In this document: in pieces, positions 1 to 51,596 of the stretch
How positions within the stretch are numbered: the first letter of the stretch is position 1
How the letters are laid out: every line of letters starts with the position of its first letter
Origin: Dehalococcoidia bacterium
GTDB lineage: Bacteria; Chloroflexota; Dehalococcoidia; GIF9; UBA5629
Assembly (NCBI GenBank): GCA_041650115.1
Contig: JBAZLT010000001.1
Coordinates: 1 to 51,596, forward strand
Length of the DNA stretch: 51,596 nt
Direction: 5' to 3'
Notes under the pieces: model-generated
What the model saw: the letters and a program-made list of their open reading frames with translations, nothing else
The model's database searches: none
Told to the model about the DNA's origin: nothing
Translations under genes and position numbers: made by a program

Positions 1-1807
1 GGTTCCACAGTGTCTCGGCAACCTTCTCAACGTCGCTGGTCTTAATACCCCTGTCCCGCATCAGCGTGCTGTTGCCGATGGTAACTGTTCGGCCTTCCAC
101 GCCGGCGTCGATGCCCAGCCCCGGGAGTGCCTGGAAAGTCAACGGTGTTGGGACCTCGAGGCCCCTGTCCCTCGCGAATTTTACAATAGTCTGCGCCAGG
201 GGATGCTCGGAGTTGCGCTCCGCCGCCGCCGCCATCCGCAGGGCCTCATCCTCCGCAAAGGGCGGGATGGCCATTATATCGGTCAGCCGGGGCTGCCCCC
301 GGGTGAGCGTGCCTGTTTTATCCAGCATCACCGTGGTTATTTTGTGCGTGCGCTCCAGCGTCTCACCGTTTTTAATGAGTATCCCGTATTGGGCGCCTTT
401 GCCCGTGCCTACTATGATGGCAGTGGGCGTGGCCAGCCCCAGCGCGCAGGGGCAGGCGATGATCAAAACAGCCACGAAATTGAGCAGGGCGTAGACGAAC
501 GAGGGCTGAGGCCCGATGAACAGCCAGATGAGAAAGGTGATGACGGCGATGGCGATGACCGCAGGCACAAAATAGCCGGCTATGATATCCGCCAGCCGCT
601 GGATGGGCGCCTTGCTCCCCTGCGCCTCGTCTACCAGCCTGATGATCTGGGAGAGCACGGTATCCACACCGACCCTGGTGGCCCTGAACTTGAAGCTGCC
701 AGTCAGGTTGAGCGTCGCCCCTGTCACATTATCGCCCGCCTTCTTTTCCACGGGCATGCTCTCGCCGGTCAGCATGGACTCGTCCAATGCCGAATAGCCC
801 TCGCTGACGATGCCGTCCACCGGCACCCTCTCGCCCGGTTTTACCAGTAAAATTTCGTCCACCGCCACTTCCTCCACCGGCACTTCCACCTCTTTCCCGT
901 CCCGTACGGCGATGGCTGTGTTGGGACGCAGGCCGATCAGTTTTTTAATGGCCTCGGAGGTCTGTCCTTTGGCCCGAGATTCCAGGAAGCGTCCCATCAG
1001 TATCAGCGCTATGATCATGGAGGAGGTGTCGAAGTACAGGCCGCGGCCGATCCCTACTGAAGCGAAGAAATGAGGAAAGAGCATCACAGCCACGCTGTAC
1101 AGATATGCCGCCGATGTGCCCACTGCTATCAGCGTGTTCATATCGGCCGCCCCGTGTTTGAGCGCGCCCCAGGCTCCCCTGTAGAAGCGCAGGCCGGCCC
1201 AGAACTGCACGGGAGTGGCAAGAGCCCACAGCAGGTAGGGCTTCCAGCCGTAATCGAGCAAATCGGTCATGCTCAGCAGCATGATCAGCGCAGCTACGCA
1301 GAGAGAGAATATAAACTGGTTCCGGAGCTCTATCATCTCGCGTTGCGAGGCGCTGTCCGATCTGCCCTCTTCCGCTGTCACCAGGGCCATCTTGTAGCCG
1401 GCGTCGGCCACGGCGCGGAGCATCATAGTGATGTCGGCATCCCGGGTGTGCTCGACCACCGCCCTGTTGGAAGCCAGGTTCACCGCCACCGAGACAACGC
1501 CGGGCAGGCCTTGAAGAGACTTCTCAACACGGGAGACGCAGGATGCGCATGACATGCCGCTGACGCTGAAGACGGACTTCTCGGTGCGCGCATTATATCC
1601 CAGTTGGTTAATAGCCTTGGTGATCTTAGCCAGGTCCGTCTTGTCCGGATCATATTCTACGGAAGCTTTCTCGGCGGCAAAGGAGACGTCGGCCCTGTTT
1701 ACACCTTCCGTCTGCGCAAGGGCCTTCTGCACGGTCAGGGCACAGGTCGCGCAGGTCATGCCCCCGACCTCGATACTGGCCTTTGAGGTCTTATCCTGTT
1801 CGGTCAT
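1..1807 (-). CDS. copA: Copper/heavy-metal translocating P1B-type ATPase, partial (C-terminus runs off the window start)
   Basis: My own minus-strand translation; the ORF is absent from the track because it has no stop in the window. It has two N-terminal HMA domains (GMTCATC ~1750-1770, GMSCASC ~1536-1558), the CPC membrane metal site ([13 protein letters not shown] ~430-470) and the DKTGT phosphorylation motif (~309-326). The ATG at 1805-1807 overlaps the TAA of the upstream gene by 1 nt. Confidence 0.9.
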
Positions 1808-2349
1808 TACAGCTCCAGGTGCTGTTCCCAGACGCCGTGCTGGGTGCAGTAGCTGAAGGAGAAGAGGTGCTTGAACTCGGATAAATTGATCTCAAATGCA
1901 TATACCGGCTTTCCTTTTTCGGGCTTGAATACCTCTCTCCCCAGGTCGAGTATATGGCCGTCCTTTTTAACTCCGAAGGCCTGTATCCAGACTATATAAT
2001 GGTCCACAGTGTTGGGATGGGGCGCTTCCCTGCCGACGACGATCTCTACCAGGTCCTTGCCCATCTTGCCCTGTCCCTTGATCAGCTCGATGCTCGGGAT
2101 ATGTTTCTCCTTACCCTCGGAGGTACGTCCCTGGACCAGGTCGCTGAAGTGAACGATCTTTCCCGGTTTCTCTCTCTTGATTGCGCGCTGGGCCACCAGC
2201 CTGGAATCCAGCGTACCCTGGCCTCCGCACTCGGGAGTGTAGCACGTGACATCGCTGAAGGCGCATTTGACCAGGCAGCTGGGGCAGGGGTCGGGTGGTT
2301 TGGGCGCCTCGATAACGAAGTTACATTTATCGCACATCCAGTAAGTCAT
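1807..2349 (-). CDS. Superoxide reductase (neelaredoxin/desulfoferrodoxin family) with an N-terminal Cys-rich rubredoxin-like zinc-ribbon domain
   Basis: 180-aa ORF. SOR catalytic-centre signatures are [17 protein letters not shown] and YCTQHGVW. The N-terminus has CDKC-x12-CPSC plus three further Cys. An AGGAG lies upstream of the ATG. Confidence 0.85.
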
Positions 2350-2370
2350 GGCAGGTTCTCCTGTTCGCTT

Positions 2371-3555
2371 TTATTTGTAGCCGTTTTCGCGGTGTTTATT
2401 AGCTATAGTCTCCGCCAGCGCATCGAGGGCGGCGAAATCGTTCTCGGACGGGTTGCCCTTGATATATACGGGAGGCAGCACCTCCGGTTTGATATTGGTC
2501 AGCATGCCTGTGATCTGTTCGATCGTGCGGCTGCCCCATCCGAAGGAGCCGATGATGGTGGCGAATTTCAGGTTGGGACGCAGTGCATTGGCCAGAAAGG
2601 CGACATTGGCCGCCAGCGGGTGAGCTCCGCCCAGCACCGTGCAGGTAGCCAGCACCAGCGTCGCAGAGTCCACCAGGGCTATGGCGACCTTGCCGGGATC
2701 CGCCACCGTCAGGTCGAACTGCCTGACGTTCACGCCGCGCTCGATCAGCGCCCCCACCAGGTAGTCCACCATGTCCCTGGTGCTGCCGTGCATGGAGACG
2801 TACGGAAGCAGCACCATGTTGGCAGGCTCGTCGTAGACCCAGTGCTTGTAAGATTCCAGTATGAACTCCGGCCTGTCGTAGACCGGTCCGTGGCTGGGGG
2901 CTATGATATCGATGGCGTAGCCCTTGAGCCGCTCCATGTTCTTCTTGATGTTGGTCCTGAACGGCATCATGATCTCGCCGAAATATCTCTTGGCGGACTC
3001 ATATACCCGGCCTTCGTCCTGGACGTAGAGAGCCGACTGCGCCAGGTGGGAGCCGAAGAAGTCGCAGGAGAAAAGGACTTTATCCTCGCGCAAATAGGAG
3101 ACCATGGTCTCAGGCCAGTGCACCCAGGGCGCATGGATGAACTCGAAGGTCTTATCGCCCAGGGACAACGTATCACCGTCGTTGACCGTCGTTATGGCGC
3201 CCTCTTCGAGATGCAAAAGGTCGATCAGCATGCCCTTGCATTTGGGTGTGCAGACAACCTTAGCCTCCGGATACAGGTCCAGGATCAGGGGGATGCTGCC
3301 CGCATGGTCCTGTTCGGCGTGGTTGCAGATGATATAATCGATCTGCGCCACTTTAAGATCGTCGAGGTTTCCTGTGAGCACAGTGTCCATATTGGGATCG
3401 ACCGTGTCCACCAGGGCGGTTTTCCGGCTGCCGCGCACCAGGTAGGAGTTGTAGCTTGTGCCGTCCGGCAGCGGTATGAGCGCATCGAACAGGCGGCGGT
3501 CCCAGTCTATGGCGCCTACCGGATCGATGCCGGGCTTGATCTGCGGCCTTTTCAT
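2371..3555 (-). CDS. fprA: Flavodiiron protein (A-type flavoprotein, metallo-beta-lactamase-like plus flavodoxin-like domains)
   Basis: 394 aa. It has the diiron motif NHAEQDHAG, a C-terminal flavodoxin-like part, and a strong SD (GAGGAGG) before the ATG at 3555. Confidence 0.88.
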   Translation of the reverse strand: MKRPQIKPGIDPVGAIDWDRRLFDALIPLPDGTSYNSYLVRGSRKTALVDTVDPNMDTVLTGNLDDLKVAQIDYIICNHAEQDHAGSIPLILDLYPEAKVVCTPKCKGMLIDLLHLEEGAITTVNDGDTLSLGDKTFEFIHAPWVHWPETMVSYLREDKVLFSCDFFGSHLAQSALYVQDEGRVYESAKRYFGEIMMPFRTNIKKNMERLKGYAIDIIAPSHGPVYDRPEFILESYKHWVYDEPANMVLLPYVSMHGSTRDMVDYLVGALIERGVNVRQFDLTVADPGKVAIALVDSATLVLATCTVLGGAHPLAANVAFLANALRPNLKFATIIGSFGWGSRTIEQITGMLTNIKPEVLPPVYIKGNPSENDFAALDALAETIANKHRENGYK

Positions 3556-3567
3556 GCTGACCTCCTC

Positions 3568-4251
3568 TTAAAGCTTTTTAAACTGGCTCTTTTCCGCTCC
3601 GCACACGGGACAGGTCCAATCGTCGGGGATATCTTCGAACCTGGTGCCGGGCTTAACTCCGCCGTCCGGGTCTCCTTTCTCGGGATCGTAGATATAACCG
3701 CAAACGCTGCACTGATATTTGTCCATGGTAGCTTTGTCCTCCTTTTTATCCGCGATAAAGCTCGGTGCTGTTTTGGGGGTGGTGCCCCTCTTGACCTGCT
3801 GGTAATACGCGTAGGTGATCGGCTCGCCTTCCTTGATAACATCGGCGTCTGTGATCTGGCCCACGAAGATAGTGTGTGTATGCACGTCGATCTGCGCTAT
3901 CACCTTTGCCTCGATATAAGCCAGGGAGTTGTCCAGGACGACCGGAGCGCCGCTCTGTCCGGTTTTATAGTTAATTCCGGAAAATTTGTCAACATCCCGG
4001 CCGCTCTTGAATCCGAAGCCGCCGATGAAGCTGAGCGGCGTTTCCCTGGCAAGTATTGATGCCGTGAAGACCTTACTGGCGGAGATATATTCGTGCGTGA
4101 GGTTGCTGCGGTTGATCACGGCCTGTATGACCTGGGGTTCGGAGCATACCTGGATGACCGTATTGGCGATCTGTCCGTTGATCCTGTCCCCCTTCATGGA
4201 CGATACCACAAAGAGGCCATATGTCAGAGAATAAAGGGCTTTGGAGTTCAT
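3568..4251 (-). CDS. Flavin-reductase-domain / rubredoxin fusion (high-molecular-weight rubredoxin type)
   Basis: 227 aa. The N-terminal part is a flavin-reductase-like FMN-binding domain. The C-terminus is a classical rubredoxin ([10 protein letters not shown]...[10 protein letters not shown]). GGGAGG lies upstream of the ATG. Confidence 0.85.
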
Positions 4252-4285
4252 GTTGTCTGTTTCACCTCCCCGATATATTAAATGA

Positions 4286-4813
4286 TTATGCGCCGTCCAG
4301 CAGATGGTGTTCCGTGCGCGTGAACCAGTCTACGGGATCGCTGATGTACTCCTTGTAATCGACCAGCGCCAGATAGTGCCCCTGCTCTTCGGCGGAGATA
4401 GACTGAAAGAACTTCTTTTCGCTGTCGGAAGAAGCTTTGTCCGACCTCTCCCTGTAGTAGTCGCGGGACCTTATCTCCAAATCAATAGCCCTGTCGGCCG
4501 AGCCTATCTCCGCTTTGCTGCCCGTAGGTTTGGCTGACTCTTTGATCAGGCGGGAAAAGAGCGTCCCCAGCCTGATCGGCTTCGGAGGCTTGATGCTTGA
4601 AGCCGGCCATCCCTTCTCGGATATGATGGCCGCATAGATCTCCTCGAAACGCTTATAGTGAAGCTCTTCCTGGTCCGCCAGCCACGAGAAAAGGTCCTGC
4701 CCCACCCTGTTGGTGCTATCACGCGCCGCCAGTTTATAGAATTTTTTACCGTCCAATTCCATACGCAGTGCGTATTTCAGCGCATCTATAATGGTCGTCT
4801 GCCCGTCTTTCAT
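4286..4813 (-). CDS. Rubrerythrin/ferritin-like diiron protein (no rubredoxin domain)
   Basis: Four-helix diiron pattern: [26 protein letters not shown]. The track ORF starts at 4819, but the GAGGAGG abuts that ATG, so the ATG at 4813 with a 6-nt spacer is preferred. Confidence 0.75.
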
Positions 4814-4838
4814 ATGCATCCTCCTCTACTGTCAGCTC

Positions 4839-4847
4839 ATTATAGCA
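4839..4847 (-). promoter_or_regulatory. Possible extended -10 element (TGCTATAAT) for the oxidative-stress operon
   Basis: The reverse complement of 4839-4847 reads TGCTATAAT, about 20 nt upstream of the rubrerythrin-like start. The -35 region is poor. Confidence 0.3.
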
Positions 4848-4908
4848 ATTTTTATATATACGAAAGTAATAAAAGTCACATTGGGCAGAAACGCTGCCAA
4901 CAATGAGA

Positions 4909-4934
4909 AAGGCCGGCCTTGAAAGGCCGGCCTT
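4909..4934 (-). terminator. GC-rich hairpin downstream of the two-CW gene (putative intrinsic terminator)
   Basis: AAGGCCGGCC (4909-4918) pairs with GGCCGGCCTT (4925-4934) around the loop TTGAAA. On the minus strand it is followed by TTTCTCATTG. Confidence 0.5.
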
Positions 4935-4958
4935 GATGGTTTCCTGAGATTGTACCGT

Positions 4959-5297
4959 TCAGCGGGCTATTTTTTCCAGCGCTTTGAGCTGTGTGTCCAT
5001 ACCCTTGCCGTGGAGCTTGATCCTGATGGGCTCGCCGTTTCCATATTTCTTGTAGACCCGGCAGACCTCGCAGATGCTGGTGTCCTTGCCGGTTGCCCCG
5101 CGGTCGTCCAGCTTGCAGTAAGTGCCCTCGATCTCCCAGCAGGGGAGGAACTGGTACAGGGTGGACGGGCACTCCGCCTTTATCATCTCGGGACAATGGC
5201 ACTTCTCCCAGCAGGGCTGCTTGTCAGCCCAGAAATTGAATCCCGCTACTCCCTGTGCCGCTTGTGTGTTCTGGACCTTTTCCATTGTTTCAGCCAT
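4959..5297 (-). CDS. Small Cys-rich protein, probable two-CW domain protein
   Basis: 112 aa with two PCWE motifs (QPCWEKCHC, LPCWEIEGTYC) plus CEVC. AAGGAGG lies upstream of the ATG. The family name is recalled from memory. Confidence 0.6.
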   Translation of the reverse strand: MAETMEKVQNTQAAQGVAGFNFWADKQPCWEKCHCPEMIKAECPSTLYQFLPCWEIEGTYCKLDDRGATGKDTSICEVCRVYKKYGNGEPIRIKLHGKGMDTQLKALEKIAR

Positions 5298-5352
5298 TGT
5301 CTTATCCTCCTTGTTATTCTGTTTCCTTTTTCTCTACGCTACTAATTTAACA

Positions 5353-5410
5353 TGCGCAAAGCGCGCAGCCATCCGTCATGAGGCTTAATTTAAATTTGCG
5401 CACAAGCGCA
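5353..5410. promoter_or_regulatory. Two related TGCGC-N4/5-GCGCA palindromes in a divergent intergenic region (candidate operator pair)
   Basis: The boxes are TGCGCAAAGCGCGCA (5353-5367) and TGCGCACAAGCGCA (5397-5410). They flank an AATTTAAATT palindrome. Confidence 0.3.
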
Positions 5411-5507
5411 TATTTGGGTAAAAAGAATTAGCTGGAAATGCTTAGTTGCAACATGCCGCTGATTTGGCCCGGAGGGGGTTTTGGGGCACAATAAAGACCA
5501 TTAAGTA

Positions 5508-6566
5508 TTGAAGGATGGGCCCCGGGTGTTCAACCGTTCTGCTCTCCGCATAAGTACGTTTTACGTATCGCTCGTTCTGCTGATCCTTGCAGCCGGGTGC
5601 CTTCCTGCCGGCGACGGTGATTCGGGATCGGAGATACGCCGCGTTGCCGGGCCTTATGTCCTTAACGTGCCGGCCTGGGAGATGCAGAATACGCTGTCTC
5701 CCGTCGGGTCTGCTCCGCAGCCCGTCACGCCTGCTGTGCTGGATGCCGACATAGAGCGTGCGCTGGCGCAGCAGGGGATAGCTGCCGCGCCCCCGGTCAG
5801 GTCCAGGCTTGAGCAGCCTCCTCTCCTGCTGGTGGTATCGCCCAGGGAGCGCATTATGTATTCAGACAGGCTGCTGCTGCAGCCCGGTATGAATATATCG
5901 CAGATAGAGGAACTGGAGAACAGGATTGAGGAGATGGGGCTGTCCGCTCTGGTCGTTAAGATTGGCGGCTTCGGCGCCGCCTATCCCGCTGTTGTATCGC
6001 CTTCACTGCCGCTGAAAAACATCGTTGAGGCGTCTGTGGAAGAATGGGCGCACCAGTATCTGGCCTTTAAGCCGCTGGGATTCCTCTATCTCTTAGATTG
6101 CCTGGGCTTGGCCCAGGACCCCGGCGTGATAACTATGAATGAGACGCTGGCCGGTATGATCGCCGATGAGGTCGGGTCCATCGTATACAGCCATTACAGC
6201 GATATCGCCGGACCGCAACAAAATAGCCGGCAGGATGACGGCTTTGACTTCGCCGCCGAGATGCGGCTGACGCGGCGGCACGTGGACGAATTGCTGGCCG
6301 CCGGAGAGGTCGAACAGGCTGAAGGATACATGAGCATGCGGCGTGTCTATTTTGAGGCCCACGGCTATCCCATCAGGAAGCTGAACCAGGCCTACTTCGC
6401 CTTTCACGGCATCTATGGGCAGGACCCCGGCTCGGCCAGCCCGATATACGGGCAGATGGCCATGCTGAGAGAGGCCTCGGGCTCGCTGTCTGAGTTCGTC
6501 GACCGCGTGTCCGTCATGACCGGCCCGGACGGCCTGCAAGAGGCTGTCAACAGCCTGTCGCGTTGA
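5508..6566 (+). CDS. Hypothetical protein, probable lipoprotein or membrane-anchored protein
   Basis: 352 aa with a TTG start. An N-terminal hydrophobic segment ends in the lipobox-like LAAGC. No catalytic motif recognised. The codon bias is GC3-rich, as in the backbone. Confidence 0.55.
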   Translation: MKDGPRVFNRSALRISTFYVSLVLLILAAGCLPAGDGDSGSEIRRVAGPYVLNVPAWEMQNTLSPVGSAPQPVTPAVLDADIERALAQQGIAAAPPVRSRLEQPPLLLVVSPRERIMYSDRLLLQPGMNISQIEELENRIEEMGLSALVVKIGGFGAAYPAVVSPSLPLKNIVEASVEEWAHQYLAFKPLGFLYLLDCLGLAQDPGVITMNETLAGMIADEVGSIVYSHYSDIAGPQQNSRQDDGFDFAAEMRLTRRHVDELLAAGEVEQAEGYMSMRRVYFEAHGYPIRKLNQAYFAFHGIYGQDPGSASPIYGQMAMLREASGSLSEFVDRVSVMTGPDGLQEAVNSLSR

Positions 6567-6663
6567 ACTTTTTAGCTTTGATGAAGCCGAAAACCGGGCA
6601 TTCAGGCGGCTGATTCTGATATACTTTAACAGCCATGAATACTCCGTCTCTATACGTGCGACT

Positions 6664-7467
6664 ATGTTCAGAGTAGACCTGAACTGGGACGACAACGAGG
6701 TACTGCCCGATAAGCTGAGGCCGGACGTAGAGTTCCTTTTCGGGCGTATGAGCAGCGCCACCGTGGAGATGGTCGACCCCCGTCCCGGCGAGCGCATACT
6801 GGATATCGGCTGCGGCCGCGCCATCGATATCGTCAATATGTCGGCGTCCGGCGCCCAGTTGATCGGTGTGGAGCCCTCATTCATTATGCTCTCGCACGCG
6901 CGGGAATCGCTCAAGCTGGACGGGCACAACACCGCTGTGTTGCAGGGCATCGGGGAGAGCATACCCGTCGTGCCCGGCTCCATCGACAAGGTGCTCTGCA
7001 AAGGCGCGCTGGACCATTTCTCGGACCCCGACCGGGCTCTGGAAGAGATAGCCATAGCCGTCAAGCCGGGAGGCAGGGTGGTGATAGCCATCGCCAACTT
7101 TGAGAGCCTGGGATTCAAGGTAGGCAAGCTGATCTTCGGCCTCAGGAAGCTGCTGGGGATCAAGAACCCTTACAAACGTCTGCCCTGGGAGCTTCCGCCC
7201 GACCACACATATAAATTCGACTACCGCACGTTGACAGGGATGGCCGGCCGCTATATGAAGGTGGAGAAAGTCACGGGCGTGTCGATGCTCTGCTGCACGC
7301 CGGGCTGGGGCGATATGCTGACCGCACTGCCGGCGGGACTTACGCGCTTTATCGTCCGTTCACTCGACGGCCTGTCACGCGTCTTTCCTATGTTGAGCGA
7401 TGTCATCGTGATCAGGTGCGTTCCGCGCCGGTCACAGGGCGCTGCGCCGCAGGTAATACCTGTATAG
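6664..7467 (+). CDS. Class I SAM-dependent methyltransferase (small-molecule type)
   Basis: Motif I is ILDIGCGRA, followed by the post-I acidic residue (GVE) and a KPGGRVVI segment. No DNA-methyltransferase motifs are present. Confidence 0.8.
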   Translation: MFRVDLNWDDNEVLPDKLRPDVEFLFGRMSSATVEMVDPRPGERILDIGCGRAIDIVNMSASGAQLIGVEPSFIMLSHARESLKLDGHNTAVLQGIGESIPVVPGSIDKVLCKGALDHFSDPDRALEEIAIAVKPGGRVVIAIANFESLGFKVGKLIFGLRKLLGIKNPYKRLPWELPPDHTYKFDYRTLTGMAGRYMKVEKVTGVSMLCCTPGWGDMLTALPAGLTRFIVRSLDGLSRVFPMLSDVIVIRCVPRRSQGAAPQVIPV

Positions 7468-8817
7468 CCGGGCCAGCGCGCGTGACGCTCTCTCGGGCGT
7501 GGGGAAAGCAAGGACGCCGTTCTCCTGCAGTTCTCCGGCCACGTCCGATCCGTGCGGGCCGGTCAGCACCCCTACCAGCGGCTTGTCCGGATGCCTTGCG
7601 GCCATCCCTTTGAGGAGATCCCTGGTATGGCCGCCCTTCCTCATGTCCTGGACGATCTGTATAAATATCCAGCCTCCGTATGCACGGTCGGCCAGCAGAA
7701 TCTCCATGATACGGTCCACGGCCTGATACAACGATTCCGAGCCCATCACCATCGGCCAGTAGTCAACCGGGTTTCCCAGTCCCAGCCAGGGTGGGGCATG
7801 CTCTCGCAGCTGCTGGAGCGAGGACGGCGACAGCTCGCCGGTGGTGAGGTCCGTTCCCTGCATGGCGTCCAGCGCCATAATGGCAGTGCCCCCGCTGAAG
7901 GTGGCCACGCAGATATTGGGATTGGTTACCGGTGGCAGCGTATAGAGGGCGCGCGTGATGTCCATCAGCTCCTGCATGCTGTACACGCTGATAATACCGG
8001 CCTGTCTGAGGGCCGCCTCCCATATTTCATTGCTGCCGGCCAGCGAGCCGGTGTGCGATTGAGCGGCTTTCATGGCCTGCCGGCTCCTGCCGGTTTTAAT
8101 AGCGACGATCGGTTTGCTGCGTGAAACGCGCCGGGCTGTCTCGATAAAATGCCCGGCGTTTGCCATACCCTCGATATGCAGGGCTATAACTTTTACCTGC
8201 GGGTCCTGCTCGTAGTAGTCCAGGCAGTCGGCGAAGTCCACGTTGCAGATATTGCCGACGTCGATTCCCTTGCCCACGAACCTGAACCGGGAAACTCCGT
8301 CGAAGAGGCCTCCCGTCTGAGTGACGATTCCGACCGGGATGGCCTGCATGGATATACTGGCGAAGGCGGAGCAAAATTTGTGGAAGTAGTTGGCGCTGCC
8401 GAAGCTGTTGGGACCCAGCACCCTGCACCCGGTGGTAGCGGCGACCTGCTTGATCTCAGCCAGTAGATGGTTGCCCTCCTCGTCGCCGGCGTCGTTGAAG
8501 CCCTGCGTCAGTATGCTCACGCATCTGATTCCGCGTGCGGCGCAGTCCCTGACGTGCTGCGGCACGCGCGCGCGGGGCGTGGATATCACGGCCAGGTCCA
8601 CCGGGTTCGGCACATCGTTGATCGAGGGGTAGGCTTTCAATCCCATGATCTCGGTAGCGTTGGGATTGATGGGGTAGATGTGTCCGCCGTAACCGTAGTT
8701 GATCAGGTTCTCCAGGGCGTTGTATGTATTCGGGCCGGTTTTTCTGGAGATGCCTATGATAGCGATCGAATCGGGCTCGAAGAAGGGTTTCAGTCCCTCA
8801 ACGTTTTCCATGGGCAA
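7432..8817 (-). CDS. CoA-binding acetate--CoA ligase (ADP-forming) alpha-type / succinyl-CoA-synthetase-like protein
   Basis: 461 aa. The N-terminal CoA-binding Rossmann pattern is SIAIIGISRK...YPINP...VDLAVI, followed by a ligase-CoA domain. It overlaps the convergent methyltransferase by 36 nt. Confidence 0.75.
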   Translation of the reverse strand: MPMENVEGLKPFFEPDSIAIIGISRKTGPNTYNALENLINYGYGGHIYPINPNATEIMGLKAYPSINDVPNPVDLAVISTPRARVPQHVRDCAARGIRCVSILTQGFNDAGDEEGNHLLAEIKQVAATTGCRVLGPNSFGSANYFHKFCSAFASISMQAIPVGIVTQTGGLFDGVSRFRFVGKGIDVGNICNVDFADCLDYYEQDPQVKVIALHIEGMANAGHFIETARRVSRSKPIVAIKTGRSRQAMKAAQSHTGSLAGSNEIWEAALRQAGIISVYSMQELMDITRALYTLPPVTNPNICVATFSGGTAIMALDAMQGTDLTTGELSPSSLQQLREHAPPWLGLGNPVDYWPMVMGSESLYQAVDRIMEILLADRAYGGWIFIQIVQDMRKGGHTRDLLKGMAARHPDKPLVGVLTGPHGSDVAGELQENGVLAFPTPERASRALARLYRYYLRRSAL

Positions 8818-8873
8818 AAAGTATAGCAGATTATTTTGTTCTTAACGATGCCCGGGATGGGGATCGGGCCCGG

Positions 8874-9167
8874 TCACCTGGTCATGACATATATCTCGAT
8901 GGCCGCGATGGCCAGCGTAATGACGATGATCACGATCATCAGCGCCGGAGAGTTGATCTCGCGTTTGAGTATGCCGGGTTTATCGGTCTCTGCAGATAAC
9001 TTCTCCACCTCTTCGGCGCATTTGGTGCAGTAGGTCCTGCCCAGCAGCGTTGCGCTGCACTCCTCGCAGACGGGCTGCTGGCAACGCCAGCATACACCGG
9101 TGCCCTTGCGGTCGGGATGGTTGTAGCAGGCGAACTCGGGACGTATTTTCGTGTTCTCGTCTTCCAT
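8874..9167 (-). CDS. Hypothetical B-box/zinc-ribbon protein with a C-terminal transmembrane helix
   Basis: 97 aa. It has CYNHP...CWRCQQPVCEEC...CTKC followed by the hydrophobic tail LMIVIIVITLAIAAIEIYV. Confidence 0.55.
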   Translation of the reverse strand: MEDENTKIRPEFACYNHPDRKGTGVCWRCQQPVCEECSATLLGRTYCTKCAEEVEKLSAETDKPGILKREINSPALMIVIIVITLAIAAIEIYVMTR

Positions 9168-9217
9168 TGAGATGATTATACGGTGATGAACATAAAAAAT
9201 AAAGGGGTTTAGGAATC

Positions 9218-9458
9218 GTCATTGCGAGGAGTGCAGCGATGAAGCAACCTTGTACGTGATAACGGGGGCACAGGATTGCCACGGCCTTCGGCCTCGCAAT
9301 GACGAGAGAAAGAAGCGGGCACACAGGATTGCCACGGCCTCCGGCCTCGCAATGACGAGAGAAAGAAGCGGGGGCACAGGATTGCCACGGCCTCCGGCCT
9401 CGCAATGACGAGAGAAAGAAGCGGGGGCACGGGATTGCTTCGCTGTGCTCACAATGAC
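9218..9458. repeat. Intergenic repeat locus A of the GTCATTGCGAG family
   Basis: Layout: a 43-nt type-1 unit (9218-9260, +), three type-2 units (9269-9303, 9322-9356, 9375-9409, -) spaced exactly 53 bp apart, and a degenerate type-1 unit (9428-9458, -). Confidence 0.9.
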
Positions 9459-9504
9459 ATAATACTATGCACAGTAAGCGGAAGTAATGTGAAGGAGAGA
9501 GAAG

Positions 9505-11529
9505 ATGGAGTTGGAGCTGAGGCAGGACGGAGCAACGGTTGCGCTGGTTGTGGCGGGCAATGAGCTGGGGAAGCTGTATTATCCACTGAGAAGGAGTGGG
9601 GAATGGCTGCAGCCGGAGAAGATCGTCGTTGGCCCGGACAACGTAATAAAAGTTACTTATGAGCATGCGGAGCTGTCGGACCGTCTCATGTTCAGCGAAG
9701 GGCTGATAAAAGTAGTCAGGAGTTGGAAAATAGTGCGGCCGGGAAGCTGGCAACTGGGATTCGGGTATTGCCCATCCTCTCAATTGGATCAATGGATCGT
9801 GCCGTCCGTTATGTACGACAAGAACGCTATGGGCAGCGGACGCTACCCTCGGGGTGGAATCGATGCCGGGTGGTCGTTCAGGGAGGACAGGATACCCGTG
9901 CCCTCCTGCTCCATCTTGCACGACGGCTCGCAGTGGCAGGCCGTGTTCACGCAGCCGGCCGGGGACGAATCAGTTCTATCCAGCGTCAAAACATATCTGA
10001 AGGAGGGAAAGCCCGCTTTCGAGATAAGGGTCCCGTACAGCGAAGAGCCCCGCACCTATACGGAAAAAGGTATAGTTATCGGCGGGTCGAGCAAGGGCAC
10101 CGAAAAATTACTTAAAATAGGGAAAACCCCTTTTGAATACTCGCGCACCTTCTATGTAGCCTACGGCCGCTGCTTGCACAGGAGTCAGATATTCATGTTC
10201 CTGGCGGACCTCGCGCTAAGGGAGTTCGCAAAGCCCGGCGGCGGCCCGGCTGCAGCCGACTGGTCCGAGATCGCATCGTTGAAGTTAAAGCACCTGAGTT
10301 ACCTGCTCATAGACGACGGCAAGGTCACCGCCATTAAGATGGGCAGGGGCAACGTTCCCTTCCAATCTTTTTACGAGTTCGTGGCCGGGTCGTTCCTGGT
10401 GAAGGGACTGGAGGCGACTACTATTTACGCGCGCGCCGGTAAGGAGACCGGCAACGGCAGGTACACGGAAATAGCCGAGAGGATCGGACGGTTCTTCCTG
10501 GCGGGCGCGTTGCCAAATGGTCTGCACCGCGACTGTTACTCGCTCAAGGACGGCCGCTGGGGTGGATATATAGGTGTGGGAACACCTCCCGAGCTGCAGA
10601 TGGGGGCCAACACACGCTGCAACGGCGAGGTGATGGTCAACTACCTGAGGCTCTACAAACTGCTGAAGGCGCAGGGACGCGAGAGGCCGGAGTTTCTGGA
10701 ACTGGTTGAGAAAAACGCTGCTTTCTATATCGAGCACCAGCTCAAGGGTGATGAGGAGGGCAGCTTCGGCCGCTGGTGGGACATCTCGGGCGTACCCATG
10801 AATACCCTGGGCACCAACGGCGCCTATATAATCAGCCTGCTGGTGGAGTTGGAGAAAACGACGGGAAAAAGGGACGATATCGACGGGGCCCTGGAGAAAG
10901 CGGGCAGGTATTATGCGTCGCTGGTGGATAAAGGGGCCTTTTACGCCGACACGCTCGACGCCGACTGTGTAGACAAGGAGGCGGGCGTGGCTTTGCTGAG
11001 GGCCTTCCTCGACCTCTTCGAGAGGTCTCGCGACGAGTTTTATTTAAAATATGCTCGGCTGAGCGCAGGCTTCATCTTAAGCTGGATGTACACCTACAAC
11101 GTCCCCTTCGATGCGCACAGCTCCCTGGGCAGGAGGGATTTCAAAACGCTGGGCATGACGTCGGTCTCGGTGGCCCATCACCACCTGGATTTCTACGGCC
11201 TTTCCATCGCCTTCGATTTCCTCAGGTTATGGCGGGCCACCGGTGAGGACCTCTGGGACCGGTGTGCCCGGGACATGATCGGCGCCTGCGGACAGCTCAT
11301 CTCAAACCCGCGCGACCTGCTGGGCAAGGGTAAAGATTTCCTGGGCTGGCAGCCGGAGCAGTTGAACCATACCAACTGGGACTACAAGCACAGGGTACTG
11401 GGCACCAAGGGACGTTTCCATACCTGCGTGGCCTGGACCGTGGTGCTCACGCTGGGCGCCATGCTGGACATCAGGGAGAGGTTCCCCGAGGTCCTCGATT
11501 TCAAGCTTGGGGAACGACGCCTTTCTTAG
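9505..11529 (+). CDS. Large hypothetical protein, possibly a glycoside-hydrolase/lyase-like alpha/alpha-barrel protein
   Basis: 674-aa ORF with backbone-like codon usage, next to a sugar transporter and sugar-catabolic genes. I could not identify a specific motif; the function is inferred from context only. Confidence 0.5.
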   Translation: MELELRQDGATVALVVAGNELGKLYYPLRRSGEWLQPEKIVVGPDNVIKVTYEHAELSDRLMFSEGLIKVVRSWKIVRPGSWQLGFGYCPSSQLDQWIVPSVMYDKNAMGSGRYPRGGIDAGWSFREDRIPVPSCSILHDGSQWQAVFTQPAGDESVLSSVKTYLKEGKPAFEIRVPYSEEPRTYTEKGIVIGGSSKGTEKLLKIGKTPFEYSRTFYVAYGRCLHRSQIFMFLADLALREFAKPGGGPAAADWSEIASLKLKHLSYLLIDDGKVTAIKMGRGNVPFQSFYEFVAGSFLVKGLEATTIYARAGKETGNGRYTEIAERIGRFFLAGALPNGLHRDCYSLKDGRWGGYIGVGTPPELQMGANTRCNGEVMVNYLRLYKLLKAQGRERPEFLELVEKNAAFYIEHQLKGDEEGSFGRWWDISGVPMNTLGTNGAYIISLLVELEKTTGKRDDIDGALEKAGRYYASLVDKGAFYADTLDADCVDKEAGVALLRAFLDLFERSRDEFYLKYARLSAGFILSWMYTYNVPFDAHSSLGRRDFKTLGMTSVSVAHHHLDFYGLSIAFDFLRLWRATGEDLWDRCARDMIGACGQLISNPRDLLGKGKDFLGWQPEQLNHTNWDYKHRVLGTKGRFHTCVAWTVVLTLGAMLDIRERFPEVLDFKLGERRLS

Positions 11530-12889
11530 CCTCCATCTCGGCTATGCCCGCCTGGATCTCCTTGTACCGCTTTTCTGTGATGGGATAGAAATACAGGAAG
11601 AGGGCGGCCAGCAGGAAGAGTCCCGCCGATATGGGTCCCAGGAAAAGAGTGATAGCCAGCTGCGAGCTGGCGGACTGCGGCATGACGTTGGGCACGTAGC
11701 CCATCCCCTCCAGCATTACGCCCATCAGGAAGATGGCCAGGGCCTGTCCTATCTTGAGCCCCCAGGTCCAGATGCCGAAGAATGCGCCCTCGCGGCGCTC
11801 GCCCGTGCACAGGTAATCGTATTCAATGGCGTCGGCCACGATGGCGTAGGGCATGGCGTAGAGCAGTCCGAAGCCCGTGCCGGCGAAGAACATCATGACC
11901 AGCGTAAAGACCACGCCCATGGTCTGGCCGAAGATAAAGATGATCATCAGCATGACAGCCATTATGATGAAACCCAGGCCGTAGACAAGCTTCTTGCCCA
12001 CCCTTTTGCTCATGGCCACGCTGACCGGTATGAAGATCATGCCGGTTACGATCAAGATGAGCATGGCGAAGGTAGTGGCGCCCTCATCGCCCAGTATGTA
12101 CTTGAAGTAATAGATCACGATGGCGCTGGCCACGGTGATGCCCAGAATGTGGATGATGTAGGTCGCCAGGATGAGCAGGTAGGGCTTGTTCTTGAACACC
12201 GCTTTGTAGGTATCGATGAAGCCAAGGGACTGGGCCGGATGGACTTTGGCCGGTTCCTTGACCGTAAAGACCGTGATTAAAGCGGATATCATCATCACGC
12301 CGCCGAAGATGGCGCCCATCAGCACGAAGCCCAGGTTCTTGTCCGGCGCCATGGCCACGATCGGAAGTGCCAGCCCTGCTCCAAGCAGTGTGCCGACTGC
12401 GGCAAACCCGAAGCGGTAGGCGTTGAGCGAGGTCCTCTCGTGATAGTCGTCGGTCAGCTCCGGTCCCAGTGACGAATAGGGTATGTTCACCGTGGAGTAC
12501 GTTGTACAGAGGATGATGTAGACCACCATGGCATAGATAAACAACGTGGCCTGGCTGACGCCTGCGCCGGCGATCAGCGCCGGGTTTGTAAACATCAATA
12601 CCACAGCGATAAACAGCGGGATTGCGGCGCCCAGCATGTAGGGCCGGCGCCGGCCCATTTTATTTTTAGTCCTGTCGGAGATGAAGCCGATGACAGGGTC
12701 GTAGAAGGCGTCCCAGATGCGCCCGACCATGAGGGCGATGCCGGCCAGCGCTGCAGCCAGCCCCACCGTATCGGTGAGGAAGTTCATCAGCACGAAGGCC
12801 GTGGCCGTGAAGAACAGGTTTCCTCCGAAATCGCAGCATCCGTAGCCGAGCTTGGTACTCAGTGGCAGTTTCTTATCTTCCATTTTCAA
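11501..12889 (-). CDS. Glycoside-pentoside-hexuronide (GPH):cation symporter family MFS transporter
   Basis: 462 aa with about 12 hydrophobic segments. The GPH signature region is GRIWDAFYDPVIGFISDRTKNKMGRRRPY. Confidence 0.85.
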   Translation of the reverse strand: MKMEDKKLPLSTKLGYGCCDFGGNLFFTATAFVLMNFLTDTVGLAAALAGIALMVGRIWDAFYDPVIGFISDRTKNKMGRRRPYMLGAAIPLFIAVVLMFTNPALIAGAGVSQATLFIYAMVVYIILCTTYSTVNIPYSSLGPELTDDYHERTSLNAYRFGFAAVGTLLGAGLALPIVAMAPDKNLGFVLMGAIFGGVMMISALITVFTVKEPAKVHPAQSLGFIDTYKAVFKNKPYLLILATYIIHILGITVASAIVIYYFKYILGDEGATTFAMLILIVTGMIFIPVSVAMSKRVGKKLVYGLGFIIMAVMLMIIFIFGQTMGVVFTLVMMFFAGTGFGLLYAMPYAIVADAIEYDYLCTGERREGAFFGIWTWGLKIGQALAIFLMGVMLEGMGYVPNVMPQSASSQLAITLFLGPISAGLFLLAALFLYFYPITEKRYKEIQAGIAEMEAKKGVVPQA

Positions 12890-12953
12890 CCCCTTATATT
12901 ATTTCAGCAGTCACCCCCGGAAGGCGCCGGGGCAGATCATGTATATAACCTGT

Positions 12954-14354
12954 TCAGACGCTGACGACCTGTATCCCCAGCAGTCCGCAGGCATCGCTGA
13001 TGGGCGTTGTGTAATCGCCGTGTATCTGGCTGGCGTGGTGTGTGAAGCCCTCCTCCACCAGCGTCCTGTAGAGGCCGTCCAGGTCGGGCACCTTGACCCA
13101 GCTCCAGGAGCCCCTCAGGCGTTGTGTGGATTCCATGATCTCTCCCTTCGTCACCAGCATCTTGAATTCGCCGTCGTACTCGGCCAGCCGGCAGAGCGTT
13201 ACGACGCCGGGTTTGAGCTGGAACTCGGCGGTGCCCATCGAGCGTTCCTTGCCCAGCTGTTTGCTCAGTATGCTGTGCGGGTGTATGGCGATCCTCCCGG
13301 CCCTGCAGGCCAGCGATACGGGGGCATTGCCGCAGTGCCAGGAGAGGAACAGGTTCTTTTTAGTCTGGTGCCTGATGGTCCAGTCGATGAAATGCGGCGG
13401 CGTCTTTTTGAGAGTGGCCAGGTTCTGTACCAGCATGGTCAGCGCGCCGTAGACGTCCACCTCGCAGGCGGTCATCAGTCCGCTGTCGGTGACACGCCCC
13501 AGCGCGTAGCAGGCGGACACACCGTAGGCCTCCTGTATGGCCGTCCAGCACTGCACGGCCAGCGCCGAGAGGCCCTTTTCGGCGGCGAACTGTTTAAGCG
13601 CATATTGCAGGCCGGCGATGGTCCTGGCCTTTTTGCTGCCCAGCGCCGAGAGGTCGACCTCCTTACCCATAGCGCCGATTATTTTCTGCAGTTCGGGTGC
13701 GTTGTCCTTGAGGCCTTCCAGTCGCAGCATGATATCCAGCAGGGAGGTGGGCACCACCCTCTGGTTGAAGCTCTGTATCAGCGCGTCCTCGTTGCTGATG
13801 CAGGTCTCGAAGCGCTCCGGCCGCGGACCCACCAGCCCGATCCTGGCCCCGATGAAACCCTTGATGATGGAGCAGACGGCCGTGAAATTCTCGATGTCCG
13901 CCTTGAAGGCGTCTTCCTCGGGGAAGAGAATGCCGCTGAAGAGGAAGGGGATCTTCCTGCGGTGCAGCCCGGAGGATACCGCCAGCGTGCCGCAGAACGA
14001 GTCCGACCTGCGCCCGCCGTCGGCGGTGAAATCACCTTCTTTAGTGCCGAAAAGCAAGATGGGTTTATCTCGGAAGGCCGCAGCCACGGCCAGCGCCGAT
14101 ACCTCGTCGCCAAAGGTCATGGTGCCGATGACCAGTCCGTCTATCTTCTCATCGTGGAACAGCTTAATGGCCCTATCGGCGTCGGCGTCGTCGCGCACCA
14201 GCCCGCCCCGTGTCAGCTTTGCGTCGGGGGCGACGACCTTGAGCCCTTTGATCTTTGACACGGCAGTCAGGCACCTTTTGCGCATGTTTACCGCCCAGTC
14301 ATCGTCGAACGGCTCACGGTGGGCGGGAACGAAACCTATCTTTATATCTTCCAT
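12954..14354 (-). CDS. L-fucose/L-arabinose isomerase family protein
   Basis: Motifs: IGFVPAHREPF, GTMTFGDE, RRSDSFCGT. The track ORF extends to 14450, but a sigma70-like promoter (14422-14450) lies inside that extension, so the ATG at 14354 (MEDIKIG) is preferred. Confidence 0.75.
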   Translation of the reverse strand: MEDIKIGFVPAHREPFDDDWAVNMRKRCLTAVSKIKGLKVVAPDAKLTRGGLVRDDADADRAIKLFHDEKIDGLVIGTMTFGDEVSALAVAAAFRDKPILLFGTKEGDFTADGGRRSDSFCGTLAVSSGLHRRKIPFLFSGILFPEEDAFKADIENFTAVCSIIKGFIGARIGLVGPRPERFETCISNEDALIQSFNQRVVPTSLLDIMLRLEGLKDNAPELQKIIGAMGKEVDLSALGSKKARTIAGLQYALKQFAAEKGLSALAVQCWTAIQEAYGVSACYALGRVTDSGLMTACEVDVYGALTMLVQNLATLKKTPPHFIDWTIRHQTKKNLFLSWHCGNAPVSLACRAGRIAIHPHSILSKQLGKERSMGTAEFQLKPGVVTLCRLAEYDGEFKMLVTKGEIMESTQRLRGSWSWVKVPDLDGLYRTLVEEGFTHHASQIHGDYTTPISDACGLLGIQVVSV

Positions 14355-14421
14355 CTGACGCAACTGCCTGTGCCGTGCCTTGTTCCATCCGCCTGGCGGC
14401 GGACGGTCATAATTGTGAACC

Positions 14422-14450
14422 ATACTATATAAGATACCGGTCGTTGTCAA
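14422..14450 (-). promoter_or_regulatory. Sigma70-like promoter TTGACA-17-TAGTAT driving the isomerase-like gene
   Basis: Reverse complement of 14445-14450 is TTGACA, followed by a 17-nt spacer. Reverse complement of 14422-14427 is TAGTAT. Confidence 0.55.
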
Positions 14451-14467
14451 TGCTCATATAACCCCCC

Positions 14468-14496
14468 TTGACAACGGTTATCTTAACTTCTATCAT
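14468..14496 (+). promoter_or_regulatory. Sigma70-like promoter TTGACA-17-TATCAT driving the GH1 gene
   Basis: TTGACA at 14468-14473, a 17-nt spacer, then TATCAT at 14491-14496. It lies about 38 nt upstream of the GGAGG-preceded ATG at 14534. Confidence 0.6.
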
Positions 14497-14533
14497 GGCT
14501 GGCGTTCCTGCATCGAATACCGGAGGTAAGATT

Positions 14534-15946
14534 ATGAGCGGCATGTTGATCGTGGTTATAATCATTGCTGCGCTGGCCGCAGCCTATATCATTGCGGTGC
14601 TCAGCCTGAGAGATCCCCAGCTCAATCTCAAGTTTGATTTCAACAAGCTGAGGCAGGCCCCGCTGCGCTTCGGCAAGGACTTTTTGTGGGGCAGCGCCAC
14701 GGCCTCCCACCAGATAGAGGGCGGCTGCACCAACAACAACTGGTACCAGTTCGAGTCCGCCGTGAACGAGCAGGGCCAACCGCGCATACTGGACGGCCAG
14801 AAGGCGGGCCGCTGCTGCGACGCCTGGAACAGGTATAAAGAGGACGTGCAGCTGATGAAGGACATCGGCCTCAACTCCTACCGCTTCTCGGTCGAATGGA
14901 GCAAGATCGAGCCCCGGCCGGGCGAGTTCGACGAATCCGTACTGGACCATTATGAGAAGGAAGTGGACGAGATGCTGGCCAACGGCATCGAGCCCATGGT
15001 CACGCTGCATCACTTCTCCAATCCCATCTGGTTCGAGGACAAAGGCGCCTTTTTGCAGGACGATTCGCCCGCCGTCTTCGCGCGCTTCGCAGAGCGCGTC
15101 GTCCGGAAGCTCGCGCCCAAGGTTAAATTCTGGTGCACCGTCAACGAGCCGGCCATCTACGCCGTGCTGAGTTATTTCAGCGCCGAGTTCCCGCCGGCGC
15201 GCACTGATGCCGTGCAGGCGGCCGTTGTCTACCGCAACCTGCTGCTGGCGCATACGGACTGCTATAACGTCATCAAGAAGATCAGGCCGGACGCGCAGGT
15301 GGGGCTGGTGGTGCATGTGGCGCTGTTCGATCCGCCGCACCAGTGGAACCTGGTGGACCTGCTGATCGCGCGCATGCTCAACAACAACATGAACAACGCG
15401 CACTTCAAGTATCTGGTTGAGGGTAGCTTCGATTTCACCCTGCCCGGCGTGGTCAATGAGAAGTACCGGGGCGGGCAGAAGGACACCTTCGATTTCGTGG
15501 GGCTGAACTATTACACCAACCACTACCGCGTCTTCAGACCGTTCAGCAAGGAGCAGTTCCTCGAGATCACCAAGGTTCCGAAAGAGGAGCTGACCGACAT
15601 GGGCTGGGCCGTTTACCCCGAGGGGCTTTACCGTTCACTCAAGCTGATCAAGTCGTATACATCCAAGCCCATCTACATTACCGAGAACGGCATCGCCGAC
15701 GCCGCCGACACCAAGCGGGGCAAGTACATCGAGGACCACCTGCTGGTGATCAACAAGGCCATTGCGGACGGCATCGACGTCCGGGGCTATATGTACTGGA
15801 GCCTGATGGACAACTTCGAATGGGCGCACGGCTTCAAGGCCAGGTTCGGCCTGTACCATGTGGACTTCGACACCTGCAAGCGCACGCTCTACGAAGGCAG
15901 CCGCAAATATACCGAGATAATCAAGGCCGCTTCGAAGGCTACTTAG
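14534..15946 (+). CDS. GH1 family beta-glucosidase with an N-terminal transmembrane anchor
   Basis: Motifs: FLWGSATASHQIEG, acid/base TVNEP, nucleophile YITENG. GGAGG lies 7 nt before the ATG at 14534. A hydrophobic stretch (LIVVIIIAALAAAYIIAVL) precedes the catalytic domain. Confidence 0.88.
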   Translation: MSGMLIVVIIIAALAAAYIIAVLSLRDPQLNLKFDFNKLRQAPLRFGKDFLWGSATASHQIEGGCTNNNWYQFESAVNEQGQPRILDGQKAGRCCDAWNRYKEDVQLMKDIGLNSYRFSVEWSKIEPRPGEFDESVLDHYEKEVDEMLANGIEPMVTLHHFSNPIWFEDKGAFLQDDSPAVFARFAERVVRKLAPKVKFWCTVNEPAIYAVLSYFSAEFPPARTDAVQAAVVYRNLLLAHTDCYNVIKKIRPDAQVGLVVHVALFDPPHQWNLVDLLIARMLNNNMNNAHFKYLVEGSFDFTLPGVVNEKYRGGQKDTFDFVGLNYYTNHYRVFRPFSKEQFLEITKVPKEELTDMGWAVYPEGLYRSLKLIKSYTSKPIYITENGIADAADTKRGKYIEDHLLVINKAIADGIDVRGYMYWSLMDNFEWAHGFKARFGLYHVDFDTCKRTLYEGSRKYTEIIKAASKAT

Positions 15947-17510
15947 ACTGCTTGTAGATGACCGGGTAGCCGGTGATCTCGGCGATCCTGCGGTACTGCG
16001 GCTCCAGCGATTTATGGGTCTTGAGGTAGACGTCCTCGTACAGCGCCTGGTAGATTTTGTGGCTGGCCGGGTTGGGCTCGAACGTCCTTCCCTTCTTTAC
16101 CATGGAGTCCACCGCCTCCTTGAACGAGCCGAACATGCCGGTGCCCACGGCCGCGTCGATGGCGGCGCCCAGCGCGCAGATCTCCGAGGTGCCCATGCGC
16201 GAGACGGGCAGGTTGAAGAGGTCGGCGGCTATCTGCACGGCCACGTCACTCTTGGAGCCGCCCCCGCCCACGCGGATCTCTTTGACGGGGATGCCTGTCT
16301 TCCTGATCATTTCGTCGTACATGCGCTTCAGTTCGTAGCCGATGCCCTCCAGAATGGCGCGGTAGATGTGGGCGCGCGTGTGCACCTCTCCGAAGCCGAT
16401 GATGGAGCCCTTGGCGTATTTGTCATAGATCATGGGCGTCCAGTAGGGCTGCAGCATCAGTCCCAGCGATCCGGGCGGTATCTTGCTGATCACCTCGTCC
16501 AGCAATACCTCCGGCTCGACGCCGCGCTTCTCGGCCTCCAGCGCCTCCCGGTGGCCGAACTCCTGCTTGAACCAGGTCACCATCCAGAAACCCCGGAAGA
16601 TGAACATCTCCAGGTCCCAGGCGTTGGGCAGTGCCGAGGGCCAGGTATAGAACTTCATATGCTTCTCGGAGATATACTTGTAGCTGATCACCTCCATGCA
16701 GGTGGCTGTGCCGTAGCTGATCACGCCGATGGAGGGGTCGATGGCGCCCGCGCCCAGCAGCTCTGATTGCTTGTCGCCCGCGCCCACCACCACAGGCAGC
16801 CCCTCGGGCAGTCCCGTCTCCTCGGCGGCCTTCTTCGTCACGTGGCCCAGCACGGTATCGGGCGGGAAAAGGTCCACACAGTGCTCGCGCTTGACCGCCA
16901 GCGTCTCGTAGGCCAGCTCCAGCGAGTGCCATTTGAGCGCCTTGTAGTCCATGGGCCAGGCGCCCACCATCATGCCCAGCGAGTCCTTGAACTCGCCGGT
17001 GATCTTTTTAACCAGCCAGCCGGAGATCTGCAGGAACTTGTAGGTGTTCTTGTATATCTCGGGCTCGTGTTGCTGTATCCAGAGGAACTTGGACTCGCGG
17101 TGGGCCTTTTCCATGGCCTCTCCCAGCCCCAGCAGCTGGAATGCTATGCGCGCCTTGGCGCTGATGGGCGGTGCGTTTTCGGTGACGCGCTGGTCCAGCC
17201 AGATGATGGCAGGGCGCAGCGGGTTGCCCTCGCGGTCCACGGGGAAGGAGGCCGACCGCTGGGTGGTGATGCCCACTCCCGTGATCTCGTCGGCCGGTAT
17301 TTTGGCTTTGGCCATGACACCTTTAGTGCAGTAACAGAGCTTGGTCCAGTAGTCCTGCGAGTTCTGCTCGGCCCAGCCGGGCTGCAGGGAGAAATAGGGC
17401 TCGTGCTCGGCCTGCTCGATGGCAATCTGGTTGCCCTGGCGGTCGAAGATGACGGCGCGCACGCTCTGCGTGCCGGAGTCGATCGCGATCACATATTTTT
17501 TCTCAGCCAT
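15939..17510 (-). CDS. FGGY-family carbohydrate kinase (xylulokinase/glycerol-kinase-like)
   Basis: 523 aa. N-terminal YVIAIDSGTQSVRAVIFD, internal GAGDKQSE, and C-terminal GGGSKS motifs typical of FGGY kinases. Confidence 0.85.
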   Translation of the reverse strand: MAEKKYVIAIDSGTQSVRAVIFDRQGNQIAIEQAEHEPYFSLQPGWAEQNSQDYWTKLCYCTKGVMAKAKIPADEITGVGITTQRSASFPVDREGNPLRPAIIWLDQRVTENAPPISAKARIAFQLLGLGEAMEKAHRESKFLWIQQHEPEIYKNTYKFLQISGWLVKKITGEFKDSLGMMVGAWPMDYKALKWHSLELAYETLAVKREHCVDLFPPDTVLGHVTKKAAEETGLPEGLPVVVGAGDKQSELLGAGAIDPSIGVISYGTATCMEVISYKYISEKHMKFYTWPSALPNAWDLEMFIFRGFWMVTWFKQEFGHREALEAEKRGVEPEVLLDEVISKIPPGSLGLMLQPYWTPMIYDKYAKGSIIGFGEVHTRAHIYRAILEGIGYELKRMYDEMIRKTGIPVKEIRVGGGGSKSDVAVQIAADLFNLPVSRMGTSEICALGAAIDAAVGTGMFGSFKEAVDSMVKKGRTFEPNPASHKIYQALYEDVYLKTHKSLEPQYRRIAEITGYPVIYKQSK

Positions 17511-17533
17511 GTCAACCTCCTACATTTTTATCG

Positions 17534-17692
17534 GTCATTGCGGCCTTTTTATTTTGTCATTGCGCCCTTTTATTTCCACGTCATTGCGAGCCCGTAGGGC
17601 GCGGCAATCCTGTGTACCCGCAATCACGTACAAGATTGCTTCGTCGCTATGCTCCTCGCAATGACGAATGGTAAACGGCTCCTCGCAATGAC
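17534..17692. repeat. Intergenic repeat locus B of the GTCATTGCGAG family
   Basis: Degenerate half-sites at 17534 and 17556, a type-2 unit at 17580-17614 (+), a type-1 unit at 17623-17665 (-), and a half-site at 17677-17692 (-). Confidence 0.85.
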
Positions 17693-17700
17693 CAAACATT

Positions 17701-19077
17701 TCATTCCAATTCAGGCTCCCAGGTCGGGTCGTATTTATGATAATAATCGAAGAACTCCTCTCTGTGCTTGCCCGCCTTCTTGACCAGCTCCTGCGGGTCG
17801 AGGTAGCCCATCTCGATCATGATATCCTCCAGCTTGAGCAGGCTCTGCTCGTAGGGAGGGCAGCCTCCCAGGAAGCGGTCGACGCCCGCCAGCTGCATGG
17901 CGTTGCGCAGCTCCAGCAGGTCCCCGCCCGTGGCCAGCGCGCATTCGCCCAGGAAGAAGGTGTGCTTCATATCGGTCCTCAGCTTCGGCGGGATTTTCGG
18001 GTCGACGCCCACTATGAGCGAGGTCCGCTGCGGCGCTTTAGCCAGCGTGCCGGCCGCCAGGGCGGCCATCAGCCAGCAGGCCCAGCAGGCGCCGCCGATG
18101 TAGATATCGATGTTGGGATAGACGCCCGTCAGCAGGCTGTCGATGGGCATGGTATAGGTGGCCGGAAGCTGGAACTTCTTCTTGACCGAGGCTATGGACT
18201 CGCCGGCGACCTCGATCATAAAAGGATTGCCCGTGCCCAGGCCGTCGTGCGCGGCCAGCCTGGTTGTGCTCACCGCCAGCGGGTTATCGATGCCCATGCA
18301 CATGGAGGCGATGGAGTCCAGCGCCACCGTGTCGTAGCCGGCCATGATCACGCCCATCTCCACGGGCGTGCCGCCTTCGCCCGCGCCCATGCCTTCCATG
18401 GCCAGCAGCCCGTCCAGCAGCACCAGGTCCGGCTTCCTTATCTTGCTGATATCCACCATATGCTGGTGCATGTCGTCGCGGTGGGAGTAGTACCTGCCGC
18501 GCTCGTCCAGCAGGCCCTGCAGGTTCTTGAGGGAGAGCGTCACCATGGTCATGGTGTGCGTCTTCATGGCGGGGAGGTTGATGAAGCAGTCGGCGTCCAG
18601 AACCACTTTGGGGTAGTTGACGTGGTGAAGGGCAATGCCGCCCTTGATATCGACTTCGACTTTTTCGGCGTCCTCGACTCCAATGACTTCTCCGCCCGCC
18701 TCCTCCACCTCGCGCTTGACGCCCAGAATGCGCATGATCTCCATGGTATTGAATCCCCTGCTGAGGCCGCAGGGCGTGGCCGCGGGCCTGACTCGTTTCA
18801 TCAGCGTGCCCACGCTGACGCCCTCGATCACGGTCACGCGTTTTGCCCCGGCCTCGCGCGCCAGCCTGACCATGCTGGAGATGACGCGGCGGTCCACCGA
18901 GATGGGCGGCGGGTAGGGCGCGAAGAGGTTGGGCTTGATCACGACGTGGCTGCCCTTCTTGATCTTCGACTTGAGGCCGCCCGCTAATTCAATAGCCGTG
19001 CGCACCATGTTGTCTATCTCCTGCCTGTCCGGCGGGAACTTACCTTTGACGATCGCTACGACCGGTTTATCGCTCAC
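17701..19077 (-). CDS. DUF362 domain-containing protein
   Basis: 458 aa with a GTG start. The N-terminal VAIVKG...VVIKPNL pattern is typical of DUF362. GTGA overlap with the upstream HAD gene. Confidence 0.65.
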   Translation of the reverse strand: MSDKPVVAIVKGKFPPDRQEIDNMVRTAIELAGGLKSKIKKGSHVVIKPNLFAPYPPPISVDRRVISSMVRLAREAGAKRVTVIEGVSVGTLMKRVRPAATPCGLSRGFNTMEIMRILGVKREVEEAGGEVIGVEDAEKVEVDIKGGIALHHVNYPKVVLDADCFINLPAMKTHTMTMVTLSLKNLQGLLDERGRYYSHRDDMHQHMVDISKIRKPDLVLLDGLLAMEGMGAGEGGTPVEMGVIMAGYDTVALDSIASMCMGIDNPLAVSTTRLAAHDGLGTGNPFMIEVAGESIASVKKKFQLPATYTMPIDSLLTGVYPNIDIYIGGACWACWLMAALAAGTLAKAPQRTSLIVGVDPKIPPKLRTDMKHTFFLGECALATGGDLLELRNAMQLAGVDRFLGGCPPYEQSLLKLEDIMIEMGYLDPQELVKKAGKHREEFFDYYHKYDPTWEPELE

Positions 19078-19898
19078 TTGACTGCTCCTTTCGCCTGTTT
19101 TCTTTTGTCCAGTATGATGCGGACCATCTCGGCGAAGCCGTGCCCGCCGCTTTTGCCGGTGACATATTTCGGCGGGTGCTTCAACTTATGGCTGAAATTC
19201 TTGATGTTGGCCACTCCCACGGTCAGGTCGAGGGCCTCGAACATAGGCTCGTCGTTGGGGGAGTCCCCCGCGAAGAGCATGCAGCGTTCCGCCTCAGACC
19301 ATTTGAGCGAGAGCCGCTCCTCTAAGAAGAGTTTGGCCGTGGAAAGCTTGTTGTAATCGCCGAACCAGCCGTTGACGTGGATGGAGCTGATTTTATGCGT
19401 GGCGCCGTGCTCGCTGAAGATGCGGCAGATCTCGTCGATCTCGGCCTCGCTCAGCGGTTTAACGTCCTCGCAGAAGTCGATGGCCAGGTCGAACAGCCTG
19501 AAGGGCTGGTCGGAGGCCACACCGGCGGCCGGCACACGGAGCAGCACCTCTTTCTTGATGGTCTCCAGCTTAGCCCGTTTGTCGGCGATCTCCTGCGGCG
19601 TGAAGATATAGCGCTGGCGCAGCTTGCCGGCCTTGTGGTCGTAATAGTAGTAGAAGGCGCCGTTCTCGCCCACCACGCCGTCCACCGGCCACATGCGGGC
19701 GAAGTGGTCGCACCATCCGGCCGGGCGTCCGGTGAGGGGAACAGTGATCAGTCCCGCCTCGCGCAGGTCCCACAGCGCCTGGAAGGCCTGCGGCACCATT
19801 TTACCCTCGTGCGTGAAGGTATCGTCGATGTCGAACAGCACCCCGCGGATGCGGGCGCATTCAACGGGCGTGATGGTCGCGATTTTTTTCATGAGCAA
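19074..19898 (-). CDS. HAD-IIB family hydrolase (sugar-phosphate-phosphatase-like)
   Basis: Motif I is FDIDDTFT, motif II is TGRP, and motif IV is GDSPNDEPMF. Confidence 0.8.
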   Translation of the reverse strand: MLMKKIATITPVECARIRGVLFDIDDTFTHEGKMVPQAFQALWDLREAGLITVPLTGRPAGWCDHFARMWPVDGVVGENGAFYYYYDHKAGKLRQRYIFTPQEIADKRAKLETIKKEVLLRVPAAGVASDQPFRLFDLAIDFCEDVKPLSEAEIDEICRIFSEHGATHKISSIHVNGWFGDYNKLSTAKLFLEERLSLKWSEAERCMLFAGDSPNDEPMFEALDLTVGVANIKNFSHKLKHPPKYVTGKSGGHGFAEMVRIILDKRKQAKGAVK

Positions 19899-19922
19899 AC
19901 TTGATGAAGGGCGACTAATCGG

Positions 19923-20330
19923 TTAAAGCAGCAGCAGCACCGGGACGATGATGGCGACCAGGCCGGTGACCAGCACCACCAGCAGGAAGAGGCTGTAGCG
20001 TGTCTGGTAGTTGTTGATCAGTGAAGGATCGTAGTAGCCGTCCACGCCCTGGTCCTTATACATCTTGAGCAGTCCGTCCACCAGCTTCTGCCGGGTCTGC
20101 TTGCCCTTGATGATGCCTATCTCCGCCACCAGGTTAATCACGATGACCAGTACGATGAAGGTGAAAAAGACGATCCACTGGGTGGCGCTCTTGTCGTGGT
20201 TGCCGGCCACGCCGGAGTTGACCGCCAGCGCGATCAGGTTGAGCAGGATGGAGGCGAGTATGAAGATGGTGTCCGTTTTGGTGTTCTGCTCGAGCTCGGT
20301 GATTATATGGGTGTGAACTTTTTCAATCAT
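19923..20330 (-). CDS. Hypothetical integral membrane protein
   Basis: 135 aa with three clear hydrophobic helices. No recognisable motif. Confidence 0.5.
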   Translation of the reverse strand: MIEKVHTHIITELEQNTKTDTIFILASILLNLIALAVNSGVAGNHDKSATQWIVFFTFIVLVIVINLVAEIGIIKGKQTRQKLVDGLLKMYKDQGVDGYYDPSLINNYQTRYSLFLLVVLVTGLVAIIVPVLLLL

Positions 20331-20471
20331 TTTTATAACCTGCCTGTCGCGGCCCCCTGTAATTCTCCGGAGGCTGTCGGCCGCTCGTTTGATTGTAGCA
20401 TAGTTGCCCTGTGGCTACTATTTCCCTTCGCATCGGGGATCATCGCGCTGGAGCGGCTGAGTGACTGCCGA

Positions 20472-21920
20472 TCACATATTTTTCAGGCAGGATGCTGCGG
20501 CGTGGAAGCCGCACATGCCGTGCACGCCGGCGCCGGGGGGTGTGGAGGAGGAGCAGAGAAACATATTTGCGCCCGGTATTTTGTAGGGATCGCGCAGCAG
20601 CGCGGGGCGTGCGAAGAGCTGCCACAGCGTCTGTGCGCCGCCGCTGATATCGCCGCCCACCAGGTTGGGATTGTCCTTTTCCAGGTCGGCCGGACCGGCC
20701 GTATGGCGCGCCAGAATTACCTCGCGGAAGCCGGGCGCGAAGCGCTCCACCTGCGCCTCGATAGCGGCGGTCATATCGCCGTTGAAGCCGTTGGGCACAT
20801 GGCAGTAGGCCCAGGCGGTATGCTTGCCGGCGGGTGCGCGCGAGGGATCGAAGAGGCTGGGCTGGACCAGCAGCACGAAAGGCTTGGGGGCGTCCTCGCA
20901 GCGCCAGGCGCAGCTCTCCGACAGCGCTATCTCGTCGAACGTGCCGCCCAGGTGGACCGTGCCGGCCAGCTTGCATTCGCGGGCCTTCCAGGGTATGGGC
21001 TCGCTCAGCGCCCAGTCCATCTTGAAAACGCCCGGACCGTAGCGGTATCCCTCGAGCGAGCTGCGATAGCCGTCCGGCAGATTGAGGCCTTTTATTCTCA
21101 GCAGCTGTGCAGGTGTTATATCCCAGAGTATGGTGGCTTCCTCGGGCAGGTCGTCCATGTTTTCGATGAATTTTCCCGTGGTTATAGTTCCGCCAAGGGA
21201 TTTAAGATACGAGGCCAGCGCGGCGCTGATTTTGCCGGACCCCCCCTTCGGCAGCGGCCAACCGGCGGTGTGCCCGGCCAGCGCCAGCGCCAGGCCGTAG
21301 GCGGCGCTGGGCCATTCGTCCAGAGGAAGAATCGAGTGGGCGCACAGCCCTGCTATAAAGCCCCGTGTACGTTCAGATTGGAAACGGTGCGCCAGGAATA
21401 CGGCGGACTGCATGGCATTGAGCCCGAAGCGTGCCAGAGAGAGGGGGTGTTGAGGCCAGCGCAGCCTGCCCAGCAGGTACGGCAGCAGGTTTTCCCGTTC
21501 CTCCATCAGCGGCCTGATCAGTCGTCTGTATGCGGGGGCGTCTTTCCCCAGGGTAGCCGAGGTATCGAGTATCGATTTCAGGAGCAGGGCGCAGGAGCCG
21601 TCGTCCATGGGGTGCGCCAGCGCTGCCGGCAGCTCTTTCCATACCAGCCCGTGGTCTGCAAGCCGCAGGGTGTTGAAAAAAGGAGAGATGGCGGCCATGG
21701 GGTGGACGGCCGATCCTGTATCGTGAATGAACCCGGGCAGCGTCGACTCCGCCGCGCGAGCGCATCCTCCGATGGACGCAGTGCCCTCGAATACGTTTAC
21801 GCGCAGTCCGGCCTGCGCCAGAGCGATGGCCGCCGCCAGACCGTTGGGGCCGGAGCCGACCACGCAAATCTGTTTGTCGTGGCTGCAGGTCGACGATGTG
21901 GACAAATCCGGTCGAATCAC
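20472..21920 (-). CDS. Phytoene-desaturase-family (CrtI-like) NAD(P)/FAD-dependent oxidoreductase
   Basis: 482 aa with a GTG start. The dinucleotide-binding motif is ICVVGSGPNGLAAAIALAQAGLRVNVFE. Length and C-terminal pattern resemble CrtI-like oxidoreductases. Confidence 0.75.
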   Translation of the reverse strand: MIRPDLSTSSTCSHDKQICVVGSGPNGLAAAIALAQAGLRVNVFEGTASIGGCARAAESTLPGFIHDTGSAVHPMAAISPFFNTLRLADHGLVWKELPAALAHPMDDGSCALLLKSILDTSATLGKDAPAYRRLIRPLMEERENLLPYLLGRLRWPQHPLSLARFGLNAMQSAVFLAHRFQSERTRGFIAGLCAHSILPLDEWPSAAYGLALALAGHTAGWPLPKGGSGKISAALASYLKSLGGTITTGKFIENMDDLPEEATILWDITPAQLLRIKGLNLPDGYRSSLEGYRYGPGVFKMDWALSEPIPWKARECKLAGTVHLGGTFDEIALSESCAWRCEDAPKPFVLLVQPSLFDPSRAPAGKHTAWAYCHVPNGFNGDMTAAIEAQVERFAPGFREVILARHTAGPADLEKDNPNLVGGDISGGAQTLWQLFARPALLRDPYKIPGANMFLCSSSTPPGAGVHGMCGFHAAASCLKNM

Positions 21921-22999
21921 CTGTTAAATAGTTTACGACAGATCAGGGCCGGCGTATAGAGCATACTGAATATCTGCGCATTGAGAAATAGATTGAAGAA
22001 GCGTCCCCACTGGAGATGGCTGTCCAGGCAGACCGGCGTCACGCGCACCTGTCCTTCCATATTCATGTATTTGAGCATGGACTGCAGCACATGGGTCCAG
22101 ATGCCCTGCTGGAGCTTCGATCCTGCGATGCGGAAGGCCAGCTCGTAGACGGGGTCGCCGGCGCGGGCCAGTCCCTGTATCTGCACGGTTGTGGAACCGC
22201 CTTCCTTGAATGAGGAGAAGGTGACCCAGCCGGCCTCGGGGTGTCCCTGCGGCGTGATGAAGGTGAAGCTGTCGGGTGCGGCGTAGAGCACCATCACGCC
22301 TGTGGCCACCAGGCCGCCCGGCGTATCGGCGTTGATCAGTATTACTTCGCCCGGCCTGATCCCCTCCGGCGGGGGGTAGAAGCGGTTGGCCGGCGGCTGG
22401 AATTTTGTGAAGTTATCTTTGAGAACGGTTATGGCATGTGCGGGCTCGATCTCGCCCGGCAGGGAGATGCGATATGTCTTCTGCCAGAGCTGCCCGAACC
22501 CCTGCATGGGTCCCGCCACTTTGCGTCCCTTCACGTTGAGGTTGACGGCCTCGTTCGGCATGGCCTTGACCTGTAGCCGGGAGATGGGACTGGCCCAGGG
22601 ATCATCTGCGGGCCCTGCCGGCCCATCCTGTGCCGGTTTCACTGAGTCCTGCGGCGGTTGCCCGCTGTAGCCGGCGTGTTTCAGTGCGGTGGAGATGTCG
22701 TCGAAGCAGGGTATGCCTTCGTCCAGGCGTGCCAGGAGGAAGGCATCCAGCATACGGCCTTTCAGGCCGGCGGCGAAAAGTCTCCGGCCGTGTTGCTTTG
22801 AGATGTTGTGCAGGCGCACCAGCATGCTGAGAGCGGTGTTGTCCAGAGATGTTGCCGCCTGGAAGTCCAGGATGGCGCTGCCTTTCCCCCTGCCCGGCGC
22901 GCCTGCGGCCAGCCCGCCGAGCCGCTCCTCCATGGCCGCTGAGACATCGCCCTCGAGGGCAATGGTCCTGATATCCCGTCCGGCGTCAACAGCTTTCAT
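21917..22999 (-). CDS. STAS-domain protein fused to a DUF1990-like C-terminal domain
   Basis: The N-terminal region (ILDFQAATSLDNTALSMLVRL) is STAS-like. The C-terminal TPQGHPEAGWVTFS region resembles DUF1990 (tentative). The start is set at the ATG at 22999 because the longer track ORF (to 23287) overlaps the divergent gene at 23099. GTGA overlap with the downstream gene. Confidence 0.6.
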   Translation of the reverse strand: MKAVDAGRDIRTIALEGDVSAAMEERLGGLAAGAPGRGKGSAILDFQAATSLDNTALSMLVRLHNISKQHGRRLFAAGLKGRMLDAFLLARLDEGIPCFDDISTALKHAGYSGQPPQDSVKPAQDGPAGPADDPWASPISRLQVKAMPNEAVNLNVKGRKVAGPMQGFGQLWQKTYRISLPGEIEPAHAITVLKDNFTKFQPPANRFYPPPEGIRPGEVILINADTPGGLVATGVMVLYAAPDSFTFITPQGHPEAGWVTFSSFKEGGSTTVQIQGLARAGDPVYELAFRIAGSKLQQGIWTHVLQSMLKYMNMEGQVRVTPVCLDSHLQWGRFFNLFLNAQIFSMLYTPALICRKLFNR

Positions 23000-23098
23000 C
23001 CTGTCATTCTCAGTATAGTGTCGCGCGGAGGGTAAGGCAAGGTGCCGCCGGATAGTAAGTAAGGATATAATGTCCCCGGGTAAAAGGAGATAATAGAG

Positions 23099-23617
23099 AT
23101 GGAGAAATCGAGGCAGGAGATCAAGGATACAGCGTTTGCGCTGGCCAAGAAGTACGAGTTTGAGAATGGCAACTGCGCGCAGAGCGTATTTGCCGGCGTC
23201 ATGGAGTCGCTGGGAGTGGAGAATGAGGACATTTTCCGCGCCGCCACCGGCTTTGCCGACGGCATCGGGTTGTCGGGGGACGGCCACTGCGGGACGCTGT
23301 CCGGTGCCGTGCTGGCCATAAGCTGTTTATACGGCCGCAAGAAAGAGGAGTTCCACCGCCGCGGCAAGATGATGAAGGCGCTATTGATCTGCCGGGAGCT
23401 CGAGAGCCGCTTTAATGGCATATACGGCACCTGCCGCTGTCACGACCTGCAGGTGAAGTTCTACGGCCGATTTTTCAACCTGATGACCACCGAGGACCTG
23501 GAGGCGGCGCTCAAGGCCGGCGTGCTGGAGAGGTGCTCATCGCTGGCCGGTGAGGTCGCCTCCATGGCGGTCGAGCTGATACTGGACCAGCGTGAGAAGG
23601 ACGCAGCCAAAAGCTGA
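23099..23617 (+). CDS. C_GCAxxG_C_C family protein
   Basis: 172 aa with GNCAQSV and GHCGTLSGAV motifs plus later conserved Cys (TCRCHD, ERCS). Confidence 0.75.
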   Translation: MEKSRQEIKDTAFALAKKYEFENGNCAQSVFAGVMESLGVENEDIFRAATGFADGIGLSGDGHCGTLSGAVLAISCLYGRKKEEFHRRGKMMKALLICRELESRFNGIYGTCRCHDLQVKFYGRFFNLMTTEDLEAALKAGVLERCSSLAGEVASMAVELILDQREKDAAKS

Positions 23618-23625
23618 ACCCCCCC

Positions 23626-23780
23626 GTCATTGCGAGGGGCCCTTCTTCCATTCGTCATTGCGAGGCCGAAGGCCGCGGCAATCTACTGTGATCAAAACGG
23701 GAAACCACATTTGCTCATGTCATTGCGAGCCCGTTTTTCTTCCTCGTCATTGCGAGGCCAAAGGCCGCGGCAATCCTGTG
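23626..23780. repeat. Intergenic repeat locus C of the GTCATTGCGAG family
   Basis: Half-site at 23626, type-2 unit at 23654-23690 (+), half-site at 23719, type-2 unit at 23746-23780 (+). It lies between convergent gene ends. Confidence 0.85.
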
Positions 23781-23835
23781 TGAACAAAACTGGAAACGAA
23801 ATCATTACCGAGTCTAACACTATACCCACTTCCGC

Positions 23836-24375
23836 CTATTTCGCGAGGTCCTTGAACTTCGCCCTGAACTTGCTCAGCTTGGGAGCGATCACCACCCTGC
23901 AATAAACGTGGTTGGTATTCTCTGAATAATAGTCCCGGTGGTAGTCCTCGGCCTCGTAGAATTTGGTCAGCGGCCTCAGGGTAGTGACGATGGGGGCATG
24001 GAACTCCCCGGAGGCGTTCAGTTTCTCGATGAACTTTTCGGCCGACTCCTTTTGAGCATCGTCCACGTAGAAGATAGTGGAGTGGTATTGTTCGCCGGCG
24101 TCGTTGCCCTGGCGATTGGGTGTTGTTGGGTCGTGTGTATAGAAGAAGACCTCCAGCAGGTCGTTGTAGCTGATCAGCGCCGGGTTGTACTCGATCCTCA
24201 CTACCTCCACGTGTCCGGTATTGCCGCCGCAGACCTGTTGATAGGTCGGGTTATCGGAGCGTCCGCCCGTGTACCCCGGCATGACCTTTGATACGCCCTT
24301 CAGCTGGGAGAAGATGGCCTCGGTGCACCAGAAACATCCGCCGCCGAAGACCGCAACCTCGGTTTTGTGCTTCAT
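23836..24375 (-). CDS. msrA: Peptide-methionine (S)-S-oxide reductase
   Basis: The active-site motif is GGGCFWCTEA, with downstream GYTGG and HDPT motifs. The ATG at 24375 is preferred over the TTG at 24396. Confidence 0.9.
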   Translation of the reverse strand: MKHKTEVAVFGGGCFWCTEAIFSQLKGVSKVMPGYTGGRSDNPTYQQVCGGNTGHVEVVRIEYNPALISYNDLLEVFFYTHDPTTPNRQGNDAGEQYHSTIFYVDDAQKESAEKFIEKLNASGEFHAPIVTTLRPLTKFYEAEDYHRDYYSENTNHVYCRVVIAPKLSKFRAKFKDLAK

Positions 24376-24628
24376 CCTTATAGGATATAAGGTCAAAGGA
24401 TAATCAACAAATAGACAATCTTGAAGTCTGTATTTTGGTAAAGTGCTGGAATATATGCAGCGTAATAAGCTGCGTGGTTAACTGCAACAGAGATGTTGAT
24501 ATAGATGATCGGAGCCAGTACATGTAACATCATATGGATGGTCTATGAAGCCCACAGTATTAAAACAGAGGACTTCCCATTTTTCAGTCAGGAATCAAGG
24601 TTTACCGATGACTCTCCCGGGCAATTGT

Positions 24629-25768
24629 TTAAGTGGTCTTTGACGACCAGCGCCAGCACATCGAGCTCCAAGTGAACAAAAGGTCAGTCGTACCCGGAGT
24701 GGGCTTTAAATTACTTAATGATATTTGAGAGTTACCTACTTCTTTAATCTCCATAGCCATACCACTGGTTATGCCATGGATATGAGCTATCCCCTTCTCA
24801 TGGTTACCGCCCAAGACTTTGACTTCGCAAAATTGCGGTGGGTCAATTTTTATGGTGGTGACCTGGCCTATAATGGTTCGCGTAGGCCCTGCCCAGGAAA
24901 TGTCAGCAGCTTTTATGAAGTCGACACAGATTGGTTTGAAATTGCACCAGAGGCAGGTATTAGGACTTGGTGCCCCGTTGATGATCCCGCTATCCACTTT
25001 GTGATTATACTTGTCAAGGAGATAAAGTGCCTCATAAACGGCGTCTTGAGCGGCTTCAGGGGTAAATTTTATTTCGTGTGCTCCATCTATCAGACTCTCA
25101 ATGAGGGCTTTGGTTGGCCATTCGCCCTCGTTATCATGGATTAGTGCGGCATAAAGTAGCATCTGTCGCACATAGGGTTCGCGTATCTGCTGCGAGCCCC
25201 CATTAGGATCAAGATTCTCCATGACCAACCCTGACTTATAATCGACTATTTGAATTCCGCTGTGGTCGCGGTGTATTAAGTCAATGCGACCTATGAGTTT
25301 GCCATCGTATCCTTCGTACCAGACCTCACTTTTTAATTCACAGGCAGAAGGTACCGTGGCGCTAATACTATGTGCTTCCTTTCGCTGATTGACTATGCGT
25401 AGTGCTGTGTTGCAAGCTGCGACCATCCGTAGTGCGTATTTTGGCCATTTTACGGGTGAAGGTACAGGTTTGATAACCAAGCTTTGTAGTGACTCCACCT
25501 CTGAGACTACTAGTTCCCGCCAGCGATCAGAGATTGTTTTTTCCACTGAGTCGTCTGGGGCTAAGTCAAAATCACCGCGGCAAGCTGTCTCCAACAAGCG
25601 GTGAGAAACGGAGCCAAGTGAAGCGTAAGTTGAAGCTGTTTTTATTTCTGAGAAGGACGGGTCTAGTCCGAAAGCTACTCTTAAGAAGCATGTCCTCAAT
25701 ACTTCATTTATTGTTGGCGACACTCTTTTGAGAGGTATCGCTTCTAGCCCCGAGGGCCGCTGCTTCAT
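24629..25768 (-). CDS. RecB/Cas4/AddB-type PD-(D/E)xK nuclease with an Fe-S Cys cluster and an extra C-terminal domain
   Basis: 379 aa. Nuclease motifs are GRIDLI, IVDYKSG and QMLLYA. The Cys pattern is C27 ... C272-x2-C275-x5-C281. About 95 aa of unassigned C-terminal sequence follow. The start lies 12 nt after the stop of the giant helicase gene. Confidence 0.75.
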   Translation of the reverse strand: MKQRPSGLEAIPLKRVSPTINEVLRTCFLRVAFGLDPSFSEIKTASTYASLGSVSHRLLETACRGDFDLAPDDSVEKTISDRWRELVVSEVESLQSLVIKPVPSPVKWPKYALRMVAACNTALRIVNQRKEAHSISATVPSACELKSEVWYEGYDGKLIGRIDLIHRDHSGIQIVDYKSGLVMENLDPNGGSQQIREPYVRQMLLYAALIHDNEGEWPTKALIESLIDGAHEIKFTPEAAQDAVYEALYLLDKYNHKVDSGIINGAPSPNTCLWCNFKPICVDFIKAADISWAGPTRTIIGQVTTIKIDPPQFCEVKVLGGNHEKGIAHIHGITSGMAMEIKEVGNSQISLSNLKPTPGTTDLLFTWSSMCWRWSSKTT

Positions 25769-25780
25769 CGATTAAACAAC

Positions 25781-28700
25781 CTACCTGCTAAGCCTTTCAA
25801 TGATCTTATGTGGGTTATGGGCTAATGTCCAGATATCACACATGGCTACTGCCCGTGCTGTATCATGTGAACCGAGGCTTGCTGCCAAGTTGATAGCTTC
25901 GAGTTTAGCTCTAGCCTGTTGGTGGTTTAAAAAGTTGTCGTGTATTGTCCATAGTGGGTGTGACAAGATGGCTATCTTCTTTATGGCCGGCACGACGATA
26001 GCAGGCAACCCATTGAAAGTTGTCAGTGCTGCACCCTCTTCTTTTAAGCATTCCAAGATAGGTATTGAGAGTCCGTCAACCCTATTGAACCACCGTGAAA
26101 CGTCTAATGATAGACCTGCAGCAAGCTCACTTATATCTAACGCTAAGCGCCAATCTAAGAGGGCATGTATCTGTCTGTTCTCGTAGCTCCTAAGACAGTC
26201 GGGGCAGGAGGAATCGCATTTTGAGATGTGACGCTCTTCCAAAAATCGTTCACGGCCACTAGTTAGTAGTCTTTCTAATAGCTTATTAAAAACATGAGGG
26301 GTTCCAATATACGGGGCATAGCCGGCTCCGTTTTCTAAACTATCAGCGATGAAGATACGTCCCGTGAAGGTTTGACTGTCCTGAGCGGCGATTGGTTGAA
26401 TGCCCACCCGCAGTTCCTGGGGGTCAATATCTAGGATCTCATGGGCAGCGACTATTCGTAAATGGTGACTAAAAGAAGTCAGCGCGGACAGACCGGCTGG
26501 CATATATCCGTAGGATAGGGGTATGACTCCTAATGGTGTTAAGGTCTCCAACAGACCGGACTCATCGAGTCTCAGCTCGATACAGAGCACATCAGTCTTG
26601 GATACTGCCCCAATTGATATTCGTGTTCCGAGGGAGCTCCCAGCATTCCCGCGAAACTGCGGCGGCTCCCGGTAGAGGAGAGGATCGAGTGCTATAACAC
26701 TGTTGTCAGACTGTCTTCGCATATCATACAATGACCCGTCATTATCATTGATTACGAATATGTCTTCTTGGGTAAGCGGGAGTAACTGTACACGTTTAAT
26801 TTGGATAGGTAGAGTACTATCGCCAAGAGTTGCTATCTGCGGAAAGGAGGCGGACTGCCCTTGTTCGATTTCGTCATCGAAGTCCTCGCCTTGACTATAG
26901 TCAGTCCTGAAACCTTTTGGCTGGTAAATGGGGAATACATTTGCAAGCTGTCCACAGATCGAACAGGCAATGGATGAGACACTATTATCCTCCACCTTTC
27001 TGACTGATTGGCAGTGTGGGCACCTTGCGACGTAAAGTGGAGAACCTAAAGGATCGGCCGATATAGGCCTATTGTAACCTGGCACCCAGTTAGCTAGACC
27101 AATTGCAGTGTAGATTGTCCCGTCTTTGACCATTTCTGCTCCTGGTGCAAAAGCAGATATTGCTTGGTCGAGAGGCCGATCAGCAACCTTGCTTTCTTCA
27201 ATATCACTCATGGATTCAGGTTCGCGCCAAAAAAGAGAACGTGCTCGCGTGGGGAAACCAAACATAGGAAGTAGACCAGCGTTGGCTAGCAATTCGCTAA
27301 GATCATCGTAACTGTATACACCTTGGTTTATAGCGCCGTCGATAGCCACAGGTAAAGCATCTGTGGCCCAGTCGACTAGACTGGGTATATCTGAATAACC
27401 TGTTAGTACTGTAATTGCCTTTACGATGTCTTCAATACGCTGTCTATTCTGTTGTAGCCATCTGACAACATGTGGGCGGCGGTCCGGCCACTGGGCAGTC
27501 CGTCCGAAGTTACCGTGAGTATTGGAGTAGTCCTGCTTTGGAGTGTGCTGCCCTAGTGAACTAAATGCAATCCTAAGTATTTCCGAGGCGACCACCCGTT
27601 TGAGCACAGTCTCACTCTTGGTATCTAGGAATGGGTTGGGTGGTGGATCCCCGGTGATCCTCTTAGTATCATAGAAATAATCATCGTCGTGACTCCTATC
27701 CCTTGCCAATGTAAGTGCATAAGAGAACTGCTGTAAACGACGGCCTGCTCGTCCAACACGTTGCTGATAGTTGAACCGGTGTGGTGGCATGTTGCCCATC
27801 ACAACAGACTGAAGGTTGCCGATATCGACTCCAACCTCCATCGTTGTCGTAACGCTTAATAATTCAATGTCCTGTGCGATAGGCAGTTCGCCTGGAATAA
27901 ATGCTCCTTTAAAGCGCCTCTGTCGTTTTCTCTGCTCTTTGAGTGGCTTAGTCTGACCTGTAAGCTCTGCACTTCTTAATGCTGCGATGGGCTTTGTAGC
28001 CAGTCGTTCAAAATATCCGGCATCAGGTATTTCCTCAGAATTTTGGACAAGTCTTTCACTATTGCAGCTGGGAGAAGTGCATATCCCAGCTGAAGGGTGC
28101 AAATGACGACGGGCACAGTCCTCGCATACCCAAAATCGTCTTGTTGTGGCTGGTTGTTTGATAATTGCGAGTCCATCAAGTCGTAACATAAACTGCGAGT
28201 CCATCGCTCCCGCACTAACCAATATTTGTTTAAGCGAGTCTCTCAGATCTTGCGCTTCAACTCTATGCCTTTGTGAGACAGCGTCTACATACCGTTTTAA
28301 TGCCCGGGGCATTTCAGTTGAGTCACTAATGTAATTTGACCCTGGGTAGCGGCCTAAAAGGCCCAATATCCTGATAGAGCTTGCCACAAGTTGTGTTGCG
28401 GTGGCTTCATTGAGGCTCAAATGCCGATAATCAAGATTTGTATTAGTTCCTACCGAACCGAGCCCGAGTGACTCAAAGTCCCTTGCTGCTCGATCAAAGA
28501 GAGAATTGGTAATATCTGTTGTTAGCATTTGGCGGCGATAATTCCGTTCTTGTTGCAGGATGTTAGCGGGCACTTGCGCGTGTGTCGGCCTATTAGGCCA
28601 GTCGTATGCTTGCCACCAATCCATTTTTACTGAGCCTGCAGAGAAATTACGCATTGACGAACGTGGGCCGGCCGGGCTGAGTCCGTAGCTTAATAGCAGG

Positions 28701-31291
28701 CTCTCGACCTGCGCAATGAGAACGTGCCAGGGTAAGCGTCCTGTTCCCAATCTCTGACTTGATTCAAAGTCCTTCACTTGCGCAGACGATTCGGGGTCGT
28801 CAGGGATCTTCTCTAGTATTTTATATGCTGCCCATACTTCCGGTTTTGACGCGATGAATGGATCTACGATTGACCGTTGAATGGGGGGTAGCGTATCCCC
28901 TTTGGCGGCTGCGCGCATCAGCTCTCCGATGGGCAGCGACTGCTTCACAATTAGGTCTACAGCTTGACGTACTGTATTACGGTGGTGATTCAATGCAATA
29001 CCAGCGCTTGTTTGTGCCGCATCATCGCGGCTGTCCGTAAAAATCAAGGTCTTCGGCGATTCCTCACCTTGTCGCATATCACGTAATAATTGGTCGACAA
29101 TAACTTGACTGACCCTGGCAAAGCCAGTCCTACAACCACGTATGGGTGATCGAACTATACCCCTGAAAAATATATGTCGCTTTCGATTGGGATCCTCTTT
29201 GCCACATTGCGGACAACGCTCTGGCAATGCAGGTATGCGGAGCGCACTTGTGGCGTGTGGAACAGTTGCCATGAGCATGGTTCCCGTAGCATTCCCGTGA
29301 GCCGGACTAATCCATCCAGTCCTGTGGTCATAATAGGCTGGATAAAACTGGAATTTTGCCGCCTTTCCAGCGGACGGTTGTTGTGCATCTTCTGGTAGCC
29401 CGTGTGACCAGGGGTCATGGCTTCCGGTAGATAATATTTTTGGCCAATACCAAATATAGCGGCCATACGTCCGGTGTGAGACTAGAATTGGCTGCCCTGA
29501 CGGTGTCTCCGTATCGCTGGGGAAAAGATATCCCTGTGCGTTGCAGTCAAGCCCAGGGGAGAAGCCACCCAAATAAGCCTCGCCACATGTCTGGCAGTAC
29601 AATAGTTCCAAGATACGGCTTCCACATCCACAAGTTATTTTCGGTGCTGAATAAAGTTTGCCAATCCTGCGATGAGGTGTCTGCCATTGTAATTCCAATT
29701 TGCTACAATTTGGATTAGAACAAGCCCAGACCCCCCGTACATTCCTTATGAACATATGTACCCGGAACCGCACCATTTTGTCCTTGTCCTGTAAGCTAAG
29801 TGCAGTAAAGACTGCGTTCATTGCAAGTGTCCTGGACGGCTCGTCTGCAAAGGGTTTGTCGAAAAGACGTTCGGCAACGCTTGAGAAATGTGTAGCTCTC
29901 GTCCGACTACCTTTTAAGTCACGACAAGCCCATTCAACCGCATGAGGCAGCTGTCCCGATGTCGAATGCTTTTGGAGCTCATTAACTAGGTTTTCATCGC
30001 AGTCTACTAGTTTCCTGCCAAAGTCCAAGTAGGTTCTCTGCAAAAGAGGGCGGACATTTTGGGGTGGCTTCGGTCTGCCCTCTATCACCTCAAATGTGGA
30101 GCTAGGCACCCCGAAAAACTTCTCTCCGAAGTCTGCTATCTCTGCAGTGGTTGCTTCCAATGAAGCACTAGTTCCAATGCACCTAATTTGTGGCGAGTCG
30201 AAAGTCAGACCAAGTCGTTGGTATAGTTTTCTAAGGACGAGCGCCACTTCTGACCCTTGTGTACCACGATAACCGTGTAATTCGTCCACTACTAATGTTA
30301 GGGCATGCTCTGGATCGGCATAAAGCCAATCACGCGTTGAATTAAATATTGTGTCTTCTAAGTCGCGCATTAATATTACATTCAACATCACAGTGTTGGT
30401 AATTAGTATGTCAGGTGGGTCACCTTGCATATCCCACCGCGTCATCATCTCTGATGAATTTGGATCCGGGAATTCCCACTGGGTTGAACTTGCGACTTTC
30501 TTTTGGTCGATGGCCTGTATAAGATCATACATGTCCGTTGCCATTTCTTGTATCTCTCTGGCAACATTGGTTAATCTATTACGGTCGAGCTGTGATTTCC
30601 CTGTAGGGAGGATGTTAGTGCCAAGTGTCGAGCCGGTATATTGCCCGAAATAAATCCGGTTCCCTTGAAATATATCTTGAAACGACATATGCGCTATAGC
30701 ACTCCGCAGACGTGTAATCTGGTCTTGTACGAGTGCATTTGTTGGGTATAAGACTATCGCCCTTACGGCGGCTTTTCTTGACTCGTGCCGTCGCGTAGAT
30801 GTCCACTTCTGGGCTTTGGATTCAATTGACCACCAATGAGTCGTTTCAGGCTTTGATGCCGGACTCCATCCGGATGCCTCTAGTAAAAGGCGAGTAAGTA
30901 TGGGTAGCATAAAGGATTCGGTCTTACCTGAACCAGTACCAGCAGTGACAATTGCATGCCTCTTCGTCGTCCCAAGTACGGAAGTAATAAGGGCCTCTTC
31001 TTGGTGTGTCCGTAGCCGAAAGCTGGGGGGCTTATTGAAAATAGAATGCGATAAGGCCTCGCTTTGGGCCTCATTTAAACCAATTTTTTGCGCAACTTCA
31101 TTGATGCTATGACCATCCTCGTAGCTGGGGATGGGTTCTAGGAGGGGCTCAGTGAACAATATTCCTTGTTCAGATAGCAGTCTGTTGCGCTCAGATTGGA
31201 TCGAATCATCTCGCAGGCGGAACGCAGTATCATAGTACAAAAGGTAAGCTTGTTTAAGAGACTCATATATACCTGCAGGATTTAAGTTCAT
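25781..31291 (-). CDS. Giant SF2 (DExH) helicase with Cys4 zinc ribbons and a C-terminal DUF1998/MrfA-type zinc module (DruE-like / fused DrmA-DrmB-like)
   Basis: Motifs: Walker A VTAGTGSGKT (nt 30921-30950), LYPTNALVQDQ, DELH, TSAS, QQRVGRAGRR, and DUF1998 CDSSCPDCLRSYENRQIHALLDW (nt 26150-26218). The track ORF starts at 31336, but the ATG at 31291 has GGGAG 9 nt upstream and avoids overlap with the preceding gene. Confidence 0.8.
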   Translation of the reverse strand: MNLNPAGIYESLKQAYLLYYDTAFRLRDDSIQSERNRLLSEQGILFTEPLLEPIPSYEDGHSINEVAQKIGLNEAQSEALSHSIFNKPPSFRLRTHQEEALITSVLGTTKRHAIVTAGTGSGKTESFMLPILTRLLLEASGWSPASKPETTHWWSIESKAQKWTSTRRHESRKAAVRAIVLYPTNALVQDQITRLRSAIAHMSFQDIFQGNRIYFGQYTGSTLGTNILPTGKSQLDRNRLTNVAREIQEMATDMYDLIQAIDQKKVASSTQWEFPDPNSSEMMTRWDMQGDPPDILITNTVMLNVILMRDLEDTIFNSTRDWLYADPEHALTLVVDELHGYRGTQGSEVALVLRKLYQRLGLTFDSPQIRCIGTSASLEATTAEIADFGEKFFGVPSSTFEVIEGRPKPPQNVRPLLQRTYLDFGRKLVDCDENLVNELQKHSTSGQLPHAVEWACRDLKGSRTRATHFSSVAERLFDKPFADEPSRTLAMNAVFTALSLQDKDKMVRFRVHMFIRNVRGVWACSNPNCSKLELQWQTPHRRIGKLYSAPKITCGCGSRILELLYCQTCGEAYLGGFSPGLDCNAQGYLFPSDTETPSGQPILVSHRTYGRYIWYWPKILSTGSHDPWSHGLPEDAQQPSAGKAAKFQFYPAYYDHRTGWISPAHGNATGTMLMATVPHATSALRIPALPERCPQCGKEDPNRKRHIFFRGIVRSPIRGCRTGFARVSQVIVDQLLRDMRQGEESPKTLIFTDSRDDAAQTSAGIALNHHRNTVRQAVDLIVKQSLPIGELMRAAAKGDTLPPIQRSIVDPFIASKPEVWAAYKILEKIPDDPESSAQVKDFESSQRLGTGRLPWHVLIAQVESLLLSYGLSPAGPRSSMRNFSAGSVKMDWWQAYDWPNRPTHAQVPANILQQERNYRRQMLTTDITNSLFDRAARDFESLGLGSVGTNTNLDYRHLSLNEATATQLVASSIRILGLLGRYPGSNYISDSTEMPRALKRYVDAVSQRHRVEAQDLRDSLKQILVSAGAMDSQFMLRLDGLAIIKQPATTRRFWVCEDCARRHLHPSAGICTSPSCNSERLVQNSEEIPDAGYFERLATKPIAALRSAELTGQTKPLKEQRKRQRRFKGAFIPGELPIAQDIELLSVTTTMEVGVDIGNLQSVVMGNMPPHRFNYQQRVGRAGRRLQQFSYALTLARDRSHDDDYFYDTKRITGDPPPNPFLDTKSETVLKRVVASEILRIAFSSLGQHTPKQDYSNTHGNFGRTAQWPDRRPHVVRWLQQNRQRIEDIVKAITVLTGYSDIPSLVDWATDALPVAIDGAINQGVYSYDDLSELLANAGLLPMFGFPTRARSLFWREPESMSDIEESKVADRPLDQAISAFAPGAEMVKDGTIYTAIGLANWVPGYNRPISADPLGSPLYVARCPHCQSVRKVEDNSVSSIACSICGQLANVFPIYQPKGFRTDYSQGEDFDDEIEQGQSASFPQIATLGDSTLPIQIKRVQLLPLTQEDIFVINDNDGSLYDMRRQSDNSVIALDPLLYREPPQFRGNAGSSLGTRISIGAVSKTDVLCIELRLDESGLLETLTPLGVIPLSYGYMPAGLSALTSFSHHLRIVAAHEILDIDPQELRVGIQPIAAQDSQTFTGRIFIADSLENGAGYAPYIGTPHVFNKLLERLLTSGRERFLEERHISKCDSSCPDCLRSYENRQIHALLDWRLALDISELAAGLSLDVSRWFNRVDGLSIPILECLKEEGAALTTFNGLPAIVVPAIKKIAILSHPLWTIHDNFLNHQQARAKLEAINLAASLGSHDTARAVAMCDIWTLAHNPHKIIERLSR

Positions 31292-31316
31292 ATGGAAACA
31301 CTCCCAATTATTAATA

Positions 31317-34300
31317 TTAGCTACCATATATTGCATTCCATAGTGCCACCGCGACTTCGTCGGAAACCTGAGTATAGATGACCTGATGATTGGTCACATC
31401 AACAACGGGCGGGAGACCGCTGCAGAGGACTGCAACACGCTCGTAAAGATCGGGTAGCTGTGCCCCTAGTGGGCAAAATAGCTCCTTGCGTAGTCTTTCA
31501 TAGGCAAGAATACTGGTTTGGTTCAGCTTGGCGGCCAGGTGTTTACCGCAACGATATGATATTCGGTAGCAAGTCCCGCTATTCTGCAGATAATATTGAC
31601 GGGGAATAGATAAAGATCTGTAGAGGTTGTTGTCTTCCATAAGTTTGCTAGGTTTCCAGGTAGCTTGCGCTACATCAAATACATCTGCAACAGCGGCAGG
31701 TTGTACACAATGTGATTTTTTTAAAATCTTAAAAAGAGGTGTAAGCTGAGATGCAATAGATTCTGCCGGGTGATTAACCACTGCTACCTTTATATTAATA
31801 GCAACTTTGATTTTATCGGCGATTTCTTGGAGGTGACCTTTCTTCATGCCTTTGATGAAATAACTTGTTGGGCCAAATGAATTGTTAATAGCATCTAGCG
31901 AACCCCCGGCCTGTTTCACCTGGTCACCTAGCAACCGTAGTAATTGGTATGTCCTCCGACCTGAAAACAACGCCCGTTCAGGTTCCAATACGGCGATTAC
32001 AGGGGGTGATACTTTCCAATTCCTCGGATATACCCAGCGAAAGTCTAATTCGACGTCGATATATCCTAGAGCCGAGAAAAGTTGGATCGCATTATACGAA
32101 AATGCTGGGTCAGCGGACACTTGCCGGGCTAAGAGTTCAAATTCGGACCAGGTTCCTTCACCAAGCGTAAAGCAGGCGTCCAACAGCCCATCATAATCAT
32201 AACCAGGTATGCTATCACTGCTAGTAGCTAGTGATATCGTCTTTGAAGTATTGCGGGACGTATTGGTGCCGGGTGCCGGCGCAGGCAAAGGGCTAGCAAC
32301 AGGAAAGCCAAATTTTGTTGTTGAATTCTTTATTTTTGAATACCCAGGTGGTTTATATCCCGGGAATTCACGGGACAATCCGCAATATATACAAAAACCT
32401 CTCTGCAATTTTCGATTATCATCAACAGTTTCAATATACCAATGGTGCGCAGAGTTTAAACATACAATGCCACCTTCTAACATTCGCTTGGGACTACTTA
32501 CTGGTCCAACAGTATCTTCTTGGTCTGCTCCTATTATTGCACCAAGTTTATTGGGGAGTCTGGCTATTGTGGTGGGTAACATAATTTCTGTAGATACAAA
32601 AGCCCCCATCACCAGTATTTGCGCTTTTTCTGCGGCATCAGCTATTAATGTACCTGCAGATAATGTCCAGTTTAACAAATCCGACCTGTGCCCGAAGGTA
32701 TAGTCAATTGACCTTACGGGCGAGTCTGGAGATCTAACTTCAAAGTATCGTCGTGCGATTTCCTCGCCAAGTTTATCGCCCTCAACGGCTGCTACTGTCA
32801 GGCCATAACTGCCGTCCTTCAAGCCAAGGCTGGCAACATTGATTTCCAATGAAGTACTAGTGGATTTAAATGTATGTGCATTATGATTTGCCGTACCAGT
32901 TGTTCCCTGATCTTCGATTACTACAGATAGTTTCTTGTCCATGCTATTGATGATTAATGTTGGTAGTCGCGATGATAGCCACTGTCTTCGCCCCGGTAAT
33001 GATAGACCCCCGTTCCATTCGATACTAGAGAAGATGCTAGGGACAAGGTCAAATAAGTCCTGGTTATTTCCCACATCGGGAATACCGACGAGCTTAACGT
33101 CTTCGAACACGACCCAGTCCTGGGGAACGCCCCAATGATCCGGTACCATTCTCATTGAACCACTATCTACTTCGCTCACTACTCGTTGTACTTTTTCAGC
33201 AATGCTCTTATAGACAACCAACATACTACGATGCCCAAATTCTAGGTGTTTCTGCGACCGATAGAGCTTTTGTTCGTCATCCCATGCTAGCACTATGACT
33301 TTCTTAAGAAGCCAAATTGCTTTCAATGGCATGTCCTGGGCTTTCATTGTAATGTTGTTGACGAGAAAATCAGCTATTGAAATGTTTTGTATAGGCTCAG
33401 ACCATGGGGCAATGAGTCCACGGTGTACAGTGATCGAGTTCATATACTTCCCATCTATTGGTAGCCCGCGACTGTCTCCTTCTTCAGTGTCGTAGGTCAC
33501 CGACTGCTTGCTTTTAGGTACGTTGAAAACTATATACCATAGGAGCCTTGGTTTTGGCCCAGTCCATAATTGCGATTCTAGTACTATTTGTGTTTTGCTA
33601 ATTACTTGCAGCCCTGTTTCAGAGGTACCAGGAATAGACCCGTCCCAATTTCTTAATTCAAGGGTGGCGACTTCGGCCATTCTTCTTTTCGCCTGAGTGT
33701 TTCTCCAATTTGAATGAGCTGCCTGACTAAATGTGGATCTATGAATCCAGTCATCCATTAGCCGTTCCATATCAGCTGGTGGGATTTCTCTCCCGGGTTC
33801 TAAGCTGTACTCAGCAAAGAACTCTGGCAGCTTCTGGCGGTCACTTGCGCGCAATAAGGCCTGTGATATCCCATATCCCACATATATAAAACCAGACATA
33901 GGGCGGGCGCTAGACAACCCAAAATGCCCTCCCTGTTGTCTGAGCCATGTATCAAGTTGTTGCCATAGTTTTAAGACCCCCGCAAACCCGACTCTAATAT
34001 CTTCGCGGTGTTCCTTAGTACGATCCTTCGCTAACAGGGTTTCAGTAAGTCGATCATAGTAGTTATTGGAATGAAATTTTTCATCAGTCCTCATATATTG
34101 GGCTACAAGACAGAAAAAGGCTAGTACAGCTATGAAAGGTGGTGGGGGTTTGGCTCCTTTTGATTGCCAGTCATCCAGACGTGCTATGTGAGCATCGAGT
34201 AAGTGGCCCTTTCGTGGGTCAAGCGTACTCTTGATCACGTCAGTATAATTGGCAAGCGAAAAGGTCACCTGCAGTTCCTTGACCTCTTCATCGTCGATAT

Positions 34301-34514
34301 CGATATAAACGTATTGGCCGTCCGCTTTTGCGTTGTAATATCGGTTGAAGAGCAATTGGTTCCATGCATCGTATGCATCCCAGGAGCATGACTTGGGTGT
34401 GGGGTCGTTGCTTAAGGACCCGTCTGAGCTCTCGTGAGCTTGGTCACTGGGTTGATTATCAACGTTGTCCATGATTTTCTTTGTATACTGGTTTCTGGTG
34501 TGTCCTCGGTTCAA
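31317..34514 (-). CDS. Large protein of unknown function (candidate DruH-like partner of the helicase)
   Basis: 1065-aa uninterrupted ORF in an AT-rich island, which is unlikely by chance. It has a TTG start (alternative ATG at 34472). I recognised no catalytic motif. The stop lies 25 nt before the helicase start. Confidence 0.6.
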   Translation of the reverse strand: MNRGHTRNQYTKKIMDNVDNQPSDQAHESSDGSLSNDPTPKSCSWDAYDAWNQLLFNRYYNAKADGQYVYIDIDDEEVKELQVTFSLANYTDVIKSTLDPRKGHLLDAHIARLDDWQSKGAKPPPPFIAVLAFFCLVAQYMRTDEKFHSNNYYDRLTETLLAKDRTKEHREDIRVGFAGVLKLWQQLDTWLRQQGGHFGLSSARPMSGFIYVGYGISQALLRASDRQKLPEFFAEYSLEPGREIPPADMERLMDDWIHRSTFSQAAHSNWRNTQAKRRMAEVATLELRNWDGSIPGTSETGLQVISKTQIVLESQLWTGPKPRLLWYIVFNVPKSKQSVTYDTEEGDSRGLPIDGKYMNSITVHRGLIAPWSEPIQNISIADFLVNNITMKAQDMPLKAIWLLKKVIVLAWDDEQKLYRSQKHLEFGHRSMLVVYKSIAEKVQRVVSEVDSGSMRMVPDHWGVPQDWVVFEDVKLVGIPDVGNNQDLFDLVPSIFSSIEWNGGLSLPGRRQWLSSRLPTLIINSMDKKLSVVIEDQGTTGTANHNAHTFKSTSTSLEINVASLGLKDGSYGLTVAAVEGDKLGEEIARRYFEVRSPDSPVRSIDYTFGHRSDLLNWTLSAGTLIADAAEKAQILVMGAFVSTEIMLPTTIARLPNKLGAIIGADQEDTVGPVSSPKRMLEGGIVCLNSAHHWYIETVDDNRKLQRGFCIYCGLSREFPGYKPPGYSKIKNSTTKFGFPVASPLPAPAPGTNTSRNTSKTISLATSSDSIPGYDYDGLLDACFTLGEGTWSEFELLARQVSADPAFSYNAIQLFSALGYIDVELDFRWVYPRNWKVSPPVIAVLEPERALFSGRRTYQLLRLLGDQVKQAGGSLDAINNSFGPTSYFIKGMKKGHLQEIADKIKVAINIKVAVVNHPAESIASQLTPLFKILKKSHCVQPAAVADVFDVAQATWKPSKLMEDNNLYRSLSIPRQYYLQNSGTCYRISYRCGKHLAAKLNQTSILAYERLRKELFCPLGAQLPDLYERVAVLCSGLPPVVDVTNHQVIYTQVSDEVAVALWNAIYGS

Positions 34515-34620
34515 TCCTGATATTTAACGTTCAGCGCGGCCCCACGAACAGCAAGTACCACATGTTCACCCTTCTTATTCTCGTAAATTTGTTCTTCGGC
34601 GAACATTAGCCTATTGATTA

Positions 34621-35130
34621 TCAATAACCTATTACTAGGATCCCTTTTAAAGGTAACGCTAGTCTGCCGCTGGCATACATAGTCTCGAAAAAGGTAATAA
34701 CCTTATTATAGTCCTTGTTTGTCTCCAGATAGATGTTTCTGAGCGCAATAATTAAATAATCAATCTCGTGCATCATGCACGCTTCAAATAAGTCCTTCAG
34801 AAATTGGTTATTTGTTACACCGCGACCTGCCTCAATCTCAAGAACAGTATTTGTTTTCTTTTGTATTCCATCAGCGTTAAATGTTTTTTCTGGGATACCG
34901 TTTTTCCCAAAGAGCACAGGAACGCTTATCTTGTCTTTTGCCTTTTTACTTTTCTCAATAATAAAACCCTTTTTCTTTAAATCCCTACTTAGCTTTTCTA
35001 ACACCTGGTCGCTATTATGCGTGAAACTTTGTGAATCAATACGGTTAAGATTGCTACTGAAAACGTCAACTACGTCCTTTAAATGCGGTGGAATTTCCCG
35101 GGACTTTGGGAAATATTGCCAGTTCAACAT
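34621..35130 (-). CDS. Small PD-(D/E)xK nuclease, BamHI/BglII-like restriction-endonuclease fold (tentative)
   Basis: It has FNADG...VLEIEAGRG...FLKDLFEACMMHEIDYLIIAL, a D...ExE-type core followed by a hydrophobic strand. GGAGGT lies 4 nt before the ATG at 35130; the track ORF starts at 35154. Confidence 0.5.
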   Translation of the reverse strand: MLNWQYFPKSREIPPHLKDVVDVFSSNLNRIDSQSFTHNSDQVLEKLSRDLKKKGFIIEKSKKAKDKISVPVLFGKNGIPEKTFNADGIQKKTNTVLEIEAGRGVTNNQFLKDLFEACMMHEIDYLIIALRNIYLETNKDYNKVITFFETMYASGRLALPLKGILVIGY

Positions 35131-35144
35131 GCAGACCTCCAAAT

Positions 35145-35172
35145 CATTAACCATAAGTCAAGATGGTTAATG
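35145..35172. promoter_or_regulatory. Perfect 10-bp inverted repeat CATTAACCAT-N8-ATGGTTAATG in the divergent nuclease/methyltransferase control region
   Basis: Read directly: 35145-35154 and 35163-35172 are exact reverse complements. They sit 15 nt upstream of the preferred nuclease start. Confidence 0.4.
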
Positions 35173-35367
35173 TTACACACTACTAACCATGAACTGATCG
35201 GATTGTACACTTATGACATAAACATTTCAATTGGAGGTATTGGCCTTCAATCGTCTCTAAGCCTTTCAACGCAAGTTGCAACTCATTAAATGCCAATTGT
35301 ACCTATCTATGATATATTAATATGTGTGTAGGTGATGAGGGCATTGAGTTAGGCAGATCGGAATCTC

Positions 35368-36579
35368 ATGTGTATGAATGAAGAACAAGATCGGGATTGC
35401 TATAACATTATCTCGTTATTCAGTGGGGCCTTGGGATTAGACCTTGGTTTCGAGCGGGCGGGTTGTAACATATGTATATCGCAGGATATAGACCCCTGGT
35501 GTGTTAAGACAGCAGTTTCTAACGGTTATAAATGTATATCTGGCGATATCCGAACCCTCATCTTTAAAGACCCTGAGTGTGACTTTTTACTGAAACCAAC
35601 AGGGCTCTCAAAGAAAGATATATTTGCTGTTATAGGTGGGCCCCCGTGTCAATCATTTAGCACTGCTGGCAGAAGGCGATCGACAAATGATCCGCGAGGG
35701 GGCCTATTTGCCGACTTTTGCCATGTTGTAAGAACGATCAACCCGCGTTTCTTTGTCATGGAAAATGTCAAGGGACTATTATCAGCTGCAAGGGAACACC
35801 TACCTATAGTGCAACGTAATAGTTCCACTCAAATTTCAGATGAACAACGCCTTGGTTCAGCATTCGAAGTTGTTCTTAAAACTCTTAATGGGCTAGGGTA
35901 TAAGACTATCTATGGTGTACTTGACGCTGTGCATTACGGCGTGCCTCAGTTTAGGGAGCGGTTAATAATAATAGGCTCACGTGATGGCGAAGATATCTTT
36001 CTCCCGACCCCGACCCATTTTCACAAGCACCAGGACGCGACACATAGGTGGAAGACCTTGAGGGATGCTATTGTTGATTTGGAAGACTCGCCCGGCCCAT
36101 GTGCCAGGTTTGCAGACGACCGCATTATGTACTTAAAACTAATACCCCAAGGTGGAAATTGGAAGGATTTACCAAAAGAGATGATCCGTTCAGCGATGGG
36201 TGGCGCTTATGAAAGTGGTGGGGGAAAAGTCGGTTTCTACCGCAGATTGGACTACGATCAACCCTCCCCCACTCTTATAACTAGTCCTGCTCAAAAGGCT
36301 ACTATGCTCTGTCATCCAACGCAAAATCGGCCCCTTTCAGTGAAAGAATATGGTAGTATTCAACAATTTCCTGGGGATTGGCGTATTGAAGGGCGTATAA
36401 CTGATTGCTACAGACAGATAGGTAACGCAGTCCCGGTTGGATTAGGAAGAGCGATTGCCCAAGTGCTGTTATCGGTAGCTAAGGGTGATGCTGAGGTTAT
36501 AACTAAGCGGACGAGAGGGACTTCAGTACATAAAAAGTTAATTCAGATACAAAATAGTGTAGTGAACGGAATGATATGA
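35368..36579 (+). CDS. dcm: DNA (cytosine-5)-methyltransferase
   Basis: Motif I LFSGALGLDLGF, motif IV GGPPCQSFS, motif VI ENVKGLLS, motif VIII QFRERLIIIG, motif X QIGNAVPV. Confidence 0.92.
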   Translation: MCMNEEQDRDCYNIISLFSGALGLDLGFERAGCNICISQDIDPWCVKTAVSNGYKCISGDIRTLIFKDPECDFLLKPTGLSKKDIFAVIGGPPCQSFSTAGRRRSTNDPRGGLFADFCHVVRTINPRFFVMENVKGLLSAAREHLPIVQRNSSTQISDEQRLGSAFEVVLKTLNGLGYKTIYGVLDAVHYGVPQFRERLIIIGSRDGEDIFLPTPTHFHKHQDATHRWKTLRDAIVDLEDSPGPCARFADDRIMYLKLIPQGGNWKDLPKEMIRSAMGGAYESGGGKVGFYRRLDYDQPSPTLITSPAQKATMLCHPTQNRPLSVKEYGSIQQFPGDWRIEGRITDCYRQIGNAVPVGLGRAIAQVLLSVAKGDAEVITKRTRGTSVHKKLIQIQNSVVNGMI

Positions 36580-36591
36580 GGATAATATATT

Positions 36592-37350
36592 GTGTTAGAT
36601 CCTGTGAAAGTTGAATTAAAAATAACTGAATTGTTGGAAGACTTTTATAAGAGGCGAATCGCAACACTCTCAAAGTTAAATTTGCGAGAAACACTAAAGA
36701 GGAAAAATCCATATCTTTTCCGTGCGATTGGCACTCAACAAGCAAATGAAATTGTTGAGGCACTATTGCAAGCATATATGTCCAGTAGTGATGAGGGTAT
36801 ATTCGGCAATGTTTTTTTTGAGCCGCTAGCTAAATTTGTATCTGGGGGTGTGGTAAACGATGCAGAAGGTATTGATATCTCCATAGAGAAAAATCACACA
36901 TACACAGCTATCGCAGTGAAAAGTGGCACACATATCTTTAATTCTACGAGTAAGAAAAAGCAGGAAGATTATTTCAAGATACTTGAGAACCGACTGCGGA
37001 AATTAAGAAAGCACTTTGACCCGGTAGTAGGTTATTGCTATGGCCGCAAAGGAATAAGTAAAGTTGGACGTCCCAAGGCATGGAGAGAAATTGCTGGGCA
37101 GGCATTCTGGCAAGAACTGACCGGTGACAAAGACTTTTATCTAAAGATAATACGTTTAATGAAGGAAAAACCGAAGAATCATTTACCTGAATACAAAATT
37201 GAGTGGGACATGGCTGTAAATAGGTTTACTCGCGATTTCATCAAAGATTTTTGTTTTGGAGATGGTCGAATAGACTGGGAGAAAATCGCTGTATTGAACT
37301 CTGGTATTAAAAAAAAGAGAACTTCCAAAAAGAAAAAAAGCAGAAAATAG
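36592..37350 (+). CDS. Type II restriction endonuclease, Eco47II/TdeIII-like (tentative family), with a Lys-rich tail
   Basis: 252 aa with a GTG start, 12 nt after the methyltransferase stop. Motifs are KRKNPYLFRA and GIDISIEK...AIAVKSGTHIFNS (D...ExK plus the KSG..NS pattern recalled for this family). The C-terminus is IKKKRTSKKKKSRK. Confidence 0.6.
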   Translation: MLDPVKVELKITELLEDFYKRRIATLSKLNLRETLKRKNPYLFRAIGTQQANEIVEALLQAYMSSSDEGIFGNVFFEPLAKFVSGGVVNDAEGIDISIEKNHTYTAIAVKSGTHIFNSTSKKKQEDYFKILENRLRKLRKHFDPVVGYCYGRKGISKVGRPKAWREIAGQAFWQELTGDKDFYLKIIRLMKEKPKNHLPEYKIEWDMAVNRFTRDFIKDFCFGDGRIDWEKIAVLNSGIKKKRTSKKKKSRK

Positions 37351-37356
37351 TAATAC

Positions 37357-38028
37357 GTGAAGATTCTTACACGTAAAGATAAGAGGCTATTTACGGGCAG
37401 CCTACTAGAGTGGTGGGCTACTGCCAAGCGGACATATCCTTGGAGAAGACCTGGTATTTCACCTTATGAAGTACTAATTGCTGAAGTACTTTTAAAGCGC
37501 ACTACAGCCACTGCAGCTGCGAGAGTATATCAGGAGTTACTGGATAGATGGGATGATATTGAAGCCCTGTCAAATGCGGATCAAATCCAATTAGAAGCCA
37601 TACTTACAGCTGTGGGGTTACAGAAGCAGAGGGCACAGGGGCTTAGTGATATTGCGCACCATTTGGTAATCCACGAATCTTCGCAAATACCGTGCAAATA
37701 TGAGAGGCTAGTAGCGATACCTCATATAGGGAATTACTCGGCCAGCGCTATTCTTTCTTTTGGGTTTAATAAACCGAAAGCGGTAATTGATTCGAATGTA
37801 GTTCGCATATTCAAAAGGTATTTTTTACTTGAAGACGGTAGCGAAAAACGGCTGTCAGTGTTAGAGGATATTGCCGTTGCTCTGATTCCTAAAGATCATC
37901 ATAGGGAATTCAATTGGGCATTGTTAGATATGGGGGCATTGGTATGCCGTTACTCCAATCCGCGACACGAAATATGTCCACTGAGGGGTGGATGTAGGTT
38001 CACCACGGCATTGTATAATAATTACTAG
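37357..38028 (+). CDS. HhH-GPD superfamily DNA glycosylase, Mig/MutY-like (probable T/U:G mismatch glycosylase linked to the C5-methyltransferase)
   Basis: Motifs: YPWRR...PYEVLIAEVLLKRTT, HhH IPHIGNYSASAIL, VIDSNVVRIF. The cluster loop is C-x6-H-x2-C-x5-C (CRYSNPRHEICPLRGGC). GTG start 6 nt after the endonuclease stop. Confidence 0.75.
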   Translation: MKILTRKDKRLFTGSLLEWWATAKRTYPWRRPGISPYEVLIAEVLLKRTTATAAARVYQELLDRWDDIEALSNADQIQLEAILTAVGLQKQRAQGLSDIAHHLVIHESSQIPCKYERLVAIPHIGNYSASAILSFGFNKPKAVIDSNVVRIFKRYFLLEDGSEKRLSVLEDIAVALIPKDHHREFNWALLDMGALVCRYSNPRHEICPLRGGCRFTTALYNNY

Positions 38029-38096
38029 TGTACAATTGTTATTATGACGGCATAAAAATGAATAAGTATATGATAATATTCTGGTTGTAAGATTAT

Positions 38097-39233
38097 ATGA
38101 CGAGCAGTAGCGCATTGGTCGGAATGTCCATCAATTTGAGCGCATTCAGAAACGCCGTTTCGGAAAGAGAAAAGCGGCTCACGCGCCACGCAGGAAAACA
38201 GAAGGTCTTTGGCTGGTTTTGTACCTATACCCCTATTGAGCTGATTCATGCGGCCGGGTTTCTACCGGTAAGAATCTATGGCGGCATGACAACGGTCGAA
38301 AAGGCGGGCAATCTGGTGCCTAATTTCGTCTGCCCTTATATGCGCACCTCGCTGGAGAGGGCACTGCGCGGCGAGTACAAATATCTGTCGGGAGTAATTC
38401 AGGGCTACACCTGCGACATATCGTGCGGCATAATGAATATCTGGGCGGAAAACACCGGGCTAAAGATGTTTCATACTGTACCGCTGCCCTATAACACTAA
38501 CGAGAGCGCCAGGGATTTCTACAGGCATACGTTGAACGAGCTCATCGATAAACTCAATGCAGCCGGCGGTAAGTTCGATATGGCCGCGCTAGGCAGGTCG
38601 CTGGACCTTTATGCCAATATCAGGAAAAAGCTGCTGCGGCTGCATGAACTGAGGCGGCAGAACATATTCGCTCCGCCGTCCCGGGACTTCTACACGATAA
38701 TGGAGGCCGGATTCTGCATGCCGCCTGAGGAGTACCTGGAACTGTTGGCCAGGCTGGTCACCGAGGTTGAAAACCTCAAGGCTAATCCAAGTAGCGGTAT
38801 TCCGGTGCTGGTGTCGGGAAGCATCGTGGAGCAGATGTGGATATTCGACCTGCTGGAGGCGGCAGGCGGACAGGTGGTGGCGGACGACCTGTGCAACGGG
38901 TACCGCTTCTGCCAGCCGGCGGACGGCTCAGGCGCAAACCCCATAGACCGGCTGATCGACCGCTACATGCACCGCTTCCCCTGCCCCTCCCGCTCGACCG
39001 TGCAGGACCGCGTACCACGGGTGAAAGAACTGGTAGAGAAGTCGGGCGCGAAGGGCGTCATCTTCCTCTTCCAGAAGTTCTGCACTCCGCACCTGGCCGA
39101 CTACCCGGCACTGTCCGAGGCGCTGAGAGATGACGGCATACCGGTACTATCGATCGAGATGGACGAGAGCGGTAATATCGAAGGACAGCTAAAGACGCGC
39201 TTCGGCGCTTTCTTCGAGATGATAAATGGATAA
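38097..39233 (+). CDS. 2-hydroxyacyl-CoA dehydratase / benzoyl-CoA reductase BcrC/BadD/HgdB family subunit
   Basis: 378 aa. It has FGWFCTYTPIELIHAAGFLPVRIYG and conserved Cys positions typical of the HGD-D family. Confidence 0.8.
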   Translation: MTSSSALVGMSINLSAFRNAVSEREKRLTRHAGKQKVFGWFCTYTPIELIHAAGFLPVRIYGGMTTVEKAGNLVPNFVCPYMRTSLERALRGEYKYLSGVIQGYTCDISCGIMNIWAENTGLKMFHTVPLPYNTNESARDFYRHTLNELIDKLNAAGGKFDMAALGRSLDLYANIRKKLLRLHELRRQNIFAPPSRDFYTIMEAGFCMPPEEYLELLARLVTEVENLKANPSSGIPVLVSGSIVEQMWIFDLLEAAGGQVVADDLCNGYRFCQPADGSGANPIDRLIDRYMHRFPCPSRSTVQDRVPRVKELVEKSGAKGVIFLFQKFCTPHLADYPALSEALRDDGIPVLSIEMDESGNIEGQLKTRFGAFFEMING

Positions 39234-40485
39234 GACGCAGAATACAGGGAAATCGACCAAAAGGCTGGCCACCGCCAGGGAACTGCAGAAGATCGTGGCC
39301 GAGTTCTACCTGGAGGGTCACGAGGCAAAGAAGGCGGGCAAGCCCATCGGCTGGATGCCGCCCATGAACGGCCTGATCGAGATCTTCTACGCCATGGACC
39401 TGCAGCCGGTATTCCCCGAGAACTGGTCCCCCGTCTGTGCCGCCTTCGGGCTGATACATAAAAACTACATGACCGCCGAGTCCATGGGGTTCTCACCGGA
39501 CCTGTGCGGATACCTGCGCAACTGCGTGGGCTATATAAATGGCATGATGGGCGAGGAAGGGGTGCCGCTGAACGGCCTGCCGGAGCCCGACATGATCTTC
39601 GTGCCGGGCGCCGGCTGCGTCCCCGCCATGAAGAACTTCCAGTACATCGCCAAGCGCTTCCCTGAAGCAAAGGTCTTCAACGCCGACCTGCCCCAGGTGC
39701 CTATCGAGAATATACAGCGCTACCACATCGATTACGCCCTCAGCGAGATAAATCGCATCATCGACTTCCTGACCGAGACAACCGGCAGGAAGATGGACTA
39801 CGACCGCCTGGCTGAGGTTGTCCGCCTGTCCGACCAGTCCTGCGCACTGTGGGACGAGATCACGTCATACCGGCGCTGTATACCCACACCGATCTCGGCG
39901 GCCGAGGTGGGACTGATGTTCGTGATGGTCACCAGGCAGGGCACGCAACTGGCGGTGGACTACTTGACCAAAGTGCGTGATGAGGTCAAGCAGTGCGCGG
40001 AGCAGAAGACCGGCATCGTCGCCGAGGAGAAGGTGCGGCTGTTCTGGGACAATATTCCGCTGTGGTACAACCTGGGGCTTTTCAACTACTTCGAGAGATA
40101 CGGGGGTGTGGTGGTGGCCGAGACCTACTCGGCAGCCTGGTCCATACGGCTCGATACATCCAACCCGCTGGAAGCGCTGGCCATGAAATCGCTGCAGTCC
40201 TACCCCATGGTGTCCTGCGTCTCGATGCAAAGACGGAAGGATATGGTGCTCAGGGCCTGCCGGGACTACCATATCGACGGCGTAATTCTGCACTCCAATA
40301 AGTCGTGCCTGCCCATCACGCTGGGACAGATGGATATCAAGCGCGCGCTGCAGGAGGAGCTGGGCGTGCCCTCGGTGGTGATTGAGGCCGACCATATGGA
40401 CCCCGCCAACTTCTCGATGTCGCAGTTCGAGGACCGGGCAGGGTCGTTCATGGAAATGTTGCTGCAGAGGAAGGGGCGCAGTTAA
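39226..40485 (+). CDS. 2-hydroxyacyl-CoA dehydratase family subunit (HgdA/BcrB-like)
   Basis: 419 aa. It has KPIGWMPPMNGLIEIFYAMDLQPVFPENW. It overlaps the previous subunit gene by 8 nt. Confidence 0.8.
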   Translation: MDKTQNTGKSTKRLATARELQKIVAEFYLEGHEAKKAGKPIGWMPPMNGLIEIFYAMDLQPVFPENWSPVCAAFGLIHKNYMTAESMGFSPDLCGYLRNCVGYINGMMGEEGVPLNGLPEPDMIFVPGAGCVPAMKNFQYIAKRFPEAKVFNADLPQVPIENIQRYHIDYALSEINRIIDFLTETTGRKMDYDRLAEVVRLSDQSCALWDEITSYRRCIPTPISAAEVGLMFVMVTRQGTQLAVDYLTKVRDEVKQCAEQKTGIVAEEKVRLFWDNIPLWYNLGLFNYFERYGGVVVAETYSAAWSIRLDTSNPLEALAMKSLQSYPMVSCVSMQRRKDMVLRACRDYHIDGVILHSNKSCLPITLGQMDIKRALQEELGVPSVVIEADHMDPANFSMSQFEDRAGSFMEMLLQRKGRS

Positions 40486-40561
40486 AGCAACGCCCCTGCA
40501 GAGCCGAAGATTACTTCGATGTGCCCGCGATGGTGGCAGGTCACATAATTGCTTTCGTCAC

Positions 40562-41080
40562 TTAGCGGCGTATTGGGTCTGCCCCGTCCCAATTTGAGGC
40601 AGCTTCTGCTACCGATTTGAAATATTCTTCCGTCATGTCGTTCAGATCTGATATTTCTATAATTGTACCGGGCATTTGATCGTTAATAAAATAGGCGAAC
40701 CGTAGTGTTGAAAATATAATTCCCGAGTGGCCGATCCTGTAGCCAAGATCAAGAAGAAGCTTGCTTTTCTCATCGAAGTCATATACCCAGTGAGATATGT
40801 GCTGCGGTCCCTCCCCGACCGTACTAAGAAAATCACGGAATAGGGATGGCACATCGTTACGCTGCTGTATAAGCTCTATCTGGACATACCCCGAATTGGC
40901 AAGAGCTATGGACAGTTGAGGGTCGTAGGGCCTACCCATATAATGAAAATTTTCAATCGGTAAATTATCAATGTAATGCCAGGGCCCAACACCCAGTGCA
41001 AGCCATTCGCGCATCGATTTTTCGATATCTTTTACAACATAACCGACCTGTCGCACCGGCCCTAATTTTAAAGTACTCAT
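40562..41080 (-). CDS. VOC (glyoxalase/bleomycin-resistance/dioxygenase) family protein
   Basis: 172 aa. VRQVGYVVKDIEKSMREW begins a beta-alpha-beta-beta-beta module, and a second module contains HISHWV. The gene and its flanks are noticeably AT-richer than the neighbours. Confidence 0.7.
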   Translation of the reverse strand: MSTLKLGPVRQVGYVVKDIEKSMREWLALGVGPWHYIDNLPIENFHYMGRPYDPQLSIALANSGYVQIELIQQRNDVPSLFRDFLSTVGEGPQHISHWVYDFDEKSKLLLDLGYRIGHSGIIFSTLRFAYFINDQMPGTIIEISDLNDMTEEYFKSVAEAASNWDGADPIRR

Positions 41081-41217
41081 ATTAGTTTAAAACCTCCAAT
41101 ATATTTTCTTTGCACATATCTGTCAATATGACATACCCACATGATGCTGCCTTTAATATGGCATTACATGTGCCCGTTGGCACTTCTCGAGAACTATGAT
41201 AGTCGATGCCAACGAGT

Positions 41218-42438
41218 TTATACAGGTTGAAATGAAACCGCGGTCTTGAGGGCTTTATTCCTGCCTTTGTTCAGGTTGACCTCGATCATGCTGCGGAAGT
41301 CCTCCAGCCGGAAGGTGTGCGTCACCAGCGGCTCCAGGCTCAGCTTCTTTTGCTTCACCATCTCCGCCGCGATATCGAAAATGTGCCTGCGCTCTCCTTC
41401 ATAGTATACATAACCTGAAGAATAGGCGCCCTTGATGGTCTGCAGCTTGAGCCAGAGGGGAGTGAGGTCCAGCTTCACGTCCTTGCCGATGCCCACCATG
41501 CTGAGCGTGCCGCCCGTGCCCAGCGCGCGCATGGCCGCGAACAGCGTGGACTGGCTGGCCACGCAGTCGTAAATCCGGTCGAAACCGCCCATCAGCACCT
41601 CTTTGCCTATCATCGGTTTATAGGCCTTCGCGCCTGTGACTTCGACGGCCAGCCTGATCAAATCGCCTGAGACGACCCTGTCTGCGCCCGCCTTCTTTGC
41701 CATTTCGGCTGCGAAGGGCTCGGGCTCGGCTACGGTGATATCGCACTTGCAGCCCAGCGCGCGGATGGACTGTACGACGCAATTTCCAATCACGCCCGCG
41801 CCGATCACCAGCACTCTGTCGTCATCGCGAGGAGGGTTCTCCAGCACCGCCTGCAGCGACACGCCCAGGGGCTCGAAGACAGCGGCCTCTTTGACCGTAA
41901 TTCCTTCGGGCAGCTTGAAGAGCTGGCTCTTGTGCGCAATGAAGCAGGGCGCAAAGCCCCCGCCCGTATCGCGGCAGAAGCCGGTGGCTATGGCGGGCGC
42001 CAGACTCCCCTCCGCCATGTTCTCACAGTTTGAGGGACGCCCCTCACGGCAGGGCTTGCAGGCCGGCTCGATCCCCCGCGCCGCGCAGCCGAGCTGGTTG
42101 ACCAGTATGATGCGGTCGCCTTTACTGAATCCTTCAACGCCGCCGCCTGCCTCGGCGATCTCACCGCAGATCTCGTGCCCCATGGTGCAGGGAAAGGAGG
42201 AGAAGGGCGAGGCCGTAGGCGATTCCTTGAGCATAATAAGGTTGAGGTCGCTGCCGCAGAAGCCGCACATCAGCGTTTTAACCTTGACCCAATCGGGCGA
42301 GGGCAGGGATGGCTCGGGCATCTCCACCAGCTTTACGGTAGCCAGCGGACCTCTGTAGAACAGGCCCTTATTTAGTGCGCCCAGCAACGTGAGCGCCAGA
42401 AATTGGGACACGGACACCGAGAACTGCAAAGCCTTCAT
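41218..42438 (-). CDS. Zinc-dependent medium-chain alcohol dehydrogenase family protein
   Basis: Catalytic Zn motif CGFCGSDL...GHEICGEI, a structural Zn Cys cluster (CAARGIEPACKPCREGRPSNC), and the Rossmann motif VIGAGVIG. Confidence 0.85.
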   Translation of the reverse strand: MKALQFSVSVSQFLALTLLGALNKGLFYRGPLATVKLVEMPEPSLPSPDWVKVKTLMCGFCGSDLNLIMLKESPTASPFSSFPCTMGHEICGEIAEAGGGVEGFSKGDRIILVNQLGCAARGIEPACKPCREGRPSNCENMAEGSLAPAIATGFCRDTGGGFAPCFIAHKSQLFKLPEGITVKEAAVFEPLGVSLQAVLENPPRDDDRVLVIGAGVIGNCVVQSIRALGCKCDITVAEPEPFAAEMAKKAGADRVVSGDLIRLAVEVTGAKAYKPMIGKEVLMGGFDRIYDCVASQSTLFAAMRALGTGGTLSMVGIGKDVKLDLTPLWLKLQTIKGAYSSGYVYYEGERRHIFDIAAEMVKQKKLSLEPLVTHTFRLEDFRSMIEVNLNKGRNKALKTAVSFQPV

Positions 42439-42457
42439 TGCTCACCTCCTGCAACAT

Positions 42458-44125
42458 CTATTCCATCTTGAGACCGTCCACCAGCAGCAGCGTGCCGGGA
42501 CTGGTCACCGTGGGATCGGTCAGCACGTTCACGCAGGCCGGCACGCCCGAGGCCAGCGCACGCTTGAGAGCGGGTATTATCTGGTCGTCCTTTTCCACGA
42601 ACTCGCCGTGGCCGCCCAGCGCCTCCACCACCTTCTCGTAGTGCACCACGCCCAGCTCGGATCCCACCAGGCGCCTGGCCCCGTAGTTTATCTCCTGGCC
42701 GTGCTTGATCATGCCCCACGCCTGGTCGTTCACGATCACACAGACGAAGGGGATGTTATGCCGCACAGCCGTGTCGAACTCCATGGCGTTGAAGCCGAAG
42801 GAGCCGTCGCCGCTGATGACCACCACCATTTTGTCGGGACGCGCCACTTTGGCGCCGATTCCCATGGGTATACCCGTGCCCAGGCAGCCGAACAGCCCGG
42901 CCGCGCCGCCGATGATGCCCGCCTTCTCCTTCGCCTTGAGCCCCACCAGGCCGAAATAGGAGGCGTCGCCGCCGTCGATGATATAGATGGGGCTGTCCTG
43001 CGCGGCCACCCTGACCTGCTCCATCAGGCGCACCGGGTGTATGGGCGAGGACGCCTTGCCCCTCTGCTCGATCTCGCCCGCGGCCAGCGGCAGATAGCCG
43101 TCGCGCAGCGCCTTCATCCAGGCGCTGTGGTCCTTCTTTTTAACCAGCTTATTCAGCTCGCGCAGCGTTAGCGCGATGTCGCCCGAGAGGCCGACGTCGC
43201 AGCAGCGGTTGCGGTCCAGCTCGGTGGCGTCCACGTCTACCCTCACCACTTTGGCGCCGGGGAAGCCCTGGCCGAAGAACATCAGCCAGTTGAAGCGTAT
43301 GCCCAGCACGATCACCAGGTCGGCCATGGGCGTGGCCGACAGCAGCGCCATCTGGCCGCCGTCCCAAAGGGACAGCGGATGCTCGTCCGGCAGCGTGCCG
43401 CGCCCGTTGTTCATCAGCACGAAAGGGATGCCGGTCTTATCGATGAACTCCCTGAGCTCCTTATCGCAGTTGCTGAAGGCTACGCCGCTGCCGCCCACCA
43501 GCAGGGGCTTGGAGGCAGAATTGATCAGGTCGGCGGCCTCTTTGATAGACTCCGGATCGGCCACGGACTTGTAAGATCTGCAGGCCTTCTGCGGACAGGT
43601 TATGTCCGCGTCGTCCACCTGCACGTTGAGTATGTCGGGTGGCAGCTCCAGGAAGACGGGACCCGGCCTGCCGGATACCGCCGTGCGGAAGGCCTTGGAG
43701 ATGTATTCGGGGATGCGCCTGGTGTCGTGGCAGATGCCGTGCCACTTGACGATGGACTTGACCATGTCGGCCTGGCTCATGTCCTGCAGCGCGCCCTTCT
43801 GCTGGTCGCGCAGGGGCGACATGCCGCTCAGCATCACAACCGGCGCGTTCTCCATGGCCGCGTTGACCAGCCCGGTGAGCGAGTTGGTGAAGCCGGGACC
43901 GGCCGTGACGATGCAGACGCCGGGCTCGTTTTTGAAGATGGACCACGCATGCGCCATCATCACTGCCGCCTGCTCGTGGCGCACGTCTATCAGGCGCACG
44001 CCGTATTCGTAGAATCCGTCGAAGATGCGGTCGATATGTCCGCCGCTCAGTCCGAAAACCGTGTCGACGCCCTCGACCTGCTTGAGATACCTGGCAACCA
44101 GGTGGCCGCCGTAAATCTTACCCAT
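42458..44125 (-). CDS. Thiamine-diphosphate-dependent enzyme (acetolactate synthase / 2-hydroxyacyl-CoA lyase / oxalyl-CoA decarboxylase family)
   Basis: 555 aa. It has an N-terminal Pyr domain (VFGLSGGHI, HEQAAVMMAHAW, GPGFTN) and the C-terminal ThDP motif GDGSFGFNAMEFDTAVRHNIP. AAGGAGG precedes the ATG. Confidence 0.85.
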   Translation of the reverse strand: MGKIYGGHLVARYLKQVEGVDTVFGLSGGHIDRIFDGFYEYGVRLIDVRHEQAAVMMAHAWSIFKNEPGVCIVTAGPGFTNSLTGLVNAAMENAPVVMLSGMSPLRDQQKGALQDMSQADMVKSIVKWHGICHDTRRIPEYISKAFRTAVSGRPGPVFLELPPDILNVQVDDADITCPQKACRSYKSVADPESIKEAADLINSASKPLLVGGSGVAFSNCDKELREFIDKTGIPFVLMNNGRGTLPDEHPLSLWDGGQMALLSATPMADLVIVLGIRFNWLMFFGQGFPGAKVVRVDVDATELDRNRCCDVGLSGDIALTLRELNKLVKKKDHSAWMKALRDGYLPLAAGEIEQRGKASSPIHPVRLMEQVRVAAQDSPIYIIDGGDASYFGLVGLKAKEKAGIIGGAAGLFGCLGTGIPMGIGAKVARPDKMVVVISGDGSFGFNAMEFDTAVRHNIPFVCVIVNDQAWGMIKHGQEINYGARRLVGSELGVVHYEKVVEALGGHGEFVEKDDQIIPALKRALASGVPACVNVLTDPTVTSPGTLLLVDGLKME

Positions 44126-44187
44126 GACCCATACCTCCTTGCGCGTTTAAATATGTAAAACGGTTTATTTTAACACCGGTTAATGAT

Positions 44188-44226
44188 GTCGTTGCGAGAA
44201 GCACAGCAACGAAGCAATCTTGTGAT
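44188..44226. repeat. Degenerate type-1 unit (locus D) of the GTCATTGCGAG family
   Basis: The sequence is GTCGTTGCGAGAAGCACAGCAACGAAGCAATCTTGTGAT. It is preceded by ACGGTTTATTTTAACA, which also precedes locus F. Confidence 0.7.
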
Positions 44227-44231
44227 AATTG

Positions 44232-44465
44232 TTTTCCCAGGAAATCGGGCTTGAGGAAAGCGGGGTCAGTCGAGTCGTAGAACCCTTTGCCGGTCATACC
44301 CTGTAACTCTTCGGCAGATCCTGCGATTCCTTGCTTTCGTCATAATATTTCATCTCGATATCGTAGACCACGTCCAGCCCGATCACGTCCATTATGGCGA
44401 TCGCCCCTAAAAGGCCGACCTTTCTTTGCTAATTTACGATCTTAAGACTGCAGCCATTACTAACC
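44232..44465 (-). pseudogene. Remnant of the 3' end of a 3-hydroxyacyl-CoA dehydrogenase paralogue
   Basis: It aligns by eye with 49618-49860. Its translation gives ...GAIAIMDVIGLDVVYDIEMKYYDESKESQD.. then a deletion or frameshift, then ..GKGFYD..DPAFLKPDFLGK, compared with FAMMDVIGLDVVRDIEMAYYKESRDPQD...GKGFYDWSDPAFLKPDFLGKK in the intact gene. Confidence 0.75.
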
Positions 44466-44540
44466 TCCCGTTACCACTCAATTGAATCTATAATATGAAG
44501 AGTGTGTATAAATCCCTGACAATGCTTGCTTACGTATACT

Positions 44541-45533
44541 TCATTTTGTTAGCTTAAATGTTTGAAGTATTTTTGAGAACTGAACTTCGTCGCAGGTATC
44601 CATATTTACAGAGTTTAGCATTACCACTATGTATTTGCCATTCTTTTGAATACCTGAAGCAAGCGAATCTTCCATATGACCATCTTTCGCCTTGAATTCC
44701 AGGACGGCTTGAGTGGCCATTGTTCCATCTTCAAGCTTTACTTCTTTTTCCGATGCTATCTTAATATTAGTAATAGATTCGCCCAAAATTGCATTGATTG
44801 CGGTACTAATAGAATCCTCGTCACGTACCGATATGATTATAGTCTTACTCTTTGCCGGTGATGTAGCAACAAAGACATTCTTGTCCGAGGGAGATTTCAC
44901 TATCCATGATTTAGGATAATTAATACTGAACCCATACTCAGTATTATTATATGCATCAGTTAACAACAAATCTTCACACTCAGGCAACAAATCAGAAGTA
45001 CGAAGACGACTAACTGGAGTGAGAGACGCCTGTCTCTGGATTTTTATCAAGTCCAGGAACTTGTCATCGCTGGTCAGCAAATGGCGGATAAGCAATAGTC
45101 CTTTGTTAGCGGGTGACATCACTACCTGAACATTTTCCGCATCTGGAATAGCCGTAGCTTGAGTGCCAGCTTTGGTTATCAGAATCTTCACTGGATTGGA
45201 CTTCACCTGGCTATCATTAATAACAAAAAAATTCCTGGTGTTTTCCTGGTACAGAGCCATTGACCAATAACTGTCTGACGGAACCACCGCTGAAAACAGG
45301 ACCGGTTCTTGACTAACATCGTATGTGGCCAGGGAGTAAACGAGGTCAGCGCTGGGCATGACTACAGTCCTGACCTCAGGAGTAGTTTTGGTAGCTCTCA
45401 TTAATACGTTGGGAGGAACCTTGTTCATCACAATATTCATAATAATTATGGGAATGATTATTGGAGTAATTAAATGGGCCACAATTGCCACGATGACTGT
45501 CCCAATGCCAGTCCATATAATCCACCTTTTCAT
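44541..45533 (-). CDS. DUF1254-domain membrane-anchored protein with a PsbP/DUF1795-like C-terminal part
   Basis: 330 aa with an N-terminal TM helix. The DUF1254-like region is PSADLVYSLATYDV...VVPSDSYWSMALY. The C-terminal part contains GFSINYPKSW. It overlaps the upstream gene by 4 nt. Confidence 0.6.
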   Translation of the reverse strand: MKRWIIWTGIGTVIVAIVAHLITPIIIPIIIMNIVMNKVPPNVLMRATKTTPEVRTVVMPSADLVYSLATYDVSQEPVLFSAVVPSDSYWSMALYQENTRNFFVINDSQVKSNPVKILITKAGTQATAIPDAENVQVVMSPANKGLLLIRHLLTSDDKFLDLIKIQRQASLTPVSRLRTSDLLPECEDLLLTDAYNNTEYGFSINYPKSWIVKSPSDKNVFVATSPAKSKTIIISVRDEDSISTAINAILGESITNIKIASEKEVKLEDGTMATQAVLEFKAKDGHMEDSLASGIQKNGKYIVVMLNSVNMDTCDEVQFSKILQTFKLTK

Positions 45534-46117
45534 TTACCTGCCTCCTCTATCACATGTGGTAAATCAACAGTTGCCGGATTATTGCGTACAGAATCCCCGG
45601 GATTATATAACCTGAGAGCAAGTGAAAAAGATTTTTGATCACCTAATGGAATCCAATCACCAGGTTTCTGATTTTTTGATAAATAAATAGTATATTTACC
45701 ATCCTGGTCATACGTTACACTGTTGCCGCTGTAAGAATAACAATTCATTTCGTTTGGAATAAGGAAATCATCCTCACCATAAACTGTTATAGACCACCAG
45801 CGAGCATCCGGCACATTCCCTTCAATACGATAAACATTATCGCCATTTAATCTCTCACCGCTGTCATCAGTGTAGGCAAAATAATATATAGATTCAGATT
45901 GGTTTAGGCCGAGCAGAGCATGAATAGCAAACCATGCGCGATTATACATATCGTGCTGCTCGCTCCCTGTGGCTAAATTCGTTCGCCATGGGCCGTTGAT
46001 GACACTGCTGGAAACGGCACTCCGCTCTATGGCCAATACTGCGGAACCAATGCCTATAACACCGCCCAGCAGTAAAGCAACCACAATTCCCAATAGTATT
46101 TTGACTGATTTCTTCAT
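45530..46117 (-). CDS. DUF1214-domain protein with an N-terminal TM helix or signal peptide
   Basis: 195 aa. It has GPWRTN...YNRAWFAIHALLGLNQSESIYYFAYTDDSGERLNGDNVYRIEG..PDARWWSITVY, the typical DUF1214 pattern. DUF1214 and DUF1254 proteins are commonly paired. Confidence 0.65.
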   Translation of the reverse strand: MKKSVKILLGIVVALLLGGVIGIGSAVLAIERSAVSSSVINGPWRTNLATGSEQHDMYNRAWFAIHALLGLNQSESIYYFAYTDDSGERLNGDNVYRIEGNVPDARWWSITVYGEDDFLIPNEMNCYSYSGNSVTYDQDGKYTIYLSKNQKPGDWIPLGDQKSFSLALRLYNPGDSVRNNPATVDLPHVIEEAGK

Positions 46118-46127
46118 ACATACCTCC

Positions 46128-47141
46128 CTACATACTCAAATTACTATTGATCACAAACATACACGGAAGCAATAGTTTATAGTAATTATCTGAAATTGAT
46201 GGAATAAGATTGACAAAAGTCTCATTCAACTTGGGCAATGCACGTTGTAACATCCTATAAAATGCACGGTAGTTTGGTGAAGCATCCATAAGAACCTGAG
46301 CCTTTAATAGATGTTCCTGCAATTTTGGATGCCCTATATCCCAGGTCAATGACTGACGGTATCGACGTTTACATCTACCCGTCGCGTCTTTTGGTGTCCT
46401 TGTCCTGAGTTCTTCTAAGATTCCCTGAGCCAATCTGGAGTAAACAATATCATTGATCATGGTACCGATTATACTTGGTCGTTTAACCGTACCAGGATCA
46501 TAAGCCCATCCCTTTAGTTTGAACATAGACTTGTAAAAACTATCAGGGAAACGCTTAGCCCAAGCAGCAGCGTATGGTAATAAATATGCATCAAGTATCT
46601 TTTGCAGAGCAGCCCTGTTAAGGTATTCTTGATAACCTGTAACCTCATCAACTAGTGCTATTATGCCGACCTTCGCAAACCCGCGTTGCAGAATTTCAGC
46701 TTCCTCTGCAATTAGGATAGCTCGTTTTACTTTCAAAAGTCCCTTTGAACGAGCTTCAAGTAGAAAATCACAGATGTCAGCAAGAATTGTGGCCTGATAA
46801 CCGGTAGCCAATCTTCCACCACGTCCTTGCCTTATAAATCGAATGGGGCTGGCTAAAGCTTCCAGCAAGTCGCTACGGGCTAGTTCTTTTGCTCTCGGTA
46901 TACTCAACAGATTGGTGAGCACACTCTTAAGTATGCCTCCACTTTTTTGCCCCGGGGCAAAAGCCTGTTGCAAACCACGTCCTGATAGGATGCGTGTTCC
47001 ATTACTGAGTACATAAGCTGGGATCTCAGCATTGCCGATCTTCAGTGGCTTATTCGGGGAGCCATGGGTAGCTCTCAGGGGTTTCACGGTATCGGATATC
47101 TTGTTTGATGATTTAGTATTAGCTACATTTCCCACGGTCAT
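46128..47141 (-). CDS. P63C-domain protein (phage-associated)
   Basis: 337 aa. It has ALVDEVTGYQEY...WAKRFPDSFYKSMFKLKGW...KRPSIIGTMINDIVYSRL...HPKLQEHL, matching my recollection of the P63C family. Confidence 0.6.
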   Translation of the reverse strand: MTVGNVANTKSSNKISDTVKPLRATHGSPNKPLKIGNAEIPAYVLSNGTRILSGRGLQQAFAPGQKSGGILKSVLTNLLSIPRAKELARSDLLEALASPIRFIRQGRGGRLATGYQATILADICDFLLEARSKGLLKVKRAILIAEEAEILQRGFAKVGIIALVDEVTGYQEYLNRAALQKILDAYLLPYAAAWAKRFPDSFYKSMFKLKGWAYDPGTVKRPSIIGTMINDIVYSRLAQGILEELRTRTPKDATGRCKRRYRQSLTWDIGHPKLQEHLLKAQVLMDASPNYRAFYRMLQRALPKLNETFVNLIPSISDNYYKLLLPCMFVINSNLSM

Positions 47142-47164
47142 ATTTATCCTCGCTTTAGATAACT

Positions 47165-47821
47165 CCTAATGCGCGGGCATCAGTCAAATCATATATACAA
47201 TTGTTATCACGACTATTAAACCTATGGCAGAATTCACTGATATATTTGTCGAGATATCTGAGGATTACCTTGTGATATTGTCCTGCGATACCTCTACAGA
47301 CTTCACTTTAATTCTGCCGTTACGCTCTATCATCCCGACCACTGGAACCTTTTAGGTGCCATGGCCACGCTTTAATAGTTCGCCGCTACTTCCTTCACGC
47401 GATTTCCTCCGATATATGTATCGGCTATTTCGATGATACCCTGTAGCAATTCGCGTTGTTTGGTTTCTACCATTGCTTTCCGGATTCGCATTTCAAGTGA
47501 CCAAGCCGTGTTTTTATTGACTTGTAAATATCTGGCTAACTGCCGGGCTGCGATGCCCTTCTTGGCATTAAGGACAAGAGAAACCGCAAGCATCCATTTT
47601 TGTAATGGCAAGTGAGTGTTATGAAATATAGTACCAACCGTCACACTAAAAGAAGTATTGCAATTGTTACAATGATGGCGGTTTTCTTTAGGTAATGGTG
47701 TGGTTTTATTGGAATTGCAGTAAGAACATACAGGCTTACCATCCGGCCAGCGCACTTTTTCTAAGTAGGATAAACAATCTTGCTCAGTGGGAAATTGCTT
47801 GTAAATCGATACTATATCCAT
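47165..47821 (-). pseudogene. IS1595-family transposase, frameshifted and 3'-truncated
   Basis: The N-terminal zinc-ribbon/HTH part is intact (47372..47821: FPTEQDCLSYLEKVRWPDGKPVCSYCNS...GTIFHNTHLPLQKW...IADTYIGG). The DDE-domain beginning continues in another frame with stops (KRGHGT*KVPVVGMIERNGRIKVKSVEV...). It ends at the P63C gene. Confidence 0.75.
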
Positions 47822-47891
47822 TTTGTTATCCACTACCACAATGTGGTACAAGATAACAGATTAAAAAGGGTTTGTCAACTACCTTAAACTA

Positions 47892-48026
47892 GTACATTCC
47901 ATTAATCTTAAACAGGCCGGGGAGCTTATTGAGTATTGGCGAACGGACTAAAGCGAAGTCAGGCCATACAGTTCATTGAATAAAAAAACGCCAATGGAGT
48001 ATGCTTATACAACGGCTGTATTCTAA
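47892..48026 (+). pseudogene. C-terminal remnant of an IS3-family (rve integrase-core) transposase
   Basis: Translation: VHSINLKQAGELIEYWRTD*SEVRPYSSLNKKTPMEYAYTTAVF*. It matches the conserved IS3 OrfB tail (..IE.W...YN..RPHSSL...TP.EY) and has an in-frame stop at 47949-47951. Confidence 0.7.
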
Positions 48027-48088
48027 GATGTGGTGTTGCTAAACGCGGGGTAAGGTCACAACCACTGAAGGCCATGCCGCTGCCGCTC

Positions 48089-48160
48089 GAAAACCGTGTC
48101 CACACCTTCGACCTGCTTGAGATATCTGGCTACAAGATGCCCGCCGTAGATCTTACCCAT
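48089..48160 (-). pseudogene. 5' fragment (24 codons) of a paralogue of the ThDP enzyme gene
   Basis: It translates to MGKIYGGHLVARYLKQVEGVDTVF, identical to the first 24 residues of 42458..44125, and then diverges. The upstream RBS region 48161-48195 also resembles 44126-44160. Confidence 0.75.
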
Positions 48161-48199
48161 GACACATACCTCCTCGCGCTTATGGATGTATTTTATCAT

Positions 48200-48340
48200 G
48201 TCATTGCGAGGAGCATAGTGACGAAGCAATCTTGTACGTGATTACACAACAGCAGATTGCCGCGCCCTACGGGCTCGCAATGACGAAAAAAAGCCACGTC
48301 ATTGCGAGGAGCATTGCGACGAAGCAATCTTGTGCGTGAT
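48200..48340. repeat. Intergenic repeat locus E of the GTCATTGCGAG family
   Basis: Type-1 unit at 48200-48242 (+), type-2 unit at 48250-48284 (-), type-1 unit at 48298-48340 (+). Confidence 0.9.
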
Positions 48341-48350
48341 GACTGTTTAC

Positions 48351-49433
48351 TCAGCCGTGCGGGTAATAGCTCAACGCCGTCTCGAACATAGCATAAATGT
48401 TCTCGGGAGGGGTCCCGGCCTGCACACAATGTGAGGGCCCGAGAATATATCCGCCGCCTTTACCCAGTATATCTATGAGTTTTTTCGTCTCTTCTGCCAC
48501 CTCTTCAGCAGTGCCGAAAGGCAGGAGTTTCTGAACGCTTACACCACCTGCATAACACAGCCGGTCGCCGGTCTGCTGTTTGAGCAGGGCGGGGTCCATC
48601 CCCCTGGCGTCCAACTGCAGCGCCTGCAGCACGTCTATGCCCATGTCGATCAGCCCTTCAAGCGCAGTCATGATAGCGCCGTCGGTGTGGTAGATGACCC
48701 TGGCGCCCATATTGTGGACCATGCTGTCAAAACGGGTATGATATGGCTTGATGAACTCCTCCCACATGGGCAGCGACATGAGCAGTCCAGTCTGCTGTCC
48801 GATGTCGTCTGCCGTGAAAACGAGGTCGATCATTCCGTCCGCTGCCTTGAGCAGACAGCTGAAGCTCTCCACGAAGAAATCGGTCACACGCCGCATAAGG
48901 CCGTGCACCAGGTCGGGCTTGGTGACCATATCCACGAAAAACTGCTCGAATCCTCTCAAGAACCAGGACGTTTCGAACGGGTTGGCGATCCCGGCAATAA
49001 TGCAGTATTCCTGATCCCCGTTGAGCCCTTTGATCACATCTTTAGTGATGTCGTACTGGAACCAGTCCGCACTGGGCCAACGGTAGCGATTCAGCTCCGC
49101 CACGGTCTGGATATCCTTGAGCGGATGATGATAGATCTCATCGTAGCTGCCCTCGCCGTAGCTCACCGGCTTCCTCCTGACTCCCCAGAAATCCTCGCCG
49201 GTTTCCAGCCCCGGCCCATTGTAAAAATAAGTGAGCGCCCGCGTGTCCACTATGTCCACTATATAGCTGATGGCGTCTATATTGTGATATTTGACCAGGT
49301 AGTTGTTGAAGTCCTCGCCGGCAGGGGGATTCAGGGTACCGCAGATATCAGTGATGGGTATCCTGTCCGTTGTGCGGTGCGACAATGCCAGTAAAACACG
49401 TTCACGCCTGGACAGCTGCTCTTTTATTCTCAT
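48351..49433 (-). CDS. Uroporphyrinogen-decarboxylase (URO-D) family protein (MtaA/CmuA-like methyltransferase type)
   Basis: 360 aa. Features are an N-terminal RIPI segment, the central FTADDIGQQ segment, and the C-terminal GGGYILGPSH typical of URO-D-like proteins. Confidence 0.75.
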   Translation of the reverse strand: MRIKEQLSRRERVLLALSHRTTDRIPITDICGTLNPPAGEDFNNYLVKYHNIDAISYIVDIVDTRALTYFYNGPGLETGEDFWGVRRKPVSYGEGSYDEIYHHPLKDIQTVAELNRYRWPSADWFQYDITKDVIKGLNGDQEYCIIAGIANPFETSWFLRGFEQFFVDMVTKPDLVHGLMRRVTDFFVESFSCLLKAADGMIDLVFTADDIGQQTGLLMSLPMWEEFIKPYHTRFDSMVHNMGARVIYHTDGAIMTALEGLIDMGIDVLQALQLDARGMDPALLKQQTGDRLCYAGGVSVQKLLPFGTAEEVAEETKKLIDILGKGGGYILGPSHCVQAGTPPENIYAMFETALSYYPHG

Positions 49434-49457
49434 GAGTATAACGGTTTATTTTAACAT

Positions 49458-49614
49458 GTCATTGCGAGGAGCATAGCGACGAAGCAATCTTGTGCGTGAT
49501 TGCGCGGACACCGGATTGCCGCGCCCTGCGGGCTCGCAATGACGTGAGGAAAAGGCTCGCAATGACGTAGGGAAAACGGCTCGCAATGACGTGAGGAAAA
49601 CGGCTCGCAATGAC
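49458..49614. repeat. Intergenic repeat locus F of the GTCATTGCGAG family
   Basis: Type-1 unit at 49458-49500 (+) and type-2 unit at 49509-49543 (-). Three GGCTCGCAATGAC half-sites follow at 49554, 49578 and 49602, with 23-24-bp periodicity. Confidence 0.9.
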
Positions 49615-49617
49615 GAT

Positions 49618-50511
49618 CTATTTTTTACCCAGGAAATCGGGCTTGAGGAAGGCCGGATCGCTCCAGTCGTAAAACCCTTTGCCCGTCTTCATGCCCAGCA
49701 GTCCTTTGTCGATCATGTCCGTCAACGCCTGCGGCGGCTGGTCCTGCGGATCGCGGCTCTCCTTGTAGTACGCCATCTCGATGTCGCGCACCACGTCCAG
49801 CCCTATCACGTCCATCATGGCGAAGGGCCCCAGCTCGACTTTGAACTGCAGCATCCATGAGCGGTCGATATCCATCGGATCGCCGTACCCTTCCGCCCAC
49901 AGCTTGAGCGATTCGCGCTTGACCATCCTCCAGAGACGGTTGCCCAGGTAGCCCATGATGGGCTTTTTGACAACTACAGGGACGCAGCCGATGCTCTCCA
50001 CCCAGGCTTTTACGGACTCAATGTTTTCAGCAGCGGTAGTTGTGCCGGGCATGATGTCCACCAGCGGCAGGTCGATCATGGGCGAGTCGAAATGAATGTT
50101 GAGCACCCTTTCTTTGCGGGACACGGCGTCCTCCAATTTCACCACCGGTATGGAGGAGCTGTTGGAGGCTATCAGCGCCCCGGCCGGCGCAGCCGATTCC
50201 ACCTGTTTGAATATCTTACTCTTGAGCTCGAGGTTCTCACTGACCGCTTCGATGGCCAGGTCGGCGTCCGCCACCGCCTCGGCCAGCGAAGCACAATATT
50301 TAATCTTGCCCTGGGCGGCATCCAGCCTCTCCGCCTGCGCGGACATGCCCTTGAGACCGAAGATGCCCTTGAGGTCCCCGATGCTTTTGGCGGCGGAATC
50401 CGGATTGACGTCGTAAACTTTCACGCGGTTGCCGGCCAGTGCGGCCACCGCCGAGATCTGCACGCCCATGAAGCCCGCGCCGATAACGGCGACATTATTT
50501 ATCTTGAACAT
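49618..50511 (-). CDS. 3-hydroxyacyl-CoA (3-hydroxybutyryl-CoA) dehydrogenase family protein
   Basis: 297 aa. The N-terminal NAD motif is VAVIGAGFMGVQIS. The central SNSSS motif and a C-terminal dimerisation domain are present. Confidence 0.85.
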   Translation of the reverse strand: MFKINNVAVIGAGFMGVQISAVAALAGNRVKVYDVNPDSAAKSIGDLKGIFGLKGMSAQAERLDAAQGKIKYCASLAEAVADADLAIEAVSENLELKSKIFKQVESAAPAGALIASNSSSIPVVKLEDAVSRKERVLNIHFDSPMIDLPLVDIMPGTTTAAENIESVKAWVESIGCVPVVVKKPIMGYLGNRLWRMVKRESLKLWAEGYGDPMDIDRSWMLQFKVELGPFAMMDVIGLDVVRDIEMAYYKESRDPQDQPPQALTDMIDKGLLGMKTGKGFYDWSDPAFLKPDFLGKK

Positions 50512-50556
50512 TATGCCCTCCCCTTGTAACTGAGTGTGACGCCGTTGAGACGGCGC

Positions 50557-51429
50557 CTATTTGCGGCGCAGGCCGAGTATCTCGCGCGCTTCCGCAGGCG
50601 TGGCCACCGGCCTCTCAAGGATGGCGGCAAGCTCCTGCACCCATTTGGCCTGCTCCCAGCTGCCTTTGGCCAGCTCGCCGCCCGGCACCCTGGTGTTGTC
50701 CTCGAGGCCGATCCTGACGTGCCCGCCGGTGAGGATGCTCATGACCGCGGCCGGCACCTGGTTGGGACCGACGCCGCAGACGCCGAAGGTCGAACCTTCG
50801 GGCAGCAGGTCCAGCATGGTCAGGTGAAGCACGGGATTGAAGGCGATGCCGCCGAAGGCGCCGTACACGAACTGGAAGTTGAGCGGCAGGGCGAAAAGGT
50901 CCTTCTGCTTGCTCAGCAGCTGTATGTTGTAGATGCCCGCCGGGTCGTATACCTCGAACTCAGGCTTGACCGCGTGCTGCTTCATCACTTTAGCGAAATC
51001 GGCGATCATGCCCAGCTTGTTCTCGAAGGTGTACTCGAAGAAGACCTCGCCGGTCTTATGGTCGGCTATGCCGTCGTTCATGGTCGCGCTGTTCATACTG
51101 CCGATGTCGGGCTCGAACTGGATAATGGGGGCTATGCGTTGCTCGGGCGTAAGCCCGACGGTGATGGCCGTGCTGAGGTTGATGATCATATCGGGACAGC
51201 GCTTGCGGACGGCCTCGACGGTGGCCCCGATAATACCGAGGTCGGCGGTGGCAAACTCCGTCTTGGGGTCGCGGGCATGTATGTGGACGATGCTCACGCC
51301 GTACTGCATGCACTTCTCGCATTCGTCCGCGAACTCCTGCGGGCTGTAGGGCACGTTGGGATTGTTCGATTTGAAGGTGGCGCCGCCCGACAGGGCGGCG
51401 GTGATGATCAACTTATCTCCCTTCGCCAC
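50557..51429 (-). CDS. 3-keto-5-aminohexanoate cleavage enzyme family (BKACE/DUF849) protein
   Basis: 290 aa. It has LIITAALSGG, VHIHARD, and a TIM-barrel-like pattern typical of BKACE. Confidence 0.8.
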   Translation of the reverse strand: MAKGDKLIITAALSGGATFKSNNPNVPYSPQEFADECEKCMQYGVSIVHIHARDPKTEFATADLGIIGATVEAVRKRCPDMIINLSTAITVGLTPEQRIAPIIQFEPDIGSMNSATMNDGIADHKTGEVFFEYTFENKLGMIADFAKVMKQHAVKPEFEVYDPAGIYNIQLLSKQKDLFALPLNFQFVYGAFGGIAFNPVLHLTMLDLLPEGSTFGVCGVGPNQVPAAVMSILTGGHVRIGLEDNTRVPGGELAKGSWEQAKWVQELAAILERPVATPAEAREILGLRRK

Positions 51430-51460
51430 TTGGGCCTCCTTTCACTTATTTTTGTCGGGG

Positions 51461-51596
51461 TCAATAGGTACCCGAGAGGAACTTGGCCAGGTTCCATTTC
51501 CACCTGGTGTAGGGCGGGTTGATGGCCTGGCTGACCAGCTCGGTCCAGGTGCCCTGGCGGATCACGCTCTTGCGGTGGCTGAAGGCTTCGAAGCTC
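51461..51596 (-). CDS. 3' end of an unidentified gene (N-terminus off the window end)
   Basis: My own translation of 45 codons with GC3-rich backbone-like usage: ..SFEAFSHRKSVIRQGTWTELVSQAINPPYTRWKWNLAKFLSGTY*. The stop TGA is at 51461-51463. Confidence 0.4.
   Translation of the reverse strand, partial: SFEAFSHRKSVIRQGTWTELVSQAINPPYTRWKWNLAKFLSGTY

What the first reader, a model, noticed from the sequence alone, without database searches (positions are those of the whole stretch)
24629..34514. Helicase-DUF1998 defence operon that fits neither Druantia III nor DISARM, with a Cas4/AddB-type Fe-S nuclease as third gene
Seen in the sequence: three minus-strand genes are packed with 25-nt and 12-nt gaps, each gap carrying its own SD.
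- Gene 1 is a 1065-aa protein with no motif I can assign.
- Gene 2 is a ~1836-aa DExH helicase. Its motifs are VTAGTGSGKT, DELH, TSAS and QQRVGRAGRR. It carries several Cys4 ribbons and ends in a DUF1998-type zinc module (CDSSCPDCLRSYENRQIHALLDW).
- Gene 3 is a 379-aa PD-(D/E)xK nuclease. Its motifs are RIDLI, VDYK and QMLLY. It has the C...CxxCxxxxxC iron-sulfur signature and an unassigned ~95-aa tail.

Established knowledge:
- A giant helicase-DUF1998 protein plus a ~1000-aa unknown partner defines Druantia type III (DruH/DruE).
- Helicase + DUF1998 + PLD nuclease + C5 methyltransferase defines DISARM class 2.

Inference: this locus fuses the helicase and DUF1998 parts as in DruE. However, it adds a nuclease in the position where DISARM has DrmC, using a Cas4-like fold instead of PLD. 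It also sits back-to-back with a C5 methyltransferase. It may be an undescribed variant or hybrid of these systems.
Basis: partly seen in the sequence, partly recalled or inferred. Interest (0 to 1): 0.88.

Follow-up and report, generated by a model that had tools for sequence, protein, structure and literature searches.

The report
Druantia II/IV operon with DruK nuclease
This is a real anti-phage defence operon, but an ordinary member of the already catalogued Druantia type II/IV family: a giant helicase, its large partner protein, and an optional Cas4-like iron-sulfur nuclease that a defence-gene database already models as "DruK".

Summary
The three minus-strand genes and all quoted motifs are present. 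PADLOC profiles place all three in Druantia:
- The helicase is DruE2/DruE4 (1552/1494 bits, full length).
- The big "unknown" is long-form DruF2 (406 bits), effectively a DruF+DruL fusion.
- The nuclease is DruK (108 bits).

In 84 related loci from at least five phyla, DruF abuts DruE in nearly all. DruK abuts DruE in 24 of 76 assessable loci. A C5 methyltransferase lies within 1.5 kb in 48 of 84.

New details:
- The nuclease has four invariant Fe-S cysteines, intact RecB-type motifs, a Cas4-like predicted fold and an OB-like C-terminal tail.
- druF's "1065-aa" start is an artefact. An ancestral 5' module is broken by a TGA and a frameshift.
- A fourth co-directional gene (169-177 aa, restriction-endonuclease-like) precedes druF.
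- The methyltransferase heads its own EcoO109I-type restriction operon, which also encodes a MutY/Nth-like glycosylase.

Type II/IV Druantia and DruK have no experimental characterisation in the library searched. Modest interest.

The parts
24629..25768 (-). druK: Cas4/AddB-type PD-(D/E)xK nuclease with a [4Fe-4S]-type Cys signature, 379 aa
   Evidence: PADLOC DruK PDLC00060 at 1.8e-31 and Pfam PDDEXK_1 at 1.2e-17. Invariant C27/C272/C275/C281, D163, K178, Q202 and Y206 in 25 homologues. AF2 pLDDT 88; best Foldseek matches are ACE1, Cas4, MGME1 and AddAB.
24914..25723 (-). DruK nuclease core (aa 16-285), including CxxCx5C at 24926-24955 and the first cluster Cys (C27) at 25688-25690
   Evidence: Pfam and PADLOC alignment ranges; motif coordinates; invariant columns.
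24650..24880 (-). DruK C-terminal tail (aa 297-373): predicted OB-like beta-barrel (b1-b2-b3-helix-b4-b5), probably ssDNA-binding
   Evidence: AF2 secondary structure, with 10-residue-block pLDDT of 81-94. Weak local Foldseek matches to HIN and telomere-end-binding OB folds (E about 0.02-0.05, probability 0.85-0.97). The tail is conserved across the family. The function is inferred.
25781..31291 (-). druE: YprA/MrfA-family SF2 helicase with Zn ribbons, an MZB/DUF1998 domain and a conserved C-terminal domain, 1836 aa (the ORF extends to 31336)
   Evidence: PADLOC DruE2 1552 bits and DruE4 1494 bits, both full length. Pfam DEAD, Helicase_C and MZB. More than 3000 homologues. PDB 9wae_A at 9e-154 and 9tu7_Y at 5e-44. 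Motifs located.
31317..34472 (-). druF (long form, equivalent to a DruF+DruL fusion), main ORF of 1051 aa from ATG 34472
   Evidence: PADLOC DruF2 long models at 406 and 384 bits over aa 44-1058. The N-terminal part also hits DruF4, and aa 814-1062 hit DruL4. It lies directly upstream of druE in 77 of 80 loci. AF2 (pLDDT 69): helical N-domain, FN3/Ig-like beta region, conserved C/H/C/C site at 32382-32462, and an alpha/beta C-domain.
34511..34606 (-). Disrupted ancestral 5' end of druF: ATG 34606, in-frame TGA 34513..34511; rejoining the main frame then needs a 1-nt shift at the A-run 34478..34475
   Evidence: Six-frame translation and alignment to homologues. The repaired N-terminus aligns to P0151 residues 1-112 at 41% identity, E=4e-27. 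Sequence shown. The module is specific to this clade.
34621..35154 (-). orf177 (169 aa from ATG 35130, which has GGAGG upstream): a small protein with a conserved D...ExE motif. It is a possible restriction-endonuclease-like fourth gene. Its stop lies 14 nt before the ancestral druF ATG.
   Evidence: Sequence. Homologue at the same position in L026, 34% identity, E=3e-34. A family of 740 clusters. Conserved D87/E98/E100/D113. Weak precomputed PF26497 (Halo_RE) hit in a relative that sits near a C5 methylase.
35202..35230 (-). Best sigma-70-like promoter match in the region (TTGAAA-17-TACAAT), upstream of orf177
   Evidence: The number of such sites is not above shuffled expectation, so this is weak evidence.
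35368..36579 (+). C5 cytosine DNA methyltransferase (DruM-like), first gene of the divergent operon
   Evidence: Pfam DNA_methylase at 4e-62. PADLOC MTase_II 312 bits and DruM2 278 bits. Motifs FSGALGLD, PPCQSFS and ENVKGL are intact. A C5 MTase is found in 65 of 84 related loci.
36592..37350 (+). EcoO109I-family type II restriction endonuclease, 12 nt after the MTase
   Evidence: Pfam RE_EcoO109I at 6.9e-60, covering 5-196 of 198 profile positions. Present only in L001 among the related loci.
37357..38028 (+). HhH-GPD (MutY/Nth-family) DNA glycosylase. It is probably a T:G mismatch repair enzyme that counters 5mC deamination.
   Evidence: Pfam HhH-GPD. PADLOC 'type II nicking endonuclease' at 2.4e-34. 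NCBIfam mutY 141 bits, below the family cut-off. Homologues accompany the MTase in L001, L013, L016 and L081-L083 among others. The role is inferred.

Best explanation
**Identity (well supported)**
- The locus is a member of the Druantia type II/IV family of anti-phage systems, carried on a horizontally acquired low-GC island.
- Its core is the pair DruF (here the long form, in which PADLOC's separate DruF and DruL are one polypeptide) and DruE (a giant YprA-like SF2 helicase with an MZB/DUF1998 zinc module).
- The third gene is the facultative accessory nuclease that PADLOC calls DruK.
- The divergent C5 methyltransferase corresponds to the DruM-type partner found next to most such operons. 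In this genome it also belongs to an EcoO109I-type restriction operon with a 5mC-deamination repair glycosylase.

**Mechanism (inferred by analogy with Druantia III, DISARM and AddAB/Cas4)**
1. Cytosine-5 methylation marks host DNA as self.
2. DruE, helped or licensed by DruF, loads at ssDNA or ssDNA-duplex junctions of invading or replicating phage DNA and unwinds 3'->5' using ATP.
3. DruK holds the displaced strand or end with its OB-like tail and degrades it with its Fe-S-stabilised RecB-type nuclease site. This would supply a nuclease activity in trans, which type III DruE carries in cis as a PLD domain.

Where DruK is absent, other genes (often an SF1 UvrD/Nhi-like helicase) or host nucleases would fill that role.
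For: **Identity**
- PADLOC full-length hits are DruE2 1552 bits, DruF2 406 bits and DruK 108 bits.
- Sister-locus proteins match DruK at 455 bits, DruL4 at 312 bits and DruM2 at 864 bits.

**Conserved synteny**
- DruF abuts DruE in 77 of 80 loci spanning Chloroflexota, Actinomycetota, Proteobacteria, Bacillota and Bacteroidia.
- DruK abuts or overlaps the druE stop in 24 of 76 assessable loci, including all four members of the window's own clade.
- A C5 MTase occurs in 65 of 84 loci. It is within 300 nt of the block in 26 and within 1.5 kb in 48. The commonest arrangement is upstream and divergent, as in the window.
- A ~150-aa family sits next to the MTases in 30 loci, and the one representative tested is Vsr. 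An HhH-GPD glycosylase accompanies the MTase in 8 of the 80 survey loci plus the window and L081-L083. Both suggest that methylation is active.

**Enzyme competence**
- The DruE helicase motifs are intact.
- DruK has four invariant Cys and intact D...D-x-K...QxxxY motifs.
- Its predicted fold best matches ACE1, Cas4, MGME1 and AddAB. It also has an OB-like tail.

**Literature**
- Type III DruE is a 3'->5' helicase that acts on ssDNA or 5'-overhang junctions together with a partner exonuclease (10.64898/2026.05.13.724313; 10.64898/2026.05.13.724758).
- Type I/II DruE has a C-terminal Vsr-like domain that is predicted to be inactive (PMC12458937).
- Types I and II carry methyltransferase modules (10.64898/2026.05.12.722862).

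**Island**
- GC is 0.42-0.49 against 0.56-0.62 in the flanks.
Against: - There is no experiment on any type II/IV Druantia system or on DruK in the library searched. Every mechanistic step is by analogy.
- DruG, required by the published type II definition, is not detected. An adjacent MTase conflicts with the published description of type IV. The locus therefore fits neither text definition exactly.
- Here the MTase is physically part of a complete R-M operon, so it may serve only that system.
- DruK is absent from about two-thirds of related loci, so it cannot be the essential effector.
- DruE's conserved C-terminal residues are equally conserved with and without DruK. This gives no support to the idea that DruK compensates for a DruE-specific defect.
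- DruF has no confident fold assignment (pLDDT 69; no PDB match with E<0.001).
- druF carries 5' lesions in this genome.
Confidence: 0.6

Rival explanations
1. One reading: an undescribed variant or hybrid between Druantia III and DISARM class 2, in which a Cas4-like nuclease replaces the PLD nuclease DrmC.
For: - The gene content (fused helicase-DUF1998, a large partner, a nuclease, a C5 MTase) superficially mixes features of both systems.
- The MTase scores about as well on DrmMII (277 bits) as on DruM2 (278 bits).
- The published subtype definitions do not list the nuclease (PMC8565338).
Against: - There are no DruH, DrmB, DrmC or DrmE hits. DrmA gives only 52-bit local matches, against 1552 bits for DruE2.
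- All three genes match existing PADLOC Druantia models.
- The same F-E-K architecture occurs in 24 of 76 loci. PADLOC's DruK and DruM2 models fit those loci at 455 and 864 bits.
Confidence: 0.05
2. Two independent neighbours. The C5 MTase belongs only to the EcoO109I-type R-M plus glycosylase operon. The DruF-DruE-DruK operon works without any methylation mark, recognising DNA structure as Druantia III does.
For: - M, R and the glycosylase form a tight operon with 12-nt and 6-nt gaps.
- Druantia III does not modify host DNA (10.64898/2026.05.12.722862).
- 19 of 84 related loci have no MTase within 10 kb.
- MTase position, orientation and sequence vary. The window's MTase is only 38% identical to those of its closest relatives, whose DruE is 55-61% identical.
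Against: - 65 of 84 loci have a C5 MTase. In 26 it lies within 300 nt of the operon, far more than expected for a gene family with a few copies per genome.
- An EcoO109I-type endonuclease was detected in only 1 of the 80 survey loci, L001. Other endonuclease types do occur: an MvaI/BcnI-type family is present in 8 loci.
- PADLOC treats these MTases as DruM2.
Confidence: 0.25
3. DruK is not the degradative effector. It is an end-processing or licensing nuclease that trims DNA ends to create the ssDNA-duplex junction on which DruE loads. This would be functionally analogous to the exonuclease DruH of type III.
For: - Cas4, MGME1 and AddB-type enzymes are ssDNA end-processing exonucleases, and these are the best fold matches.
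- In type III, a partner exonuclease generates the substrate that recruits DruE (10.64898/2026.05.13.724313).
- The OB-like tail suits ssDNA end binding.
Against: - It is dispensable in two-thirds of related operons. DruF, not DruK, occupies the universal partner position.
- There is no biochemical data.
Confidence: 0.2
4. The system is decaying or inactive in this genome because druF has lost its proper 5' end.
For: An in-frame TGA and a frameshift lie within the first ~45 codons of the ancestral druF reading frame.
Against: - The lost module is a clade-specific extension that about 75 other DruF homologues lack.
- An ATG (34472) lies just after the lesion, and the remaining 1051 codons, druE and druK are all intact and align end-to-end with homologues.
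- The lesions could be MAG consensus errors, since one lies in a homopolymer.
Confidence: 0.15

Closest known systems
Druantia type II (DruM-DruF-DruG-DruE; Doron et al. 2018 as summarised in PMC8565338 and PMC10273834; 'Type IV CoCoNuT' of PMC12458937)
   Same: - Best PADLOC matches are to the type II models: DruE2 1552 bits and long DruF2 406 bits.
- The adjacent C5 MTase matches DruM2 at 278 bits.
- MTase linkage is general across the clade.
   Different: - No DruG is detectable.
- A Cas4-like nuclease (DruK) is present that the published definition does not mention.
- The MTase here scores slightly better as a generic type II MTase and sits in an R-M operon.
- PADLOC found type II only in Proteobacteria, whereas this is a Dehalococcoidia MAG.
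Druantia type IV (DruE-DruF-DruL; PADLOC, PMC8565338)
   Same: - DruE4 scores 1494 bits over the full length.
- The N-terminal part matches DruF4 (156 bits) and the C-terminal ~250 aa match DruL4 (78-82 bits).
- Split DruF+DruL loci (L074-L079) belong to the same DruE tree.
   Different: - DruF and DruL are one polypeptide here.
- Type IV is described as lacking DruM, whereas an MTase is adjacent here. One is in fact also adjacent in the split Streptomyces loci.
- DruK is additional.
Druantia type III (DruH-DruE), the only mechanistically studied type
   Same: - A giant YprA-like helicase is paired with a partner of about 1000-1100 aa.
- The partner's predicted central region is FN3/Ig-like (weak), and DruH is reported to have tandem Ig-like folds.
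- Helicase and nuclease logic are coupled in both.
   Different: - There is no DruH sequence match, and DruE3 models match only partially (392 bits or less).
- Type III DruE carries its own active PLD nuclease, and type III has no MTase.
DISARM class 2 (DrmA, DrmB, DrmC, DrmMII, DrmE)
   Same: It uses YprA-family helicase chemistry with a DUF1998/MZB module, a C5 MTase as self-marker and a separate nuclease gene.
   Different: - Helicase and DUF1998 are fused here.
- There are no DrmB, DrmC or DrmE matches.
- The nuclease has a PD-(D/E)xK/Cas4 fold, not PLD.
Cas4 / AddB / ACE1 family of Fe-S PD-(D/E)xK nucleases
   Same: - It has the four-Cys C...CxxCx5C signature and RecB motifs.
- Fold matches are ACE1 (8e-08), SSO0001 Cas4, Cas4-Cas1-Cas2, AddAB and MGME1.
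   Different: - It falls below the family thresholds for true Cas4 (TIGR00372: 20.5 bits against a cut-off of 65).
- It has an extra helical N-terminal part and an OB-like C-terminal domain.
- Its genomic partner is DruE, not CRISPR, Argonaute or AddA.

Membership tests
Druantia type II | DruE-type giant helicase with DUF1998/MZB | tested here: met
   PADLOC DruE2 PDLC00015 at 1552 bits, covering 3-1881 of 1887 profile positions. Pfam DEAD, Helicase_C and MZB.
Druantia type II | DruF | tested here: met
   DruF2 long models PDLC00023 and PDLC00016 at 406 and 384 bits over aa 44-1058. It abuts druE, as in 77 of 80 loci.
Druantia type II | DruM cytosine methylase | tested here: inconclusive
   The adjacent C5 MTase hits DruM2 at 278 bits, but generic MTase_II scores 312 bits and the gene heads an R-M operon. 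Across the clade an MTase is linked in 65 of 84 loci.
Druantia type II | DruG | tested here: not met
   None of the seven island proteins hits DruG at E<=0.01. The DruF C-terminal third and four of the ~650-aa downstream genes from other loci do not at E<=1; two further such genes (L017, L020) gave none at E<=0.001.
Druantia type IV (PADLOC) | DruE4 + DruF4 + DruL4 | tested here: met
   DruE4 at 1494 bits. DruF4 at 156 bits (aa 43-476). DruL4 at 78-82 bits (aa 814-1062), but fused to DruF in one ORF.
Druantia type IV (PADLOC) | Absence of DruM and DruG | tested here: not met
   DruG is absent, but a DruM2-matching C5 MTase lies 854 nt from the operon block.
Druantia type III | DruH partner and DruE3 with a C-terminal PLD nuclease | tested here: not met
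   There is no DruH hit. DruE3 models score 392 bits or less and only partially. No PLD domain appears in Pfam.
DISARM class 2 | Separate DrmA helicase and DrmB (DUF1998), DrmC PLD nuclease, DrmE, DrmMII | tested here: not met
   Only local DrmA hits (52 bits) to the helicase C-domain. No DrmB, DrmC or DrmE. The MTase hits DrmMII at 277 bits, which is non-specific.
PADLOC DruK (Druantia-associated PD-(D/E)XK nuclease) | Match to the DruK profile, and position abutting druE | tested here: met
   PDLC00060 at 1.8e-31, covering 2-307 of 347 profile positions. The gap after druE is 12 nt. The same family abuts druE in 24 of 76 loci, and the L053 member scores 455 bits. How PADLOC's system rules use DruK could not be checked here.
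Cas4/AddB-type Fe-S nuclease | Four cluster cysteines (C...CxxCx5C) and RecB motifs D, D-x-K, QxxxY | tested here: met
   C27, C272, C275, C281, D163, K178, Q202 and Y206 are invariant, and D176 is at least 90% conserved, in 25 sequences. Fold matches. Actual Fe-S binding is not testable here.
CRISPR Cas4 proper | Score above the TIGR00372 cut-off, and CRISPR-cas context | tested here: not met
   20.5 bits against a cut-off of 65. The scanned flanking genes are Druantia and R-M genes, not cas genes; CRISPR arrays were not searched for.
YprA/MrfA helicase family | SF2 RecA1/RecA2 core plus a C-terminal MZB/DUF1998 Zn module | tested here: met
   Pfam DEAD at 5e-15, Helicase_C at 1e-07 and MZB at 4e-06 (above the gathering score). 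PDB YprA 6znp at 8.8e-08.

The most novel reading that the evidence does not exclude
The DruK-bearing operons (C5 MTase + deamination-repair enzyme + long DruF + DruE + DruK) could be a functionally distinct, still undescribed Druantia subtype. In it, a Cas4-like Fe-S nuclease with an OB-fold domain docks on DruE to form a methylation-gated, AddAB/RecBCD-like helicase-nuclease that shreds unmethylated invader DNA. This would explain how type II/IV DruE, whose own C-terminal nuclease-like domain is predicted to be inactive, achieves DNA destruction.
Probability: 0.25. Interest if true: 0.55.

Novelty: new member of a known kind. Interest (0 to 1): 0.3.

Why it matters
Types II and IV make up about 40% of Druantia loci in one recent survey. 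No mechanistic study of them turned up in the library searched, where all the recent structures and biochemistry concern type III. This locus and its 80-odd relatives show three things:
- The published II/IV subtype definitions blur into one continuum: DruF may be fused or split, an MTase is usually present, and the gene slot after druE is variable.
- About a third of the operons recruit a Cas4-like Fe-S nuclease with an OB-like domain.
- C5 methylation, together with T:G repair functions, is tightly linked to the operon.

That is useful for anyone choosing a type II/IV system to characterise, and for refining the detection rules of defence-finder tools. It does not reveal a new kind of system.

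Tried and rejected
- **DISARM or Druantia III membership:** rejected by the PADLOC scores.
- **DruK compensating a DruE-specific defect:** DruE C-terminal conservation was compared in 25 loci with DruK and 55 without. There was no difference, so this gives no support.
- **DruG:** searched for in the DruF C-terminal third and in the ~650-aa genes downstream of druE in other loci. None was found. Those genes are SF1 UvrD/Nhi/NERD-UvrD-like helicases.
- **DruF fold identification:** the AF2 model has pLDDT 69. No PDB sequence hit and no Foldseek hit with E<0.001, only weak FN3/Ig-like local matches. I could not confirm the 'inactivated CnuB/McrB-like' assignment mentioned in PMC12458937.
- **orf177 identification:** no hit for the window protein or the family profile in Pfam, NCBIfam, PADLOC or PDB.
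- **Island borders:** no tRNA and no direct repeat of 11 nt or more at the borders.
- **Promoter and terminator scans:** counts not above shuffled expectation.
- **Plasmid collection:** only one weak, IS-disrupted hit, in Meiothermus.
- **Doron et al. 2018:** could not be read.
- **PADLOC supplements:** contain no DruK or DruG text.
- **One literature search was wasted:** the term 'DruG' matched 'drug'.
- **PDB 9wae:** its identity could not be traced.

Full report
**1. Observation**

The window is a 51.6-kb contig of a Dehalococcoidia MAG, according to the source names attached to the identical proteins.

Between about 24.0 and 38.5 kb the G+C content falls to 0.42-0.49, against 0.56-0.62 on both sides. 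That is a horizontally acquired island. It has no tRNA and no border repeats of 11 nt or more.

On the minus strand lie three tightly packed ORFs:
- 24629..25768, 379 aa.
- 25781..31291, 1836 aa from the second ATG. PADLOC profiles and homologues align from about residue 3 of this form.
- 31317..34514.

GGGAG lies 9 nt before the druE ATG. Pfam finds DEAD, Helicase_C and MZB/DUF1998 in the helicase and PDDEXK_1 in the small protein.

The observation needs four corrections:
- The start of gene 1 is wrong (section 5).
- Gene 1 is assignable to a family (section 2).
- There is a fourth co-directional ORF upstream (section 5).
- The methyltransferase heads its own three-gene operon (section 4).

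**2. What the genes are**

PADLOC-DB profiles place all three genes in Druantia:
- The helicase matches DruE2 (1552 bits) and DruE4 (1494 bits) end to end. It matches DruE1 at 595 bits, DruE3 at 392 bits or less and only partially, and DrmA at 52 bits.
- The 1065-aa 'unknown' matches the long DruF2 models over aa 44-1058 (406 and 384 bits).
  - Its first ~430 residues also match DruF4.
  - Its last ~250 residues match DruL4 (78-82 bits).
  - It is therefore equivalent to a DruF+DruL fusion.
- The nuclease matches 'DruK, PD-(D/E)XK nuclease superfamily' (PDLC00060, 1.8e-31), ahead of the Cas4 models.
- There are no DruH, DruG, DrmB, DrmC or DrmE hits.

The published definitions are:
- Type IV is DruE, DruF and DruL, described as lacking DruM and DruG (PMC8565338).

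No paper in the library mentions DruK together with Druantia.

**3. Is the architecture conserved?**

An alignment of 17 DruE homologues was used to scan one genome per GTDB species. It returned 80 loci with DruE 32-43% identical to the window's. They come from Chloroflexota, Actinomycetota, Alpha- and Gammaproteobacteria, Bacillota and Bacteroidia. Three closer metagenomic relatives (DruE 55-61% identical) were added.

Iterated profiles built from the window's proteins were run against six-frame ORFs of these loci. The results:
- **DruF.**
  - A homologue lies directly upstream of druE in 77 of 80 loci. The other three are truncated contigs.
  - It is usually a single ORF of 985-1250 aa.
  - In eight loci (L003, L074-L080) it is split into about 695 and 325 aa.
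  - The small piece in L075 is DruL4 at 312 bits, so those loci are PADLOC's type IV.
- **DruK.**
  - A homologue abuts or overlaps the druE stop in 22 of the 80 loci.
  - Counting only loci with at least 1.5 kb downstream of druE, and including the window and its three close relatives, the figure is 24 of 76 (32%; 20 of 72 among the species representatives alone).
  - The L053 (Cellulomonas) copy scores 455 bits, full length, on PADLOC's DruK model.
- **The slot after druE is variable.**
  - In 17 loci, mostly proteobacterial, it holds a ~650-aa SF1 UvrD/Nhi/NERD-UvrD-like helicase.
  - In many loci it holds nothing.
- **Distribution on the tree.** On a neighbour-joining tree of 80 DruE sequences, DruK is patchy but clustered.
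  - It is present throughout the window's own clade, in other Dehalococcoidia, in a large actinobacterial clade, and in single Paenibacillus and Chloroflexia loci.
  - It is a recurrent, facultative accessory gene, not a chance neighbour and not a core gene.

**4. The methyltransferase**

In the window, three plus-strand genes follow one another with gaps of 12 and 6 nt:
- The C5 MTase (35368..36579), with catalytic motifs intact.
- An EcoO109I-family restriction endonuclease (Pfam 6.9e-60).
- A MutY/Nth-family HhH-GPD glycosylase, which PADLOC's REBASE-derived models call a 'type II nicking endonuclease'. From general knowledge of Mig-type T:G glycosylases and Vsr, it most likely repairs 5mC deamination.

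This looks like an ordinary type II R-M unit. However, C5 MTases accompany the DruF-DruE block far too often for coincidence:
- One is present in 65 of 84 loci.
- It is within 300 nt of the block in 26, within 1.5 kb in 48 and within 3 kb in 62.
- The most frequent arrangement is upstream and divergent, as in the window.

Further points:
- A ~150-aa family sits next to the MTase in 30 loci. The one representative tested is Vsr.
- An HhH-GPD glycosylase accompanies the MTase in eight of the 80 survey loci, plus the window and L081-L083.
- An EcoO109I-type endonuclease was detected only in L001.
- PADLOC's DruM2 models fit these MTases: 864 bits full length for L043 (an M-F-E-K locus) and 500 bits for L017.
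- Even the Streptomyces 'type IV' loci have an MTase 168 nt upstream.

I conclude that a C5 MTase is a usual, positionally flexible partner of this Druantia clade. In the window it is shared with, or borrowed from, an R-M operon. Whether Druantia reads the mark is untested.

**5. New anatomical details**

*(a) DruK*
- In 25 sequences, C27, C272, C275 and C281 are invariant. These form the Cas4/AddB C...CxxCx5C signature.
- D163, K178, Q202, Y206, H56, E60 and E148 are also invariant, and D176 is at least 90% conserved.
- The AF2 model (pLDDT 88.3) best matches Argonaute-associated Cas4-family ACE1 (8e-08), then SSO0001 Cas4, MGME1, Cas4-Cas1-Cas2, AddAB, RecE and RecB.
- The previously unassigned tail (aa 297-373) is predicted as b1-b2-b3-helix-b4-b5, with block pLDDT of 81-94. 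It has weak local matches to HIN and telomere-end-binding OB folds. It is probably an OB-like ssDNA-binding domain, and it is conserved across the family.

*(b) DruF*
- The model is mediocre (pLDDT 69) and has no significant PDB match.
- Its layout is a helical N-domain (aa 30-275), a beta-rich region with weak FN3/Ig-like matches (aa 292-580), a poorly predicted (low-pLDDT) stretch containing an invariant C671/H676/C694/C697 site, and an alpha/beta C-domain (aa 760-1049), which is the DruL-like part.
- DruH of type III is also reported to have central tandem Ig-like repeats. This parallel is suggestive only.

*(c) druF 5' end*
- Homologues of the window's clade begin with a ~45-aa module (MF..G.TYENR.GRY.VLA...VRYEDGT...).
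- In the window this module is encoded from ATG 34606 but is cut by an in-frame TGA at 34513..34511. It then needs a 1-nt shift in the A-run 34478..34475 to join the main frame.
- The conceptually repaired N-terminus aligns colinearly to P0151 residues 1-112 (41% identity, E=4e-27).
- The module is specific to this clade and is absent from about 75 other DruF homologues. Its loss need not inactivate the protein.
- The lesions might also be MAG consensus errors.

*(d) orf177 (34621..35130/35154)*
- It ends 14 nt before the ancestral druF ATG and has GGAGG before its second ATG.
- It has a full-length homologue at the same position in the proteobacterial locus L026 (34% identity, E=3e-34).
- It belongs to a family of 740 clusters of standalone ~170-aa proteins.
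- The family has conserved D87, E98-x-E100 and D113, and nothing known matches the family profile.
- One member has a weak precomputed Halo_RE (PF26497) hit and sits near a C5 methylase.
- It is plausibly a small restriction-endonuclease-like protein that is co-transcribed with druF. This is inference.

**6. Mechanism**

*Shown here*
- Family membership, conserved synteny, intact catalytic motifs and predicted folds.

*Taken from the literature on type III*
- DruE is an ATP-dependent 3'->5' helicase that engages ssDNA or 5'-overhang junctions.
- It works with a partner exonuclease, DruH, and degrades DNA through its own PLD domain (10.64898/2026.05.13.724313; 10.64898/2026.05.13.724758).
- Type I/II DruE instead ends in a Vsr-like domain predicted to be inactive (PMC12458937).
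- Types I and II carry methyltransferase modules, and type I modifies host DNA (10.64898/2026.05.12.722862).

*Inferred for this locus*
- 5mC marks self DNA.
- DruF and DruE recognise and unwind unmethylated invader DNA.
- DruK binds the displaced strand through its OB-like domain and degrades it.

One test of a corollary gave no support. The conserved residues of DruE's C-terminal domain (D1719, H1778-P-L-W, D1819) are equally conserved whether or not DruK is present.

An alternative role for DruK is end processing that licenses DruE loading. The data do not exclude this.

**7. Comparison and verdict**

The locus is a member of the Druantia II/IV continuum:
- By profile scores it is closest to type II (DruE2, long DruF2, DruM2-like), but it lacks DruG.
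- By domain content it matches type IV (DruF plus DruL, fused), but it has an MTase.
- It carries the accessory DruK, which PADLOC already models.
- It is neither Druantia III nor DISARM.

The inference of an undescribed hybrid is not supported. The novelty is that of a new, divergent member (Dehalococcoidia; DruK only 108 bits on the model) of a known kind. Types II/IV and DruK have no experimental characterisation in the library searched, which leaves room for the mechanistic hypothesis above. Interest is modest.

Noticed in passing
window 34511-34606 (minus strand): The ancestral 5' end of druF is broken by an in-frame TGA and a 1-nt frameshift in an A-run. This could be real decay or a MAG consensus error.
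   Followed up: yes
window 34621-35154 (minus strand); L026 6365-6904: A small conserved ORF (169-177 aa; D...ExE motif; a family of about 740 clusters) lies directly upstream of druF and divergent from a C5 MTase in two distant loci. It is possibly a restriction-endonuclease-like protein, and no family name is available for it.
   Followed up: partly
window 25781-31336: The NCBI protein for druE (P0001, 'helicase-related protein') is only 1635 aa and covers only 89% of the 1836-aa query (about 200 residues fewer). The ORF itself is continuous and aligns to homologues from residue 1, so this looks like a gene-call problem (probably start-site) in the public record.
   Followed up: partly
window 35368-38028 (plus strand): A complete operon of a C5 MTase, an EcoO109I-family endonuclease and a MutY/Nth-like HhH-GPD glycosylase. 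The same three genes plus DruF-DruE-DruK recur in Dehalococcoidia locus L001 (3629-16494), with different gene orientations.
   Followed up: partly
window 44541-47851: A second low-GC patch (GC about 0.43) encodes DUF1254/PsbP-like, DUF1214 and P63C-domain proteins and an IS1595-type transposase zinc-ribbon fragment. It is probably another mobile insertion.
   Followed up: partly
L017 15118-17313, L020, L022, L025, L026, L028, L030, L032, L033, L044, L047, L051, L056, L058, L066 and others: In 17 loci, mostly proteobacterial, the slot after druE holds a ~650-aa SF1 helicase with weak UvrD/Nhi/NERD-UvrD/GajB similarity instead of DruK. It matches no PADLOC Druantia model and may be an unnamed alternative accessory gene.
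   Followed up: partly
L074-L079 (Streptomyces), e.g. L075 5478-6725 and 15570-17117: Loci that match PADLOC type IV (split DruF + DruL4) nevertheless have a C5 MTase 168 nt upstream, although type IV is described as lacking DruM. In at least three of them (L075, L076, L079) a ~515-aa gene follows druE; the L075 copy, the only one scanned, is a PtuA/PDC-M01A-like ATPase.
   Followed up: partly
L049 19002-24146: A second DruE-like helicase (1714 aa) lies about 1 kb downstream of the MTase that follows a complete DruF-DruE-DruK operon in a Mycobacteriaceae MAG. These may be tandem Druantia-like systems.
   Followed up: no
L084 (Meiothermus taiwanensis plasmid pMtWR-220) 6518-14343: A DEAD/DEAH helicase is followed by an unannotated DruK-like reading frame and a gene annotated 'Druantia anti-phage system protein DruA'. 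The locus is flanked by transposases and has no DruF, so it looks IS-disrupted.
   Followed up: no
PDB 9wae_A: A solved 1970-aa 'Helicase' (7 entries) matches the window's DruE at 9e-154, much better than the type III DruE 9tu7 (5e-44). I could not find out which Druantia type or organism it represents. No DruF-like chain is in the PDB at sequence level.
   Followed up: partly
L024 10303-11158; L062 9992-15361; L018 4659-9914: Several related loci carry fragmented druK or druE reading frames. These may be frameshifts or pseudogenes, which would suggest frequent decay of these systems, or they may be assembly errors.
   Followed up: no

What the first reader, a model, noticed from the sequence alone, without database searches (positions are those of the whole stretch)
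37357..38028. Mig-like mismatch glycosylase coupled to the C5-methyltransferase, with a Cys-to-His change in the Fe-S loop
The 223-aa protein is an HhH-GPD glycosylase (LIAEVLLKRTT, IPHIGNYSASAIL, VIDSNVV). It lies 6 nt after the endonuclease gene in the M-R operon.

Established knowledge, as I recall it: the archaeal Mig.Mth T/U:G glycosylase is encoded beside a GGCC C5-methyltransferase R-M system. It repairs deaminated 5-methylcytosine, playing the role that Vsr plays for Dcm. The Tyr in GNYSAS sits at the HhH position where I recall Mig-type enzymes have Tyr, where EndoIII has the catalytic Lys.

Seen in the sequence: the canonical C-x6-C-x2-C-x5-C cluster loop reads C-x6-H-x2-C-x5-C here (CRYSNPRHEICPLRGGC). 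That implies a 3Cys/1His-ligated or altered cluster.
Basis: partly seen in the sequence, partly recalled or inferred. Interest (0 to 1): 0.6.

Follow-up and report, generated by a model that had tools for sequence, protein, structure and literature searches.

The report
Methylation-damage repair glycosylase with histidine cluster ligand
The last gene of a mobile restriction-modification cassette encodes a Mig-type DNA glycosylase that most likely repairs the T:G mismatches left when methylated cytosines decay, and one of the four cysteines that normally hold its iron-sulfur cluster is a histidine, a natural variant that recurs in about 7-10% of its relatives.

Summary
ORF 37357..38028 (+, GTG start, 223 aa) is an HhH-GPD glycosylase. 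It starts 6 nt after an EcoO109I-family endonuclease gene, which follows a C5-cytosine methyltransferase gene. Its best solved relative by sequence and by fold is Mig.MthI (1KEA).

It carries the Mig pocket and catalytic residues (Y27, E43, R48, A51, Y127, D145; W187 where MutY has Gln). It has no MutY C-terminal domain and scores far below the NCBIfam MutY and Nth cut-offs.

The same M-R-glycosylase cassette occurs in five other metagenomic contigs. Of 80 related genomic loci, 46 have a C5-methyltransferase within 6 kb, and 13 of those are methyltransferase::glycosylase fusions.

The cluster loop reads C197-x6-H204-x2-C207-x5-C213. H204 aligns with Mig C204 and with the engineered His199 of E. 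coli MutY C199H (1KQJ).

His at this position is a recurrent natural state: 12/120 close homologues, 10/150 cluster representatives, and 0/120 homologues of the host's own endonuclease III. It is conserved in three cassette orthologues that are only 47-48% identical.

The gene is a new member of the Mig kind, an association this scan has met many times. The 3Cys/1His loop is a modest new variant. I found no description of it, but the MutY mutant anticipates it.

The parts
35368..36579 (+). C5-cytosine DNA methyltransferase (M), 403 aa. It is the only C5-methyltransferase detected in the MAG.
   Evidence: PF00145 E 4.1e-62; TIGR00675 190 bits. It is the only PF00145 match in G000.
36592..37350 (+). 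Type II restriction endonuclease of the EcoO109I family (R), 252 aa, with a Lys-rich tail.
   Evidence: PF14511 E 6.9e-60. It is 62-72% identical to the R genes of four sister cassettes. It has no PDB hit by sequence.
37351..37356 (+). 6-nt R-to-glycosylase junction (TAATAC) before the GTG start. No Shine-Dalgarno sequence is visible, so translational coupling is likely.
   Evidence: Sequence. Sister cassettes have junctions of -4, 4, 49, 4 and 10 nt, and four of the six glycosylase genes (this one included) start with GTG or TTG.
37357..38028 (+). Mig-type HhH-GPD mismatch glycosylase, 223 aa.
   Evidence: The AF2 model has pLDDT 94.8 and pTM 0.91. The best match is 1KEA.
37483..37512 (+). 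Minor-groove/pocket motif E43-V-L-L-K47-R48-T-T-A51-T. E43 corresponds to Mig E42, R48 to Mig R47 and A51 to Mig A50.
   Evidence: Alignment to 1KEA. E43, R48, T49 and T50 are invariant, and A51 is conserved in at least 90% of 120 homologues. Roles are taken from PMC2714593.
37735..37737 (+). Y127 at the HhH position (Mig Y126; Lys in EndoIII). It predicts a monofunctional glycosylase.
   Evidence: The Mig Y126K mutant gains lyase activity (PMC9945173).
37789..37806 (+). Catalytic D145 with N147 and R150, the Asp-Asn-Arg part of the active-site-to-cluster hydrogen-bond bridge.
   Evidence: All three are invariant in 120 homologues. The bridge Cys(first ligand)-Arg-Asn-Asp is described for MUTYH and GsMutY and reported as conserved in MIG (PMC12000561).
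37915..37917 (+). W187 at the position of Mig L187 and MutY Q182 (base-specificity position).
   Evidence: In the family this position is W/L/F/Y and never Gln.
37945..37995 (+). Fe-S cluster loop C197-x6-H204-x2-C207-x5-C213. The His codon CAC is at 37966-37968.
   Evidence: It aligns with Mig C197/C204/C207/C213 and with MutY C199H His199. The model's mean pLDDT over residues 191-210 is 96.

Best explanation
What it is. The gene encodes the repair component of a mobile three-gene type II restriction-modification cassette, in the order M (C5), R (EcoO109I family), glycosylase. It plays the role Vsr plays for Dcm.

Proposed pathway.
1. The methyltransferase makes 5-methylcytosine in its target. 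The target is probably RGGNCCY or GGNCC-like, judged only from the family of the endonuclease.
2. Spontaneous deamination of 5-methylcytosine gives T:G mismatches.
3. The glycosylase flips out the T (or a U) opposite G into a hydrophobic, Mig-type pocket formed by Y27, E43, R48, A51, Y127 and W187.
4. It cleaves the glycosidic bond with D145. Because residue 127 is Tyr and not Lys, it is monofunctional and leaves an abasic site.
5. Host AP endonuclease, polymerase and ligase restore C:G, which is then re-methylated.

Cluster. The C-terminal loop most likely still holds a [4Fe-4S] cluster, ligated by C197, C207, C213 and the imidazole of H204, as in the engineered E. coli MutY C199H.

Shown here: the family placement, the motif residues, the cassette conservation, the position of the His, and its recurrence and conservation.

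Inferred: the substrate (T/U:G), the methyltransferase target, translational coupling, and the presence and ligation of the cluster.

My odds: Mig-type repair role about 0.8; cluster retained with His as ligand about 0.65.
For: Family and fold.
- 1KEA (Mig.MthI) is the best hit by sequence (E 1.8e-33) and by fold (TM 0.88/0.90, rmsd 2.0 A). The model has pLDDT 94.8.
- The Mig residues F27/E42/R47/A50/Y126/D144/L187 named in PMC2714593 correspond to Y27/E43/R48/A51/Y127/D145/W187.
- The MutY determinants V45 and Q182 are absent. The mutY and nth models score below half their cut-offs.

Linkage to C5 methylation.
- An identical M-R(EcoO109I)-glycosylase order is found in L083, L084, L088, L089 and L090. 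A distant archaeal version is in L005.
- 46 of 80 genomic loci have a C5-methyltransferase within 6 kb. This includes 20 of the 22 loci closest to the query and 13 in-frame methyltransferase::glycosylase fusions.
- The MAG has one C5-methyltransferase (this one), no Vsr and one Mig-like gene.

Mobility.
- The cassette is 42% GC, against 58-66% downstream.
- None of the 16 same-genus genomes has a close orthologue.

His as a functional ligand.
- It sits at exactly the position of Mig C204 and of MutY C199H His199.
- The only other Cys in the protein is C113, far from the loop.
- Across 250 diverse relatives the position is Cys (218), His (23), or a non-ligand residue (6: Gly in 4, Lys in 2) accompanied in all six by a compensating Cys two residues upstream. 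There is one Phe and one gap, and none of Ser, Tyr, Arg or Trp, which like Phe and Gly are single-step neighbours of Cys.
- His is kept, with both CAC and CAT codons, in three cassette orthologues that are only 47-48% identical.
- The bridge residues C197, R150, N147 and D145 that link the first ligand to the active site are invariant.
Against: - No biochemical data exist for this protein or for any close relative. The best non-self homologue is only 53% identical, and Mig.MthI is about 29-33% identical.
- Position 187 is Trp rather than the Leu of Mig, so the pocket may differ.
- The Tyr at the HhH position is shared with most MutYs.
- The methyltransferase target is not determined.
- A 3Cys/1His set is also a classical zinc site, and sequence alone cannot tell the two metals apart.
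- The coordinates of the AF2 model were not available, so the ligand geometry could not be measured.
- PMC3584444 reads Messick et al. 2002 as suggesting that the wild-type MutY cluster's relative oxidation resistance matters for activity under oxidative stress. I infer from this, and from my own recollection of that paper, that a His-ligated cluster would be more fragile.
Confidence: 0.65

Rival explanations
1. The fold and repair role are the same, but the His-containing loop binds Zn(II) or no metal at all. The site would be a structural 3Cys/1His zinc site or a degenerate, clusterless loop, comparable to the clusterless MutYX enzymes.
For: Cys3His is a common zinc ligand set (general knowledge). 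Cluster loss has happened several times in MutY (PMC12631127). One relative has Phe at this position with no substitute Cys (P0180), so a fourth ligand is not always kept.
Against: The spacing x6/x2/x5, the loop length and the flanking residues are the same as in the Cys orthologues of the same cassette. A zinc site would need the four ligands about 2.5 A closer together than a cubane does (general knowledge). The engineered MutY C199H was reported as a histidinyl-coordinated [4Fe-4S] cluster (title of Messick et al. 2002, cited; the 1KQJ sequence is). C197, R150 and N147 of the cluster-to-active-site bridge are invariant.
Confidence: 0.2
2. It is an adenine glycosylase of the MutY type, as automatic annotation names many homologues. 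Its job would be to prevent oxidative G-to-T mutations, and it would lie next to the R-M genes only by chance.
For: Several sources label homologues 'A/G-specific adenine glycosylase'. TIGR01084 is the best NCBIfam model. No separate MutY was found in the 82%-complete MAG. Wild-type Mig has weak A/G activity (PMC2714593).
Against: The score of 140.8 bits is far below the mutY cut-off of 286.5. There is no C-terminal 8-oxoG-recognition domain. The sequence has Ala51 and Trp187 where MutY has Val45 and Gln182. True MutYs form a separate, well-supported clade with no methyltransferase neighbours. The three-gene cassette is conserved across unrelated flanks.
Confidence: 0.06
3. It is an offensive defence component: a glycosylase that attacks foreign DNA, for example uracil-containing or otherwise modified phage DNA, or unmethylated target sites, alongside the endonuclease.
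For: It lies in a defence island next to a Druantia-type operon (earlier notes). Other scan findings propose HhH/Fe-S restriction glycosylases paired with methyltransferases (unchecked).
Against: The cassette already has an intact, conserved endonuclease. The glycosylase family follows C5-methyltransferases whatever the restriction partner is (EcoO109I-like, Eco47II-like, DndB-like, or none in the fusions). That pattern fits a link to methylation damage rather than to cutting. The pocket residues are those of the mismatch enzyme Mig.
Confidence: 0.05

Closest known systems
Mig.MthI (PDB 1KEA), the T/U:G mismatch glycosylase of Methanothermobacter plasmid pFV1, encoded with an m5C restriction-modification system
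   Same: Same size (221 vs 223 aa), fold (TM about 0.9), catalytic Asp, Glu, Tyr and Ala pocket residues, absence of a MutY C-terminal domain, Fe-S loop spacing with identical residue numbers (197/204/207/213), and linkage to a C5-methyltransferase R-M system.
   Different: Only about 29-33% identical, and not the nearest clade on the tree. Residue 187 is Trp instead of Leu. The second cluster ligand is His instead of Cys. The host is bacterial (probably Dehalococcoidia) and shows no sign of thermophily. The partner endonuclease is of the EcoO109I family rather than MthTI.
E. coli MutY C199H (PDB 1KQJ; Messick et al. 2002, Biochemistry 41:3931), an engineered histidinyl-coordinated [4Fe-4S] cluster
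   Same: His replaces the same (second) Cys of the C-x6-C-x2-C-x5-C loop. The alignment places H204 on His199.
   Different: 1KQJ is a laboratory mutant of an adenine glycosylase. Here the His is natural, recurrent and conserved in a mismatch-glycosylase family.
Vsr endonuclease with Dcm, and Vsr genes of m5C R-M systems
   Same: Same biological logic: a T:G-specific repair enzyme encoded next to, and co-inherited with, a C5-cytosine methyltransferase.
   Different: The fold and chemistry are unrelated (Vsr nicks 5' of the T; this enzyme removes the base). No Vsr gene was found in this MAG.
MutY (TIGR01084) and endonuclease III (TIGR01083)
   Same: HhH-GPD catalytic domain with the Fe-S cluster loop and the Asp-Asn-Arg-Cys bridge.
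   Different: Scores are below both family cut-offs. It lacks the MutY C-terminal domain and V45/Q182. It lacks the Nth catalytic Lys.

Membership tests
Mig-type mismatch glycosylases (Mig.MthI-like) | HhH-GPD fold with the catalytic Asp (Mig D144) and Glu (E42) | tested here: met
   PF00730 scores 49.2 bits against a cut-off of 26.2. D145 and E43 align with the Mig residues and are invariant. Fold TM is 0.88/0.90 to 1KEA.
Mig-type mismatch glycosylases (Mig.MthI-like) | Tyr, not Lys, at the HhH position (Mig Y126): monofunctional | tested here: met
   Y127 aligns with Y126 and is invariant in 120 and in 150 relatives. It is not exclusive to Mig.
Mig-type mismatch glycosylases (Mig.MthI-like) | Pyrimidine-type pocket: Ala at Mig A50 and a hydrophobic residue at Mig L187, in place of MutY V45 and Q182 | tested here: met
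   A51 and W187. In the family, position 187 is W/L/F/Y. Trp instead of Leu is a difference of unknown effect.
Mig-type mismatch glycosylases (Mig.MthI-like) | Catalytic domain only, with no C-terminal 8-oxoG-recognition domain | tested here: met
   223 aa; the protein ends 10 residues after C213.
Mig-type mismatch glycosylases (Mig.MthI-like) | Four-cysteine C-x6-C-x2-C-x5-C [4Fe-4S] motif | tested here: not met
   The second ligand is His204. The spacing is kept. 23 natural relatives share this state.
Mig-type mismatch glycosylases (Mig.MthI-like) | Genetic linkage to a C5-cytosine methyltransferase | tested here: met
   M-R-glycosylase operon. The same cassette occurs in five other contigs. 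46 of 80 genomic loci have a C5-methyltransferase nearby.
Mig-type mismatch glycosylases (Mig.MthI-like) | T:G and U:G glycosylase activity | not testable with these tools
   This needs an enzyme assay.
MutY (NCBIfam TIGR01084) | Score above the curated cut-off; Val45/Gln182 adenine pocket; C-terminal NUDIX-like domain | tested here: not met
   140.8 bits against 286.5. A51 and W187. No C-terminal domain. It lies outside the starred MutY clade.
Endonuclease III (NCBIfam TIGR01083) | Score above the cut-off; catalytic Lys in the HhH motif | tested here: not met
   77.6 bits against 211.7. Tyr127 stands where the MAG's own Nth has Lys (GVGMKTAS).

The most novel reading that the evidence does not exclude
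His at the second cluster ligand defines a natural, repeatedly evolved class of 3Cys/1His [4Fe-4S] HhH glycosylases. The class would be concentrated in methyltransferase-linked Mig-like enzymes of mostly anaerobic lineages. In this reading the imidazole ligand is selected, not merely tolerated, because it changes the cluster's redox potential, its proton coupling or its oxygen sensitivity. It would then tune or switch DNA binding and repair activity.
Probability: 0.2. Interest if true: 0.6.

Novelty: new variant of a known kind. Interest (0 to 1): 0.42.

Why it matters
[quoted passage not shown] The role of the cluster, whether structural, allosteric or redox signalling, is still debated.

A natural set of orthologues that differ only in Cys versus His at one ligand, within the same gene cassette, offers ready-made pairs for testing what the ligand does to potential, stability and activity. 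It extends the single engineered precedent, MutY C199H.

The data also add to the evidence that Mig-type glycosylases are a common alternative to Vsr in m5C restriction-modification systems, either adjacent to the methyltransferase or fused to it. Public annotation hides this under the name 'A/G-specific adenine glycosylase'.

Tried and rejected
- **Sequencing error for the His.** Rejected: TGY to CAY needs two base changes, and 22 other independent sequences carry His.
- **Another Cys substituting as ligand.** Rejected: the protein has only C113 outside the loop.
- **A residue that co-varies with His.** The top associations (positions 52, 182, 86, 91 and others) only mirror subfamily membership. 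No specific compensating residue was found.
- **Proof of several independent origins of His.**
  - The trees need 12-16 changes, and at least 3 are forced by well-supported branches.
  - The AU test does not reject a single origin (p 0.0996).
  - Within the EcoO109I cassette one origin fits.
  - I therefore claim recurrence, not a count of origins.
- **PDB relative of the endonuclease by sequence.** None found.
- **Mig plasmid pFV1 in the plasmid collection.** Not present; the plasmid hits were distant, at most 37% identity.
- **Papers.** Messick 2002, Horst & Fritz 1996 and Fondufe-Mittendorf 2002 are not held in the library. Their content is taken from citing papers or marked as my own knowledge.
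- **Literature on natural His ligands in HhH glycosylases.** Searches found nothing.
- **Promoter and terminator scans.** Results were at chance level.
Full report
**1. The observation**

The window has an open reading frame at 37357..38028 on the + strand, 223 codons long with a GTG start. The upstream endonuclease gene stops with TAG at 37348-37350. The six bases TAATAC follow, then the GTG, all in one reading frame and with no visible Shine-Dalgarno sequence.

Pfam assigns the three consecutive genes as follows:
- 35368..36579: DNA_methylase (C5), E 4.1e-62
- 36592..37350: RE_EcoO109I, E 6.9e-60
- 37357..38028: HhH-GPD, E 7.4e-13

The C-terminal loop reads CRYSNPRHEICPLRGGC, i.e. C197-x6-H204-x2-C207-x5-C213. 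The only other cysteine in the protein is C113. H204 is encoded by CAC at 37966-37968, which is two base changes from either Cys codon.

**2. Which glycosylase**

NCBIfam ranks mutY first, but at 140.8 bits against a cut-off of 286.5. It scores nth at 77.6 against 211.7. The protein therefore belongs to neither curated family.

Against solved structures:
- The best sequence match is 1KEA, the thymine-DNA mismatch glycosylase Mig.MthI, at E 1.8e-33 over residues 4-215 of both proteins. MutY catalytic domains follow at about 1e-27 and endonuclease III at 1e-17 or weaker.
- An AlphaFold2 model built on 120 homologues is confident (pLDDT 94.8, pTM 0.91).
- Its best Foldseek match is again 1KEA (TM 0.88/0.90, rmsd 2.0 A).

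PMC2714593 lists the residues that distinguish Mig from MutY: E42, A50 (MutY V45), L187 (MutY Q182), Y126, F27, R47 and the catalytic Asp. By the HMMER alignment and my residue count these correspond here to E43, A51, W187, Y127, Y27, R48 and D145.
- Mig Y126K loses glycosylase activity and gains AP-lyase activity (PMC9945173). The Tyr therefore predicts a monofunctional enzyme.
- The Tyr is not diagnostic of Mig, because most MutYs also have it (PMC12631127).
- The protein ends ten residues after the last Cys, so it has no MutY-type C-terminal domain.
- Position 187 is Trp here. In the family it is Trp, Leu, Phe or Tyr, and never Gln.

**3. The link to cytosine methylation**

The database search found 229 homologues at E<1e-10. 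The closest non-self hit is only 53% identical.

I looked up the contigs of the five nearest relatives. All five carry the same three genes in the same order (L083, L084, L088, L089, L090). Their flanks are unrelated to one another.

Among the five more closely related cassettes (this window, L083, L084, L088, L090), protein identities are:

| Protein | Identity |
|---|---|
| Methyltransferase (M) | 63-69% |
| Endonuclease (R) | 62-72% |
| Glycosylase | 46-53% |

The glycosylase is thus the fastest-evolving member of the cassette.

A scan of one genome per prokaryotic species gave 80 related loci. I searched them with an iterated C5-methyltransferase HMM:
- 46 of the 80 loci have a C5-methyltransferase within the 6-kb flanks.
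- This includes 20 of the 22 loci closest to the query.
- 13 loci are single ORFs that fuse a C5-methyltransferase to the glycosylase domain (Dehalococcoidia and Solirubrobacterales, among others).
- True MutYs of 340-420 aa have no such neighbour.

The partner between M and the glycosylase varies. It is EcoO109I-like in L004 and L005, Eco47II-like in L050, and two DndB-family genes in L086. The constant partner is therefore the methyltransferase, not any particular nuclease. That is what a repair function tied to 5-methylcytosine predicts.

The host MAG is 2.04 Mb and 82% complete. The named relatives of its own Nth are Dehalococcoidia or Chloroflexi. It has:
- one C5-methyltransferase, the one in this cassette;
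- no Vsr;
- only one other HhH-GPD gene, an Nth with the catalytic Lys.

The cassette has 42% GC against 58-66% just downstream. None of 16 same-genus genomes has a close orthologue. The cassette is therefore an acquired mobile unit. It sits in a defence island next to a Druantia-type operon, according to earlier notes of this scan.

**4. The histidine**

Position.
- The alignments place H204 on Mig C204 and on residue 199 of chain 1KQJ, which is His in that entry.
- 1KQJ is the E. coli MutY mutant described by Messick et al. [quoted passage not shown] I could not read the paper itself.
- The natural His therefore occupies exactly the ligand position where an engineered His was reported to coordinate the cubane.

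Frequency.

| Sample | His at the second ligand | Source |
|---|---|---|
| 120 best database homologues (including the query) | 12 | |
| Top 150 representatives of 50%-identity clusters | 10 | |
| 120 best homologues of the MAG's own endonuclease III (control) | 0 | |

The control set is less diverse (61-100% identity), so it is a weak control. The MutY clade of the tree (45 rows) also has no natural His.

Constraint on the position. Across the 250 rows used for the tree, the position holds:
- Cys in 218 rows;
- His in 23 natural rows;
- Gly in four rows and Lys in two, all six of which have a Cys two residues upstream (a C-x4-C-x4-C-x5-C variant found in an ANME-2/Methanoregula clade);
- Phe in one row, and a gap in one row.

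Ser, Tyr, Arg and Trp, which like Phe and Gly are single-step mutational neighbours of Cys, are not seen. That pattern argues that the position is held to metal-binding residues.

Conservation.
- Within the EcoO109I cassettes, the window, P0003 and P0004 carry His. P0002, P0006 and P0024 carry Cys.
- The three His proteins are only 47-48% identical and use both CAC and CAT codons.
- They fit a single clade (glycosylase tree support 73/79; AU p 0.56 on M+R+V).
- The His has therefore been kept through deep divergence.

Number of origins.
- Family-wide, the trees need 12-16 Cys/His changes.
- Well-supported branches force at least three changes.
- An AU test does not reject a single origin (log-likelihood 94 lower, p 0.0996).
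- I therefore report recurrence across different architectures without claiming a count of origins. Those architectures are plain cassettes, C-terminal HTH fusions in M-DndB-DndB contexts (L086), and an archaeal cassette (L005).

Link to the active site.
- The hydrogen-bond bridge that links the cluster to the catalytic Asp in MUTYH and GsMutY runs Cys(first ligand)-Arg-Asn-Asp. It is reported as conserved in MIG (PMC12000561).
- The corresponding residues here are C197, R150, N147 and D145. All are invariant in the family.
- The substituted ligand is the second one, at the end of the DNA-contacting cluster loop. It is not the bridging ligand.

**5. Mechanism proposed**

1. M methylates C5 of a cytosine in its site. 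The site is probably RGGNCCY or GGNCC-like. This is inferred only from the family of R and is not tested.
2. R cuts unmethylated sites.
3. Deamination of 5-methylcytosine gives T:G.
4. The glycosylase excises the T (or a U) opposite G using D145, E43 and Y127. It leaves an abasic site for host base-excision repair.
5. C:G is restored and re-methylated.

The 6-nt junction, the GTG start and the similar junctions in sister cassettes suggest translational coupling to R. This is inferred.

The cluster loop, with R198 and R203, would sit on the DNA backbone and hold a [4Fe-4S] cluster through C197, H204, C207 and C213. This is inferred from the MutY C199H precedent and from the conservation pattern.

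[quoted passage not shown] From this, and from my own recollection of that paper, I infer that a His-ligated cluster may be more oxidant-sensitive. That might be tolerable in anaerobes such as the lineages where this subfamily is common (Dehalococcoidia, Ammonifex, ANME, Bathyarchaeota). This is speculation.

**6. Rivals**

- Zinc or no metal in the loop: about 0.2.
- A true adenine glycosylase of the MutY type: about 0.06.
- An offensive restriction or anti-phage glycosylase: about 0.05.

The evidence for and against each is given in the Rival explanations section.

**7. Comparison and novelty**

As a Mig-type glycosylase attached to an m5C R-M system, this is a new member of a known kind (Mig.MthI on pFV1; Horst & Fritz 1996 as cited).

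This scan has already logged the pairing many times. Sixty-six notes matched the words, including fusions and the M-DndB-glycosylase::HTH cassette. The association itself is therefore not new here.

The natural 3Cys/1His loop is a variant I could not find described:
- Reviews state a four-cysteine motif.
- My literature searches and the scan's own notes returned nothing on it.

It is anticipated by the engineered MutY C199H, so a specialist would find it neat rather than startling. I score interest at 0.42.

**8. Limits**

- No biochemistry exists for this protein or its close relatives.
- Three key older papers are not held in the library.
- The trees are poorly resolved at this divergence.
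- The His rows in the 250-row tree were partly hand-added. The unbiased frequencies are therefore 12/120 and 10/150, not the ratio seen in the tree.

Noticed in passing
L025, L027, L028, L031, L039, L044, L045, L058, L061, L065, L073, L076, L078 (ORFs of about 600-700 aa ending near locus position 6600): Thirteen single ORFs fuse a C5-cytosine methyltransferase (N-terminal) to a Mig-like glycosylase domain (C-terminal). They occur mainly in Dehalococcoidia and Solirubrobacterales genomes, and all have four Cys ligands.
   Followed up: partly
P0008, P0016, P0018, P0026 and about half of the 120 homologues; L086:5286-6224: Many homologues carry a C-terminal XRE-type helix-turn-helix domain (PF01381/PF12844) fused to the glycosylase. 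In L086 the gene order is M, DndB, DndB, glycosylase::HTH, with no recognisable endonuclease.
   Followed up: partly
L011:2423-3076, L012:1549-2238; P0146, P0153, P0170, P0228: A well-supported clade (ANME-2, Methanoregula and metagenomic relatives) has moved the second ligand two residues upstream. The loop is C-x4-C-x4-C-x5-C ('YRGC'), with Gly or Lys at the canonical position.
   Followed up: no
window 35368-38028 and L083, L084, L088, L090: Within the same cassette the glycosylase diverges much faster (46-53% identity) than the methyltransferase (63-69%) and the endonuclease (62-72%).
   Followed up: no
window 37309-37359: The endonuclease gene ends in a Lys-rich tail encoded by A8 and A7 runs. 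It is in the same reading frame as the glycosylase gene, separated only by TAG-TAA-TAC.
   Followed up: no
G000 whole genome; L082:741-1409 (-): The 82%-complete MAG shows only two HhH-GPD genes, this one and a canonical Nth with a Lys and four Cys. No MutY was detected.
   Followed up: partly
P0180, P0199, P0264: Rare relatives have other loop irregularities. P0180 has Phe at the second ligand with no substitute Cys. P0199 and P0264 have the third ligand replaced by Thr or Ser, with a Cys displaced nearby.
   Followed up: no
L001:3409-4146; L016:5965-6654: Two of the 22 closest genomic relatives have no C5-methyltransferase detectable in the available flank, so the pairing is frequent but not universal.
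   Followed up: no
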